From: Macrostomum lignano | Taxonomy: Eukaryota | Length of the DNA stretch: 64,000 bases | Assembly: GCA_002269645.1 (NCBI GenBank) | Contig: NIVC01000217.1 | Location: forward strand, 496,001 to 560,000 | Direction of reading: 5' to 3' | Notes under the pieces: model-generated | The model's database searches: none | Seen by the model: the letters and a program-made list of their open reading frames with translations, nothing else | Told to the model about the DNA's origin: nothing | Shown here: positions 1-64,000 of the stretch, piece by piece | Position numbering within the stretch: position 1 is the stretch's first letter | Layout of the letters: every line of letters begins with the position of its first letter | Program-made: the position numbers and the translations under genes

Positions 1-2607
1 ATTTCTAAGAAATCAAGCCTTGCGCCATAATTTTTTCTGCTTATTAATTTTCTATCAGAGACCCAAAAGCAATAAAAATTACGTTTAAAGTTCAGATGTT
101 CAAAAATCTGAAATCAGCGTTGGATCGAAATAAATGTTTTCGATTTCAACCTACTAAAGAAGTTTTCTATAATGAAACCTTATACATTGTTATTCAGAAG
201 AGAAAATATTTATCGAAATCCGTATATGAAGCTGTGCAGTATTCTTAGTGTTTTCCCCTTGAATAGTGTTTTTCCGAACTAATCTTATAGCTCAGGCTAT
301 TCTTACTTATATTGATTATTCTACTCATCTAGCCACAGAAGACGATAGGAAGTGGCTTTCCGTTTTTCTTCACTGCCTTACAAAGAGTTGGACACCGGAA
401 TCCAGCTTCCTCCCCAACTCGTTTTTGCATTCAACTACAATTCTCTGCCTGAGATTCCTCCACATTTTCCCTCACTAAATCTTTCCTATTGTCTCTCACT
501 CTCTCTAGAAATGCATTGCATTTTCCACCTGTAGAAACGGAACGCTTTGGGACGCTTTGCAAGAAAAACATTATTTGAGCAAGACAAAGTTTTAGACATC
601 CAGACAGAGACCAGGTTTGACTCTTGCGTCAGATTGCTTTGTTTAAAATTTGCTCCAGGCCTTTACAATGATCGACCATGGTATCCAAGCCCCAAGACAC
701 AGATAGTGTTACATATACGTGTTGTAACCCGGGTCGGTTTGGGTTCCCAGTCCCGAGTACAATATATATTAAACGTAATATACAGGCGTAGTGACGCTCT
801 GTCTGTACTTTTATGGATACGAGCAGGCGTGACGACGCTCTGTGATAATAATTCGATCCCGCTGGTGTTGTGACACTCAGAGTTCACGCTGCGGCTCGAG
901 GTGTGGTGGCACTCTCGAGTGCTTCTAGTCTCGATACTGTAGGTTGTACACACTATATAGAGTAGCCGGTACAGTACTACATACGCTATATGCTCTCCCG
1001 GCATTATGACGCTCTGGCTAGAACTCCCTGCAGCCTAACAAGCTCCCCAGAAAAGAATGAACTCAAGCAGCAGGCGGCTTACCAGTGGCCAAATTGCCGT
1101 TCGTACGTTTATTGCTCGTAGGTCTCAAGCCCAGGTTCGCACGTTTGTTGATTGGCTCGTAGGTCTCAAGCGCGGCTTCTAACTTCTTGTCAATTCTCAA
1201 AGACTCTTTTCAAAGACTGACTTCTCAATTGGGCTCTCGGGTTTCTGTTATCGTAGGTAGCTAATGTCGCTGTTTCTTACTCAAGTCAAGTCTCGCGCTT
1301 GCTATCTCGGAGCACACCAAAACACAAACAGCACGCAGGGCGTGGGCAAACCTGGAGTCGCACCATAAATAGCACCCAAACCCTGGGGCAGACGGCCCTA
1401 CCGGCTAAGCCCAACAAAACAACCAACCTACCCAAAGAAAATAGACTGGCCGCGCCGGCCGGCCAATCAAAACCCCGCCTAGGGGGGGGGGGCGCACCCG
1501 TGCCAAAGCTGGCCCGGCCGCAGCCAACCAGCCCTGAGCACGGGGCAGGGACACGGCTGGGGAGGGGCACGCGCAAAGCCCGGCCGCCAGCCAGACCCTG
1601 CCACGCCTGCCAACCCCCCCCCCCCCCTAGCCAGCCCCAAAGTGCAACGCGCCCTGCCAACCGACAAGGGCGCATGCACTACACACGCTTGGCACTGAGA
1701 AGTCCGCACCGCTGTACACTCTGCATGTGTGAGCGTTTTATGAGCATATCGGGAAAATGGCGTAACTTTTACGGGTCAGCTGTTGAATTGACTCGCAGCA
1801 GTGCCCCTTCCTACCTTCCTACAAAACAGGCAATCGAAAAATTTTAGACATTGCCTATTAGACGGAGGCCAAATGAGAACAACCCCAATGGCTGTCAGTG
1901 TATTGTTTCGCTTTACCTACCATGGGCAGAGACTTACTTTGTAAAGATTTGCTACTGGTAAACAGAATTGGCCTGTGGCAAACAGCAAACTCCCAGTGTA
2001 GGGTCCTAATGGAAGAATGGAAGTTAAAAAGTCACGTTTCACATATTGGTTTTAAACTTCCTCCCAACCCAAGACTAACAAAACCGGAACGATATTTATG
2101 CCTGTGACTTAAGTCAGCTTACAAGGAAGCAACTGTATTTCAGAAATTAGCTAAACCTACAATGACAGATGCCTACTTACATATATTGAGTGATGAAGAC
2201 GCGAAGAAAAAGTTTTATAGTTAACCACATTTACATCGGCAAATCGCTGAGAGAAATCAGCTTCCTGAAGAAAAACTTCACCCTTCCTAGCTGAAAACGC
2301 ACTGACAATGGCAGTGACAATTGCCCAGACCAACATCTACCTATTGACAATTCTTTTCTGTAGGGCGAAACTCCTTCTCTTTCATCCAGAAGTAAGGCAG
2401 GAGTTCACACTACTGAGTATAGCGTGAGAACTCTTCTTAATTTCTTCGATTGTTAATCGATTCCAGCTTCAAATTCAATGCGTAGAAACGTGCTACGAGC
2501 TAATTTTGTTTCTTTGCAATCTTTCCGCAATTTTTAGTTTGTTGATTAAAAAAATCCGGGAAAAACGTTTGACTTAGAGTATGGCTGTAAGCGTCTCAAA
2601 TTCGAGC

Positions 2608-2775
2608 GCTAAGCCACGCACAAACAGAGTGTTATCGGTCTGGTCGGGTAGGCGAACGCCAGCAGGTGGCAGGTGAGCAGCCGCTTGGAGAAAACGGTGG
2701 CCTGGCAGTCGGCTCTGGCGCTGTACTTTTCCGCCGACTGGAACGTGAATTCAGAAGTCGACGACTCACGCACCT
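2608..2775 (-). pseudogene. Orphan, internally deleted PAN/Apple-like exon of the WSC-PAN family
   Basis: Nucleotide match to exon 2 of the paralogs (gtcgggtaggcgaacgccagcaggtggcagg...ttggagaaaacgg..gcctggcagtcggctctggcgctg). The downstream flank 2540-2610 resembles 19820-19895. No WSC exon is adjacent. Confidence 0.8.
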
Positions 2776-3273
2776 GGAAGACAAAAGACTTTTTTTACCA
2801 CCTGTCTAGATGTTCTTAGCCAAACTTGTGTAAAGACGCAGCGAATGTGCGCCGTGCAAGTGGGATTTCAACCTACTATATACGCCCATATACAACAAAA
2901 GCAAAATATTAGATCAAACCAACTAAAATCGATCACTGGTTCCAGGTCTAGCAATCGCAGTTTTTCCGGTAAAACTTGCTTCCAATGCAATAAAGCCATC
3001 ATGATTTGGAAATTTAGCATAATCCTACTTAAGTACTGCATGAGGAAACGCAGAAATATTTTGAAACTCTGCTAATTATGATATTTGAATAACCCAGGAG
3101 AATTCTACATTTCAGTAAAGTGATAGCTGCATGGTGTGTATTATTTTAGCAACGCTTAGGAAATATGCGTAACATGTTTCAACATGCGTAAAACCATTTA
3201 AATCCAATACAAAATTCATCAAACCATGATTTTGCTTAGCTAATTCTAGTCTCTGTTTACAAAGGATGCGTGA

Positions 3274-4154
<881 letters not shown>

Positions 4155-4693
4155 TTCCTGCTGAGTTGAACTCTGCGAGAGCTCGTTTGGAGCTCGATTT
4201 TTCCGATCGCTGACTTTCCATAGTTATTTTTTTCATTGCCAACAATTTGTTTTTCACTTTTTGGAAACCACGGCAACATTCCTTGTTTTTCTCCGTTTTT
4301 TATCACAATCCCCAAAAGCAGAAAAAATGCTTCAACATGCAGTTCTGTTAAAATTTTCTACACAATTAAACCAATCCAATGGGAATTGTCTTCCGCTGTT
4401 TTGGGAAACTTGCTGTATTGATGATTCCAATCCCGGATGAAAAAAGTTTATCGAAATCGAAATTTCCAAATCATTAAACTGCATCATTGAAATGTTAGCT
4501 ATAGTATTTTTTCTTGGGTCTCTGACGACTTCGTTTTGTTTCAAGTCATGTAGTTTTTATTCTTTCAGTGTTTTAGGTAGCTCTGCCGATGATAGAAGAA
4601 TGGACCCCACTTAATTAATGTTCACACTCGTTACAACTCGTTGCAAAGTTATCGATTTTAAGTTTCCAGTTTTGTTTCAACAGGTTTCCGCGC

Positions 4694-5444
4694 TCAGCCA
4701 CGCACGTAGAGAGTCCAGTCGGGTCCGGTCAGGCTGGTTGGCGGGTAGGCGAACGCCAGCAGGTGGCAGTTGACCAGTCGCTTTGAGAAGACAGCGGCTT
4801 GGCAGTCGTCTCTGGTGCTGCACTTGGCCGCGCAACGAAGAGCCGAGTTGGCAGCAACCGGCCAATGCACAGTCAGATCGCACTTCACCGGTTGATTGGA
4901 CTGGTCAATCATCATATAGGTGTTCTTCGAAGCTTTTTGGTGAAGAGTATGTCGATTTTTATTGTTACATGTAAGTACATAAGTCAATACCTTAATTGAG
5001 CATATAGTAGATTAAGCACATACCGAGGTAGGTCAGAGCATAAACCGAGTTTCTGTTGCTGCCTCCGCAAATCTTCGTAGCGTCACCTGCGCACGGCTTG
5101 TTGCAGTTGCTCTCAAGGTCCTTACCCAGCGATCCGTACGAGTTGCCGCAGTAGCAGTCGAAATTGTTCTGCACTCCCGAGTACGCGAAGTTGACCAGAG
5201 CGCAGATGGCGCCGCATAGCTCTGGCGTCATCGCTGTGCCATCAGTTACGCGCGTGTTGGAGACGCTGTAGGGCCCGATCTGGCTGAAGCCGCTCAGCCC
5301 GTCCAAATCAATATCGTCATCGTCATCGTCGTCGTTGTAGCAGCCCAGATAGGTGAGGCGAGCAAACCTTCCAGCCACGCATGTCAAGAGAGCGCTAAGA
5401 AGCAGTGTCTGCAGGTGGATTCTGCAGGTCATTTTTGCACTCAT
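4694..5444 (-). CDS. Secreted WSC + PAN/Apple-like protein, copy 1 (exons 5444-5024, 4932-4694)
   Basis: Signal-peptide-like N-terminus; WSC motif YLGCY...MTPELCGAIC...YSGVQNNFDCYCGN...C..PC.G...CGG..RNSVY; phase-1 intron (g|gtatg ... aaaag|ct); exon 2 CAAKCSTRDDCQAAVF...CHL matches the PAN Cys pattern. Confidence 0.85.
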
Positions 5445-6096
5445 GAAGCACTAGGCGGGTTTTGCAAGGCTTAAAATTGGAATGAAATTTGAAACCAAGT
5501 ATTAGAATAAAATTTAAACAATGTGCCTCATCCAATAGGATGAGGGAAATTCAAGGGCATTCCTTTTAAAATGCTTCTATTGGACTTAAAACTGTGACAC
5601 TTGAAACTGGTAGGAAATTATTTGCCAATAGAGTTACATTTTGAATGCTTTTCTGAGACTGTTTTTCACCTCTGTGCCAACTAAAAATCCAAAGGAAAGT
5701 TCTAGTTGATGACTATTAAGCTGAATTTTGAAAGTCGAAATTGAAAATCGTTTCAAAATTTTTTAGAGAGATTCATCAATACCGAGAATCTACTAATCAG
5801 ATAGAAACATTTATGTTAATAATGGAGTTGTTTGTTTTACAATGGCGCTTGTACTAACACAGACCATAGTGGCAGTGTTTGTCAGTCAAATGGGTGTGAG
5901 CCAGATTTGACAGTAATATTTTATTGCCTATGTAGCGACACAGGTGATATTTTAGTGCCATATTATTGCTGCATGCGTGAATATTTTAAAGGTAACATGG
6001 CATTACATTTTTCTCACCAAGAGAGGAGGAAGAGATGCTTTGCATCTTCCGACAAAATCTTCTTGACATTTCCTGTGGTAAAGTTGCGCGTCTGAT

Positions 6097-6489
6097 GAAA
6101 AGCAAAATTGAGAACGTGAGCGCTATCATTTTTGTTATGCGAAATGTTTCGCCTCGCGTCAGGCATCGTCAGGCTCTTAAAATTTTTGTTACGATGTATT
6201 TCTTTATTTACTTATATTTAGCAATTTAGACAAAAACGGGTCGATAAAAGTCAGAAAATGTATGTAAATTAACAATGAGGGGGAGAGATGGAGAGAGAGA
6301 GAGAGAGATGAGCACAAGTGTACACCTAGAATACTCTAAGGAGGGCACTTTGTCTAAATTGCTAAATATATGTAAATAAACAAATACATCGTAAATGAAA
6401 TTTTAAGAGCCTGACGATGCCTGACGCGAGGCGAAACATGTCGCATAACAAAAATGATAGCAGCGCTCACGTTCTTAATTTTGCTTTTC
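6097..6489. mobile_element. MITE-like inverted-repeat element (arms about 6097-6234 and 6349-6489)
   Basis: Two arms of about 140 bp are reverse complements (gaaaagcaaaatt...agcaatttagacaaa / tttgtctaaattgct...aattttgcttttc) around a spacer of about 115 bp that contains (GA)n. TSD not resolved. Confidence 0.75.
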
Positions 6490-6749
6490 TTGACATTTTG
6501 ATAACACATGAGCAAAGTCTACGTCGTAGCTGCAATGACATCAATTCCGGAAACTACACTGAGAACTGAACACTTTTGTTCAGAGAATGGAAGGCAGAGA
6601 AACTCAGCGGTAAACGCTCCTGACTCTCGCGTCTTGACCCCTGATTCGATTCGATTCTTGGCTTGATTCGAGGCTTGCGCACAACGAAAATGGTCCATTG
6701 GGTTTGTCGTGCGATTCATAATCATGATGGCCAACCCCCAAAACACGGA

Positions 6750-6975
6750 GAATGTACATGCCTGACGATTAGAAAGTCAGGACCGCTGTACACCCCCGTG
6801 TGAGCTTATGTATGAGTGCGAGCTTGCCTGTGTGCTCGTATTGGCAGCAGTATTGGTGTGCTTATATGTACTCAGGAGCCAGCGGACTGGGCAGAATCAC
6901 CGTCAACGCTGGTTGTGGGACGTTAGCACCACACGCACAGACAAAAGCACAGGCCAGCCCCCCCCCCCGGTACTA
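6750..6975 (+). mobile_element. Partial copy (3' part) of tRNA-derived SINE family A
   Basis: tgtacatgcctgacga...ccgctgtacacccccgtgtgag matches the body of the element at 48606-48962. Confidence 0.6.
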
Positions 6976-7042
6976 AAGCTGGGTTGCACATCGGCTTGCC
7001 TCAATGCCAATGTCTACGGCCCCATTGCAATTAGTATTATTA

Positions 7043-9890
7043 CTAGCCAATTCCAACCCCCGTTGGGGCTTTCCGTCAGAACTCCTACCAAAGTTTTCCC
7101 ACGCAAAAGAAATTCACCCAACTGAACCCCCATCCAAAGAATCCCTCATCCATAAAATCCTTGATGCAAATAATCTCACATGCAAAAAATCCCTCATCCA
7201 AAGAATCCCCATACAAAGAACCCCCCATTGACAGAATCCCCGATCCAAAGAATTCTCCATTCAAGGAATCCTCTATCTGTAGAATTCCCTATTTAATGAA
7301 TCGCCCATCCGTAGAATCTCACATGCAAAGAATACCCATCCTTCCCGTCCCATCCCCATCCCATCCCATCGATAGAATCCCCGATCCGAAGAATTCCCCA
7401 TTTAAGGAATCCTCCTATCTGAAGAATACCCCGTCCAATGAATCCCTTATTCAAGAAATCCCCATCCACAGAAACCCTCTATCCAAAGAATCGCCCATCC
7501 ATCCCTATCTAAAGAACCCCCCATCCATCCCTATCCCAAGAATCCTCCTATTCATCCCTATCCAAGGAATTTCCCTATCCATTCCTATTTAAATAATCCC
7601 CTTAACCATCCATATAAAAAAATCCTCCTCTAAAAAGTCCCCCTTCGAAGAATACACATCAGAATAATTCACATCCTTAAATAATCCCCCATCAAAAAAA
7701 TAATTGGCCAATGAATCCCAGAATCCCTTCATCTAAAGAACCCCCGTTCAAATAACCCCCATCTAAAGAATCTTTCATCTAAAGAATCCCCCATTCAAAA
7801 AACCCTCCATCGAAACAATGCCCCACCGAAGAAATTCCCCAATGAATCAATGAATCCAAAGATATCCATTAGAAACATCCCTCATCCAAAGAATTATCAA
7901 TCCATAGAATTCCCCCAAGACTTAAACATCTCAGCAATTCCCCAAAGCCTCGACACCTCAGAAATTTTCCCCAAGCATTGACATCTAAGCAATTCCGGCG
8001 CAAGCCTTGACATGTTACCAATTTCTCCTCGTCCAAAGCCTTGAAATCTCAGAAATTCCCCCAAGTCTTGACATCTCAGAAATTCCCCCAAGCCTTGACA
8101 TCTCAGAAATTCACCTAAGCCTTGACATCTGAATAATTCTCCTTCCCAAGTCTTGAAATCTCAGGAACTCCCTCTTAAGCCTTGGTATCTCAGCAATTCC
8201 CAATAAGATTTGACATCTCAGCAATTTATCCCTAAGCCTTGACATCTCAGCAAGTCCCTCTTAAGCCTTCATTAATTCCCCAAGGTAGGATTTTATACAT
8301 GTATCTCAATAATTCCCCCCTGTAAATCTTAACATCTTAGAATTCTCTTCCGAGCAAGCATCCCCTGATAGAAAGTACCCCCAGCAAGATTAGTGAAGCA
8401 GTTTCCTCAGCTAGCCAATTCCAACCCCCGTTGGGGCTTTCCGTCAAAACTCTAACCACAGTTTTCCCACGCAATAAAATTTCACCCAACTGAATCTCCC
8501 ATACAAAGAACCCCCCCCATCCAAAGAATACACCACCCATAGAATCCACGATACAAAGAATCCCCCATCCAAAAAACCTCCCATCGATAGAATCACCGAT
8601 CCGAAGAATTCCCCATTCAAGGAATTCTCCTATCTGAAGAATTTCCCATCCAATGCATTGCCCATCCATAAAATCTCACATGCAAAGAATACCCTTCCAA
8701 AGAATCCCTATTTAAAAAATCCCTCATTCACAGAATCCCCATCGAAAGAATCCCCACCCATCCATATCCAAAGAAACCCCCATCCATTCATATCCAAGAA
8801 ATCCCCCATCCATCCATATCCAAAGAATCCCCCATCCATCCATATCCAAAGAATCCCCCATCCATTCATATCCAAAGAAACTCCCATCCATCCATATCCA
8901 AAGAATCCCCCATCCATTCATATCCAAGGAATCCCCCATCCATCCATATCCAAAGAATCCCCCATCCATTCATATCCAAGGAATCCCCCATCCATCCATA
9001 TCCAAAGAAACCCCCCATCCATTCATATCCAAGGAACCCCCCATCCATTCATATCCAAAGAAACTCCCCATCCATTCACATCCAAAGAAACCCCCATCCA
9101 TTCATATCCAAGGAATCCCCCATCCATCCATATCCAAAGAATCCCCCATCCATCCATATCCAAAGAAACCCCCATCCATCCATATCCAAAGAAACCCCCC
9201 ATCCATCCATATCCAAAGAATCCCCAATCCATGCATATCCAAAGAAATCCCTATCCATCCATATCCAAAGAAACCCCCATTTATCCCTATCCAAAGAATC
9301 CTCCTATCCATCCCTATCCATTCCTATCTAAAAAATCCCCCTCCAAAGAATCTCCATGAAAATAATCTACGTCCAAATAATCCCCATCCACAGAATCTCC
9401 ATCCACATTGTCCATTGATTCTCCCATCAAAAGAATAATTGGCCAAAGAATACCCTTATCTAAAAAACTCCGTTCAAAAAATCCACGTCTAAATAATCCC
9501 CATCAACAGAATCCCCCATTCAAAGAATCCAAAGAATCTCCCATCCAAATAATCCGCCCATGAATCCCCTCATCTCCTCAAGATATCCATTAGAAGCATC
9601 TCTCGTTCAAAGATTCCCCAATCCATAGAATTCCCCCCCAAGACTTAACATCTCAGCAATTCCCATCAAGCCTTGACACCTCAGAACTTCCCTCCAAGCC
9701 TTGACATCTCAGAAATTCCCTCTTAAGCCTTGGCATCTCAGTAATTCCCCCAGTAAGCCTTTATATCTCAGTAATTCCCCCAGTAAGTCTTGACATGTAA
9801 GCAATTTCTCCTCGTGCAAAGCCTTGACATCTCAGCAATTCCCTTCACGCCTTGATATCTCAGGAATTCCCTCTTAGCCTTGGCATCTCA
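7043..9890. repeat. Duplicated composite C/A-rich minisatellite block (aagaatcccccatcc... and ccttgacatctcagaaattcccc units)
   Basis: Two related modules start at about 7043 and 8411 with tagccaattccaacccccgttggggctttccgtca. The core 8720-9330 has a unit of about 27 bp. The + strand is strongly G-poor. Confidence 0.9.
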
Positions 9891-10699
9891 GTTTAATAAA
9901 AAATTTTGAATACACTACATGAATACTCGTAGCTTCTCTTCTACTGATTTACCTGACGTTTTTTTTAGTTTTCTTTTGCTTAAAAGTAAAAATTAAATTG
10001 CTAAAAAGTTGAAAATTAAATTCTTTTAATAAAAAACTTCTACAATCTAAAAATTCGAACCCACGTCGCTGCATTAGCAGGTCAGTCTGTTTACCTCTAG
10101 GCTATCTCTCATCGTTTTGAAAACATAAATTGATAACATAAATCGTCGCACTTATAAAATTCAACACTTTCAAAACTCCACGCACAGAGTAAATCACGTG
10201 AAGCAGTTATGACAATTTCTCAGGCAGTCTGTATCAGTTTCAATTAAAGTCACCAATATAGTTACACAATCTAAATCTAAATTCAATGGGGCTGGCTTGA
10301 ATTGTGGAGTTGCGATAAAGTAGGGGTTTGCGATATTGGAGAGCGTACAATGAGTATATAAAGTAAAGTTCATTGGAATCTTCTTTTTAATGATGTGCTT
10401 TTAATTTTTCGAATCTAAGCAAAAAATTATATTCCCGAACTCAGCGTTTCAAGTTCTTTCTTGCAATACAAGGCTCTCTTCTGAAAGTGAAAAACTCGAA
10501 GCACAAACAACGATTGAACATTCCTGCTATAAAGCATTCAAATTCATAAGGTGTACATTCAGCGCCAGCTACAGTGAGAGGCCTGCAAGTTGATGCATTG
10601 AAATTAACAACCAAGCCAGCCCATGAATAATTGAATAGCGACACCCGCCCCTCAATTAAAATGTGTTGCGCAACCTTTCAACGCTTGTAGCTCTCCACG

Positions 10700-11400
10700 C
10701 GAGTGTGGAGAACCAATGCTATAGTTGGCACTGAGTTATGATGCAATACAATTCCATCGGCAGTCAGACTGCTTCTCAATCGGAAAGAACTGTTTGAACT
10801 TTAAAAAACAGGGAGAAAATCGAGTTTTTCGAATATTTAAGCCCGAAAAAATGAAGCAATTTCTTAGAAAAATTTTGTGTACCAGCGCACCATCAATACG
10901 CATCGAATGCAGAAAACCCACGAAATTCCGACTATGTAGAGTCAAGTTAAGCAAAGGTTCCTATAGGTACATAGTTTTGATTTTTAGTATATTGGAAGCA
11001 TCCAGAATTTTTATTATACCCCCCCCCCTTAATTGGTTACGCAAGTTAAATAGAGTAATTATCTGGGCAGTGGGGCAAAGTGAATTTTCTTATCAGTTGG
11101 CTCTGGCGCAATCATTAAAATTGGCTGTGAAGTTTCTCGCTGCGCGCAGGCTGATAAAAAAATACACTAAAAAGGCCATTTAAAACAGTTTTTCGAATAT
11201 TTAATCCCCTTAGCATTGAGCTAGAGCTTAATAAAATTACATGTACCGTCCCGGGCACATTTGACATCTTTTGGCGAAGAAACGGAGAAAATCGGTTGAG
11301 CCTTTTGGGAGATAACCTGTTACATACCCACAGACAGACAGGGCCGGTGGAGGGGGGGTTGCTACTTTAGATATATTAGATTAGACTAGCAATCTACGCC
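10700..11400 (+). mobile_element. Non-autonomous Helitron/Helentron-like element (3' end type aaaatcggtt.agcc...acagacagaca...tatattagat)
   Basis: The terminal motif gaaaatcggttgagcc-(acag)n-tagatatattagat resembles Lep1-like Helitron ends (pattern recall). A related copy lies at about 17140-17410. Confidence 0.45.
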
Positions 11401-12480
11401 CCCCGTTGGGGAGCCAAATAAATGCAATACACGTTTTTTTAATAAGCTACATGTATCCTTGAAATCTTAAAAAATCTCCTGTCAAACCTTGTAAGCCTTG
11501 ACATGTCAGTAATTCCCCCCCCCCACAAGCTTTGACATATCAACTTCCCCCCTTGACATCTCAGCAATGCCCCCAATAAGCCTTGGAAATCTAAAAATAT
11601 CTGTCAACCTTCTAACCCTAGCCTAACCCTAACCCTAACCCTAGCCCTAACCCTAACCCTAACCTAACATTGAAATTTCAGTAATTCTCTCTAAGAGTCA
11701 CTATAGCACTACTACAGCATTATAGCGATTTCCTGCAAGCCTCGACATCGTAGGGATTCCCAAATGAATCTCTTAACTTCGACATGAAGCTTCTTTTATT
11801 TTTTACATTACGCTTTTTTTATCAGCGATCCCTCCCCTGAGGAGGCATCAAATAATGTAATAAAAAGTTTTCAATAAACTACATGTAGCTTCTGACTTTA
11901 GCCTTGAAATCTCATTTATACCCCGTGAGCCTTGACATCTCAGCTATTCCCCCCGTAAGCCTTAACATGTCAGCGATGGCCTCCATAAACCTTGAAATCT
12001 AAAAAATCCCCTGTTATTCTGTTAACCTTGAAACCCGATAAAATATAACCCTCAACCCACACCTGACCTAAACCTAACTTTAACCCAACCTAAAGCCTTG
12101 AAATCTCAGCAATTCTTCTCCCCTAAGCCTTGACATTTTAGTGATTCCTTCTTTAAGAATCACAGCACTATAACGATTTCCACCAAGCTTTGACATCGTA
12201 GCAATTCCCAAATGAATCTTTTAACTTGAACATGACTTTTCTTTTATGTATAGCTCGTACATACGCTCGTAGTGCTACTTTTATTTTTTACATGACTCTT
12301 CTTCTATAAGCGCCTCCCGTGGCGAGCCAACAAAGAATGCAATAAAAAATTGAGTAAAGTACATGAACTTTGAAGTAGCTTCTGACTTTTGCTTTGACAT
12401 CTCAGAAACCCCCCCCCCCGTAATCTCAGCAGTTATTCTCTGAGAGCCTTTACGTCTCAGTTTTTCTCCCCAGCACAGCA
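11400..12480. repeat. Degenerate ccttgacatctcag repeats with interstitial (CCCTAA)n tract at about 11610-11667
   Basis: Same units as 7910-8340; ctaaccctagcctaaccctaaccctaacc... read directly. Confidence 0.85.
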
Positions 12481-12499
12481 TTATAGCTGCATTTAATTT

Positions 12500-15400
12500 T
12501 TGATTTTTATGATTTTCTATGATTTTTAAATGACGCTTCTACGATTTTTACATGACGCTTCTATGATTTTTTACATGACGCTTCTATGATTTTTTACATG
12601 ACGCTTCTATGATTGTTTACATGATGCTTCTATGATTTTTTAAATGACGCATCTATGATTTTTTTACATGACGCTTCTATGATTCTTTACATGACGCTTC
12701 TATGATTGTTTACATGACGCTACTATGATTTTTTTACATGATGCTTCTATGATTGTTTACATGACGCTTCTATGATTGTTTACATGACGCTTCTATGATT
12801 TTTTCATGACGCTTCTGTGATTGTTTACATGACGCTTCTATGATTGTTTACATGATGCTTTTATGATTGCTTACATGACGCTTCTATGATTGTTTACATG
12901 ACGCTTCTATGATTGTTTACATGACGCTTCTATGATTGCTTACATGACGCTTCTATGATTGTTTACATGACTCTTCTATGATTTTTTACATGACGCTTCT
13001 ATGGTTGTTTACATGACGCTTCTATGATTTTTACATGACGCTTCTATGATTTTTTATATGACGCTTGTATGATTTTTTTAAATGATGCATCTATGATTTT
13101 TATATGACGCTTCTATGATTTTTTACATGACGCTTCTATGATTGTTTACATGACGCTTCCATGATTTTTTAAATGACGCATCTATGATTTTTGCCTGACG
13201 CTTCTATGATTTTTTAAATGACGCTTCTACGATTTTTTACATGACGCTTCTATGATTGTTTACATGACGCTTCTATGATTGTTTACATGACGCTTCTATG
13301 ATTGTTTACATGACGCTTCTATGATTTTTTTACATGACGCTTCTATAATTGTTTACATGACGCTTCTATGATTTTTTACATGACGCTTCTATGATTGTTT
13401 ACATGACGCTTCTATGATTGTTTACATGACGCTTCTATGATTCTTTACGTGACGCTTCTATGATTTTCACATGACGCTTCTATGATTGTTTACATGACGC
13501 TTCCATGATTTTTTAAATGACGCATCTATGATTTTTATATGACGCTTCTATGATTTTTTTAAATGACGCTTCTATGATTGTTTACATGATGCTTCTATGA
13601 TTTTTTAAATGACGCATCTATGATTTTTATATGATGCTTCTATGATTTTTTAAATGACGCTTCTATGATTGTTTACATGACGCTTCTATGATTGTTTACA
13701 TGACGCTTCTATGATTCTTTACGTGACGCTTCTATGATTTTCACATGACGCTTCTATGATTGTTTACATGACGCTTCCATGATTTTTTAAATGACGCATC
13801 TATGATTTTTATATGACGCTTCTATGATTTTTTTAAATGACGCTTCTATGATTGTTTACATGATGCTTCTATGATTTTTTAAATGACGCATCTATGATTT
13901 TTATATGATGCTTCTATGATTTTTTAAATGACGCTTCTATGATTGTTTACATGATGCTTCTATGGTTTTTTAAATGACGCATCTATGATTTTTATATGAT
14001 GCTTCTATGATTTTTTAAATGACGCATCTATGATTTTTATATGACGCTTCTATAATTTTTTATATGACGCTTCTACGATTTTTTACATGACGCTACTATG
14101 ATTTTTACATGACGCTTCTTTTTAAAAAGTCTTTTAGTTTTCCTGACGTTGAAAAGCTTTAATTAAAAAAATTATACTCTATGAAAATTCGAACCATCGT
14201 CGCTGCATTTAGCAGTTCAGTCTGTTCACCTCTAGGCATCTATGATGCATCTATGATTTTTATATGACGCTTCTATGATTTTTTACATGACGCTTCTATG
14301 ATTGTTTACATGACGCTTCCATGATTTTTTAAATGACGCATCTATGATTTTTGCATGACGCTTCTATGATTTTTTAAATGACGCTTCTACGATTTTTTAC
14401 ATGACGCTTCTATGATTGTTTACATGACGCTTCTATGATTGTTTACATGACGCTTCTATGATTGTTTACATGACGCTTCTATGATTTTTTTACATGACGC
14501 TTCTATAATTGTTTACATGACGCTTCTATGATTTTTTACATGACGCTTCTATGATTGTTTACATGACGCTTCTATGATTGTTTACATGACGCTTCTATGA
14601 TTCTTTACGTGACGCTTCTATGATTTTCACATGACGCTTCTATGATTGTTTACATGACGCTTCCATGATTTTTTAAATGACGCATCTATGATTTTTATAT
14701 GATGCTTCTATGATTTTTTAAATGACGCTTCTATGATTGTTTACATGATGCTTCTATGGTTTTTTAAATGACGCATCTATGATTTTTATATGATGCTTCT
14801 ATGATTTTTTAAATGACGCATCTATGATTTTTATATGACGCTTCTATAATTTTTTATATGACGCTTCTACGATTTTTTACATGACGCTACTATGATTTTT
14901 TTACATGATGCTTCTATGATTGTTTACATGACGCTTCTATGATTGTTTACATGACGCTTCTATGATTTTTTCATGACGCTTCTGTGATTGTTTACATGAC
15001 GCTTCTATGATTGTTTACATGATGCTTTTATGATTGCTTACATGACGCTTCTATGATTGTTTACATGACGCTTCTATGATTGTTTACATGACGCTTCTAT
15101 GATTGCTTACATGACGCTTCTATGATTGTTTACATGACTCTTCTATGATTTTTTACATGACGCTTCTATGGTTGTTTACATGACGCTTCTATGATTTTTA
15201 CATGACGCTTCTATGATTTTTTATATGACGCTTGTATGATTTTTTTAAATGATGCATCTATGATTTTTATATGACGCTTCTATGATTTTTTACATGACGC
15301 TTCTATGATTGTTTACATGACGCTTCCATGATTTTTTAAATGACGCATCTATGATTTTTGCCTGACGCTTCTATGATTTTTTAAATGACGCTTCTACGAT

Positions 15401-16767
15401 TTTTTACATGACGCTTCTATGATTGTTTACATGACGCTTCTATGATTGTTTACATGACGCTTCTATGATTGTTTACATGACGCTTCTATGATTTTTTTAC
15501 ATGACGCTTCTATAATTGTTTACATGACGCTTCTATGATTTTTTACATGACGCTTCTATGATTGTTTACATGACGCTTCTATGATTGTTTACATGACGCT
15601 TCTATGATTCTTTACGTGACGCTTCTATGATTTTCACATGACGCTTCTATGATTGTTTACATGACGCTTCCATGATTTTTTAAATGACGCATCTATGATT
15701 TTTATATGACGCTTCTATGATTTTTTTAAATGACGCTTCTATGATTGTTTACATGATGCTTCTATGATTTTTTAAATGACGCATCTATGATTTTTATATG
15801 ATGCTTCTATGATTTTTTAAATGACGCTTCTATGATTGTTTACATGACGCTTCTATGATTGTTTACATGACGCTTCTATGATTCTTTACGTGACGCTTCT
15901 ATGATTTTCACATGACGCTTCTATGATTGTTTACATGACGCTTCCATGATTTTTTAAATGACGCATCTATGATTTTTATATGACGCTTCTATGATTTTTT
16001 AAATGACGCTTCTACGATTTTTTACATGACGCTTCTATGATTGTTTACATGACGCTTCTATGATTGTTTACATGACGCTTCTATGATTTTTTACATGACG
16101 CTTCTATGATTGTTTACATGACGCTTCTATGATTGTTTACATGACGCTTCTATGATTCTTTACGTGACGCTTCTATGATTTTCACATGACGCTTCTATGA
16201 TTGTTTACATGACGCTTCCATGATTTTTTAAATGACGCATCTATGATTTTTATATGATGCTTCTATGATTTTTTAAATGACGCTTCTATGATTGTTTACA
16301 TGATGCTTCTATGGTTTTTTAAATGACGCATCTATGATTTTTATATGATGCTTCTATGATTTTTTAAATGACGCATCTATGATTGTTTACATGATGCTTC
16401 TATGGTTTTTTAAATGACGCATCTATGATTTTTATATGATGCTTCTATGATTTTTTAAATGACGCATCTATGATTTTTATATGACGCTTCTATAATTTTT
16501 TATATGACGCTTCTACGATTTTTTACATGACGCTACTATGATTTTTTTACATGATGCTTCTATGATTGTTTACATGACGCTTCTATGATTGTTTACATGA
16601 CGCTTCTATGATTTTTTCATGACGCTTCTGTGATTGTTTACATGACGCTTCTATGATTGTTTACATGATGCTTTTATGATTGCTTACATGACGCTTCTAT
16701 GATTGTTTACATGACGCTTCTATGATTGTTTACATGACGCTTCTATGATTGCTTACATGACGCTTCT
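12500..16767. repeat. Minisatellite array of a 21-23-bp unit (ACATGACGCTTCTATGATTGTTT), about 4.3 kb
   Basis: Read directly; unit length varies through the T-run; interrupted once at 14119-14237. Confidence 0.99.
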
Positions 16768-16829
16768 TTTTAAAAAGTCTTTTAGTTTTCCTGACGTTGA
16801 AAAGCTTTAATTAAAAAAATTATACTCTA

Positions 16830-16890
16830 TGAAAATTCGAACCATCGTCGCTGCATTTAGCAGTTCAGTCTGTTCACCTCTAGGCTAGTT
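16830..16890 (-). other. tRNA-like Pol III A/B-box sequence bordering the minisatellite (copies also at about 10050-10105 and 14185-14237)
   Basis: Reverse strand tagcctagaggtgaacagactgaactgctaaatgcagcgacgatggttcgaat contains an A-box-like TAGCCTAGAGG and a B-box GGTTCGAAT; no complete acceptor stem. Confidence 0.55.
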
Positions 16891-17139
16891 CTCATCTTTT
16901 TGATAACATCAAATTTTGCACTTATATATATATATAATTCAACAGTTTAAAATCCAAGCATAGAGTAAATCACACGAAGCAGTTATGACATAATCAGTTT
17001 CTCAGTCAGTCAGTATCAGTTAACAATATGGTTACGCAATTTAAATCAAGTCTGGTGCTACGCTTCCACACTGCATTTTCAATTCAAGTCGGAGTTACAA
17101 TTCAGTGATGATGCAATCTATTTCAGAACCAGAATTCAA

Positions 17140-17410
17140 CCAGTCAGTTTTTTCTCTAGCATTCTTACAATGCATTTCAAGTCGAAAAGTTTGCTTGACC
17201 TTTGCAAAAAAGCATGTTTTTCGAATATTTAATGCCTTTAGCATCGAGCAATTTCTTAGCCGCGATGCATGTACAGTCACGGGAAAATTTCTGATCGAAC
17301 AGTGCAAGTTTGAACAAAATCGGTCCAGCCATTTTTTCTCTAATCGATCACATAGATAGATAGATAGATAGATAGATAGACACAGACAGACCATTTTTAG
17401 TATATAGGAT
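17140..17410 (+). mobile_element. Helitron-like non-autonomous element end with (GATA)n
   Basis: aaaatcggtccagcc...gatagatagatagacacagacagaccatttttagtatatagga; related to 11160-11400. Confidence 0.45.
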
Positions 17411-18356
17411 TCAAGAAATGAGCAACAAAATAACAGCATAATATTCAGGAGCAATACTTATAATATTCAGTATCATTAATTAATTATAGCTTAGTAGTAT
17501 TCTCAAGTAGCATATGAGTAGCAGACTAAATTGCAGACTAATTTTAGGTAATTTTTCATATGACCACGAGGCTTTCCTATCCTACGAATTTGACGCCAAA
17601 ACACTAAAGCTGTTAAATGCAAAGATTGGGTCTAAGCCAGATGAAATTTATCAAAGGATATTGTCACTCTTCATCAGCATAAAGCGTTTAGGCAATTTGT
17701 CTGGATAATGCCTAGTATTCATGTCGTGTCGTAGCAATAAGAAGAACTCTTTTCTATTTAAGAGAGCTCTTAGCTGAGCATAGAATACGAGACTGCAACT
17801 GATAGCCAAACCGGCCTTTATATTAACTTGAAAACGACCGACGGCAACATGCCGCCTACATTACGAGTACAGCGCGATCAAAATTTAAGCTTTAGCATAT
17901 AGATAGAAAGATGCAACGTGCTGCGCGTGCACACTAAGTACATTGGTAATGAGTACATTAGATATTAAGTGCGCAGATACGCAAGGCGAGTCAGAGATAG
18001 TTGATGAGCCCCGGCAAGCGGCGCCACAATTCAGAAATACTTCCCGTACTATAATTCACCGGCATTCGTAGACCGAACAGTATCATCCTAACTTAAAGTA
18101 TGGATGCTAAGTGTTGCTAAATGAGGACCATTTATGGTCCGGGAGTGAAAAGTAGCTTTATGTACTCAGGCAGGTAAAGGGCCTATGAACTTAAGCAACA
18201 AATGAATGAAACACTCAACTAGTGACAAGTTTTCAGTGCCAACCACTTCAAATTTGACCCTGGACTACTCCGTTGGAGGTTAAAAGTCCGACTTAACCTC
18301 ATCCGTGGGAACGGACTTCTGTGCGCAGAGCTGTGCTACACCTGATGCAATGCAAC

Positions 18357-19110
18357 TATCACGATCGAATCTGCTTCGTGCACAAAAACGGGTTGGCATT
18401 AGTTGTGACTTGTACGTCGTCACACTTCAGCCAGACTCCTCCCTGCAGCACGCAGCAGGTGTAGTAGCCGTGCGCGAGAGAGCTTCCGTGATGCGACAGT
18501 GTGGAAATGGGGTATTCGAGGCTGGACACGCTGCCAGCACAACTGCACCAGTTGATGCTACTGTAAAGCTTCTGGCCACGCTGTCCTGTTCAGTCGAAGT
18601 GAAGCAACGTCACTCGACCAGTGGACACCCGCACCTCCTCCACGCATTGCTCTGCACAGCTCGCAGTGCTACGCGGCACTCGATGTGGTGCTGTGGCCAC
18701 TGTGTACAAACCATCGAGACTGAGCGGGCTGGCTGGTGAACTGGTGCAGCAGGATGGTGAGCACACGGCTGTATGTGGATTCTGTGGTGGAATCCACAGC
18801 TGTGGCAGCCACTGCACGGGCGAAGTATCGAAAACTCAGTGAGGTAGCTGCCTTTGAGCGTGAGATGCGGAATAATGCACTCCAACAGCTCGTTCGTGCA
18901 ATGCTGCTACCTCGGCTGAAACTTCTGCGGGAACTGCAGCCTCACTGCTGCCCCAGGTCCAGTTGCCATGGCAGCCAGCAGACTGTGCAGCGAGTTGTGG
19001 ATTTCACTGCCTCGCGTTTGCTTGATGATTTGAGCCTCGCAATCCAGGAAGTGGAACAGCTGCGACACAACATTGGCGTAGCACTGCAGGCTTTTTTTCA
19101 ACAGACCGAA
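18357..19110 (-). pseudogene. Decayed intronless ubiquitin-specific protease (USP/peptidase C19)-like sequence
   Basis: Manual translation: Cys box GLLKKSLQCYANVVSQLF (cf. GLxNxGNTCYxNSVLQ), FQPR*QHCTNELL (cf. QQDAxEFL; TAG at 18909-18907), RVTLLHFD*, His box LSHHGSSLAHGYYTCCVLQGGVWLKCDD (cf. VxHxGxxxxGHYxxxxxxxxWxxxDD). Stops and frameshifts are present. Confidence 0.7.
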
Positions 19111-19895
19111 CAGCTTTGCCTGTGTTGCGGCAGGTCGTACTGTCGCGGCAGTACAACGCTTAAAGAAGAAGAGACACTTTATTGATCTCCCGTCTTTGAA
19201 TCTAATTTGATTTCGGAAGTATATTTGACTTCAGATTGCAGATAGTTGATTTGCTACAGTTAGTAAAATAACGTTTGCCTGAATCGCATTGTACATCAAT
19301 AAATTTATAATGATGTTTCATCCTAGTCTTTTTCTGAATTTCAGGTTAATTTATTCGTTTATTCTCGCGATCTCATGGTTGTAAATTCATTTTTATGTAC
19401 TTTTTTCCGGTCATTTTTCAGGTTTCTAATTCATTTATTTCGCTAATCCATGCCACATGATTCATTTTCCTTGTTATGCAGATACATGTACGGGCTATGT
19501 AAGACCTAAAGCGCCCTACGAATGATATCGGCAAACACGCGAACTTCATTAAACTCTAAATTGCAACAAATAGTACGTATAAATCCAAAAAAGCTTTCTA
19601 CTGAAGTTTAACAACATTTACTCCACAGTAAGTCAGTCCCCGGCTACCTGAAGAAAATTTTCAACTTTTTTTAGACAAAATGCACTGGCAGTGCCTCTGT
19701 TTTCACGAACACATTCACAGGAAATAGAAAACCAGGCATATGAATTCAGCTCGTATAAGTAAATTTGGTGTTAACCTTCATTTTTTTATTTTTTATTAAA
19801 CGACCATCGCCACCAGCTTTTGAGTTAATCGATAAAAAACTCCGAGAAAAACGTTTGAGTTATAGTATGGCCTTAAGCCTCTCGGAGTTGCGCGC

Positions 19896-20651
19896 TCAGC
19901 CACGCTGGTAGAGAGTCCAGTCGGGTCCGGTCAGGCTGGCTGGCGGGTAGGCGAACGCCAGCAGGTGGCAGGCGAGCAGCCGCTTGGAGAAAACGGCGGC
20001 CTGGCAGTCGGCTCTGGCGCTGCACTGAAGTAGGCAGTCAGCGTCAGACTGGGCAGCGGCCGGCCAGGCTGAAGTTGAGTCGGAAGTCACCGGAGTACTC
20101 GACTGCCGCACCACCGTGTAGGTGTTGTTGCCCAGACCTTTTAAAAAAAAATAAACTGTTTTGTCTCAGCTTTTATGCATTAATTCAGTGCATGTCACTG
20201 AATTCTATTAGGCTGAAAGGAGGTGCATACCGGTAAAAGTCAGAGCAAACACCGAGTTGCGATAACGTCCTCCGCACATCTTATTTGAGTTTCTAGGGCA
20301 CTTCATGTTACAGTCGCTCTCGTTAGCCTTGCCGTACGATCCGTAGGAGTTGCCGCAGAAGCACTGCTTGCTGTACTGCAGCCCGAAGTAGGCAAAGCCG
20401 CCAAGAGCGCAGATAGCGCTACAAAACTCGGGCGACATCTCTCTGTCATTCCACACGCACATGGGATCAGTAACGCTGAACTCTCCAATGCGGCTGGAGT
20501 TACTCAGCCCGTTTATGTCTCTGCTGCCACCCTCTACGTCCACATAGCAGCCCAGATAGGATAAGTGCAACAGCCTGCCAGCGGCGCAGGCCAGGGCGGC
20601 GCAGAGCAGAAGCGATAGGCGAATCGTGCGTTGCATTTTGATTCTTTGCAA
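19896..20651 (-). CDS. Secreted WSC + PAN/Apple-like protein, copy 2 (exons 20651-20231, 20137-19896)
   Basis: Signal peptide, complete WSC Cys pattern, phase-1 GT-AG intron and PAN-like exon; open frame throughout. Confidence 0.88.
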
Positions 20652-20705
20652 GAGTCTAATGTGGCTGCTAATCTAGATTGCAGAAAAGTTGAGACTTACT
20701 AGAGG

Positions 20706-20755
20706 TTAAATACATACTGCTTTTTAGTTAGCAGCCAATGGACACGCCATCCAAT
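20706..20755 (-). promoter_or_regulatory. Putative core promoter of WSC-PAN copy 2 (TATA-like TATTTAA plus paired CCAAT boxes)
   Basis: CCAAT at 20735-39 and 20751-55; the same arrangement occurs upstream of the paralogs. Confidence 0.4.
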
Positions 20756-21866
20756 GACGATGACGGCCTATCACCCGTTTTCACGTCTTTCAAGGCCTAT
20801 CAACATCGTTCGTCAGGTTGAGCTCTAAGTCAATAAGTATGGGTTTTAATGTCTGGAACCTAACGAGGCCTGTCAGATGCGTCTCATCAGGGGCATAGCC
20901 AGGACTCGTCATTGAGAGGCTGATATTCTATGCGCATTTTTCTAGTTTTGAATCGCTGTCTAATAAGTTGCTCAACTCGATTGGAAGATTTGAATTTATT
21001 TTATTATTTTATTATTTTTTTATTTTTTTTACATAATTTATCATAAAAATTGTTTCGCCATAGCGAGCGACGTCTGCCTGTCTCCGGTTGAGAGGAAGAT
21101 GGATGAAGGTTGAAGGGAATGACGAGGTGAGGGAGCTTCCTTCATCTGGTTCAAGGGGTGTTTCATCGTACATGTACATCGAAGGGGGGCAAAAAACCAA
21201 TTATTTATCATATACTATGAAGAACGACATTGCTCGTATAAACACTGTACAGGCTAGTATTGCCAGTCATTGGGAAGATGGCACTCTATTGGTTACGCCC
21301 TCCGTGAACTGTCTCATACGGCAGCAGGATAAAAAGTCTTTGTTTCATTTGTTGTGCCCAAAAATGACTAATTTACAGATATAAGCGGTAAAGACGCTCC
21401 ATAGCCCAATCGGCCTTTTTCATCGTTGACGCAGGCCAACAACTCTCCTTCAATTTCTTCATTTATGATCATCCTGAAAATTTGGATTTCTTCATGCTTC
21501 TCTTCGTAGAAGTCAAGCAACTCAGCAGAAATAAACTCCGACGTGTCTAGAGATGTTTTATTTTCCCCGCCAATTGATTCAGTTGAACAGCCAAGTAAAC
21601 TATCTTTCTGGTCTCGCAGAATTTAAACCGCCGCCGTCTGCTCTGGTAGCTCGTTGCGCGAATTGACAGCCTTCTCTCCAGCCGGTGAAACTCCGACAAC
21701 AATTGCACTCGTGTTCTTCTGCATTGACACAGATACACCGATGTGTCTCTCCACAGCGGAACTGGAATGTCCAGTCACGCGACATATGTCCGCACGCTGT
21801 ACACCAGACACGAGTCCTCAGCCGACTTCGTTTTGGGGGGTATTCCTTTTTGCGGCTTAGATGGTA

Positions 21867-23429
21867 CTGCAAGCTTTCAATTTAATCATAGATACGGAAA
21901 TCAGACTTGAGAGACAGAAAGTTTTTGTCTATGGTCGTCACTCGTTGACATAGCGGAGTTCAATTTAAGCCTGAGGGCATCAATTTGATTATTCTAATCA
22001 TTTAACGTTAGATATCCAGTGCTATAACACAAATCGTTTACCTATCCTTGAGAAAAACTAAAAGTAGAACTACACAATAAACAAATAAACGCTTTTAGCG
22101 CTGGGTGTCGTCGAGTCAAAAAAGGTTTAGAGGACTGGCTGTCCGGCGATGCTGGGTGGAATAAACCCTCAGCATCTGCCGGTACAGCCTCCGAATTTTG
22201 CAGTAATTTTGCAGTCTGTAGGACAAGGATTTGCCACTCTCGTAGCGAATGAGTGTCAGGCGGAGTGTCAAGCTTTTGCAATTGTGGTTGAGCCATCTGG
22301 CGTTTGATGGCTGCCTTCAGGCAAGCGTGCGCGTTTTCCACAGGATTGAGGAATGGCAAGTATGGAGGCAATGTCACCAGGCGCAAAGCGGGCTGAAATT
22401 GATCTGGGATATTGTCACTCCATGATGAAAACGGGTTCCATAATCAAACAGAACTCCTCGCCATCAGGTACATCACCAGATCGCTTTGCACCAGATCATT
22501 GATGAACGTCTGGAACCTGGCTGCCGTCATAGTCTCTCCGAGTATCGTATGATGTACCACGCCGAGATTAGGTGCAATTGCTTGCACAACGTTCATCTGC
22601 ACTCCACGTTGCGTGTGAACTTTTGCGTCTAGGCTGCGACCTTGAGTCCGACGTGTCCAGATGTTAAAACTTGTCTCGTCGATGACAATCAAGTGAATCT
22701 CAGGGGACAATCCAGTCAACCTCTGAGCAAACTCTCAAAATTCGATTCTCTGCAGAATTTCTCGCGATTGGAATTTCGGCATCTCGGCTAAAGCATTTTA
22801 GAGTGATGAGCTGCTTGTCCAACATTCGGCTTACAGTTGACTCACATACTTGCAACTCCGGATCCGCTTCACGAAGCTTAAGCTTCAGCTAGCAGAGGGT
22901 TTTCTTCAATTAATTCCAGTAGGTGCTGCACATGAGCGTCAGTAAGTTTCACTAGACGAGCACCTTCTCGACAATTAGTCGGTTCCTGCGACCAGTGAGT
23001 TCGTACCGCCTTCAAATCGAGCAAACAGTACGGACTTTCACCTAAGTAGCCACTGAGAAATTTTCATCGGAACATCGCCGAGCTCTTAGGCGGTGACAAT
23101 CGGACCGCACTTCTCATCGCTAATCTTGTTGTACTGAACGCGGTGTACTTAAGCTAGCTGGTCGATGTCGTCATTTGCTGGTCGATGTCGTTATTTGCAG
23201 TTTCAAAACTCCACTCACTGCCATCCTCTTCGAGTAGCTCGTCCAAATTACTCATTTAAAAAAACAGGCCAGGTAAAAACAACTTACGATGACAGTAAAA
23301 ATGTTCATTGAATACATAGAATGATCAAATTGATGTTTGATCTATGCCAACGAGTGTCGACGATAGACAGAAAATTCTCAGTCTCGCAAGTCTGATTTCC
23401 GTATCTATGATTAAACTGAAAGCTTGCAG
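21867..23429 (-). mobile_element. Tc1/mariner (IS630-like) DNA transposon with disrupted transposase
   Basis: TA flanks at 21865-66 and 23430-31; TIRs of more than 100 bp (ctgcaagctttcaatttaatcatagatacggaaatcagacttg...); transposase fragments LIVIDETSFN and LPPYLPFLNPVEN with frameshifts. Confidence 0.88.
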
Positions 23430-25109
23430 TAACAACTAGGCCGCAATATTTGGCGTCGGCTACTAAAAAAACTTCTAAAATTCCCATTTTATTAACTTTA
23501 ATAATAATATGGCGCGCTCTAAATAACTACTCCTAGTATAGCGGAGAAAATGTCAGCCGTATTTTATTGTCTGTTTAAATTCATCTGACGTATCTATCTA
23601 GTGCACAGAGGCTCCACTGCAGGGCAATGCCGTCATTCTCTACTATGAGTTGAATTTGCGGCACATAAGTCGTAGTCTTTAGAGCACAGCATTAAAATGA
23701 AATTGAAATTCCTGCCATCGGAGGCTGCGACCAAAGCCACGATCCGTTCTGCAAATTTATGAGCAGCTCATTGCTTCTGTCTCCGTGCTTCTGTCTTCGC
23801 TCTCTTGAAGTGCCCAGGTGCTTAATTTTTTGGCAGCCTATACTCATTTGAGGGCGTTCGGGGAGCCTTTGTGCTGCTCAGAATCTTTTCAAAGAACTTC
23901 TCCCCGTCCTCTTAGCCTGTCTATTTCTGAGAAGCGTGTGCTTGAATCTAATACAAAATGGCCGATCTCAGCTGAAGCGTAACAATGGCTCTTAGCATGA
24001 ATGTCTCATCATGAGCTGTAGATAAAGCATGGAAGAGAAGCTTCCATAAATAGCCCGCGCTGAATGCTCTTCTTGGCTGCAGTCTCATATGAGCTACTGG
24101 AAACAAATAGGGGCATCTGTGAGCTTTGATTGTCTCCATCTCGTTTTCTTTCTAGCTGTCGTAATTGTATCGCATCATAAGTCTGGCAATCATACGGGTG
24201 GCTGCTGTTGTGTCTAACTGTCTGGACTTGAAACGCATGCACTTCTGACCATCGTGTTTGTCCTGCAGTGTTTTGCCCGATTATTACTCTATTCGTCCCA
24301 TCTCGCGTTCTAGCAAAAATTTAAACTTGAGAACGCCATTATTTCTGATGAAAGACTTATTAGAAATTCACATTGAAGTGATGTTAAATATTTTTTTTCT
24401 AATTAGTGTGCTTATATTTGTAATTTGTATATTTTTACAATATTTCTCACGCTGGAGTCAAGAGTTCTACAGCATTGATAAAAAACTTAGTTTTTAATGA
24501 TTCATAAACTTTATGCAGCTTGAATTTAGGTATCAAATTTTTTAATTTAGGAAACTTGAGAAAGCGGTTTTAACTCCAAGTACAAGCTGCGAGGCGCGAG
24601 GCTAAAAGTCTAGAGTGTACATCTAAAAAATTGTCTTTTAATACAGAGCTGGAAGTATTATATATGGAAAGGGCCGGAAGTGGGACGGATGGAAGGAGTG
24701 CACAATGGCCACAGTAGGGAGAGCGCGGGTGAAACGATGGCTAATCTACAAGAGAAAAAGGTTGAAAATACAAAACAAATTTGAGATAACCACTGAGCTC
24801 TCGTTTGATCGCGAGCAGGATGCGAAAGTAAGACGGCTTGAAGAAAGTCGACATCAAGAATGAAGAGTGCCCCATAGCGGCGCAGTACTTTAATTACTGG
24901 CTCACGGGATAGAAGGTAAAGATCATTGCGAAAAATTGGAGCGGACCACGATACGAGTATCAAATTAGGCTCAGAAAGCCGTTAGTTCATCATCCGTTCA
25001 TCAAATCATACCGTGAATTTTATAGCGACCGTTGATATCAAAATTTGTTTCAAGTGCTTGCTGTCTTCCATTTTAGTCAGTTACTTAGCTCGTTTTGTTA
25101 AGTCCGACA

Positions 25110-28100
25110 TTATTCAGATAGGAACTCGTGCTGCCACAGCTCCTGTGCTGAGCTTCTGTCCCTGCGGTCCTTGGCGGTGCAGCGGCTGTAGAAATCCCTC
25201 AGCTCTGCGGACCGGCCATCTGGAAGGGCAGGGGCACCGCTGTTAGCGATTCTCAATGCGACTTGATAGATGCTTTGGTTGCCTCTGAAGGGCCTCGCGC
25301 CGGAGGCCATCTGGAAGACCGAGCAGCCGAACGCCCAGATGTCCGACTCTCTGCTGTACTGCACGCTGTCCGACTCTCCCGCTCCGAGCAGCTCTGGTGC
25401 CATGAAGTTCAGAGTGCCTTTGGGTGACTGAGTGGAGGCTGAGATGTGGCTGACTGACTGCTCCAGCTTGATTGACAAACCAAAGTCGATTAGCTTGATG
25501 GTTATGTTGTCGGCGCAAATGATGATATTGCTGCAGTTTATGTCTCTGTGGATCACGGGTGGCCTCCTATTGTGCATGTAGAGCAGGGCGCTGCAGATCT
25601 GCGAGCGGTCGGTCAGTGAGCAGTCATCATTCATGGGAGCATGGAACAGAAGCATCAAGGATGCACAATGCTCACCTGCTTGCTGAAGTCTCGAATCTTC
25701 AGCTCGTTCAGAGGCCTGTGGTTGATAAACCTCTCTAAGGTTTGGCCGTCCAGCAGCTCCATGAACACAACGACTGTGGCGGGCTCCGGCTGAGCGATGT
25801 GCAAGAACCTGACGATGTTGGGATGCCGCAGTCGGCACAGGTTTCTCTCGCTCTCGATAGCTCTGTGGATCTCCTTGCTCACAGAGTGCAGCTCATCACC
25901 GAGCTGCACAGGCAGTCTGAGAGTCTTGGCAGCGCACGTGACGTCAATGTCAGTGATGACTTCATGGACCTCACCGAAGCCTCCGCGACCAATGAATCGA
26001 ACGACGTCCCAGCGCTCCCGGAATGGTGAGCTGAGTTAGGTTTGTTAAGGATGTTTGAACTGAAGCAACAAGGAACTATTTTCTGATTTTTCTGTGCTCC
26101 CAGCTATTTCTGCCTTAGTTTCCCCTGCGCGAAAATGCATGCACTCACAGAGATTCCTCGAAGAAAATCAAGTCCTTGAACCTGGAATAAACGAAATAAA
26201 TGTAGTAACTTATCTTCGTGTCTACATGTAGTATTTTTTAAACCGCAGCTGGTTCATTCAGGAACTGAACTTGTCAAAGCAAACGTGCTTTGGACGCTAT
26301 ACATATTATATAATAATCAGCAAGATATGAAATCGGCAGTCAAAGTGTACTGCAAACACCCACAATGCATCTCAATCAAAACTACTCATGCATGCACTTT
26401 AAAGTCGGAGTTTCTCCATTCTTCATGGAAACTCACCCAAGCAGCAGATCAGCCAGTTCGGTCTTCTCATTCTGTCTGGCCAAATCCAGCGCAGTCTTGC
26501 CATCTTTGTTCTTCAGTCTCCAATCTGACCCCGAGTCCAGCAGAACCTGGCTGACTGCAGCGGCGGTGGTGAGGGTCGCGGAAGTGGCTGCCTCCATGAG
26601 GGGCGTGGATTCCCAGTGATCTAACGCGTTGGCGGAGGCTCCAGAGTCCAGCAGAGCGGAGGCTGCGGCAGAATTGCCAGCCTTGGCTGCATGGTGCAGG
26701 CAACTGTCAGCCCATCTATCCGCATAGGTGGGGTCACCCAGCTGCATCAAATGTTTCAACAGAGCCCCATCACCGCTGCTCTGAGCTGCTAGCATCAACG
26801 CGGTTTGACACGACAAGTCAGGGAGGTCGCAACTGCCGCGGGTCGCCGCTCTCTGCAGCCCCGCCGAGTCGTCCGCCTTGGCCAGCCGCTGCAGTTCCTG
26901 TCGATCCGCTTCCTCCTGCAAAGGCGAGCGGGAAATTTGAGCACAGCTGCTCAGTTGCAGCCGCATCGGCACTGCAGATGCCGCTCACCTGGTCTGTCAG
27001 GCCGAAGATCATGCCGCTTTTGATAACAAACAGTCGCATCTCCCTGCAACAACAAAACAAACTGTAATTTTTTGCCTTTCAATTTATGACAATTAATCAT
27101 AATTATTTACTACTCATTACCCAATCTGCAAGCATATGAAGATTCTAAGTGGTTTTCAACCTTCCTCTGCCCTGCGCAGGGCCCTGCTTGGACTCAATCG
27201 CAGGGACATCAGGGCGGTGACCATGGCTCTCTCAGGTCATGGCTGTTTTGCCCGGCATCGATACCTCCAGGGAAAAATCCACAGTGAGGAATGCCCTGTC
27301 TGCCTCTCCGATGTCAAGAATGCGGAGCACTTCATCTATGAATGCCCCGCCTTTACTCAGGACAGGCTCACCTACTTCGGCCCAAACCCGGACCTCTCCG
27401 ACGTTTTCAGGCCCAAGAATCTCTGCCAGCTCGTCTGCTACCTAAGGGCTACCGGGCGAGCGACCATCCACCTCCTGGACTCTCCAGAGGGGGACCGCGC
27501 TGCGGACAACGGCACCACCGGAACTCCCTGCGCGACACCGCTGCACTAGCTGCCCGTGGTCGCCAGGGGTTAGTGAAATCGGAGCCCCCTGCTCCGATAA
27601 GTCAAGTAAGTCAAGTGGTTTTCAACAATTAGCATGGCGATAGCGTTTCAGATTTCTCACACGAAGCTTATTAAGCTGTTTCCTTCGAAGCAGCATATAC
27701 TGGCATTCACGCAAAAAAATAAGTAATTTTAGTGATGATTTAACTAATCGACCAGTTTATTGACTGATTCTGGCTTACCCAGCCGAATGCGGCAATATTG
27801 AGACTAAAATTAAACAAAACTGCTCACTCACCGCTCGATGTAGCTGGCCAGCTCTGAGTGGCCGCTGAGCCTTGCCAGATCCGAAGCCGTCCGACCCTCG
27901 CGATCCTTCAGTCCGAGCAGCCGTGACCTCTTCGAGTTTCCGCGCCTACTGCACTCATTGAACCTCATCTGCCTGAGCAGGTGCAGCAGGTGCTTGGCGC
28001 ATTTCCAGCTTCCAGTCCGCGCCGCCTCCATCAGCGGAGTGGTGTCGTTGTCGCTCCGCACCCACTTCGCATCGAACGACATCAGCGTCAGCAGCCGCAG

Positions 28101-28340
28101 GTGGTCCCATCGGGCTGCCAGGTGCGCAGCCGTGTCGCCGTTCGCGTCAGCCGCATTGGGGTTCGCGCCCAGCTCAAATAAGTACAATATGCACTTTTCA
28201 GTCTGCACGGGAGTCTCAGGAGCGTCGGCCACGAGCATTAGTATGTTCTTACGATCTGAATCAACTTTAGTTACCAGGTTGTGCGTTGCCAGCTGCCTGA
28301 CCTGGTTGTAGTCACCGCGGAGGACATAGTCGGCTAGAGT
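25110..28340 (-). CDS. Ankyrin-repeat + MEKK/STE11-like Ser/Thr kinase; exons 28340-27832, 27043-26989, 26915-26437, 26181-26149, 26030-25676, 25598-25110 (5' exon not fixed)
   Basis: All five internal introns are GT-AG with matching phases (2,0,2,2,0), giving 1920 nt = 640 codons. Ankyrin motifs [41 protein letters not shown]; kinase motifs [38 protein letters not shown]. Confidence 0.85.
27161..27612 (+). mobile_element. 5'-truncated non-LTR retrotransposon (C-terminal CCHC zinc knuckle) in a kinase intron
   Basis: SGHGCFARH...CPVC...EHFIYECP motif; (caagt)-type tail; 14-bp TSD aagtggttttcaac at 27147-60 and 27613-26. Confidence 0.85.
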
Positions 28341-28779
28341 CTGAGGGTTTCAATGGTATTTCGGCATTGAAATTCCCCGAGTGAGAGTCTGTGGATTTTA
28401 ATTTGGATTCAACATTGAAATTTAATCTCACGGCAGCTGCTCACCCGGAGATTCATGAGCTTTTAAAACAGTCACCAATTCTTTGACTGAGCACTGTCAG
28501 AATTGAACTCAAAAAAATTCTTCTCACCGTTCGTATCAAGATTTTAGCCAATTTTGTTGCTTTATGTAGAACACGCATCACAAAGTTTTCTGCTCTCTCC
28601 CTCATTTTCTAATTTTCTAAATTTCAGCAGGTTGCTACTTGTATTAGTAGTGCATTAAGACTAGCTTTTGCTGCACTTTCAGGAACAGCTGCTTGCCTCT
28701 AGGGACAATAGTCTCATAAGTATTTTGGAGGTGTGCCTGGTAGAATGAAGTCTGAATATGAAGGCGTGGGACAGTGCCA

Positions 28780-29000
28780 ATCTTAATATGAATCTTCTTC
28801 TCAATCCTAATCTCAATTTTAATCTTGATCTCAATGTCAATCTCATTCTCAATGTCAATCTCAATATCAATCTCATTTCCAATGTCAATCTCAATGTCAA
28901 TCTCATTCTCAATCTCCTTCTCAATGTCAATCTCGACGTCAATTTTGATGTCAATGTCAATCTCAATGTCAATCTCAATGTCAATCTAAATGTCAATCTA
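28780..29000. repeat. (AATCTC/AATGTC)n hexamer repeat
   Basis: Read directly; it produces the spurious NLNV/LTLR ORFs. Confidence 0.9.
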
Positions 29001-29493
29001 ATACCGCTTCAAAAGGCAGACGAAAGCCGAGGCAAACGTTTTGAATACTTCAAAAAGTCTATTGAAAAGAAAAAAGAAAATCAAAGACGGCTTAAAACTT
29101 CACAATACAAAAAATTCGAATCCTCCAAAATAAAGTGTCAAGCTCACAAAAGTGACATACATTTTTAGTATTGACTCCGTCAGTTTGTCGTACAATTCTT
29201 TTTCGATTTTTCATCCAGCTACAAGCACGTATCCCAGCTGGCTCTATCGCTTTGTGATTGATGTGGGAGTTTAGTTGGCAATGTCAGCTTTAAGCCACCT
29301 GGTGGCGGAGTTGAGGATAATTGCAAGATTTTCCATCGCTGAAGAAAAAAACCGCCTTTTCTGGCCTGGTTTAATTAGAGACTTGATATCACCGAAAATG
29401 ATTCTGGAAAGCGATTTTAATTAACTTTTAGCGGCTTTTGTGATTAATTAGTTGTTCTCATATCTTATAACTCCAGTGTTGAACAATTATCCC

Positions 29494-30231
29494 TCAGCCA
29501 CGCTGGTAGAGAGTCCAGTCGGGTCCGGTCAGGCTGACTGGCGGGTAGGCGAACGCCAGCAGGTGGCAGGCGAGCAGCCGCTTGGAGAAAACGGCGGCCT
29601 GGCAGTCGGCTCTGGCGCTGCACTGAAGCAGGCAGTCCGCGTCAGACTGGGCAGCGGCCGGCCAGACGGAAGTCGAGTCGGAAGTCACCGGAGGGCTGGA
29701 CGTCCGCACCACCGTGTAGGTGTTGTTGTCCAGACCTTATCAAAGAAAATTAACTGTCTTGGCTCATTTTTTGTGTATGAATTCACTGCATATTTCTGAA
29801 TTCTATTAGGCTGAAAGAAGCTTCATACCGGTAAAAGTCAGAGCGAACACCGAATTGCGGTAATATCCTCCGCATATCTTATTTGAGTTTCCAGAGCACT
29901 TCAAGCTACAGTCGCTCTCGTTAGCCTTGCCGTACGATCCGTAGGAGTTGCCGCAGAAGCACTCCTTGCTGTACTGCAGCCCGAAATAAACAAAACCGTT
30001 AAGAGCGCAGATGGCAGCACAGAATTCCGGCGACATCTCCCTGCCATTGGAGACGCAATTGCAGGAGGTGACGCGGAACGAGCCAATGCTGATGAGGTTT
30101 CTCAGCCCGTTTATGTCTCTGCGAGCCTCTTTGTCAACGTAGCAGCCCAGATAGAAGAGACTGACTAGCCTGCCAGTTACGCCAGCCAGGAGAGCGAAAA
30201 ACAGAATTGACAGTTGATTTTCTCGGTTCAT
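29494..30231 (-). CDS. Secreted WSC + PAN/Apple-like protein, copy 3 (exons 30231-29829, 29735-29494)
   Basis: Signal peptide, WSC motif, phase-1 intron (g|gtatg...ataag|gt) and intact PAN-like exon. Confidence 0.88.
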
Positions 30232-30292
30232 TTTACAAACGCAGTTGATTTTTAGTTTGATAGCCGATTTGGTGGCGAAAAATCTTACGGAA

Positions 30293-30342
30293 TTTTATAA
30301 CCAAATTCTATCCTCACCAAAACCAATCACGCCTCATCCAAT
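30293..30342 (-). promoter_or_regulatory. TATAAAA box plus paired CCAAT boxes upstream of copy 3
   Basis: TATAAAA (minus) at 30299-30293, about 62 nt above the ATG; CCAAT at 30323-27 and 30338-42. Confidence 0.5.
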
Positions 30343-30695
30343 CAAAATGCAATCCGGTATATAATTTTAATTCGTCTGCTTACTCATGGAGATCTTGAAA
30401 TCTAGATTTTCGTGGCTGACAATAAGGCTAGCTATCCCAGTTTTGCCTTTACTACAGGCTACACTCATGAAAAATATTGGTTGCATAAAAAACTTACTTT
30501 TTCATGCTTCACTGACAAAGAAATACGAGCTTACATTCTTTTTTGAGCAAAAAAGAGGCATCATAACAGTCTTAGTGTCAATCTTGTCAGAGAATTAAGT
30601 TTCATTTTATTTTCTGATAAAAGATATTTGCTCTCTTAATCAGCGAAAAGGAGCCAATGCAGATAAAAAAGCTTAAATACACTTTAACGGCTTAA

Positions 30696-33025
30696 CCTTA
30701 TGATTACCAGTGGCATGCTGTGCATGCCATCGTTCATTCTGTCAATTGACCATAGACAGATTTGAAGTCGATGGGAAAGCGAGTTTAGACAGAATCATTG
30801 TCTGACTCAACCAAATGGAATGCTATGCATGCCAAGGCCAAAAAACTGTTTGTATTGTCATACTGCGTCGGAGTGTCACAAAACAAATAGAAAACGACAT
30901 ACATTGCATGCACAAAGGTAAATCTTGAGAACATAAGGGCAAATGAAGCTGCATGCAAGTGAATGAAAATAATTTTAGCAACAGTTCGATTACAGTTTCA
31001 GCAAAGCGCCAGCAATCAGTTAGCCGAGTGCCACTCAAAGAAGCACGGCTCCAGGCAAAGCCCAGGCTGACCGTCACAGCCTTGGCAGAAGTAGACGGTC
31101 CGCTTTTTCAGTCTGCGCTGGTAACAAACTCGGCAACGCTTGGTAGGCCGTTCTTGTGCTGCGGTAGCGGGTAGCTTTTCCAGCCGGTGATGAATTTCGC
31201 CTGGCTGACGGGGAAGAGCCTGACGCTTAACTCTCGATCGACCATTTCCGCTGCTTTCAATCAAGTGCTTTACACACCTTTCAGTGTAGCTGAGAAAGCT
31301 CATGGATCCACCTAGATGTCGGTACACAATCCAGGAGTTGCGAACCAGCTGCTGTAGCAGAAACACCGCCAACTTTACGAACCATTTGTGCGTTCGGCGG
31401 CATGCGCTGTAAGGCTGGGCTGCGGCATCCATCCGATCCACACCTCCCATGTTGTGATTATATTGCAAAACCGAGTTGGGCTTCAGCAGCTGCTGCTCCA
31501 CACCACCGCGCAGTACCCGGCTAACCAAAGAGCTAGCAGCCGTTGAAGCGGAGTCCAACAGATAGACCGTCTTTGTTCCTGAGCTTCGCCTGTCAACCAG
31601 CTTCACAGCAAGGATGTCACCATGTCGGGCAAAGGAATGACTCGGTGGTTGCAAGAGCATATCTCGCAGAATCGGTGGAACGCCTCGGTCTTTGCGAACG
31701 GTCCCAGTTAAGGTTGTTCCTCTGGTCAGAAGGAACTTGGCCAGTCGCACCGATGAAAACCAACTGTCGCAAAAGACCCGATATCCAAGGTCCAGAATGT
31801 CGCGACAAAGTTCTACGACGACTCTCTCACTGATTGAGAGCTGCGGCACATCGTTGCCGAACTGTTCATTCGCAATGGTGGTTGAATGTATCAGATAGTT
31901 CCACATGTAGCCTGTAGAAGACTCTGCAAGGCAGTACAATTTGATGCCAAACTTGGCTCTCTTGTTGGGCATGTACTGCTTAAAAATCAGCCTCCCTTTA
32001 TAGAGCAGCAGCGCTTCATCAACGGCAATGCTTTGACCGGGCAGGTAGCTGTTCTTGCAAACTGTCTGGACCATGTCTAGGAACGGCCTGATCTTGCACA
32101 AGGGATCACCAGCGTCGAAGTCAAGACAGTCATAGCAACGCAGCCATGACATGATTTGTTGAAACCGCGAGCGAGGAAGCATCTTCATGCTTTGAAGGTA
32201 GGGATGAAAGTAAAACGGGTCCGTGGACCAGTAAGCCGTCACCTCCGGTTTCTGTACAACTCCGGTATATAATATAACGCCGATCACCTTCTTCATCTCA
32301 GAAACAGTGCAGGGCTTCCACGTTCTGAGCCCGTAAGGCAGTTCATCATCTCCGTGTTCTTGAAACTTGGCAATATCCAGCTGCGCTCTCTTGTTTGTCC
32401 ACATGCACATCTGAAGCAGCAACTCATCGGGTAAAAGTTGCTCGAAAATGGCTGTCCAGCCGTCGTCAACATCAGCAGGTACGGAGAATCCCGGATTGAC
32501 TCCGCTTGCCCCGAGGAACTCGGGAAGGGAATTAGCTCGAGCATCAGTCTCTGGAGTTACTGATCTCCAATCATCGTGCATCATTCCCTGATCGTCTTCC
32601 TCCGATCCATCGTTGCCTTCTTGATTTTCGTCACCGTCCTCTCCCTCGCTCTCGGCAGTGAAAAATGAGTCATCGCTCGACTCATCGCTCGATTCGCTGT
32701 CGAGGCCCAAGTTTCACAAGGCTTGCTTGGCTGCTTGCCGTCGCTGTCTGACCGCTTGCATTGTAGATTTGGTAAGTTGGGGTGGTGAGCTAAGGAGGCA
32801 CCAGTAAAAATTCTTGCAGTTAACTTTTCATGCCTGTATTCCCTCCCTCTTGCCTTTTTTCTAGGTTGGCCATAGACTATTCTCCAGTCAAAGATGTCAC
32901 TTCTCCTGTTGAGAAAGTGTTTTCTTGCCTCTGCATAATAAAGCAACTGTTTTGAAATTCGAAGTGTACAGCGCAGATCTAAATTGTCTATGGCATGCAG
33001 TGCTTGCCATTTGGTAAGATAGAGA
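30696..33025 (-). mobile_element. piggyBac DNA transposon
   Basis: TTAA at 30692-95 followed by TIR ccttatgattaccagtggcatgctgtgcatgccat; degenerate complementary TIR at about 32990-33025; transposase ORF inside. Confidence 0.85.
31016..32761 (-). pseudogene. piggyBac transposase (PGBD4-like), ORF intact except an in-frame TGA at codon 16
   Basis: Catalytic motifs AVDE, FCDSWF and MGGVDRMD; acidic N-terminus; C-terminal Cys-rich domain CRVC...CQGC...LCLEPCFFEWH; ATG at 32761, TGA at 32716-14. Confidence 0.9.
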
Positions 33026-33178
33026 TGTGGGGAAGGAAATAGCCCTCTGCCGAAGATTGAAAACCACGCTCGTACAAGACATGATTAAAAATTATTTGTT
33101 TGTATTTCGGTCATATAGAATTTACTCAGCCGCTTTGAAACGCCACACAGCGGGCTTGTTGCAATTTCACGCAATCTA

Positions 33179-34677
33179 CAGGTGATCCAGGAAGGTCTCC
33201 CAGATTACAAACAGAGTTTTCTCTGCACTGGATTGATGGATTGGGCTGAAACTTGACCTGCTCAAACTTTATTCTGAATATGATTTTTGTCTAAAAATCT
33301 TAGCAATTGCTAAAAAAATCACGAAGTTACAGCAGTTTTTCTAAAAAACACCGTTTTCACTTACTGATGAGCACATTTCATTCCAGACTTACACGACTTA
33401 CACGCCAGTTGAAAGATTTAAAATGGCATCCTGGCTGGATGAATTGAAGAGTCCGCTGTTGGTCCAGCGGCGATGGCGTCGTGAGTTCAATTTGGCTGCC
33501 AAACAACGCCCTCCAGATGCTAAGACCATCAAAGATGCACTTAAGGTGGCCTGTGAGTTTGGTTTGGCTCGACGACCAATTTCTGGGCGTCCACGGACTG
33601 CTCGTTCTGCTGAGAATGTGGAACAAGTTGTTCAATACTTCAAGGAGCGACCACAACAGTCAGTACGTCGTGCGAGTCGGGAGCTGAATGTTAGCCATCA
33701 GTCCATCCTTCGTGTGCTGGATAAGAGTGGCTTTCACCCCTATCGCATGCGCCGTCAACAGGCAATGAATGAGGCCGGCCATGAGGCGCGAGTGCTATTC
33801 GCAACTGATATGCTGGAGATGTTTGACAGTGATCCTGAAATGTTAACCAACATCATTTTCTCTGATGAGGCTCATTTCTCCCTGCATGGCCACACTAACA
33901 CCTGGAACTCGCGGTATTGGGCCATTGAAAACCCAGATTTCTCTATCCAGATGCCCCTTCACAGACCACGCGTCTCATGCTGGGCTGGAATTTGGTCCCG
34001 CGGCATTGTTGGACCTTTCTTCTGTGAGGATGCGCAGGGTGCAACTGTTACGTTGGATTCTGAGCGGTACGTGGAAATGCTGGATACAAAGTTTCTGCCT
34101 GTGGTTCAGAATTACGAGGCATTTTTTGCTGGTGACTTGTGGCTGATGCAGGATGGTGCTCCAGCCCACATCGAGCTTAATGTGCGTGAATGGATTCAGC
34201 ACAACTTTGAGGAGCGCGAAATCGGACGCTATGAGACAATTCATTGGCTTGCACCCAGTCCTGATCTCAACCCTAAGGACTTCTTTGTCTGGGGATGGGT
34301 GAAGGACAACGTCTACCGACAGCCAGTGGACAGCCTGGATGAGCTAAGGCACGGAAAACGCAGCTAATGCATGATATGCCAGTGGATTTCGGTGTCAACA
34401 GCCTTAATAGCTTTAAGAAGCGCCTGCAGACTTGTATCGACAACAAAGGTCATCATGTGGAGCACTGACTAACAGTTGCATAGCAGATTGTGCTAAAACC
34501 CTACTGATTTAACAAAAAACTGCTGTAACTTCATGATTTTTTTAGCAATTGCTAAGATTTTTAGACAAGAAATATTTTCAGAATAAAGTTTAAGCAGGTC
34601 AAGTTTCAGCCCAATCCATCAATCCAGTGCAGAGAAAACTCTGCTTCTAGTCCGGGAGACCTTTCTGGACCTCCCTG
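33179..34677 (+). mobile_element. Tc1/mariner DD41D (rosa-like) transposon with a C-terminal frameshift in the transposase (33423-34470)
   Basis: TA TSDs at 33177-78 and 34678-79; TIRs of about 165 bp; FSDEAHF, QDGAPAH and SPDLNPKDFFVWG with 41 residues between D2 and D3; the tail KKRLQTCIDNKGHHVEH is in a shifted frame. Confidence 0.92.
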
Positions 34678-35828
34678 TATTTTGCTAAGCTGAAGTGAGA
34701 TTCTTATCGTGTGATGGGTTGGGTTTCCGGTCCAAAAATATCAATGCGTTCATTCTACCCTCACGTTTGACTATTTAGGTGGCTAGCTGGTAGTGCAGTT
34801 CATACGAGCCATTTATCTGCAACAGCTAGGTAGAGCTAGGGGCAGCAGTGTATACTTTGCACGGATGCATTTGCAAGAGGCCATAAACAAACTTACGAGT
34901 TTAAATGTAAGCTGTTGGTCAAAGCTTCACAGTGTCGCAGACACAAAATTAGTCAACAGCTCTTGAATTTTTAATAATTCACTCTAACGTGCCAAGTAAG
35001 TTTTTACTGCCTGCCTGCTGTGTCTATTTTGTTTTCATTTTAAATAACTAAAACAAGTTTATTTTAAAGAAAAGAGTCTGTTATGATATCCTTAGCAGCA
35101 TTGAAACTCGCCCCTCTATTGTTTAACGCCGTCCACGAGGTTAGAAGATTCGAAAGTTGCTGAATTATTGTTGGCAACAAGCATGAGGAAGATTGCCGGG
35201 AACTCAAGACTTAGCATTTTTGGAAACCAAAAAGTACTTTTGCTCAAAAGTAGCAAAACGAGCACTTTTCGAGTACTTTTTTGTAATTTTCAAATTATTT
35301 GTATTTCAATTTAGGCAGGGGTGCAAGAAAAGCGATATACGAATTACAAAGCTAAAGCTCAAATCGGTACTGAGTTTGATTGCGTTGAGTAATCGATCAC
35401 CAATGACATGTTTGTGCGATGTACTACTGGGGAGCAATGACCCATTCAGAGAAGCACTGTACCCATGGCAGGGGTACTTCCTTTAAATGTTAAAGGTTGC
35501 GCCGACAAAAATACGGGTAGAGTACAGTTTTCAAGATACGGCTTAGCGCGATACACAGAAATCTTTCAGAGGACCCTCTTTCAGTGCGCCAATAAAGGGC
35601 GATGCCATTTGGAATCAAATTTTTATATTCTTGTGAACAAAATTTAATGTTGCATATTTGCTTATTTTACTTTCTTTATAATTTATAGTAGTGTGAAAGA
35701 TTACACTAGGCCTACTATAACAGGTTCGAAGCAGCACATTTCATTTGTTACAATATAATTGTTAGATTTAAATTGTTTTATGCGTTAATTTGTCATTCAG
35801 TTGGTTGTTCAAATGCAAACTATCTCTA

Positions 35829-35901
<73 letters not shown>
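35829..35901. repeat. (CT)n microsatellite
   Basis: Read directly. Confidence 0.97.
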
Positions 35902-35908
<7 letters not shown>

Positions 35909-37291
35909 TCCCCCTCTCTCCTCTCTTTGTCCTTGTCTCTTTCCCTCTCTCTCTTCTTTTTAGTTCGCTTTTAAAGTTATTTTGCGGTCTGTGCATCGGG
36001 AGCTGCGGATAACGGTGGTAGGGGAAATGGGGAGACAAGGAATATGAGGAGACATGGAGATGAAGGCTCAAAAGTAATTTGTGACAAAAAGACATACGCT
36101 CGTAAGTAAAGAAACAGTTTGGGGTATGCTCGTAATTTGACCAAAAAGGGAAATACTAAATTGCGATCATGCCAACCTTTTTTTGCTTTTGTCTTTTTGT
36201 CAAGAATTACCTTTGAGCCTGCTGCAATCGAGTGCTAACGTTATTCAATGTTAAAATGAACATTGTATACCAAAACTCTGTCACAGAAACTCTTGTTTGA
36301 GTTGAGATTTGTCTGAGAGCTCATTCTAACTCTGGTGAGACTGGTATGAATTCAGTTCCCCGTTACACTATTTAGGGTTGCTATCAGGGGTGAGATTTTC
36401 ACTGAATGCTTGAAATGGTCTCTCCTCCTTCCTCCACTTCTGTCCGCCCCTCCTATCCTCGTGCTCTCCCTCCTTCCCTTTCCTCTCTTCCTTCTCCTTT
36501 CTCATTTTAAGGAAGAGACCTGCACCAGTGATTTCGGGGAGGTGAAAAGGCGTCAACTTTTCATTTTATAAAAGCAAAATCTGAAGCAATTGTTCGCACT
36601 TTGCTGCTTCGATCCAACCAAAATACACTACTGTCAAGTTTTACCGCGAATAGTAGCATCTTGTCTTGAAAAGATTGTTTCGATCCCGTAGCCACATTTT
36701 CCCCACTAAGGCTTGAATTACTGGCTCAATTGACGTGGAAAATGATTTACCCCCTTTTAGACCCGCGTAATATGCAGCTTAAACTGGGCACCCGATGATA
36801 TCAGTAGCGAATGAACTCAAGGTCTTACTGGCCGCATCAGCCGCCGCCAAAGAATCCGCTGCCAAGTGCAGCACTGTACTGCTGTTGCTGCTGCTGCTGG
36901 TGGGGTCTTGTAGCCTATGGTTAATTTATCTGGCCGGGCAACGCTTTTGCCCCCATTCTGGAGTGTCTCTTTATTTGTGTGGCTATTTTAAATACACCCG
37001 TTGCAAGCCCTCTCTCCCTTGCTAAGTTTGGCGAAGCAACCACGAAATTATCGTTTACACTTTCAAATTTCCAGCTAAGCCGCCACCGTTCGGCCTGTCT
37101 TAATGAGCGAGGTCACCGACGTGAAAAAAATTATACGCTTAAGACCGTCAAGTAGGTCTTTTTTGAATGATGAATGTAGTTTAAATTCCCATAGAAGAGT
37201 TTTTACCTGTCGAACTTTAAGCTCATTCTTCTGAACTTTACGAAAGGAAGGTTAACACTACCGCACTGTTGTCTTTATTATTGCTTTTCAG

Positions 37292-40200
37292 CTCTTCTTG
37301 AAAGTAGTTCTGCCGATGATTTCAAATTTGAAGATGAACTATGTAAGTTTTACAACCAAGTTTTGCTAAAATTTTTCCTTGCAAACGAACTAAAATACGC
37401 GATGTACAGATTTTACACTGTTGAGACTGGTAGTTTCAAGTAGAATCCTGTAGCTATTTCTGCTTTGCTCAGAGCGGCGACCCTTACTACTAGAGTTATA
37501 GAACTTAACTAAGCTACAATAGCAATGAAAACCCGCTGATCCCTTGTTGAATAACCAACTATGAAAAACCCTCTGCCAAATAATGATATTTAAGGTTCCC
37601 GAAGATTGGCTCTGTTCTTCGACGCTGGCAGTGAGTCAGTGACAGATGAGTACGCCGACTTTCTAAAAGAGTGCAGTTTTAACGTAAAGAGGAGCCTGGA
37701 ACAGCAGTATGAAAGCAAACTGGGCTCGTGTCTATCCGACTTCGTGAACAATTCCGAGGTCCAGCAGCTAATTGTAGTCGTGATAGCTGGCAATGCTTTC
37801 ATGAAGGACGTCCTAGATTTCATGACAATGGGTACATTTCCCAACTGCCAAAACAGATGTTTATTATTTTGTCGCGCTGGTGAAGAAAGCCCGGATGACA
37901 CGAAACTTGCAAACGAATTTTCGAATGCGAATTTTAAATACAAGTGTACAACTATCGCTTACGTCGTGGCTAAGGAAACTAAAAGCGTACAGGGCTTCTA
38001 TAGAAGCTTTCTGGATGACTGCAGGTGCAGTTGGGAGACTAAAAGTATATTTTCTATCCTGGAGACGGCATTGAAGCTACCACTCGCTTACGAGTCCCTT
38101 TCTCTGTATCATAGAGAAGGAAAGCTCGGTGGAGATTTCCTGCGCGACATTTTCAAATTTATCAGGGAACCCAAGAGCAACCTTGATGAAGTTGATGCCT
38201 TACCAGCAGCATCAGAGCAGGCTGCTCAAGACAAACCGACTGATTGGATGCGCGAGAATGCCTCAATAATCTATCCGAATCGGCGCAATCCGAAAAAGCC
38301 TCGAGCGTTGGTCATCATCAACTATGACCGAGGAGACTCTCTATACTCTGCTCTGCAAGTTGACCGCAGCAGAGTTATGCGTATGCTAAAAAATCTTGGC
38401 TACATTGTAACGGACGTGCAAACCCGCTCCAATGACGCCTTGAAAAGAAGGATCGAGCTTTTTTCAGAAGATACTGAACACGGTGACTCCTGCATCCTTG
38501 TCGTGCTGTCCCAGACGCAGCAGCAGCTGAGCAGCTCTACTGTCATGAATTTGTACAAAAGCTTGGCTATTGGCGAAAAGCTCGAGGCCAAGCCCCGACT
38601 CTTTATTCTGCACGAGTGGGATGTCACAACACTGCAGACAGACTCTGTTACTGATGGTTTCAGCAGCAATACTTATGAGATCATTGAAGATGCTGTGGAC
38701 GGTTTGCAGGCCTATTTTCGCAAGCATGATTCAACCATCAAGGTTCATCCACACAGCGGCATGGTGTTCGGTCGATCAGTTAGTAGCGATGTGACAAGAG
38801 CAGAGGGCAGCGCTTTTATTCAGACACTGTGCGAAACTTTCAGACAGTATGGGCACACAGAGGACGTGGCCTCTATGATTACCATAATTAATGAGCACAA
38901 ACGACTAGATGAATCTGTGCCCAAGTGGTTTATTCAGACTGGCAAGCTCTTTTATATCATGGGAACAGACGGAATCCAGGGTAAGAGCACTTTTTTTAGC
39001 TCAATGCATGTATACTTTTCAATTCGAACTTTGCCAAAAGTGACTTCAACTTCGGCAACACGATAAATTATGACTGTCACTGTTACTGTCAAAGTGACTT
39101 AAAATTCTTTGTGATCAATATCATTGTAGTTCTGTAGCTCAGACTGCTTGTGCCACCGCCAACATTTTTTGGTGTTAGGGCGCGACACTGGTGGTGTAAA
39201 TTTTGACCTAACGGTTCCTTCTAGTTGCCTTTAAACAATACAATCTTGAATGACAAATCTGTGATTGACTGCTTTGGCCGTGTTTACATTTATGTCGAGG
39301 TACTTCACTAGTCGTCTTCAGTCTCTCCTTGTTGTTGTCAAAATTGTTCACTTTTGCCAAAGTCGAAATTGAAAAGTTACAACTATGCAGAAATCATTAT
39401 TGCATAATCATTTGCACTATTTTGCTTTTAGCTACCGGTCAGGAGGTTTCGCAACAAAGTCTACAGAAGAAATCTAAAGAACCTAAACAAAGTCTAGAGA
39501 AGAAATCTAAAGAACCTAAAAGCGCCAGAATTGGTAAGTGGCATATTAAATTATCGAGAAACACCTCTTACGACGTAGAGATCCGATTCATGCGTTATAG
39601 CCATATAAAGCTATGTGCAACATCTTTGCAAGACTACTCACTTCTAATTATACTGGTATCTGTTCCGTTTTTTTCTGCGATGTCCAAACATTTTTATCCT
39701 ATGAAGAATTATTTCATCTAAAAACCTTCTGATAAGTACATGTATTTCAGAAAGATACGCTTGAGTTATAAACATTATTAGATTCATGTATTAAAGAACA
39801 ACTTTGCTTGCATGAGTCAATAAAACTCGATAATCTCAGCAAAGCTCAGCCGTACTTGCACTTTTTAATTTCAGATCGAACAGGGTTTGTGATGATTCTC
39901 ACCGAAGGACAGTTTGATGGGGCCAGAAACTATCAGATGTTTCTGGAGTATGCAGCCTTCAAAGTGCTCTTCGATTACACGGATGGCAATTCGAGCTCAA
40001 TCAAGACAGCCATCAGGCTTCCAAAAGAAACTGAAGGAAATGTTGTCCTTTATCTAATTGTACGCACGCATCGCAACGACAACGTCTTGCAAGAAATATT
40101 CGATGAACTTTCTAAACAGCAATCGTCTCAAAAGTGCAGCAGTAGCATTTTGCTTATTCTTTGCGAAGTGTCCGAGTCTGAAGAGAATTTCGCGAACACT

Positions 40201-41337
40201 CAGATGCCAGAGGAGCTACCCGAGAAGTTCAGCGTTGTCAGAGTTTGCAGGAATCGGTGCGGCGTGATTGAATTTCTGGACTCCCTGCTGGAATCTCCCA
40301 GGAAGAACATCTCTCTCAATGGCAGCTTTGTGGTTGGTAGAGATTTTTCCTGCCATTCCTGCCATCACGGCATAATGCACTGCAAAGTCAATGATGAAAA
40401 CCCAGGCTGGAGGAAGAGAATCACTTGGCTTGAAAACTTTTATATAGAAGAGAGTTCATCGCACCCAAATCTGACTTCAATTGACGTTAGTGACGACACG
40501 CAGACGAGACCAGCAATAAGAGGTTCTCTCCGATTAGAGACTTTCAGAAGCGAATGGAATGCACCTGGATTAGACACTCAAGAGTGCAAGGCTGTAGCCC
40601 TCATCGTTCACAACGTTGTCTTTCAGAAAAAGGAACTATCTACTCGGTTCGGAAGTCAGTACGACTGCCAGCGAATGGCTGACACTTTGCTCAGGCTTGG
40701 CTACTCAGTGAGCATCAGGTCGAATCTCACCAAAGTAGAAATCGAAAGCGAATTAGACATGTTTTGCAGTGACGCACGACACGGCAGCTCAGTCGTAGTT
40801 GCTTTTATGTCTCACGGATGTCTCGGTGAAGTAGTTGGTTTCGACGGCGAATCAGCAAAGGAAAGTAAAATTCTAAAGAGAATTTCCAAAGGAAAACGCA
40901 CAAGTAGAAAGCAGCAATTGGTTATCTTTGAGAACTGTCGAGACCCTGGTCGATGGCCTAAATCAGAGCTGGCGTTCTTTCCTGACATGATCGTCGCTCA
41001 CTCGACTTCGCCGGATGAAAGCAGCTACCGAATGACAGACAGAGGCAGTCGGTTCATCCAGTGTCTGTGCACTGTTCTCGACCTGTTCGCCGACAAGTGC
41101 GACATTGCATCAATGGTTCCTATCGTTAATTATGTGGTGCAAAACGCCACTTTTAATCTGGGCATCAGCCAGCTGCCCTGGTGGTCTGTGCAGACAAGCA
41201 AGAAATTTTGGATTCGAGTCAATGAGCCTCCTCAAAGCAGTCGTGAATCGCGCCAACAAGCCAATTCAGCTAGGAACCAAACAACGAATGACTGCAGGGT
41301 TCAGGTGACGGAACTTCTTCAAAAAATGCGGTTGTAA
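37292..41337 (+). CDS. Multi-caspase-fold protein (peptidase C14 family), exons 37292-37342, 37595-38980, 39432-39533, 39875-41337; start exon upstream not found
   Basis: Three GT-AG introns, all phase 1 (t|gtaagt..taag|gt; g|gtaag..ttttag|ct; g|gtaagt..tttcag|at), give an open frame of about 1000 codons. Caspase motifs occur in both large exons. Confidence 0.72.
37595..38980 (+). CDS. Exon encoding a degenerate caspase fold plus a catalytically dead caspase domain
   Basis: PRALVIINY...LKNLGY.V...CILVVLSQ (His absent)...KPRLFILHEWD (QACRG replaced)...GSAFIQTLCE. Confidence 0.85.
39875..41337 (+). CDS. Exon encoding a degenerate caspase fold plus a putatively active caspase domain
   Basis: VALIVHN, STRFGSQYD, VAFMSHG (His codon 40813-15), IFENCRD (Cys codon 40936-38), MIVAHSTSP and SYR...GSRFIQCLC. 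Confidence 0.9.
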
Positions 41338-41641
41338 TAATCTACGCAGAGGCAGTTTATCAATTTGACTATTGTGGTGACTGAATAGGTTTAATTGCTT
41401 ATATTGTAGCTACCAGTGGCTATATTTTAATCCTTACATTTTTTCTTAGCGGTTCAAAATCTGATGAATTTCTGTGAGAGCGGTATATATGATTTTAACA
41501 TTCAAACCATAAAAAATTTACTATTGACAACTGTTGGGACAATTATAGATAACGCCTGTTTATAGGCGTTTGTAAATTTGTTTTACTTTGAAGACTTTTT
41601 ACACAAATATTAAATTAATAAACTGCTAGTTAGCTTCTTGG

Positions 41642-41976
41642 TTAGAGGCAGGGGGCTGTTTACCCTGGTGCACTTTAAGCGACATTGTCACACAATCAGC
41701 GAGAGGCATTACTGCCCATTCCGCCGGCTCCCCTAAGCAGGCACACAAGCAAGCGCGCGGATATGTATACAGTCATTCGTAAAGGCACACACGCACACAG
41801 GGGTGTACAGTGGCTTTAACAATTTTTATCGCTAGGCATGTACACTTTACTGTGTCTTGAGGTTGGCCCTTAAGGCCGTTACTTGCATGAGCAGAGCCAA
41901 GCTGACTGCACTTGGAATCGAGTATGGGCCGCTGGCACATCAGAACGCCGCGTTAGACCACAAGGCTACGGCCCCC
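41642..41976 (-). mobile_element. tRNA-derived SINE family A, full-length copy
   Basis: Reverse strand ggggccgtagccttgtggtctaacgcgg...ctcgattccaagtgcagtca head; body matches 48606-48962. Confidence 0.8.
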
Positions 41977-43093
41977 GTAATAAATTACTACGTAGTATAA
42001 TAACATAATTATTACAAAAGGAGCGTGTTTTCATTAGTGCCTCGATGGAACAAATTTAGTTTTTATTGTTTAATGAAAGACGATATACAGTGACTGTTCT
42101 AAACAGTTTAAGCCAGTCTAAGTTAAAAACAGCAGCAGAATTGCTCTCGCTATAACTAACCGTTGCCGAATTTTTGATTGAGAAAAACGTTATCCTAGTG
42201 TATGTTTTCATTATTAAAACTCATTATAAATGAATACAAAGTTTTCCTGATTTTTAATGTTTTATTGAAAGAAGTTAAAGAAATACTTCTAACATTGGAG
42301 TACGAGTAAATGTTATAGTTGTATTTAATGTAATCGATCTTTTGAATTTGAATGTATCAAAATCGCAAACTGCGACTGGCCCTCGATTGTAGTGCATCAC
42401 TGAATTATATTTTTCTCTTACTCTGATTCATTTATTTATAGTAAACATAAAACTAACAGGCTCGTAAATTGCTGATTCCTAATTCAATTGTTTATTTAAA
42501 TATGAACGATTATCTAATCAAGTACAACAACTCAATTCAAATAAATCAAAGGAAACTAAGAGTTTTCCGCTTGTCACCGAATGTCTGCTTTTTTATTTTG
42601 ACCAACGTTTAGTATAACTTAGCTAGTTAATATATAGGTGTATCTACAAGTGTATAGGAGTACGAGTGCATATAGTAGTATAGAAGTATATATACACAGT
42701 TACTAGCTTAGCTAGCTTAGAATTAGTTTTACATTACAAAATAGCTTTATTGTATATATTAACTTTCCATCCAAAAATCCAAATTTCCCCTTTTCAGATT
42801 AATTACACAAAAAATTCTTATATAACCAAACCTTATCTGGTATTCGAAGAAACGATCGAACTCAGTATCGATGGCTGATTTTCCTGACACATTTGAGACC
42901 GAAAGCCCAGCAACTAGTAAGTGCGAACCTACAATAAAAATATTAGCAAATAAATTCGAACAAACATAGGCTGATTGATTCCTCTGAGTAATTATTCCCA
43001 CATTTAAATTTTCAGTATTGCACGAACTTTCAACAGTTTCAGGTCTGTTAGATGTTTAAAACAAAATTTATTACTAATTTAAAATCATTCTCC

Positions 43094-44680
43094 ATTAAAC
43101 CCCAAAAGACTAACGCAGAGAAAAAGCAAGTGGCACAAAAGACCGGCAGACGCGGCCCAGAAAGGGAAAACGAACCCCTTAAGCGACGAAATATATTGAT
43201 TTTGTAATTTAAAAGAGAAAAAAATATTTTGCCAAAATTACGCCGACTCAGCGGCCGCGACGCGTGACTAAATAGCACAGAGCGGGGGGAGGCTGCCCTA
43301 AGCCCTGCACGCACGCAGAGCACCAGCACCCCACCAACCCACCAAAGCGAGGCCGGGCCGGCGCGGGGGGGGTTTAAAACCAGTTAGAGTCAGATACCTG
43401 CCTCAAACTGACGTATTAAACCCCAAAAGACTAACGCAGAGTAAAAGCAAGTGGCACAAAAGACCGGCAGACGCGGCCCAGAAAGGGAAAACGAACCCCA
43501 ACACCAACAGAAAGAGGGAGGAAGGAGACAAGCGTGTAAAATCAAATCAACGAGCCGCAGAAAAAATTAAACCAAGCTAAAAAAGCCAGGTCCAAGCAAT
43601 AGCTCTAAGACTCGTACCTGAGCTCGGGATCTGCTTCAGCCGTCGCAACTCGCTCCGCTCGAGAACCGCGCCAGAGACCGGGGCTCAGCGCGAGCGACGC
43701 CTGCTCAAGCAACCGGGCCGCCGTTGACTCATTGAGGCAGGCCCTGCGCAGATCTTCCGGCTGCGCCTTGGCCCGGCCGAAGTAGCGCAGCAGAAACAGC
43801 AGCATGTGGCGGGGATGCGTCAGGCAGCGCGACAGTGGGTCGCTCAGCAGCTGCCAGGACCCCGGCATATGGTGAGCTCGAAACTGAAAGTCGTGCCTCA
43901 GCGCTGCCAGAGTGGCCGTTTTGAGCAGGGTCATGACGATCGGGTTGCTGGAGGCACCGCGGTTGATGGTGCCGACCGCCGCGCTGCTGTCGACGTAGCA
44001 GGCCACCTTGCCGCCGGCCAGCTGCTCCTGGAACAGAATGATGGCGAGCAGCGGCAGTACCGTCTCCTTGGCGTTGATGTGCTCGCTCATGAAGATCCAC
44101 CGGCGTCACTGCAGAAGTCGACGAGGCGGAACTCGCGCTGGCCATCAGAGGTGCTCAGGATCATGCCACCGGAACTGACGCAGGCGTCCGTCTCGACCGC
44201 TGCCAGCACTCGTGCACGCCGCCACAGCTTGTCGGTCGGGAACACTGGGATTGCATGCTGCCAGAACTGCAACTGGGCCAGTAGCTCGCCGCGCACCGGT
44301 ACTCGATGATGCTGCTCAGGAATAGCGATGGTTATCTCCAGGAGCGCGCGAAGCAGGGCCTTTGCAGGTTTGGCCACTTTGCAGAACCAGTTCAGTTTGC
44401 CGACTAGGTGCTGAAGGCGACGTTTTTGCAGGCTCTTCGAGTTGGCGCAGTCCTGGAGAAGTTCTCGAAGGCCGTCCATCTTCTCGGCGGGCAGTGACAG
44501 CAGGCCAGTCAATGTGTCGATCTGCACACCCAGGAAAGTGACCGAAGTGGCTGGGCTCTGCGTCTTGGCCCAGTTGATCTCAAAGCCGAGGCGCTGCAGG
44601 GTGACCAGCAGAAAATTGTGCAGCTGCAGGCAGACCTCGTAGTCCCGGGCAGCTATGCAGAAATCGTCGAGTTGCTAGAT
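43094..44680 (-). mobile_element. DIRS/Ngaro-type (YR) retrotransposon remnant: RT C-terminal part + RNase H + terminal direct repeats
   Basis: LDDFCI...LGFEINWAKT...FLGVQID...LVGKLNW (DIRS RT); TDAC...HINAKE...YVDSSAAVGTINRG...HMPG..QLLSDPLSR (DIRS RNase H); 85-bp direct repeat at 43094-43178 and 43415-43499. Confidence 0.85.
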
Positions 44681-44878
44681 TTTATTTGGTGTTGGGCTAC
44701 AGAAGCAAAACAGGACAAGTGCCAACGGCAGTGCAACATCATCAATAATGCAATTGTCACTGGGCTAAAATTTATTACTCGCAGAGATTTATGTTGCCCA
44801 GTACCTCATTAATTATCCAGTGGAACTTGATGATCCTGGCATTGAAATGGAGATAGATTAATCCTACTTCTTTCACCG

Positions 44879-45188
44879 TAATAATAATAATCATGATAAC
44901 TGACTAAACGTGCCCTAATTGGGGCAAATTTGCAACCGACAGCTCATCCGCATCTACGAGCGTACATGTATTGCGCGGCGCATCTGAAGTCTGCTTACGG
45001 CTGTTTAGTCCAAAGACAGGTGGGGGGGTCGCCACGCACACCCTCAATTAACCCAGCTAATGCTGCACGGTACCCATTTGCAGAGGTAAGTGTCTTGCTC
45101 AGAGACACAAGTTGTTCCGAGTGGATCGAGAATCGAACCCCGACCTTTAAGTCGCGAGTCAGACGCTCTATCCGACGCTACAACCCCC
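44879..45188 (-). mobile_element. tRNA-derived SINE family B with V-domain-like core and (ATT)n tail
   Basis: Head ggggttgtagcgtcggatagagcg...ggttcgattc; core tgtctctgagcaagacactta...aatgggtacc; tail attattattatt. Confidence 0.75.
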
Positions 45189-46987
45189 TTCATCGCCGAA
45201 AGTATCATAAAAGTGCAGACTAGCCTGGCCAGTGGGTATAGCATGCTTGAGCATGGTGCCAGGAAGTGCGTCTTGATTCCTGTTGTCGACCGCAAAGCTG
45301 CAACGGTTCATTACAACGTTCTCTCTGGAGCACGTTGTCACTGATGGATGGTAAGCATACGCGCAGCTTTCAGAATCGTGACGTTGTCAACCATCAGCTT
45401 GCCTTCGTCAATCTTCAGGACTGTGCATAAAAACCTCATCGAAGGGCTAAGGACGCACTGTAAGGCTAGGTTCCAAGCTATGCATTGTACAAGTCAGGTT
45501 TTTTTAGTCCGATTTCGAACAATTCACGTGGCGGAAGATGCAACTACAGAATGCTTTTGGTAATGTGCTCTTCGATCTAGATCGCCCACTAGTACCTCCT
45601 TCTAAACTGACCTGGGCTGAAGTGCATGAGTCAAGGAGAGGCACTTTAGGCCACCATTCTTGATGATATGCTCGTTTAACTTGATTTTGGCCGTAATGCT
45701 CACTCTGCAGCCTTCCAGCCTTTGTAGTGTGATCAGTACCTCGGCGAAGGCAGCTACCGTATTCAAAAACCAATCGACGTAGCACCAATCCCTGCTTCCA
45801 CTTGGTCCTCGGAAATTTGCAAACATTTTCTAGTTTTTCTACTTTTAGTAGGCATAAAAGTTATGAACATGAGAGATGAGAAGAGATGAAAAGCGACAAT
45901 TTACTTCACTTGTAGGAACAAACTATCTTTGCTGTGCAATTTAACTGTAACAACTTCAGAACGCTGTCTTTATCAATGTTGATTCAATTCAGTGTTAGAA
46001 GTTAGCCGAATTTTGAGGATGAATATTGCATGGATAGCTTGTTTTTCGTATGCATCTTTTATCAATTGAATTTAGCTGTCGAAATTAGTCAGTCTATCAG
46101 CTTCCAAAAAGATATGCATTTGCATCTCCATTACGCTCGTAATCTGAAAACTGACGTCTCGAGTAAAAAGTGAGAGCGATGCAGTGCCCAGCTCTCAGGA
46201 ATACATTAAGACCGCAATTGTCAAAAATATAGAAATTTTCCTTCACCAATTTTGTGCTGTCTGAATTGAATATCAGATGCATCGAAAGCCATGGCCACGA
46301 AGTCTGATGGATGAGGTTTTTATTGCTGTCAAAATTTATAAACTTGAGAGCTACTGGCTGAAATCGTGTGCAAATTCATTTCCTTCGTAAAAACCGTTTC
46401 ATACAGCTTGAGCTAAATGCTCCATTATCCTCTAATTGAAGCAAGACCTCCCTTTGACGACACATCGCTATTCCCTTCGAGACAAAAAAGTGAACTCTTG
46501 TTTGACAGTTCAAAGGACAGTCAATGCGCGCGACAATCTTTCTTCTACCACTTTTTTACCATAATCAGGAGCAACTAAAACACTAGTCCCGAATGTTTTA
46601 GTTGTTCCTGACCATAATGAATTGTTTTTGCACAAATTGATACGTACGAGAGTACTAGACTAGTCAGATGAACTAGCAGCTAGACTGGCTTACATGCTCA
46701 CATACTACAACGATTTCTCGCTAAGAAAATATTGAAACTGCATGGTTTTGGACAGAAAGGAAGACATGACCATCATTGAGTCAGGAAAAACTTTCAGATA
46801 TGGTTTGTCTTTCATTCTGCCCAATGAAAAAGCAATAGCAACAAAATACGCTGTCAGGTCAAGGTCAGGTCTGTACAGGCAGCGTCACAGGGTGCGTCTC
46901 TGAGCTCGAGGGCCAACGAAGGCCGAATCCCGGGCAGGAGGTTGACAAAACGACGAGTTACCAATCAAGCTTGATTTTTTCTTTCAG

Positions 46988-47215
46988 CCAAAGATTCAGA
47001 CAGATTACCCAAGTCCAGCCCAATGGTGACTTCCGACTCTACTTCTGTCTGGCCGGCCGCTGCCCAGTCTGACTGCCTGCTCCGTTGAAGTGCCAGCGCC
47101 GACTGCCAGGCCGCCGTTTTCTCCAATCGGCTGCCTTGCCTGCCACCTGCTGGCGTTCGCCTACCCGCCAGCGAGCCTGACCGAACCTGGCTGGACTCCC
47201 TTCACGTGTGTTAGC
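46988..47215 (+). pseudogene. Inverted orphan PAN/Apple-like exon, disrupted
   Basis: Acceptor ttctttcag at 46979-87; gtgacttccgactctacttctgtctggccggccgctgcccagtctgac matches exon 2 of copies 2 and 3; in-frame TGA and indels. Confidence 0.82.
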
Positions 47216-47945
47216 TTGTCTTTTATTTATATTACAAAAATTTATGTTTAAATTTTTGTGGTTGTGAGCCTGTCCTCCGGAGCGACGCCTGCAGCCTAAC
47301 CAGTTGGGAAGCTGCGATCCTAGGTTCGAACTTAGGTTCTAAGTAGGATCTCCCGTCCCGCGCCCTAGGAGAAGCAGGAAAAGAACAGTAACTCACGAGC
47401 TCACGAAAAGCCGATGCAGTTCGCCGTGCACTTGCTATGGTAGACAAGTAAGTTTTTTTAAAGTCGCCAACGATAGAACCAAAAAGAAGCAAGGCGGCGG
47501 CTGCCCACTAGACAGCAACTTCAATATATATTTGCCATTTGACCCGCGAGTACATGAATATTAAATACTTAAAGAACAAATGTACGCTATGGGAGGGAAG
47601 AGTTGGAGCGGGGCACGGGGGCAAAAAAAGGGCACAATTCCACAACAATATTTTCACCCACTTCCAGCCTTACCAAAGCTTGCAAAGTAAGCGCAAATTT
47701 TACACAAGCCTAAAAACAGTTTATAAAGAGTAGGAATTTCATCTTTTTTAAAATTAGAAATTTTTTGAAGAGATTTGTTGTCTAGTTGAAGATAGAGTTT
47801 CCCGATCAATTATAAAAATCTTGGAGTTTTACTTGACCATACTTTTTGGGTACTGACTAGTCGCTTTTGTTCTCGGAAATTTGCAAGCATCGATACTGGT
47901 ATGCAGTTTTATAGGATCTGGACATCTGTGTAACGTAGTACACTT

Positions 47946-49581
47946 GGTGACCGGACATTTCGTCAACCGGCATTTCGTCACCCGGAATTTCGTCAACCGG
48001 CTTTTCGTCAACCAGAAAATGCGAAAACTCAGCAAATTTTAGCTGATTATTATAGCTGAACCAGCCAGAGAAAGTTAGAAGTGGTAAGGCGATGTCAATT
48101 TTTTTAAAAACATGTACACTTCTTGAAAGTAATTTTCGCAGAAACGTTCGTTCCTCAATGGTGTCGCGCCTTGGGGTTGCATCTTGCAGCTGAACAATGC
48201 CTCGCGAGCGTCGGCGAGCTCCAAAATGCCCTGTTTGCATTACACTTTATATATAAATCCATGGTTGTTCATTTGTTTGCATAGGAATACCATGCACATG
48301 GTTTCAATATTTTCGATGATAAAACTTAAATATTGTTGTGTCCCAAGAAGGACCAGCCGGCTTCGTCTCGCGCTCTATACGAGCAGGAAGACTCAGCACC
48401 CAGTCCTGCTGCTTGCCAACCCGCTGTCGGACTAACGCGCAGGCCGGCAACAAGGGTCGCAGCGAACGCACAGGCCCTGGTGACAAGATCCTAAGCACTG
48501 AATCCCAAAAGAAATAAGTATAGGTGACACTTACATTTGCGCAGTTTCGGCACTCGGGCGCTCTGGACGTTCCGGTAGTAAGTACGTTTTATATTAGGCG
48601 CTAGAGGGGGCCGTAGCCCAGCGGTAGCGCAGCTGCTCTGGTGTGCCAGCGACCCAGGCTCGATTCCAAGTGCAGTCACATTAATTTGGGGCTGAATTGG
48701 AATCTCGGCTTGGCTCTGCTCGTGCAATTAACGGCCTTGAGAGCCAACCCCCCAAGGCGCAGAGAAGTGTACATGCCTAACGATAATATAAAGTTAGGGC
48801 CGCTGTACACTCCTGTGTGAGTGTGTGCCTGCGTACGTATCCGCGCGCTTGTATGCCTGCTCAGGGGAGTCGGCGGAATGGGCAGTAATGCCTCTCGCCG
48901 GTTGTGTGCCTATGTCGCTTAAAGTGCTCCAGGGTGCACACAACCCCCCTGACTCTAATAAAAATATATTAGGCGCTATATTGGGCTTGGAATAGCAGGA
49001 GTTGAGAGGGTAGCGAGCAGAAGCGAAACGGAAAGGGGGAAACAACTCACGCAGGAGACACGCCAATAAATAAAAGACAGCTCCAAATGGGGTGGGGTTA
49101 TAGCAGCAGGGTAAGAGAAACGGCAGGGTGGGGCAGACAGAGCGAGAGGGGATTGGCTGCAGCCACGCAGAACGCAAATTGGGGTAGGAAACAAGAGTTA
49201 CAGATGATAGTGACAGCCAATGAGAGGGCGCGGGAGAGAGGGCTAACCATAATCAGGGGTCCGAAATCGCAGACACGGGGTGAGTAAATAAATAAATTAA
49301 TTCATCAACTAGGTCCAGTGCAGTGGCACCACAAAACAGTGTAAAGTACATTATAAAAATAGTTAACAATAAGTTGCGAGCATGGAAGGGGTAGGGAGGG
49401 TTGGCAGAGCGAGAGAGAGAGAGAGAGCTACAGTACGGGCCAGTACATTGAATCACAAGAATATGATAACGTTAACGGCTAACATGAATAATTTTGGCTT
49501 GAACCAAATGTCCGGTTGCCGTAATGCAGGTTGACAAAATACCAGTTGACGAAATGCCTGTTGACGAAATGTCCTGGAACC
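47946..49581. mobile_element. Non-autonomous TIR DNA transposon with 15-bp subterminal repeats and 8-bp TSD
   Basis: Left end GGTGACCGGACATTTCGTCAACCGG..., right end (reverse complement) GGTTCCAGGACATTTCGTCAACAGG...; flanks gtacactt (47938-45) and gtacacat (49582-89). Confidence 0.75.
48606..48962 (+). mobile_element. tRNA-derived SINE family A, full-length copy nested in the TIR element
   Basis: GGGGCCGTAGCCCAGCGGTAGCGC (A box) ... GGCTCGATTCC (B box), family body, A-rich end. Confidence 0.8.
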
Positions 49582-50252
49582 GTACACATTACCTTAGAAC
49601 CGCAAGAACTTTCTAACACATTTTCTCTGGATCTGAAGAATGAAATTAATGGCCATAGCTTGTATTTTCCTCTAGTCTGTCAAATCTTCCCTATCAAACA
49701 CAAAGTTACTATTTAAGCACCTTCTAGAAAAAAATTCTACATCCAATTATCTGAAAACAGACACCTCCAATAAAAAGCATTCGTGTTAGTATCCATGCAT
49801 ACAAGCGCCTGGCACTCCTCAATGCATCAAGGAAATGCATGGAGAAGCACGAAAGCGATAAAATGGAGATTTTCCTGTCAAAAAAATTGGAAATACAGGC
49901 TTTCTAGCTTTTTGCTGGAAGAAAGGAAATCCAAAAATGATTGATGGATCAGTTCTTCATCAACGTCAGCTTCTAGCAACGATGGGAGTGCTAATTGACG
50001 ACAATTTTATGCATCACCATTTACTTCGTCAACTTCCTTTTCACACACTCTCGACTTATGGCTCCATTTATCTCTGCTAGCTTGAAGCAAATCCTACTGC
50101 TTGCAGTGTCAATACATCGTTGCTAACTCATGATGAAATTTTTTGACAGCTTGCTAGTCAGTCAAGTCACGTGCCCATATTTTTCTACATTTTTTTACCA
50201 TTTCGTATCCATTTGTCGGAATCAGTTATTATGAAGGCAACCAGCCCAAACA

Positions 50253-50609
50253 GACTGACTGACTGACTGACTGACTGACTGACTGACTGACTGACTGACT
50301 GACTGACTGACTGACTGACTGACTGACTGACTGACTGACTGACTGACTGACTGACTGACTGACTGACTGACTGACTGACTGACTGACTGACTGACTGACT
50401 GACTGACTGACTGACTGACTGACTTGAGTGAGTGGGTGACTGACTGACTGACTGACTGACTGACTGACTGACTGACTGACTGACTGACTGACTGACTGAC
50501 TGACTGACTGACTGACTGACTGACTGACTGACTGACTGACTGACTGACTGACTGACTGACTGACTGACTGACTAGCTGACTGACTGACTGACTGACTGAC
50601 TGACTGACT
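50253..50609. repeat. (GACT)n microsatellite
   Basis: Read directly; one TGAGTGAGTGGG interruption. Confidence 0.99.
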
Positions 50610-50876
50610 AAATAATTTACTGACAGCAGATTTAGTTATATACTCTGGCTCACTCGTCGCTTAATAACGAGTTAGTAAAAATTATGGTTCGTTATATTTG
50701 TTCGATGACTCTAGCTTCACTGACATACGGAATTGCATGGCAAAAAGTTGTTCTAATTCCATCAACAAAACAAAAGAATATCTAGACTGTTTTTAGTTTT
50801 CTGTAAACTTTCACGCTGTTCAAAAAGATGAACAGCGGTTGCTGTTGCTGTGCCGTTGCTATCCTGGGTCGCGCGC

Positions 50877-51571
50877 TCAGCCACGCACGAAGAGAGTCCA
50901 GTCGGGTCCAGTCAGACTGGCTGGCGGGTAGACAAAGTCCAGCAGGCGGCAGGCGAGCAGCCGCTTGGAGAAAACGGCGGCCTGGCAGTCGGCTCTGGCG
51001 CTGCACTGGAGCAGGCAGTCCGCGTCAGACTGGGCAGCGACAAGATTATAGCGGGTTCTCTTGAATGTGACCGTCAGGTTGCTTGGCTTCACCACCGTGT
51101 AGCTGTTCCAGTCTGAAACTGAATTTTCAAGTCTCAATGAATCGCAGCTGATTTATGGCTTGTCTTGGATGCTCATTGCAGATGAAATATAAAACAACTC
51201 AGTTACTGACCAGGGTAGCTCAGAGCATAAACCGCGTTGCGACCTCCACCTCCGCAGATTTGACTCGAGTTTCCACTGCACGGCCTGTTGCATTCGCTCT
51301 CTTCTCCCTTTCCCTGCGACCCGAAGGAGCTGTCGCAGAAGCACTGAGAAGAAAACTGCACACCGAAATACAGAAAGCTGTCCAGAGAGCAGATGGCGCT
51401 GCAGATCTCAAGCGACATTTCATCGGGGCTATTCAAATTATTACCTTTCATATCTCGCGTTCCGTCAATATAGTCAACATAGCAGCCCACGTAGGAGAAG
51501 TGAACGAACCTGCCGGCCACGCAGGCGAGCAGGGCACAGAGAAAAACCGGTAGGCAAGGCGTGTCGGCCAT
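50877..51571 (-). CDS. Secreted WSC + PAN/Apple-like protein, copy 4 (exons 51571-51211, 51112-50877)
   Basis: MADTPCLPVFLCALLACVAG signal peptide, WSC motif, phase-1 intron (g|gtcag...tttcag|ac) and PAN-like exon. Confidence 0.85.
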
Positions 51572-51634
51572 GACTACTAGGGACGCCAAAACTGGAAGCC
51601 GAGATGCGCTATGAGACGCAAATAAGCGAAAGGG

Positions 51635-51707
51635 TTTTATAGCCCTTTATCCCCGCTACCGTGGATGAATCAACCAATAGATGTAGGGCTTTATTTTTTA
51701 GACCAAT
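51635..51707 (-). promoter_or_regulatory. TATAAAA plus two CCAAT boxes upstream of copy 4
   Basis: TATAAAA at 51641-35 (64 nt above the ATG); CCAAT at 51674-78 and 51703-07; same layout at 58735-58805. Confidence 0.5.
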
Positions 51708-52279
51708 GGCGATTCGCTTTTGTACCTAAATCGTACTGGCTGTGCTGTGCCATAATCTGTGCGTGCTTTACTGTAAATTTCTATTCGTTTGAGCCCCGCT
51801 ATCGATGTAGATTATGGGCTAGTTTAATCGCCAGCACTGAGAATACATTTATTTGAAAATAAAAAGGTTTAAAAAACTTTACTCCCTTTACATCGCCTTC
51901 AAACGAGCCAGCGAATCGTACTAATGATGTACAATGCTGCACAAATTAAATTCTGAGTAATAACACTTTTTTGTCTGGTTTTGATATTATTTTCTACGGT
52001 CTACGTTCTACTGTTAGGGAACTTTGCCTGTAAGGAGAGTGTCAGCAGCAGTTTACCTGTCGCAGAATATCATTCCCCTGTGACCCTGTGCCCGTATTCC
52101 TTCTTGAATTAAAAGACATTCACAAAAGATTTAAAGTTGGTGAAGTTGACCCTAAACGGTTTTGGTGCTTTGCGATACAGACTCTGAGGAAGTCCTAATT
52201 TGCCGCTGAGAGGCACTACCACGAGCTACCAAAATGTGGTCCAGAAAAATTATGATGACGGAGGCGCGTCTGGCACCGT

Positions 52280-53100
52280 CAAAACATACTGGAAAGCCGA
52301 TCAAAGTACGTCGTAGTAAACGCCGATAAAACCCCGAGAGTTGCACCGATCGTTGCTGACAAACACCACTCAAACACAGGTGGCTTGGAACTTGTACACA
52401 ACGGCTTTGCCCCTCTCGGGACGGCCACAAAGCACGTTCTGACTGCTGGCCAGACCAAACGGCCGAGAACAGTCATCCGCTGTCACAAAGTCGCTCTCAT
52501 ACGTGATACACCTGCAGTAAAACAAATCAGAAAGCATTTTCAGGCTGGTCGTTTCATAGCGAACCCAGCTTGGAATTCATAATTTGTAAAATATTTTTTC
52601 CGTCTACAGTTTACTCTGCTTGCGATTACAAGCGTAAAGAGTTAAACAGAAATTGCGATCAACAGGTTGATAGAATCGTTTTTTCTGCGGCGAACCCGAT
52701 GCATTGAAATCTTTCATGAGTCCGGAATTCGATAACTTTGAGCTCTACGATATCTTTGTTCATAGTTAATTAGCTCTTACTCGTAAACATATTTAATTAG
52801 ACCTTATTTATTTGGCTAGTTATAATATGACGCTATAATATATATTTTTATTGCTTAAGAAGCCCCGTACCAAGATGAATAGTTACGTCCTTCTACGCTC
52901 GTAGATATCTCCCTGTCAAAGTTAGTCAACTCAATACGGGCAACCTCGTGCGGCCCAGCTCAAAATATATAAGTGCAGGAGGGCTGTTCAGGGTAGGCGT
53001 AAGGGTGTCGTTAGACTTAGGGCTTGAGAAATTTCCTCGGTTCTTATGAGATTTAAACGCAAAAACGAGATCAGGTTGCGCGTGCAATTAAAGCAGTGAG
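52280..53100 (-). pseudogene. Duplicated, disrupted last CUB-domain exons of the gene at 61572-64000
   Basis: CITYESDFVTADDCSRPFGLASSQNVLCGRPERGKAVVYKFQATCV* parallels exon 62097-61883; 52870-53100 parallels exon 62659-62443; stop codon and indels. Confidence 0.82.
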
Positions 53101-54379
53101 ACGAAGTCAAGGCAGTTGGCAGGAGAGGCGCAGGTTCGAGCCTGGCCCTATTGTACGAGTATTTGAGCGTATTTATTTACTTTATTTTAAAGGACTTAAA
53201 AGACAAAAAAAAATCAATACGCGCTTGGCGGGTCAGCTACAGCCCGCATCGCATTAAATAAATGCCACACAAGCCGCGGGCAAGTGACCAAGGCCCGGCC
53301 CACCACCCCCGCACCAACGCCCAAGAGCCACACCCACTGGTTTAACACCCAACCAAGCTACGCCCGGTCGGAACATCAAAGTAGCAGCTGGATGGCCAGA
53401 CTTTATGCACCGGAATGCACCGGAATCAGTCGGAGTCGTTGATCTAGAGAGTCTGGCGCAGCTTGGTGGCTTGCAAATGAATATAGTCGGAGATGGTACG
53501 AGAGAAATCGGTCCGGTGCACGGAGTGCAAAGCTAACTGAAGCAAATAACCATACGATCCACAAAGTAGAAAATTAATCAACTAACTTCGGTCGTGCGCT
53601 TGAGGCAATGTGGGGTACTTCGAAGTACGATTGTTGATGACTTGGCGTGGATAGATGCTTGCTCTGCCGACTTTCAGCTCTTTTCTTTAGCGCAGGGCAC
53701 CCAGAAACAGTGCAACAGCCTCTTTGTGTGATCGTCGGAAATTTGCAAGCGTTTTCTAGCTTTTCTACTTTTAGTAGCCATAAGAGATATGAACATAAGA
53801 AATGAGAAGAGATGAACTTCACTGGTAGGAACAAAATATCTATATGCGCTTTAGCGGGAGACTTCCTGAATTAACGCAGACATTTCCATTTGACAACCTC
53901 AGAACGCTGTCTTTATCCGTGTTAATCTTACTTTAGAGCTACTACCCAAGCTTTCTCAAATTTTTATTTGAGGATTAATGCTACATGTACATGAAAAACT
54001 AGCATTGCTCATTTCTTATATATATTTATATCAGTTGAACTTAGCTGTCGAACTTATTCAGTCTATCAAATGCTGTATTGAAATCTACGAGCTATGTTCG
54101 TCACAGAGAGTTTATGGCTTCTAAAAAGAGATGCATTTTCATCTTCATTACGCTCGTAACCTGAAAAATTACGCCTCGAGTAAAAAGTGAGAGCGATGCA
54201 GTGTTCAAGTTTCAAAAAGGCACTAATATCACTATTGTCGAAAAATATCAGAGGCACCGAAAGCATTGCAGTAGATTATTCCAGCTAGAGCTTCGAGAGT
54301 CAAAGCCGCTGCCCAGTCTGACGCTGACTGCCTGCTTCTATCAGAGTCGACTGGAAAAAAGAAAAGTTTGACGCTTTTC

Positions 54380-54662
54380 GCTCCAAAACCGGACCTCTCG
54401 GACATTTTCAGGCCCGAGAATCTCAGCCAGCTCGTCCGCTACTGGTACTTGGGCTACCGGGCGAGCGACTATCTACCTCCTAGAATCTCCTAGAATCTCT
54501 GGAGGGGAACCGCGCTGCAGACACTGGCACCAACGGATCTCCCTGCGTGGAACCGCAGCATTAGATGCTCGTGGTCGCCAGAGGTTAGCGGAATGGGCGG
54601 CGGCGCCTTACCGCTGTATCTGGATGCCCGCAATCCCCTGCAGCTGAGTCAAGTAAGCCAAG
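54380..54662 (+). mobile_element. Shorter, diverged copy of the LINE 3' end at 27161-27612
   Basis: ccggacctctcggacattttcaggccc...ctaccgggcgagcgac...gtggtcgccag...gtcaagtaag. Confidence 0.75.
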
Positions 54663-56440
54663 ACTCTCTCCATTTGTTGCTAAGTGGCGACTTAGGATAG
54701 CAACAGCACACAACAGCAATTACTTTTTGTCTTTTTTTCCAAGATGTTGTTATTGGAAAAAATACAACCATCACTATGTATTTCTTAAGTCTGAAGACTG
54801 CGGTTTATGCTGAGCGTGAAAACGAAGGGCCCAAACTGGCCAAGTTAGCGATGTATATTTTGTGAGGTTCTAAAAAACTAAGACGTACATACAATGACGT
54901 AGTTGCCATTCACAGACCTCACGGGACGCTGTCTGAATCTGATTCTGAATCTCTATTATCAGAAAACTGACACCTCGAATAAAAAGCATTCGTGCTATTA
55001 TCTTGACAGGCAAGAAAATGTCACAGGGCGAGTTTCAGGGCCTGGGCGCGAACGTAGGCCGCACCGCTGGCAGTGTCCGGGACTCCAGCATCAGCCGGCA
55101 GGCAGTCGAGGAAGCACCGAGTGCGCGCCTTTCCTCGCCGGTAGGGTGCCTGCAACGTCAGAGACAACTCCTCCAGCACCGGTTGCGGGTAGCAGGGCTC
55201 AACTCGATTATACTATCGTATAACTAATAACTAATAACTTTATACTACAGTATAAACTAAGAACTAATAAGCGTTCCGGACGTCGATTCAAAGCAGCCGG
55301 TCAGATAAGGAGCCTCGGTCCAATCAGCGCTCCAATTCCTCCACGGCCTCACGGCCTCGTTGGTCCGTCGACGTGTACCAGCGGGTTCCTCCGTCCCCTT
55401 GGTCCTCACAGTGAATTCCCAGGTCGTCTCTGATGTACACCTCATGCAGGGAGATGATTTCGCCAGGCGGCCTTGAGAGTACGGCAGCTGTGGTACTGAG
55501 CGTGCCCTGTGGTACGGCTGGGGCTCGATGGCAGCGAGTCTCACGGTCACTGACGCCACCCAGAAGATTCGCATGAACCAGCGGGGCAGCATCTCGGCGG
55601 ACAGCACTATGCTTCGTTGCCCTCGCTTGGTCCTGCCACTGTTGGCCGCCGCAGCAGTTAAGCGCGGCTCTCAACTTTACCACGTGGAGGTCGCAGCATC
55701 TATTTGCAATCAACTCGAAAGTCTGAAAATATAATAAGCCTCCTAGTATCCATGCCAGTTCCATACTGCGCCTCGTACTCAGCAGCGCATCAAGACAAGT
55801 GTGGAGAAGCATATAGGTGACAAAAAACTCTGTTCAAATATTGGAAGCACCGAAAACGTAACCGGCATGTTCTTCCCTCCAGAAAGAAAATGTGAAATCC
55901 ACTAAGTTTGATGGGATCAGTTCTTCATCAGTGGGATAACATCCAGCAGCGATTAAAGTGCAACTTTAATGCATTTGACGAAAATTTTATGCATCTCCAT
56001 TTACTTTTATTTTTTACACAGTCTCGACTAAAGGCTGTTATTTTATTTGATAGTCTGAAGCAAAGCCTCTTGCTTACGGTGTCAATACATTGCTGATGGC
56101 TCATGATGAAAATTTTCGTTTGAGAGCATATCATTTGTTGGAGTCGGCTATTACTGGGGACGTGGCAGACGTGACGAGGATTGGGCCAGGGACAGAAATT
56201 TATCGTAATAAGAGAACAGACACCATAAAATTATAGAAAAATATTCCGGAAACAGGACGTTACAGCGCGTTATGTATTATAAATGGAATTCACATTAAAA
56301 CTCGTAATTTTTCCGCATAAATCGATTCACTAAGTTTTAAATCCCAGTCAATAGATTCACAGTCAGTGAATACCCAGTGTGTGAGCATTCCACTCAGCAG
56401 AGTCCAAAGTGAGCAAAATGCACTTTGAAATGAAATCTTT

Positions 56441-57732
56441 GACTGACTGACTGACTGACTGACTGACTGACTGACTGACTGACTGACTGACTGACTGACT
56501 GACTGACTGACTGACTGACTGACTGACTGACTGACTGACTTGAGTGAGTGGGTGACTGACTGACTGACTGACTGACTGACTGACTGACTTGAGTGAGTGG
56601 GTGACTGACTGACTGACTGACTGACTGACTGACTGACTGACTGACTGACTGACTGACTGACTGACTGACTTGAGTGAGTGGGTGACTGACTGACTGACTG
56701 ACTGACTGACTGACTGACTGACTGACTGACTGACTGACTGACTGACTGACTGACTGACTGACTGACTGACTGACTGACTGACTGACTGACTGACTGACTG
56801 ACTTGAGTGAGTGGGTGACTGACTGACTGACTGACTGACTGACTGACTGACTGACTGACTGACTGACTGACTGACTGACTGACTGACTGACTGACTGACT
56901 GACTGACTGACTGACTGACTTGAGTGAGTGGGTGACTGACTGACTGACTGACTTGAGTGAGTGGGTGACTGACTGACTGACTGACTGACTGACTGACTGA
57001 CTGACTGACTGACTTGAGTGAGTGGGTGACTGACTGACTGACTGACTGACTGACTGACTGACTGACTGACTGACTGACTGACTTGAGTGAGTGGGTGACT
57101 GACTGACTGACTGACTTGAGTGAGTGGGTGACTGACTGACTGACTGACTGACTGACTGACTGACTGACTGACTGACTGACTGACTGACTGACTGACTGAC
57201 TGACTGACTGACTGACTGACTGACTGACTGACTTGAGTGAGTGGGTGACTGACTGACTGACTGACTGACTGACTGACTGACTGACTTGAGTGAGTGGGTG
57301 ACTGACTGACTGACTGACTGACTGACTGACTGACTGACTGACTGACTTGAGTGAGTGGGTGACTGACTGACTGACTGACTGACTGACTGACTGACTGACT
57401 GACTGACTGACTTGAGTGAGTGGGTGACTGACTGACTGACTGACTGACTGACTGACTGACTGACTGACTGACTGACTGACTGACTGACTGACTGACTGAC
57501 TGACTGACTGACTGACTGACTGACTGACTGACTGACTGACTGACTGACTGACTGACTGACTGACTGACTGACTGACTGACTGACTGACTGACTGACTGAC
57601 TGACTGACTGACTGACTGACTGACTGACTGACTGACTGACTGACTGACTGACTGACTGACTGACTGACTGACTGACTGACTGACTGACTGACTGACTGAC
57701 TGACTGACTGACTGACTGACTGACTGACTGAC
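56441..57732. repeat. (GACT)n microsatellite with about a dozen TGAGTGAGTGGG interruptions
   Basis: Read directly. Confidence 0.99.
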
Positions 57733-57986
57733 AGCAGATTTAGTTATATACTCTGGGTCACTCGTCGCTCAATAGAGAGTAGTAAAAATGAAGGCTTGTT
57801 ATATTTGATCGATAACTCTAGCTTCACCGACATACCAAATTGCATCACAAAAAGTTGTTCAAATTTAATCAACAAATCCTGATTAAGATTTTGGAGTGTT
57901 CTTAGCTTTCTGTAAAACTTCACGCCTGTTCAAAAAGATAAACAGCAACTGCTGTTGCTATGCCGTTCCTATCCTGGGTCGCGCGC

Positions 57987-58671
57987 TCAGCCCCGCACGA
58001 AGAGAGTCCAGTCGGGTCCGGTCAGGCTGGCTGGCGGGTAGACAAAGTCCAGCAGGCGGCAGGCGAGCAGCCGCTTGGAGAAAACGGCGGCCTGGCAGTC
58101 GGCTCTGGCGCTGCACTGGAGCAGGCAGTCCGCGTCAGACTGGGCAGCGACAAGCGAGTAGCGGGTTCTCTTGAATGTGACCGTCAGGTTGCTTGGCTTC
58201 ACCACCGTGTAGCTGTTCCAGTCTGAAACTGAATTGAAGAGTCCCGATGTGCCAGTTGTTTCATGGCATGTCTTGGTTGATTTATTGCAAATGAAGAATA
58301 AGACACTCAGTTACTGACCAGGGTAGCTCAGAGCATACACCGAGTTGCGATCTGCATCTCCGCAGATTTGACTCCAGTTTCCCCTGCACGGCCTGTTGCA
58401 GTCGCTCTCTTTTCCCTTTCCTTGCAACCCGAAGGAGCTGTCGCAGTAGCACTCCGTGGAAAACTGCACAACAAAATACGGGAAGCTGCTCTGAGCGCAG
58501 ATGCCACTGCAGATCTCAAGCGACATTTTCGAGGCTACCAATGCCTTTCATGTCTCGAACACTGCCAGTGTTATCAACATAGCAGCCCACGTAGGAGAAT
58601 TAAACGAATCTGCCTGCCACGCAGGTGAGGAGAGCACAGAGAAGAACCGGTAGGCGAGACGCGTCGGCCAT
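57987..58671 (-). pseudogene. WSC + PAN/Apple-like copy 5, pseudogene (exons 58671-58319, 58222-57987)
   Basis: Close paralog of copy 4; TAA at 58602-58600 replaces His in RFVHFSY, and a frameshift near 58530 precedes MSLEIC. Confidence 0.85.
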
Positions 58672-59607
58672 GACTGCTAGAGACACCACACCTGGGAGCC
58701 GAGATGCGGCATGAGACGCAAATACAAGAAAGGGTTTTATAGCCGTTTATTCCCACTATTTAGTTTGAATCAACCAATGGTGCAGAGCTATGTTTTTAGG
58801 CCAATGCGAGCTGCTTGGTATCGAAATGGTAGATTATATAATCTTGTCTCATCAAGTTAGTTTGCTTGAAATAAATTGAATGCAAAGTTGCATTACCGGT
58901 AGATGAATGCAGGAATACAGAACATGCGATTTGCAAGCTTCTGTAGTCCGCTCCACACAAGCTTAATTTGGAAACATATCTGCAATATTATCTATACAGG
59001 TGCGGACAGCGGCAAAGTTCGATCCAATTTTGCTCGTTTTTGAAGCGGATCCCTCAACCGGATAGCCAGGTAGCTCTTGGGTAGCCGACGAGCTTGCAGA
59101 GATTCTCGCGTCGGGAAACGTCGAAGAGAACCGGCTTTAAGAGGAGGCGACACAGAAAGAACCCTCATAAGAGGGATTTTTGATTGGAGACTGTTTTGCT
59201 TGATTCTCCAAGTAGTACGTTGTGTTGTACCATAACCCGTAGACTGTAGTGTAAGTTTAGAGTCATCTGAACCCGCCTATCGATGGACATGGCGTCTGGA
59301 TCATGGGCCATTTCCCTTGCCAGCACTGAAACCAAATATTTACTCACATACATGCATTATAGTAAAACAGAATAAAACTTTATTTCGTTTACACCTCCAT
59401 AAATTGAGTATCAAATCGCTCAACTGATGGACAATGCTATACAAATTAAGGCACAAGTAACCAAAATTTTGTCTCGTTTTGATCGGTGCGAACAAGCCTT
59501 AAGAGAATGTTCTTTGCGGCATTTCGGCCGAGCATTGGGCGATGCGATTACATCGTCACGTTGAGAAACAACACGATATTTTTGTTCGTCGTTTTAAATG
59601 TCATAAA

Positions 59608-59860
59608 CACAGAGGCAGGGGATGCTTAGCTTTCAGTTAGAGGCAGGGGGCTGTGTGCACTTTGAGCGTCATTCAAACAACCAGCGAGAGGCATTGCTGC
59701 CCATTCCACCGACTCCCCTGAGCAGGCACACAAACGCGCGGATACGTACGCAGTCATACGCACTGGAAAAACACATTCACAGGACCCTAATTTTACGAGC
59801 TATTCAACGTTCGGAGTGTACACCTCAACGTGCTTCGTGGGTTGGCCCTCAAGGGCGTTA
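59608..59860 (-). mobile_element. Partial SINE family A copy
   Basis: gttagaggcagggggctg...gcgagaggcattgctgcccattcc..actcccctgagcaggcacac matches 41642-41790. Confidence 0.75.
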
Positions 59861-61571
59861 ATTTTACGAACAGTGATGGTTAGGTTGGTGACTGCCATGA
59901 ACAGAGGTGAGTTAGGAGGATAATTCGGTAACATATGGCTGAAATACCACTACGAAGTCACTTCGTTACACCATCATAATTGCAGATGATGAGCTGCTTT
60001 TCGAATTCGTTGACATGATACCTTAAAGCGCTTTGTCTAGCGCACAAATTCTAATAGTATGCGCAGTCTAACCTTTAAAACAAAAATATTAGTTTTTTTA
60101 ATTATGAAAGTCAAATTAGTAGATAAGTAACGCGTACTTCAGTAATTTTTATTTGAATGTAAGCCATCATTTTTCGAAATCATAGCATGTCAATGTGCTA
60201 AAAACGTTAGAATGTGCTCAAGTTGCATCGTGTATCGAATATCTTCGTAGGCAATGCGCTTCATTGACACTTGGGCAGCACAGATAGAAAAAAACATATT
60301 TTAGAAAATTTTAAGTCAAATCGCGGTTGTTTCTCCTAGTTTCAGATTATCACAAATATAATTTGCTGAAAACTGGAAAACTATTGAAAACATTTTTGCA
60401 ATTGATTACAATCTGTTTCTACAAATTCGAGGCTGTCAACGACAATAAATAAAATAAGAGACTATAGCTAGCAACGCATGAATGTACAACATTTACACAA
60501 TTACACAATTAGTGACAGTGGATTACATGGCTGCATAATGTAAATATTTGTGGCTTATTTATCTGAGCATTAAAGCAATACAATAACGGGCTTCATTTTA
60601 TAGAGTGCATTTAACAACAATAACTGCAATAGAGGATACAATATATTTTAAATGCTTTGCACTGGTATCATGCAATTTTTATTATTTAATACTTAGGTTA
60701 CTGCTACTAGTAATACATTTGAGTTCAAGTTTTTAGTCGTAATGCCCAACAATTCGAGTTTCGAAAAATTATTTTGAAAGTTTACAGCTTTCTACTAAAA
60801 AGAGACTAAAAATCTTATAATCTTTACTGCGCCAGCGTCGGGTACTGGTAGTGAATAATTTAGGTTCTAACGTTTAGGTTCTTTTAGTGACAAGTGTCAC
60901 CCACTCAAAAACAAAAAGATCTTAACAAAATCATTTATAGACATAAATCCGTTATCGTTGACGTTAAAAAAGTCCGGATTTTTCGATTTTGTTCTTGTAG
61001 ACGATCTTACTAGATCCAAGAACATACCCTTGTTGATTCATTTTTTGTTCATTATACCTTCACTATCAAAGAAGTGAACTAATTTGACCATATTCTCTTA
61101 ACTATCAAAGAAAATATAGCTTTTGCCATATGGGACTGAAAAAACATATCGTGCCCCTTTTTGCAGAAGCTTTTGCGCATACAAAAAAGGACTCAGCAGG
61201 TCACTCTGCCTAGCCGCCCCCTTGATGGCGCCCATTGGGAATGGCGACACTAAAAAAAGGCCCCTATTCCATAACTTATTTATTTCCAATTTTGGGAATT
61301 TCACGATAGTTGTTATCAATTATCAATTGATAGTTGTTATCAATTAGAGAGTGTTTGCACTCTCTGAAGCATTACGCTCCTATCATGTTACTCGTTTTAT
61401 CAATAAGAGCGAAACTTTATGGGAATTAGTTAATCAGTTAGTTAAAAAAATTAACGACAGTACGTTAACGTTAGCTAATGGAAAATGCCCAACACTGTTT
61501 GGCGGTAAGGCCAACTAGTTTAGAACCTATGTGCCTTTGTTGACTCATTGTAAACTAAAATATGAAGACAA

Positions 61572-64000
61572 TTAGTTCGTCAAAAGTTGTCTGCAGATAA
61601 GCAAGATTAGTAAGCCGATCCACGTGCATCCGCCTGTTGAGCGCAGGGTCTGGGAAGGGCTGCCATAGTGACCGAGTCGATCGCCTAAAAATATAAAAAT
61701 TTAAACTGTCATTTATATTTTGTTTTTTTTTGTTTTAATAGTATAGCACTCTCTGAATTTAGCCTTCATTGAACTATATCGTCGACTATTTTATTCAATT
61801 TCTGCTGAAACTTTGGAGAAAGCACGAATGACGAAGTGACGAATGACGATGACGAAGCACGAATTGTGACGTCTGCACTCACTGGAGAGCCTGTCAAAGT
61901 AGTAAACACCGAGAAAGCCCGGAGAATTGTATCGATCGTTGCTGACAAACACTACTCGAACACAGGTGGCTTGGAACTTGTACACAAAGGCTTTGCCCCT
62001 CTCCGGACGGCCGCAAAGCACGTTCTGACTGCTGGCCAGACCGATCGGCCGCGAGCAGTCATCGGCTGTCACAAAGTCACTCTCATCCGGGATACACCTG
62101 CAGTAAAACAAATCAGAAAGCATTTTCAGGTTGGTTATTTAACAGCAAAGCTCTCCCTGGATCTTAAATATGCCAGTTAATGTTAGTTTTTAATTAACAG
62201 TGCTTTTGATTAATAAGATTTAAACAAGAATCGCAATCAGCAGGTTGCCAGCAGTATCTAGTCTTTTTGGAGCAAACCGGATAAATTTAAATAATTCATT
62301 GAATCCGAAATTCGATCACTTTGAGCTCTATGGTATCTTTGTTTACGAGGTACAGTTAATCAAAGCTGATATTTTTCACCTAACGCCTTAGTTTTAATTT
62401 ATATATTGTTGATGAAGTTCCATACCGATAAAAAGTACTTACGCTCTTCGAGATGTCTCCGTGTCAAAGTTAGTAAACTCAATTCGCGTAATCTCGTGTG
62501 GCCTAGCTCGAAATATGTAAGTGCAGGTGAGCTGCTCAGGGTAGGCGTAAGGATAGTTGGGGCTTGAGAAATTTCCGCTGGACGCCCGGTTGCTATGAAA
62601 CTCAAAGTGGCAGCCGAGAGACTGGTTCTGCATCTTGTGCTCGCCCAGTATACCAAAATCTGCAGAGTCAAAATCGATTAGCTTCGATAAGATTCTTGAA
62701 TTTTCTATTTATTCAATGTCGGAAGAAGATAAATTCAGGCCTCGCTAAAATCCTACCTTGCACGAAGCTGTACTTGAACCTGAGACCCCGTCGAACTTTT
62801 GAAGCTTTCTCTGTGTAAAAGCTGAGTTTCAGCTTGGGAATCCGGGTGCTCATGATTCGCACCGGCCTAGAGCTTCTAACCTCGCAGAACGGCTTGTCAA
62901 CAGCGTCTACCTTGCCGCCAGACATTTGCATCTCGATGTACTTCGTAATGGTCACCTGATCCTTGGAGGTGCACTCGAGTGCCGTGCTAATATCTGTGGT
63001 TCTTGACTCCACGTCCAGCTCTTGAATTTCTAAAACCACTCTCTCTGTTTTGTTGGCTCTGCCCAGAAAAGTCCAGGAGCAGTGCAACTGCTGGTACCCG
63101 TCCGGGTAGTTGGGCGAATGCAGCACCCCGCTTGAGGTCTCATCGCTGCGAATCTCCCTGTTGGCTGAGCAGCCCAGCGTGACCTGCTTGCTGTCCGTCG
63201 CAACCATGCCCTGGTCCTTGGGCGTGTCCAACTCATGTTTGTCGACCCGCTCCGTGAAATAATAGTTGCCATTGAAGCCTCTCTCGCCGAGGGTCAGCCG
63301 GTCATCGGTGTGGAACACCAGAGTCAGGTGCGGCCCGGTAGAATAGACGGATTCGCTGTATTGTGTGCCGCAAAACACTGCGTTTGGGTTGCCAAGTGCA
63401 CTGCTGCTGTAGTACACCAGGACCCTATCGCCCTGGTCTGAGCTGCAACTGCAATAACATTCTATCGATGCAATGTACGTGTATATTAGATGCCTAGAAA
63501 TAGCTCAATAATGTCTCCCAACCTTCCAGTGACGGGCCCGTCCAGTCTGAAGTCAATGAACCGAATGTGGGCCATCTCGCCTGGTCTGCCGATGAACCGA
63601 TATGTAAACTTGGCCAGTCTTGGATATCCCTTCGACTCAGAGTAGTTAACGCTGCTGAACACTCCTTGTTTGCTTTGACTGCTTCGGAACTCGATAGTGT
63701 GCTCAATAACTTTGTTTGGCAAGATTCCTGCGAGATTAGTGTCACGTTACAAGGTGGTACGTTACAAGGTGATTCATGATAATGGGACTATCTGTAGTAA
63801 AACCTAGCCAAAATTTCACTCACCGTTTGCGCTGAGCACGTCCCTGTCCAGCGGTCTGGTGGCCTGCAGTTTGTGCCTGGCAACAAAGCCATATCGAGCT
63901 GAGAAACCCTGACCAATGACAGAGTCTGCATTCGAGACAAATTTCACTCTGAAGTAGGCTTCTTGACTAACTGTTTGCACTTTGGAATCGAATCTGCAAT
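61572..64000 (-). CDS. Multi-CUB-domain extracellular protein, 3' part (exons >64000-63824, 63727-63523, 63448-62757, 62659-62443, 62097-61883, 61684-61572), probable GPI-anchor tail
   Basis: All introns GT-AG with matching phases (1,2,1,2,1); CUB motifs SPNYP..Y....CTYIF, FCG, VF.SN....GF..YY; the last exon ends TWIGLLILLICRQLLTN*. Confidence 0.82.

What the first reader, a model, noticed from the sequence alone, without database searches (positions are those of the whole stretch)
37595..40460. The prodomains are cryptic caspase folds rather than CARD/DED domains
Seen: the N-terminal part of exon 37595 reads RRLALFFD / YADFLKECSFNV / QLIVVVIAG / FMKDVLDF / RCLLFCRAG / TTIAYVV...GFYRSFLD. The N-terminal part of exon 39875 reads GFVMILTE / YQMFLEYAAFKV / VLYLIVRTH / LQEIFDEL / ILLILCE / FSVVRV...GVIEFLDSL. 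Established: this order matches the caspase elements ALIIN / LxxxFxxLGFxV / CFVCVILSHG / PKLFIIQACRG / DFLIAYST / GSWFIQSL. Inference: a two-fold unit arose first and was then duplicated. The second cryptic fold keeps a His and a Cys near dyad positions and might not be fully inert.
Basis: partly seen in the sequence, partly recalled or inferred. Interest (0 to 1): 0.75.

Follow-up and report, generated by a model that had tools for sequence, protein, structure and literature searches.

The report
Flatworm caspase with hidden caspase-like domains
A flatworm (Macrostomum lignano) caspase gene encodes four caspase-type domains in one chain, and the two that look like unknown "prodomains" are very probably worn-down copies of the caspase fold itself, a rare arrangement seen before only in a few animals such as mammalian caspase-16.

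Summary
The quoted motifs are all present. They lie in a five-exon, 1016-aa Macrostomum lignano gene with the layout N1–C1–linker–N2–C2. C1 is a recognisable caspase domain that has lost its catalytic His and Cys. C2 is a recognisable caspase domain that keeps both.

N1 and N2 have no Pfam or PDB sequence hit, but they are homologous to each other (hhalign P=7e-8). The AlphaFold model of N2 (pLDDT 70, pTM 0.75) matches only caspases among its 14 best PDB hits (E 9e-5 to 1.4e-3, TM 0.45–0.59). The N1 model is weaker (best hit a caspase, E=0.026). None of 240 block-permuted controls reached that score.

TIR (a UniRef name on partial gene models) and death folds are not supported.

The "two-fold unit, then duplication" history fits: each N–C unit is one phase-1 exon, also in a paralogue.

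N2's His and Cys are not conserved among paralogues, and the substrate-binding loops are missing, so N2 is probably inert.

This is a new variant of a known kind (caspase-16, coral caspase-X). All evidence is computational.

The parts
37103..37151 (+). Exon 1, with the start codon (MSEVTDVKKIIRLRPS). The donor is GT and the exon ends in phase 1.
   Evidence: Matches the N-terminus of M. lignano protein P0002. The spliced CDS of 3051 nt is in frame.
37292..37342 (+). Exon 2 (TLLESSSADDFKFEDEL), AG/GT, phase 1.
37595..38196 (+). N1 (residues 34-233): the first cryptic, degenerate caspase-like domain. The predicted core from b1 to a4 lies at about 37603-38037. No His at the dyad column. The Cys of 'LLFCRAG' is retained.
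   Evidence: No Pfam or PDB sequence hit. AF2 pLDDT 60.7, pTM 0.64, alpha/beta. Best Foldseek hit is drICE, E=0.026, with caspases mixed among CheY-like folds. Homologous to N2 at P=7.2e-8. N1 profile against caspase domains gives P=1.8e-3.
38197..38980 (+). C1 (residues 234-495): recognisable pseudo-caspase domain. The Pfam match is at about 38302-38892. The catalytic His is replaced (LSQTQ) and the catalytic Cys is replaced (LHEWD). The exon ends at a GT donor, phase 1.
   Evidence: Peptidase_C14 E=4e-12. C1 vs C2: BLASTP E=3e-9 and hhalign 8.6e-20. The loss of the dyad is shared by paralogues P0004 and P0005.
39432..39533 (+). Exon 4: Lys-rich linker mini-exon containing a 33-nt tandem duplication (QSLQKKSKEPK / QSLEKKSKEPK). 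Phase 1 on both sides.
   Evidence: Absent from paralogue P0005, whose two unit exons are separated by one short intron.
39875..40452 (+). N2 (residues 529-722): the second cryptic caspase-like domain.
   Evidence: AF2 pLDDT 69.7, pTM 0.75. The Foldseek top 14 are all caspases (drICE 9.2e-5, CED-3, caspase-3/6/7/8), with cFLIP and MALT1 lower in the list. TMq is 0.45-0.59 for the top caspases against 0.36 or less for non-caspases. hhalign to caspase domains P=2.6e-4 to 3e-4.
40069..40071 (+). Codon of His595 in N2 (VRTH). It aligns with the catalytic His of the caspase 'SHG' motif.
   Evidence: hhalign alignments. Not strictly conserved: the column is H, H, R in the three N2 paralogues.
40162..40164 (+). 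Codon of Cys626 in N2 (LLILCEV). It falls 0-2 residues from the catalytic Cys column, depending on where the gap is placed.
   Evidence: Cys in 6 of 7 N sequences, Phe in P0005 N2.
40453..41337 (+). C2 (residues 723-1016) plus the stop codon: the only catalytically competent caspase domain. The Pfam match is at about 40591-41208. His843 (SHG) is at 40813-40815 and Cys884 (ENCRD) at 40936-40938.
   Evidence: Peptidase_C14 E=3.2e-31. Best PDB sequence relative is caspase-3, E=5e-14. His843, Cys884, Arg787 and Arg915 are invariant in the three paralogues.

Best explanation
The window carries a Macrostomum lignano gene (exons 37103-37151, 37292-37342, 37595-38980, 39432-39533, 39875-41337) for a 1016-aa protein with four caspase-type domains: N1-C1-linker-N2-C2.

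Shown here:
- C1 is a recognisable caspase domain without the catalytic dyad, and C2 is one with the dyad.
- N1 and N2 are homologous to each other.
- The N2 model resembles solved caspases more than any other fold in the PDB.
- The N profile aligns weakly but in full register with caspase domains.

Inferred history: an ancestral caspase domain was duplicated in tandem. The N-terminal copy degenerated into a trimmed pseudo-protease, with the L1 and L3 substrate loops shortened, the dyad decaying and the p10-like end unrecognisable. The resulting N-C unit, held in a single phase-1 exon, was then duplicated, and the first unit lost its remaining active site.

Inferred mechanism (about 35% likely; not tested): caspase domains become active only when paired with a second caspase fold. 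The cryptic and pseudo-caspase domains would therefore act as built-in partners or scaffolds for the single catalytic centre in C2, as cFLIP(L) does for caspase-8 and as proposed for the caspase-16 prodomain. They would replace adaptor-driven CARD/DED recruitment. The N domains themselves are most likely catalytically inert.
For: Gene model and identity:
- Spliced CDS in frame, all introns GT-AG and phase 1.
- 97% identical to the 1016-aa UniRef protein A0A1I8J0J1.

Domain calls: Pfam C14 on C1 and C2 only.

N1-N2 homology: hhalign P=4.6e-5, then 7.2e-8 with more sequences.

Fold:
- N2 AF2 pTM 0.75.
- The Foldseek top 14 are all caspases, E 9.2e-5 to 1.4e-3, probability 1.00, TMq 0.45-0.59, against 0.36 or less for non-caspases.
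- N1's best hit is drICE, and many caspases are in its top 50.

Sequence:
- N profile against the family's own C domains: P=3e-4 and 2.6e-4 over 75-122 columns, covering a1-b2-a2-b3(His=His)-a3-b4(Cys)-b5-a4.
- 0 of 240 block-permuted N profiles reach the real score (mean 16.8, sd 3.3, max 30.1, real 34.4). The reversed control scores 14.
- N against five human caspases: P=0.02, aligning b1-a1-b2 in register.

Constraint: among paralogues N2 is 32-40% identical, like C1 (34-40%) and far above the linker (9-23%).

Architecture: the four-domain layout and one unit per exon are conserved in paralogue P0005. N1 is also present upstream of the truncated P0004 gene model.
Against: - No standard sequence method (Pfam hmmscan at E<=10, phmmer or hmmsearch against PDB) sees a caspase in N1 or N2.
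- The models are of middling confidence (pLDDT 61-70) and come from a 5-sequence alignment. TM-scores are only about 0.5.
- The N1 model matches generic flavodoxin-like folds about as well as caspases, and no hit has E<=1e-3.
- The hhalign P-values are modest, and they fall to 0.02-0.05 against human caspases alone.
- The C-terminal third of N shows no similarity to the p10 part.
- Strand b6 is modelled with low confidence.
- UniRef names two partial models of paralogue P0005 'TIR domain-containing protein'. This probably means a PROSITE TIR profile hit, which I could not reproduce or locate.
- The mechanism is pure inference: no inter-domain model, no expression data and no activity data.
Confidence: 0.68

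Rival explanations
1. N1 and N2 are divergent TIR domains. The protein would then be a TIR-pseudocaspase-TIR-caspase fusion that couples TIR-type signalling or oligomerisation directly to a caspase.
For: UniRef names two partial models of paralogue P0005 (P0007 = A0A1I8GM93, P0016 = A0A1I8IZE5) 'TIR domain-containing protein'. Both contain N1, C1 and the start of N2. TIR and caspase share the b-a-b-a-b 2-1-3-4-5 core. N1 is modelled with a 9-residue helix between b4 and b5, where TIR would have helix aD.
Against: - No Pfam TIR, TIR_2 or related model matches any of 5 N sequences at E<=10.
- The N profile against a profile of 5 Pfam-verified TIR domains gives P=0.16-0.27, with only 10-25 columns aligned and out of register.
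- No TIR chain appears among the top 50 Foldseek matches of either model, although the PDB holds many.
- TIR box motifs are not visible.
Confidence: 0.1
2. N1 and N2 are a lineage-specific flavodoxin-like or Rossmann-like alpha/beta domain that does not derive from a caspase. The caspase matches would then reflect the common three-layer sandwich topology plus modelling bias.
For: - The top hits for N1 include methylmalonyl-CoA mutase B12 domain, type II dehydroquinase, CheY-like receivers and designed Rossmann folds, at the same E-values as caspases.
- TM-scores are about 0.5 or less.
- Small-profile hhalign of N against C was not significant (P 0.1-0.3).
- The p10-like part shows no similarity.
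Against: - For N2, caspases are clearly separated from every other fold: 14 of the top 14 hits, and TMq 0.45-0.59 against 0.36 or less.
- Larger profiles give P about 3e-4. The alignment places the His, the Cys, b5 and a4 where caspases have them.
- 0 of 240 permutations reach the real score.
- The domain always sits directly in front of a caspase domain, in a gene family that demonstrably duplicates caspase modules.
Confidence: 0.17
3. N2 is a second, still active protease centre that uses His595 and Cys626.
For: In the hhalign alignments His595 aligns with the catalytic His, and Cys626 lies 0-2 residues from the catalytic Cys. The Cys is kept in 6 of 7 N sequences.
Against: - The Cys is Phe in P0005 N2, and the His column is Arg in P0004 N2.
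- The roughly 10-13 residue L1 segment carrying the S1 arginine is a gap in N.
- The L3 loop between b5 and a4 is cut from about 13 residues to about 4-6.
- N1 lacks the His altogether.
Confidence: 0.04

Closest known systems
Mammalian caspase-16 (CASP16), Eckhart et al. 2025, PMC12198278
   Same: The N-terminal 'prodomain' is predicted to fold like a caspase domain. It arose by duplication of the exons that encode the caspase domain. The catalytic site is lost in the N-terminal copy and kept in the C-terminal one. An intramolecular pseudo-dimer like cFLIP/caspase-8 is proposed.
   Different: Caspase-16 has one duplication, giving two domains, and its internal similarity is visible at sequence level. 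Here there are four domains. The two cryptic ones are beyond Pfam detection and are trimmed to about 150-190 aa. The whole pseudo+caspase unit was duplicated again. The origin is independent, in a flatworm.
Acropora millepora caspase-X (Xa-Xd), PMC4715348, and Mytilus coruscus caspases with two CASc domains, PMC10967218
   Same: Invertebrate caspases with two caspase domains in one chain. In caspase-X the first lacks the catalytic His and Cys. This corresponds to the C1...C2 relationship here.
   Different: In those proteins both domains are recognisable by standard domain searches. No additional cryptic caspase-fold domains in front of each one have been reported.
cFLIP(L) / caspase-8 heterodimer
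   Same: A catalytically dead caspase fold pairs with, and regulates, a live one. The cFLIP(L) protease-like domain (3h13) and the caspase-8:cFLIP complex (3h11_B) are among the structural matches of N2.
   Different: cFLIP is a separate polypeptide recruited through DED domains. Here the dead folds are fused in cis, and no death-fold domain is present.
Other clan CD proteases with an inactive alpha/beta subdomain next to the active one (gingipain R subdomains A and B, as described in PMC4626109). From my own knowledge: the separase pseudo-protease domain and the Raptor N-terminal caspase-like domain.
   Same: A caspase-hemoglobinase fold that has lost catalysis is reused as a structural partner or scaffold (for gingipain).
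   Different: These are different families with no detectable sequence relationship. None of them appeared in the Foldseek top 50.

Membership tests
Caspase fold (clan CD, family C14) - applied to N2 | Three-dimensional similarity to solved caspase domains that exceeds similarity to other alpha/beta folds. | tested here: met
   On the AF2 model (pLDDT 69.7, pTM 0.75), the Foldseek top 14 hits are all caspases, E 9.2e-5 to 1.4e-3, TMq 0.45-0.59. The best non-caspase has TMq 0.36 or less. This rests on a predicted model, not a solved one.
Caspase fold (clan CD, family C14) - applied to N1 | Three-dimensional similarity to solved caspase domains that exceeds similarity to other alpha/beta folds. 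| tested here: inconclusive
   Model pLDDT 60.7. The best hit is drICE at E=0.026. Caspases are interleaved with CheY-like, dehydroquinase and B12-domain folds, and no hit has E<=1e-3. The assignment rests on homology to N2 (P=7.2e-8).
Caspase fold (clan CD, family C14) - applied to N1 and N2 | Match to the family's sequence model (Pfam PF00656 Peptidase_C14). | tested here: not met
   No hit at E<=10 for any of 5 N sequences. No PDB caspase by phmmer or hmmsearch.
Caspase fold (clan CD, family C14) - applied to N1 and N2 | Profile-profile similarity to bona fide caspase domains, with secondary-structure elements in the caspase order. | tested here: met
   hhalign P=3e-4 and 2.6e-4 over 75-122 columns, a1 through a4 in register. 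0 of 240 block permutations reach the score. Against human caspases only, P=0.02-0.05. This is weak but specific.
Active caspase - applied to N1 and N2 | A conserved His-Cys catalytic dyad, the S1 arginines, and an intact L3 substrate loop. | tested here: not met
   N1 has no His. N2's His and Cys are not conserved among paralogues. The L1 Arg segment is absent and the L3 loop is shortened.
Caspase fold - applied to N1 and N2 | A sixth, antiparallel strand (b6) forming the dimer interface. | tested here: inconclusive
   The N2 model has a strand at local residues 168-173, but it lies in a region with pLDDT around 50-64. A conserved 'P-x-W ... aromatic' tail resembles the caspase C-terminus by eye only. 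hhalign on the C-terminal part is not significant.
TIR domain - applied to N1 and N2 | Match to TIR sequence models (Pfam TIR or TIR_2; PROSITE PS50104). | tested here: not met
   Pfam: no hit at E<=10. hhalign against a profile of five Pfam-verified TIR domains gives P=0.11-0.27, with short out-of-register alignments. PROSITE could not be run here. The UniRef names of P0007 and P0016 suggest a PROSITE hit somewhere in those partial models.
TIR domain - applied to N1 and N2 | Structural similarity to solved TIR domains. | tested here: not met
   No TIR chain appears in the top 50 Foldseek matches of either model.
Death-fold prodomains (CARD, DED, DD, PYD) | An all-alpha six-helix bundle, and a Pfam death-fold match. 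| tested here: not met
   Both models alternate strands and helices. There is no death-fold Pfam hit at E<=10.
Caspase (C14A) - applied to C2 | Pfam C14 match plus catalytic His (SHG), Cys (QACxG-like) and the S1 arginines. | tested here: met
   E=3.2e-31. His843, Cys884, Arg787 and Arg915 are invariant in the three paralogues. The motif here is ENCRD (Q to E), whereas the 90% copy P0001 has QNCRD. Activity was not tested.
Pseudo-caspase - applied to C1 | Caspase domain by sequence, with the catalytic dyad replaced. | tested here: met
   Peptidase_C14 E=4e-12. His is replaced by Q/E/L-type residues and Cys by W/Y in all three paralogues.

The most novel reading that the evidence does not exclude
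The protein would be a self-contained, single-chain 'dimer of pseudo-dimers'. Four caspase folds (three dead, one live) would pack intramolecularly so that C2 is activated or held in check without any CARD/DED adaptor platform. That would be a new initiator logic, evolved in a flatworm lineage reported to lack FADD (PMC11463336). The cryptic N domains would be the regulatory partners.
Probability: 0.2. Interest if true: 0.65.

Novelty: new variant of a known kind. Interest (0 to 1): 0.45.

Why it matters
Caspase activation is normally explained by adaptor-driven dimerisation through death-fold prodomains. Proteins that carry their own dead caspase partner in cis are rare natural experiments on that rule, and the caspase-16 paper of 2025 called its caspase-like prodomain unique among known caspases (PMC12198278).

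This flatworm family would be an independent and more extreme case. It has two rounds of duplication and domains degraded beyond routine annotation. It sits in a tractable regeneration model in which RNAi is routine.

It also shows that 'unknown prodomains' of invertebrate caspases may be hidden caspase folds. That matters for surveys that classify caspases by prodomain. A recent lophotrochozoan survey that included M. lignano reported only a kinase-like unusual prodomain there (PMC11463336).

Tried and rejected
- Pairwise BLASTP of N1 vs N2 and of N vs C found nothing.
- Pfam on N1 and N2 gave only noise (PSY3, Gin, E>0.04).
- phmmer and profile hmmsearch of N against PDB sequences gave 0 hits at E<=10.
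- The word-indexed homologue searches returned only near-identical M. lignano fragments.
- The exhaustive HMMER search with N2 found only M. lignano paralogues plus one spurious repeat protein, P0006. No deep alignment could therefore be built.
- hhalign of N vs C with 2-3 sequence profiles was not significant. It became so only after merging N1+N2 and C1+C2.
- The p10-like C-terminal part of N shows no profile similarity to caspases.
- Selection tests were uninformative:
  - The L001/L002 copies are about 99% identical in the exons.
  - The 90% copy in L003 has frameshifting indels in N1, C1 and N2, so its dN/dS values of 0.44-0.74 are hard to read.
- The death-fold reading is rejected, because the models are alpha/beta.
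- The TIR reading was considered seriously because of the UniRef names, and was rejected on three independent negative tests.
- Neither N model was searched against the 'viral' fold library, which I judged not relevant here.
Full report
**What is there.** The window is eukaryotic DNA from the flatworm Macrostomum lignano. The only database relatives of the region are M. lignano proteins. A 4.6-kb stretch is 98% identical to contigs of assembly GCA_002269645.1.

The finding lies in one plus-strand gene of five exons: 37103-37151, 37292-37342, 37595-38980, 39432-39533 and 39875-41337. All introns are GT-AG and phase 1. The gene gives a 1016-aa protein that is 97% identical to UniRef A0A1I8J0J1, named 'CASPASE_P20 domain-containing protein'.

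Exon 3 and exon 5 each encode about 200 aa with no recognisable family (N1, N2), followed by a Pfam Peptidase_C14 domain (C1, E=4e-12; C2, E=3e-31). C1 has lost the catalytic residues (LSQTQ in place of SHG, LHEWD in place of QACRG). C2 keeps them (SHG; ENCRD), and also keeps the two S1 arginines.

**Observation check.** The N1/N2 resemblance is not detectable by BLASTP. Profile-profile comparison gives P=4.6e-5.

The score rises to P=7.2e-8 (probability 94.6%, 136 columns in register) after I added two N1 sequences read from paralogous loci. One of them, upstream of the truncated P0004 gene model, begins 'RLALILTENRF'. That bridges N1 to the 'GVALI(L/F)TE' start of N2.

**Relatives.** An exhaustive HMMER search with N2 against 1.84 billion representative proteins found only M. 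lignano paralogues:
- P0005 (PAA75222, 1017 aa, 33% identical) has the same N1-C1-N2-C2 layout.
- P0004 (PAA73902, 838 aa, 41% identical) is a gene model that starts inside N1. The rest of its N1 lies just upstream in the genome.

Among the paralogues N2 is 32-40% identical. That is as conserved as the pseudo-caspase C1 (34-40%) and far more than the linker (9-23%). N1 is 27% identical. The N regions are therefore constrained protein domains, and the four-domain layout predates the paralogue split. In P0005 each N-C unit is again one exon.

**Which fold?** AlphaFold2 models were built from a five-sequence alignment of N domains only, with no caspase sequence and no templates. Both are alpha/beta: b-a-b-a-b-a-b-(short a)-b-a. 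N2 has pLDDT 69.7 and pTM 0.75. N1 has pLDDT 60.7 and pTM 0.64. This excludes a death fold.

For N2, Foldseek against the PDB returns caspases as the 14 best matches: drICE 3sir_A at E=9.2e-5, then CED-3 and caspases-3, -6, -7 and -8. The cFLIP(L) protease-like domain and MALT1 come a little lower. Probability is 1.00 and query TM is 0.45-0.59. The best non-caspase folds have TM 0.36 or less.

For N1 the best hit is also drICE, but only at E=0.026. Caspases (caspase-1, -2, -3, -4, -11, CED-3, MALT1) are interleaved with CheY-like, dehydroquinase and B12-domain folds. No TIR domain appears in either top 50.

**Independent sequence evidence.** With merged profiles (N1+N2 against C1+C2), hhalign gives P=3e-4 (75 columns). 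With the enlarged sets it gives P=2.6e-4 (122 columns).
- YQMFLEYAAFKV aligns with LLRLGYSV (a1-b2).
- VVLYLIVRTH aligns with VVVAFMSHG, His on His.
- ILLILCE aligns with LVIFENC (b4).
- TTIAY / FSVVRV aligns with DMIVAHS (b5).
- GVIEFLDSL / GFYRSFLD aligns with GSRFIQCL (a4).

Strand b1 aligns in register in a separate run against five human caspases, P=0.02.

As a control I shuffled the order of the 13 secondary-structure blocks of the N alignment 240 times. None reached the real score of 34.4 (mean 16.8, sd 3.3, max 30.1). The reversed profile scored 14.

Against a profile of five Pfam-verified TIR domains, N gives P=0.16-0.27, with 10-25 columns aligned out of register.

The similarity is confined to the p20-like part plus b5 and a4. 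The last ~50-60 residues of N show none.

**The TIR lead.** UniRef names two partial models of paralogue P0005 'TIR domain-containing protein'. Such names usually follow a PROSITE profile hit (my own knowledge). I could not run PROSITE. Pfam TIR models, the TIR profile comparison and the fold search are all negative. I therefore keep TIR as a rival at about 10%.

**Catalytic relics.** In the alignments His595 of N2 sits on the catalytic His. Cys626 sits on the catalytic Cys or two residues before it, depending on gap placement. The Cys is kept in 6 of 7 N sequences, so it may well be a relic of the nucleophile.

Several features nevertheless argue against activity:
- The Cys is Phe in P0005 N2.
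- The His column is Arg in P0004 N2, and N1 has no His.
- The L1 segment with the S1 arginine is a gap.
- The L3 loop between b5 and a4 is cut to a few residues.

The N domains are therefore best read as inert pseudo-protease folds.

**History.** N1 groups with N2, and C1 with C2 (8.6e-20). Cross-comparisons are far weaker. First a caspase domain was duplicated in tandem. The upstream copy then decayed. The two-fold unit was then duplicated, and the first unit lost its dyad. Gene-level duplications followed.

The paralogues sit in tandem. In contig NIVC01000896 the window-type gene is followed 1.7 kb downstream by the P0005 gene. Contig NIVC01000988 shows a similar pair.

**How it probably works (inference).** Caspase domains need a partner caspase fold to order their active-site loops. 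The cFLIP(L)/caspase-8 pair shows that a dead partner is sufficient, and the same idea has been put forward for caspase-16 (PMC12198278).

I therefore propose that N2, and perhaps C1 and N1, are cis-acting partners or scaffolds for the single active site in C2 (His843/Cys884). They would take the place of CARD/DED-mediated recruitment. An invariant Asp736-Asp737 between N2 and C2 could be a processing site.

None of this was tested. I put it at about 35%.

**Comparison and novelty.** Tandem caspase domains with an inactive first copy are known in coral caspase-X (PMC4715348) and in mussels (PMC10967218). A prodomain that is a cryptic caspase-like fold is known from mammalian caspase-16, where it was described as unique among caspases (PMC12198278).

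The flatworm protein differs in three ways. It has four folds. Two of them have decayed beyond Pfam detection. It shows two nested rounds of duplication. The gene models are already public, but the N domains are unannotated. A survey of lophotrochozoan caspases that included M. lignano did not report them (PMC11463336).

I rate this a new variant of a known kind, of moderate interest. The main caveats are that all fold evidence rests on medium-confidence predictions from a shallow alignment, and that N1 is assigned mostly through N2.

Noticed in passing
window 42718-42976 (first exon about 42868-42912): In contig NIVC01000896 the paralogue P0005 gene starts 1.7 kb downstream of the window-type gene. 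The window keeps only its first exon ('MADFPDTFETESPAT'). Similarity to that contig stops at about 42976, and no further P0005-like exon is found up to 64000. This looks like an insertion or rearrangement that removed or displaced the neighbouring paralogue in this haplotype or copy.
   Followed up: partly
window 31016-32710 (-) and 33423-34367 (+): Two transposase ORFs lie just upstream of the caspase gene. One is a 564-aa piggyBac-type transposase (DDE_Tnp_1_7, E=6e-69, plus the zf-Tnp_2 zinc finger). The other is a 314-aa Tc1/mariner-like ORF with weak HTH_Tnp_Tc3_2 and DDE_3 matches, both below Pfam's cut-offs.
   Followed up: partly
window 39453-39520: The linker mini-exon contains a 33-nt unit present 2.1 times at 97% identity (QSLQKKSKEPK / QSLEKKSKEPK). 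This exon is absent from paralogue P0005, so the linker is evolving quickly.
   Followed up: partly
window 40345-40383: A His/Cys-rich stretch 'FSCHSCHHGIMHC' sits at the low-confidence end of N2. It is not present in paralogues P0004 or P0005. It may be a lineage-specific metal-binding insert.
   Followed up: no
window 40930-40938: The active-site pentapeptide of C2 reads ENCRD, with Glu where caspases have the conserved Gln of QACxG. The roughly 90% identical copy (P0001) has QNCRD, and the paralogues have QACR and QCCR. The effect on activity is unknown.
   Followed up: no
L003 4467-9197 (contig NIVC01000896): The roughly 90% identical copy of the whole gene has frameshifting indels in N1, C1 and N2, and only its C2 part is annotated (P0001, 318 aa). 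This is either pseudogenisation of the upstream domains or long-read indel errors.
   Followed up: partly
L004 12809-15192 (contig NIVC01000988): A fourth, P0005-like paralogue lies downstream of the P0004 gene. Its N1 is intact, its C1 is broken by frameshifts, N2 is apparently missing, and a C2-like caspase is annotated as a 325-aa protein.
   Followed up: partly
P0003 and P0009 (UniRef A0A1I8GN.., A0A1I8GY..): These are public transcript-derived models of this gene with in-frame internal deletions that join C1 to mid-N2, and N2 to mid-C2. They may be alternative or cryptic splicing, or assembly artefacts. At the least they suggest the locus is transcribed.
   Followed up: no
window 35823-35954: A (TC)n microsatellite of about 67 copies, with further CT-rich short repeats at 36023-36063 and 36464-36502, lies upstream of the gene.
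   Followed up: no
window 25110-25838 (-), 26433-26972 (-), 62713-63417 (-): Other coding pieces in the window: the C-terminal half of a protein kinase domain (E=1e-33), ankyrin repeats about 600 bp away on the same strand (possibly one ankyrin-kinase gene), and a CUB domain exon.
   Followed up: no
window 8001-10000 and 12001-18000: There is strong negative GC skew (-0.58) at 8-10 kb. An AT-rich block (GC 0.32-0.34) with strong negative AT skew lies at 12-16 kb. These are probably simple or satellite repeats.
   Followed up: no

What the first reader, a model, noticed from the sequence alone, without database searches (positions are those of the whole stretch)
37292..41337. One spliced gene encoding four tandem caspase folds (pseudo-pseudo-pseudo-active)
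Seen: the two caspase ORFs of the track are linked by a 102-nt exon (39432-39533) and preceded by a 51-nt exon; all three introns are GT-AG and phase 1, giving one open frame of about 1000 codons. Each large exon holds two caspase-like units (see next finding), and only the last has SHG plus a Cys motif. Established: caspases are activated by dimerisation, and inactive paralogs (cFLIP, C. elegans CSP-2/CSP-3) regulate active ones in trans, each chain having one catalytic fold. Inference: a single chain with several dead folds fused to one live fold could be a pre-assembled, intramolecularly regulated caspase platform. I do not recall this architecture being described.
Basis: partly seen in the sequence, partly recalled or inferred. 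Interest (0 to 1): 0.9.

Follow-up and report, generated by a model that had tools for sequence, protein, structure and literature searches.

The report
Flatworm gene with four caspase folds
This is a real five-exon gene of the flatworm Macrostomum lignano whose 1016-residue protein strings together four caspase-like folds, only the last with catalytic residues. It extends the "dead caspase fused to live caspase" design already known from corals and mammals rather than being a new kind of thing.

Summary
The window is Macrostomum lignano DNA. All four introns are GT-AG and phase 1, giving 1016 codons. A 97%-identical 1016-aa model is already in UniProt.

Pfam finds caspase domains only in units B (His and Cys lost) and D (SHG and Cys present). 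Units A and C have no Pfam hit. They are homologous to each other (hhalign 92%) and align weakly, in register, with the caspase large-subunit (p20) half. AlphaFold models built without any caspase sequence in the alignment match solved caspases best (TM 0.5-0.6).

A paralog 34% identical has the same exon plan. A roughly 90%-identical paralogous copy keeps the whole frame, with in-frame indels only.

Single chains with a dead and a live caspase domain are published (coral caspase-X, mammalian caspase-16).

What is new is the cryptic caspase-like prodomain, the four-fold chain, and a family of M. lignano paralogs in the top hits. Intramolecular regulation remains inference. I could not test domain packing or RNA junctions.

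The parts
37103..37151 (+). Coding exon 1 (49 nt), ATG start, donor GTAGGT, phase 1. Encodes MSEVTDVKKIIRLRPS.
   Evidence: the same N-terminus is in P0001 and in P0159; the exon is present in paralogous locus L001.
37292..37342 (+). Coding exon 2 (51 nt), phase 1 to phase 1, no ATG in frame.
37595..38980 (+). Coding exon 3 (1386 nt). Encodes unit A, the A-B linker and unit B.
   Evidence: The equivalent single exon of 1353 nt, flanked by phase-1 introns, is in paralog P0006.
37597..38169 (+). Unit A (aa 35-225): cryptic caspase-like fold. No His. Cys126 lies in LLFCRAG near the catalytic-Cys position.
   Evidence: No Pfam hit. hhalign A vs C 92.4%. A/C profile vs caspase profile 78.6%, in register over strands beta1-beta4. 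AlphaFold pLDDT 68, about 80 over residues 1-140. Foldseek best hits are caspases, TM 0.52-0.60.
38185..38196 (+). DEVD (aa 231-234) followed by Ala, in the predicted flexible linker between units A and B. Possible caspase cleavage site.
   Evidence: Present in P0001 and in the L001 copy. Absent from distant paralogs.
38299..38979 (+). Unit B (aa 269-495): recognisable caspase domain with both catalytic residues replaced (SQT for SHG, HEW for QAC).
   Evidence: Pfam Peptidase_C14 E 3.7e-12. BLASTP against D E 3e-9. hhalign against caspase profile 99.6%. The same losses occur in paralogs P0005, P0006 and P0007.
39432..39533 (+). Coding exon 4 (102 nt), phase 1 to phase 1. Encodes a Lys-rich linker ATGQEVSQQSLQKKSKEPKQSLEKKSKEPKSARI that contains a 33-nt unit repeated twice (39453-39520).
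   Evidence: The paralogous copy L001 has one repeat unit, an in-frame 33-nt difference. Paralog P0006 has a 126-nt linker exon at the same place. Models P0002 and P0158 skip it in frame.
39875..41337 (+). Coding exon 5 (1463 nt including the TAA stop). Encodes unit C, the C-D linker and unit D.
   Evidence: The equivalent 1433-nt exon is in P0006.
39877..40461 (+). Unit C (aa 531-725): cryptic caspase-like fold. His595 (RTH) and Cys626 (LILCEV) lie at or within one or two residues of the catalytic dyad positions. The loop carrying the substrate-pocket Arg is absent.
   Evidence: No Pfam hit. AlphaFold pLDDT 83.4, pTM 0.86, element order b1-a1-b2-a2-b3-a3-b4-b5-a4-a5-b6. Foldseek best hit CED-3, E 2.6e-4, TM 0.55, then caspase-3, -6, -7, drICE and c-FLIP.
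40588..41226 (+). Unit D (aa 768-980): caspase domain with His843 (40813-40815), Cys884 (40936-40938), Arg787 and Arg915. Glu882 replaces the usual Gln (ENCRD instead of QACRG). The loop between the Cys and strand beta5 is short.
   Evidence: Pfam E 2.8e-31. Residue-by-residue alignment to human caspase-3, E 1e-12. Coordinates. Lowest dN/dS of the four units, 0.30.
41617..41622 (+). First AATAAA after the stop codon. Candidate polyadenylation signal, about 280 nt downstream.
   Evidence: pattern only; not tested.

Best explanation
This is one protein-coding gene of Macrostomum lignano (five exons, 37103-41337, + strand). It encodes a cytosolic 1016-residue protein built from two copies of a two-fold unit.

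Each unit is a highly diverged, catalytically dead caspase-like fold (A, C) followed by a recognisable caspase domain (B, D). Each unit is carried on one large exon flanked by phase-1 introns. A short phase-1 exon encoding a flexible Lys-rich linker joins them.

The first unit is wholly dead. B has lost His and Cys. The second unit ends in the only domain with a complete caspase dyad and both pocket arginines.

Shown: the gene structure, conservation of that structure in paralogs, the dead or live status of the residues, and the caspase-like predicted folds of A and C.

Inferred mechanism: caspase domains become active by pairing through their last strand, and a dead partner can substitute (c-FLIP with caspase-8). 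On that basis the dead folds most likely act as built-in partners of D. They would either hold it in, or keep it out of, the active paired state without an external adaptor. Release by cleavage in the linkers (DEVD|A between A and B; an acidic DD pair between C and D) would be one way to switch.

Single-unit paralogs (cryptic fold plus live caspase: P0010, P0061) suggest that the cryptic fold is this family's prodomain and that the four-fold chain arose by tandem duplication of the unit.

My confidence in the anatomy is about 0.85. My confidence in cis-regulation by pairing is about 0.4.
For: Gene model: open frame across four GT-AG phase-1 introns. A 97%-identical 1016-aa UniProt model exists. 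Partial model P0159 joins exons 1, 2 and 3.

The same plan occurs in paralog P0006 (34% identity): six exons, all introns phase 1, an [A+B] exon of 1353 nt, a linker exon of 126 nt and a [C+D] exon of 1433 nt. P0006 carries a BOX15 locus tag from assembly GCA_002269645.1. I take this to be the RNA-seq-derived annotation described in PMC5730564. The link between tag and paper is my own knowledge.

Paralogous copy L001 (about 90% nucleotide identity) keeps all splice sites and a 1001-codon open frame. Its indels are all in frame (6, 9 and 33 nt, a net +9-nt local rearrangement, and 6 nt).

dN/dS between the window gene and L001 is 0.56 overall and 0.30 in D.

Folds: Pfam hits for B and D. hhalign gives A vs C 92.4%, and the A/C profile vs a caspase profile 78.6%, E 1.7e-5 (53%, score 34, with an enlarged alignment). 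Reversed and block-shuffled controls scored 31 or less.

The only natural proteins hinted at by an A/C profile against PDB sequences are caspases.

AlphaFold models of A and C were made from alignments of A/C-type modules only. Foldseek ranks caspases, CED-3, drICE and c-FLIP first for both.

Active residues of D come from the alignment to caspase-3.

Precedent for cis-regulation: removing the dead domain of coral caspase-X increases killing; caspase-16 modelling.
Against: I could examine no RNA reads. M. lignano has trans-splicing and polycistronic units.

One annotation of a paralogous copy covers only unit D (P0004, 318 aa).

The A/C evidence is moderate. The alignments have ten sequences from one species. 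TM is 0.5-0.6 and Foldseek E-values are 1e-4 to 1e-3. There is an extra helix between beta4 and beta5. One block-shuffle control reached score 31 against the real 34-40.

dN/dS of A (0.76) and B (0.63) is not clearly below 1 on so few differences.

This copy has Glu in place of the pocket Gln (ENCRD). Near-identical copies read QNCRD and QNCLD, so the site around the Cys is not tightly conserved.

Packing between units was not modelled. The pairing mechanism rests on analogy.
Confidence: 0.6

Rival explanations
1. There are two gene products from one transcription unit. An A-B protein would be a free dead caspase acting in trans, like c-FLIP. A separate C-D caspase would be made by spliced-leader trans-splicing at the exon-5 (or exon-4) acceptor.
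For: About 7% of M. lignano transcription units are polycistronic with internal trans-splice sites (PMC5730564). Without splicing, ORF 1 runs to a stop at 39066. An in-frame ATG lies seven codons into exon 5. One paralogous copy is annotated as a short D-only protein (P0004).
Against: The donor at 38981 and both flanks of the 102-nt exon are conserved in the roughly 90%-identical copy, and the frame is kept across them. The linker exon exists at the same place in paralog P0006, and P0005 and P0006 are read as single ORFs. The ATG at the start of exon 5 is not conserved; P0005 and P0006 have no Met there. P0004 starts inside unit C, not at an exon boundary, and its locus has an intact 1001-codon frame.
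Confidence: 0.1
2. Units A and C are not caspase-derived. They would be a generic flavodoxin-like or TIR-like alpha/beta prodomain, so the protein has two caspase folds, not four.
For: There is no Pfam caspase hit in A or C at E up to 10. UniProt names one paralog fragment (P0008) 'TIR domain-containing protein'. Caspase and flavodoxin-like folds share the 2-1-3-4-5 core, so TM 0.5-0.6 is not decisive. CheY-type receivers also appear in the Foldseek lists. The top hit of the sequence profile against PDB was a designed Rossmann protein. The A/C profile against the single D sequence gives nothing.
Against: No TIR hit appears in Pfam for any paralog, in the PDB sequence search, or in the top 50 structural matches of either model. 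Caspases head both Foldseek lists with TM 0.5-0.6, against 0.28-0.36 for other folds, and alignments cover 200-230 columns, meaning both caspase halves. hhalign places beta1-beta4 in register with the p20 half and beats the controls. The A/C HMM repeatedly picks the start of caspase domains in unrelated animals. A sixth strand follows two helices, as in caspases.
Confidence: 0.15
3. This is a decaying duplicate. The window copy would be one of several recent copies in a duplicated genome and no longer functional as a protease.
For: Overall dN/dS is 0.56, and 0.76 in A. Glu replaces the conserved Gln next to the catalytic Cys, and near-identical copies differ in this pentapeptide. The neighbouring paralog present at the related locus is reduced here to its first exon within the window. 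Transposase ORFs lie 3-6 kb upstream.
Against: There are no stops or frameshifts in 3051 nt. All splice sites are intact. All indels relative to the roughly 90%-identical copy are in frame. D has dN/dS 0.30. His, Cys and both pocket Arg residues are present.
Confidence: 0.07

Closest known systems
Coral caspase-X (Acropora millepora AmCaspase Xa-d; PMC4715348)
   Same: A single chain with an N-terminal caspase domain lacking His and Cys, followed by a typical active caspase domain. Removing the dead domain increased cell killing, which suggests cis-regulation. The same paper notes one A. digitifera gene prediction with four caspase domains.
   Different: Caspase-X has two folds, both recognisable by sequence. 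It is a cnidarian lineage-specific family. No sequence relationship beyond the caspase domain emerged in my searches. The flatworm chain has four folds, two of them invisible to Pfam, and a dedicated linker exon. The coral four-domain case is an unverified prediction.
Mammalian caspase-16 (PMC12198278)
   Same: Its prodomain is predicted to fold as a caspase domain. It arose by duplication of caspase exons, lost the catalytic site, and is proposed to pair with the C-terminal active domain. This matches the single-unit flatworm paralogs (P0010, P0061) and the C-D half of this gene.
   Different: It has two folds, not four, and is of vertebrate origin and clearly independent. In caspase-16 the internal similarity is still visible in the sequence. 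Here A and C need profile and structure methods.
c-FLIP(L) with procaspase-8 (PDB 3H11, 3H13)
   Same: A dead caspase-like domain pairs with a live one and sets its activity. The c-FLIP protease-like domain is among the structural matches of both A and C (TM 0.50 and 0.46).
   Different: c-FLIP acts in trans as a separate chain recruited through death effector domains. The flatworm protein has no DED or CARD, and its dead folds are on the same chain.
Two-CASc caspases of bivalves (Mytilus coruscus; PMC10967218) and scattered multi-caspase gene predictions
   Same: These are tandem caspase domains in one predicted protein. Similar predictions turned up in a firefly, a Drosophila species, a fish, an ostracod, mites and a snail.
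   Different: Most are unverified predictions of repeated, apparently intact caspase domains. None shows the alternating cryptic and recognisable pattern.
M. lignano paralogs (P0006 A-B-C-D; P0005 B-C-D; P0007 A-B-D; P0154 B-C-D; P0010 and P0061 cryptic fold plus live caspase)
   Same: They use the same module types and the same phase-1 exon plan where checked.
   Different: They carry different numbers and orders of modules. In P0006 the last domain has the canonical QACR motif.

Membership tests
Caspase family (MEROPS C14A, Pfam PF00656), unit D | Significant match to the Peptidase_C14 profile above the curated cut-off | tested here: met
   109.5 bits against a cut-off of 21.4, E 2.8e-31, profile positions 2-232 of 233.
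Caspase family (MEROPS C14A, Pfam PF00656), unit D | Catalytic His (SHG) and Cys (QACxG) at the conserved positions | tested here: met
   His843 and Cys884 align with His121 and Cys163 of human caspase-3. The pentapeptide is ENCRD rather than QACRG.
Caspase family (MEROPS C14A, Pfam PF00656), unit D | Asp-binding pocket residues (Arg64, Gln161 and Arg207 of caspase-3) | tested here: inconclusive
   Both Arg residues are present (LSTRFG, SYR). Gln is replaced by Glu882 in this copy but is Gln in near-identical copies and in paralogs.
Caspase family (MEROPS C14A, Pfam PF00656), unit D | Cleavage after Asp, abolished by mutating the Cys | not testable with these tools
   Needs recombinant protein and peptide substrates.
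Pseudo-caspase (caspase domain without dyad), unit B | Peptidase_C14 profile match, with His and Cys both replaced | tested here: met
   46.9 bits, E 3.7e-12. SQT replaces SHG and HEW replaces QAC. The same losses occur in three paralogs.
Caspase/hemoglobinase fold, units A and C | Sequence-profile relationship to caspase domains | tested here: inconclusive
   No Pfam hit. hhalign profile against profile 53-79%, E 1.7e-5 to 1.4e-4, in register over beta1-beta4 and above all controls, though one shuffle came close. PDB sequence search gave caspase-1 at E 0.13.
Caspase/hemoglobinase fold, units A and C | Three-layer alpha/beta fold with six strands; solved caspases as the closest structures | tested here: met
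   On predicted models only. A: drICE E 4.7e-4, caspase-4 TM 0.58. C: CED-3 E 2.6e-4 TM 0.55, caspase-3 TM 0.56/0.63. Element order is b-a-b-a-b-a-b-(a)-b-a-a-b. Sheet order and strand direction could not be read out.
Caspase/hemoglobinase fold, units A and C | Catalytic dyad | tested here: not met
   A has no His. C has His595 and Cys626 near the dyad positions, but they are not conserved together (P0006 unit C has Phe for Cys). The loop bearing the pocket Arg is deleted.
Single-chain dead-plus-live caspases (caspase-X / caspase-16 type of architecture) | Caspase-like fold without dyad placed N-terminal to an active caspase domain on one polypeptide | tested here: met
   C-D and, more broadly, A-B-C-D. 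One-polypeptide status rests on gene models and frame conservation, not on RNA reads seen here.
Single-chain dead-plus-live caspases (caspase-X / caspase-16 type of architecture) | Common descent with caspase-X or caspase-16 | not tested
   No phylogeny was made. All relatives carrying A/C-type modules among the 150 listed hits are M. lignano proteins, which argues for an independent origin.
TIR domain (suggested by a UniProt name of paralog fragment P0008) | Match to TIR profiles or TIR structures | tested here: not met
   No TIR family at E up to 10 in the window protein or in eight paralogs. No TIR chain in the PDB sequence search or in the top 50 structural matches.
Initiator caspases with death-fold prodomain (CARD or DED) | CARD or DED N-terminal to the caspase domain | tested here: not met
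   Only PF00656 was found in the full protein.

The most novel reading that the evidence does not exclude
The chain may be a self-contained caspase activation machine. The four folds would pack as two intramolecular pseudo-dimers (A with B, C with D, or a dimer of such pairs). The single live site in D would then be switched by rearrangement or linker cleavage (DEVD|A at 231-235, DD at 737-738) without any adaptor such as APAF-1 or FADD.

Alternatively, or additionally, unit C may keep a second, unconventional His595/Cys626 site.

The cryptic caspase-like fold would then be a new class of caspase prodomain, one that recruits by caspase-caspase pairing instead of death-fold interactions, within a flatworm-specific expanded family.
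Probability: 0.2. Interest if true: 0.75.

Novelty: new variant of a known kind. Interest (0 to 1): 0.55.

Why it matters
Caspases are switched on by pairing of their catalytic folds. How dead paralogs tune that pairing is a live question (c-FLIP, caspase-16).

A natural chain with one live and three dead folds would be a compact system for asking how cis-linked partners set caspase activity. So would its family of two-, three- and four-fold relatives in a transgenic, RNAi-amenable flatworm.

It also shows that caspase surveys based on Pfam domains undercount caspase-derived folds. Half of the folds here are invisible to Pfam, and the recent lophotrochozoan caspase survey does not mention this family.

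If the gene is only a fast-evolving lineage-specific duplicate with no special regulation, the finding is a modest annotation improvement.

Tried and rejected
1. Direct sequence tests for A and C led nowhere. Pfam at E up to 10 gave nothing. BLASTP of A against C gave no similarity. The A/C profile against the single D sequence gave 0.5%.

2. I considered a TIR reading of A and C, because UniProt names paralog fragment P0008 a TIR protein. I rejected it because there is no TIR hit in Pfam, in PDB sequences or in structural matches.

3. The word-indexed protein search was of little use. It returned only near-identical M. lignano models and missed paralogs that the exhaustive search found. I therefore could not establish orthologs outside M. 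lignano. Absence from other flatworms is not shown.

I used P0001 and exon-internal segments instead.

5. I did not attempt a full-length model. Only two structure jobs were allowed and no coordinates or error maps are returned, so packing between units could not have been read.

6. I searched the window for a second family member. Only the first exon of the P0006-type neighbour is present.

7. A literature search for the gene identifiers found nothing. Searches for three or four caspase domains found only the Acropora paper. One literature search was wasted because 'CASc' matched 'cascade'.

8. I considered the alternative donor at 37346, which would put an ATG of exon 2 in frame. I rejected it. 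GTAAGT at 37343 is the better donor, and the upstream exon with ATG matches database proteins.


Full report
WHAT IS THERE

The region holds two long + strand ORFs, 37606-39066 (486 aa) and 39808-41337 (509 aa). Every junction has AG before the exon and GT after it, and every intron is phase 1.

The 51-nt exon (37292-37342) starts at an acceptor and has no in-frame ATG, so the gene must begin further upstream. The database protein P0001 begins MSEVTDVKKIIRLRPSTLLESSS. It is a UniProt 'CASPASE_P20 domain-containing protein' of Macrostomum lignano, 1016 aa, 97% identical over 100% of the query.

That N-terminus is encoded at 37103-37151 (ATG, donor GTAGGT, phase 1). With this exon the gene has five exons and 1016 codons and ends at TAA 41335-41337. 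The window is therefore M. lignano DNA, and a model of this protein already exists for a near-identical copy. The model for this exact copy (P0003, 608 aa) has odd internal deletions and looks mis-predicted.

IS IT ONE GENE?

I could not look at RNA reads, so I used comparative evidence.

(a) A paralogous locus was fetched as L001 (GenBank NIVC01000896.1). It aligns to window 37498-42976 at about 90% nucleotide identity.
- All five exons and all splice sites are conserved there.
- All length differences inside exons are in frame. They are 6, 9 and 33 nt, a local rearrangement netting +9 nt, and 6 nt.
- The spliced frame is open for 1001 codons.
- That locus is annotated only as a 318-aa protein starting inside unit C (P0004). 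The annotation is short, not the gene.

(b) The next gene downstream in L001 encodes P0006 (1017 aa). It is 34% identical to the window protein in a single alignment covering residues 32-986.
- I reconstructed its exons exactly: six exons, all introns GT-AG and phase 1.
- It has a 1353-nt exon for units A and B, a 126-nt linker exon, and a 1433-nt exon for units C and D. This is the same plan as here (1386, 102 and 1463 nt).
- P0005, P0006, P0007, P0010 and P0061 carry BOX15 locus tags, and L001 belongs to assembly GCA_002269645.1.
- From my own knowledge I take this to be the M. lignano annotation built from RNA-seq assemblies with experimentally placed transcript ends (PMC5730564). No tool output links the tags to that paper directly.

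(c) The in-frame ATG seven codons into exon 5 is not conserved in P0005 or P0006.

(d) The partial model P0159 joins exons 1, 2 and 3 as I do.

Against this, the same paper reports that about 7% of transcription units are polycistronic with internal trans-splice sites. Some gene models also skip the 102-nt exon in frame (P0002, P0158). I put the two-product reading at about 0.1.

HOW MANY CASPASE FOLDS?

I split the protein into unit A (aa 35-225), unit B (269-495), a linker (496-529), unit C (531-725) and unit D (768-980).

Pfam finds Peptidase_C14 only in B (E 3.7e-12) and D (E 2.8e-31).

Unit D aligns with human caspase-3 at E 1e-12. His843 and Cys884 fall on the catalytic pair, and Arg787 and Arg915 fall on the two arginines of the Asp pocket. 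The Gln before the Cys is Glu882 in this copy, so the motif reads ENCRD. Near-identical copies read QNCRD or QNCLD, and paralogs read QACR, QCCR or QLCR.

Unit B has SQT for SHG and HEW for QAC. Paralogs show the same losses but keep motifs such as HGDSC, KPRL and VHPxSG, so B is an old, maintained dead caspase.

Units A and C have no Pfam hit and no BLASTP similarity to each other. With the paralogs' modules added, profile comparison gives the following.
- A against C: 92.4%, E 5e-7, over 132 columns. They are homologous.
- The pooled A/C profile against a profile of 65 caspase domains: 78.6%, E 1.7e-5, over 100 columns. An enlarged alignment gives 53%, score 34.
- The alignment runs from the first strand to the fourth. 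It places the nearly invariant Cys of the LL(I/F)xC motif on the catalytic Cys after a two-residue gap.
- Controls: reversed profiles scored 18-20. Thirty block-shuffles had a median of 21 and a maximum of 31. The real match wins, but not by much.
- An HMM of A/C against all PDB sequences gave a designed Rossmann protein (E 0.005) and then insect caspase-1 (E 0.13, in register). It gave no TIR domain.
- The same HMM repeatedly touches the first 70 residues of caspase domains from unrelated animals.

I then predicted structures for A and C separately. The alignments held ten A/C-type modules only and no recognised caspase domain, to avoid circularity.
- Unit A: mean pLDDT 68, about 80 over residues 1-140, pTM 0.68.
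- Unit C: mean pLDDT 83.4, pTM 0.86.
- Both show strand-helix-strand-helix-strand-helix-strand, a short extra helix, then strand, two helices and a sixth strand. This is the order of elements in caspases, apart from the extra helix where caspases have the inter-subunit loop.

Foldseek against the PDB ranks caspases first for both models.
- Unit A: drICE (E 4.7e-4, TM 0.52/0.60), caspase-4 (TM 0.58), caspase-11, CED-3, caspase-3 and c-FLIP (TM 0.50). CheY-type receivers score only TM about 0.33.
- Unit C: CED-3 (E 2.6e-4, TM 0.55), caspase-3 (TM 0.56/0.63), and caspases 6 and 7, drICE and c-FLIP. Other folds score TM 0.28-0.36.

The values are moderate and rest on predicted models from shallow, single-species alignments. 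I could not read sheet order. I put 'A and C are caspase-derived folds' at about 0.8. I put the rival, a generic flavodoxin-like or TIR-like prodomain, at about 0.15. The UniProt name 'TIR domain-containing' for paralog fragment P0008 found no support.

FAMILY AND ORIGIN

The exhaustive search lists 468 proteins at E up to 0.001. Of these, the best 150 were shown. Every listed protein that carries A/C-type modules is from M. lignano.
- P0006: A-B-C-D.
- P0005: B-C-D model.
- P0007: A-B-D.
- P0154: B-C-D with a Cys-rich insert.
- P0010 and P0061: one cryptic module followed by a live caspase.

The basic unit is thus [cryptic caspase-like fold + caspase]. That is the architecture reported for mammalian caspase-16 and, with a recognisable dead domain, for coral caspase-X.

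The window gene is two such units. Each unit sits on one exon with phase-1 borders, which is what tandem exon duplication would leave. A modules are closer to A modules of paralogs than to C modules. The duplication therefore predates the paralogs.

CONSTRAINT

Between the window gene and the L001 copy, dS is 0.10. dN/dS is 0.56 overall: 0.76 in A, 0.63 in B, 0.50 in C and 0.30 in D.

The live domain is the most constrained. The dead folds evolve fast, and on these counts A is not clearly below neutrality. However, the exclusively in-frame indels and the recognisable modules at 30-40% identity among paralogs argue for retained coding function.

HOW IT LIKELY WORKS

The anatomy above is shown. 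The rest is inferred from established caspase biology. Caspase domains are activated by pairing through the last strand, and a dead partner can serve in that pair (c-FLIP with caspase-8). In coral caspase-X, removing the dead domain raised killing. For caspase-16, pairing between prodomain and catalytic domain has been modelled.

I therefore think the dead folds act as built-in partners that set the state of D without a death-fold adaptor. None is present.

Possible switches are cleavage at DEVD|A in the A-B linker (aa 231-235) and at the acidic DD pair in the C-D linker. Similar pairs are present in P0005 and P0006. The loop after Cys884 is unusually short. This argues against the usual activation by cutting between large and small subunits.

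None of this was tested. I rate the cis-pairing mechanism at about 0.4.

COMPARISON AND NOVELTY

The idea of a dead and a live caspase fold on one chain is published: coral caspase-X in 2016, caspase-16 in 2025, and bivalve two-CASc caspases. The Acropora paper even mentions a four-domain prediction in A. digitifera, unverified. The recent lophotrochozoan caspase survey covers M. lignano but reports only a kinase-prodomain caspase there. The gene identifiers appear in no searchable paper.

The new points are these.
- A caspase-derived prodomain that Pfam cannot see.
- A chain with four such folds whose plan is conserved between paralogs.
- A family of paralogs with module variants that, among the listed hits, is confined to M. 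lignano.

I file it as a new variant of a known kind, with interest 0.55.

Noticed in passing
window 42718-42980 (ATG 42871, donor after 42916): The promoter region and first coding exon (MADFPDTFETESPAT) of the P0006-type four-module paralog are present 1.5 kb downstream of the gene, as at the related locus L001. Homology stops inside intron 1, and no other exon of that gene is found in the remaining 21 kb. The neighbour is truncated, or split by a large insertion, in this copy.
   Followed up: partly
window 38185-38196: An exact DEVD followed by Ala lies in the linker between units A and B. It is conserved in the near-identical copies and absent from distant paralogs. By my rough estimate an exact DEVD would occur about once in a hundred proteins of this length by chance, so it may be a self- or cross-cleavage site.
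   Followed up: partly
window 39453-39520: The 102-nt linker exon contains a 33-nt unit repeated 2.1 times (97% match), encoding QSLQKKSKEPK twice. The paralogous copy has one unit. Copy number therefore varies in frame.
   Followed up: yes
window 40930-40932: Glu882 replaces the Gln of the QACRG motif in this copy (ENCRD). Copies 92-97% identical read QNCRD and QNCLD. The residues around the catalytic Cys differ among very recent duplicates, which could mean relaxed constraint or changing specificity.
   Followed up: partly
window 40345-40389: Unit C holds a Cys/His-rich stretch, FSCHSCHHGIMHC. It looks like a metal site, but the roughly 90%-identical copy has HSTSVIGELNGIMHC there through a local rearrangement, so it is probably not a conserved site. 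Paralog P0154 has a much longer Cys-rich insert at a similar place.
   Followed up: partly
window 31016-32710 (- strand): An intact 564-aa ORF encodes a piggyBac-type transposase (DDE_Tnp_1_7, E 5.9e-69, plus its zinc finger). It lies 4.4 kb upstream of the gene.
   Followed up: no
window 33423-34367 (+ strand): A 314-aa ORF has weak Tc1/mariner-type transposase matches (HTH_Tnp_Tc3_2, DDE_3), both below the curated cut-offs.
   Followed up: no
window 25110-25838 and 26433-26972 (- strand): Adjacent ORFs encode the C-terminal half of a protein kinase domain (E 1.4e-33) and ankyrin repeats (E 8e-14). They are probably exons of one ankyrin-kinase gene.
   Followed up: no
window 62713-63417 (- strand): An ORF with a CUB domain (E 9.8e-12), probably an exon of a secreted or membrane protein gene.
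   Followed up: no
L001 10001-10957 (GenBank NIVC01000896.1): The public annotation of the paralogous copy (PAA75221.1, 318 aa) covers only unit D. The locus nevertheless holds all five exons and an open 1001-codon frame. The UniProt model of the window's own copy (P0003, 608 aa) also looks mis-spliced. Both records under-describe the gene.
   Followed up: yes
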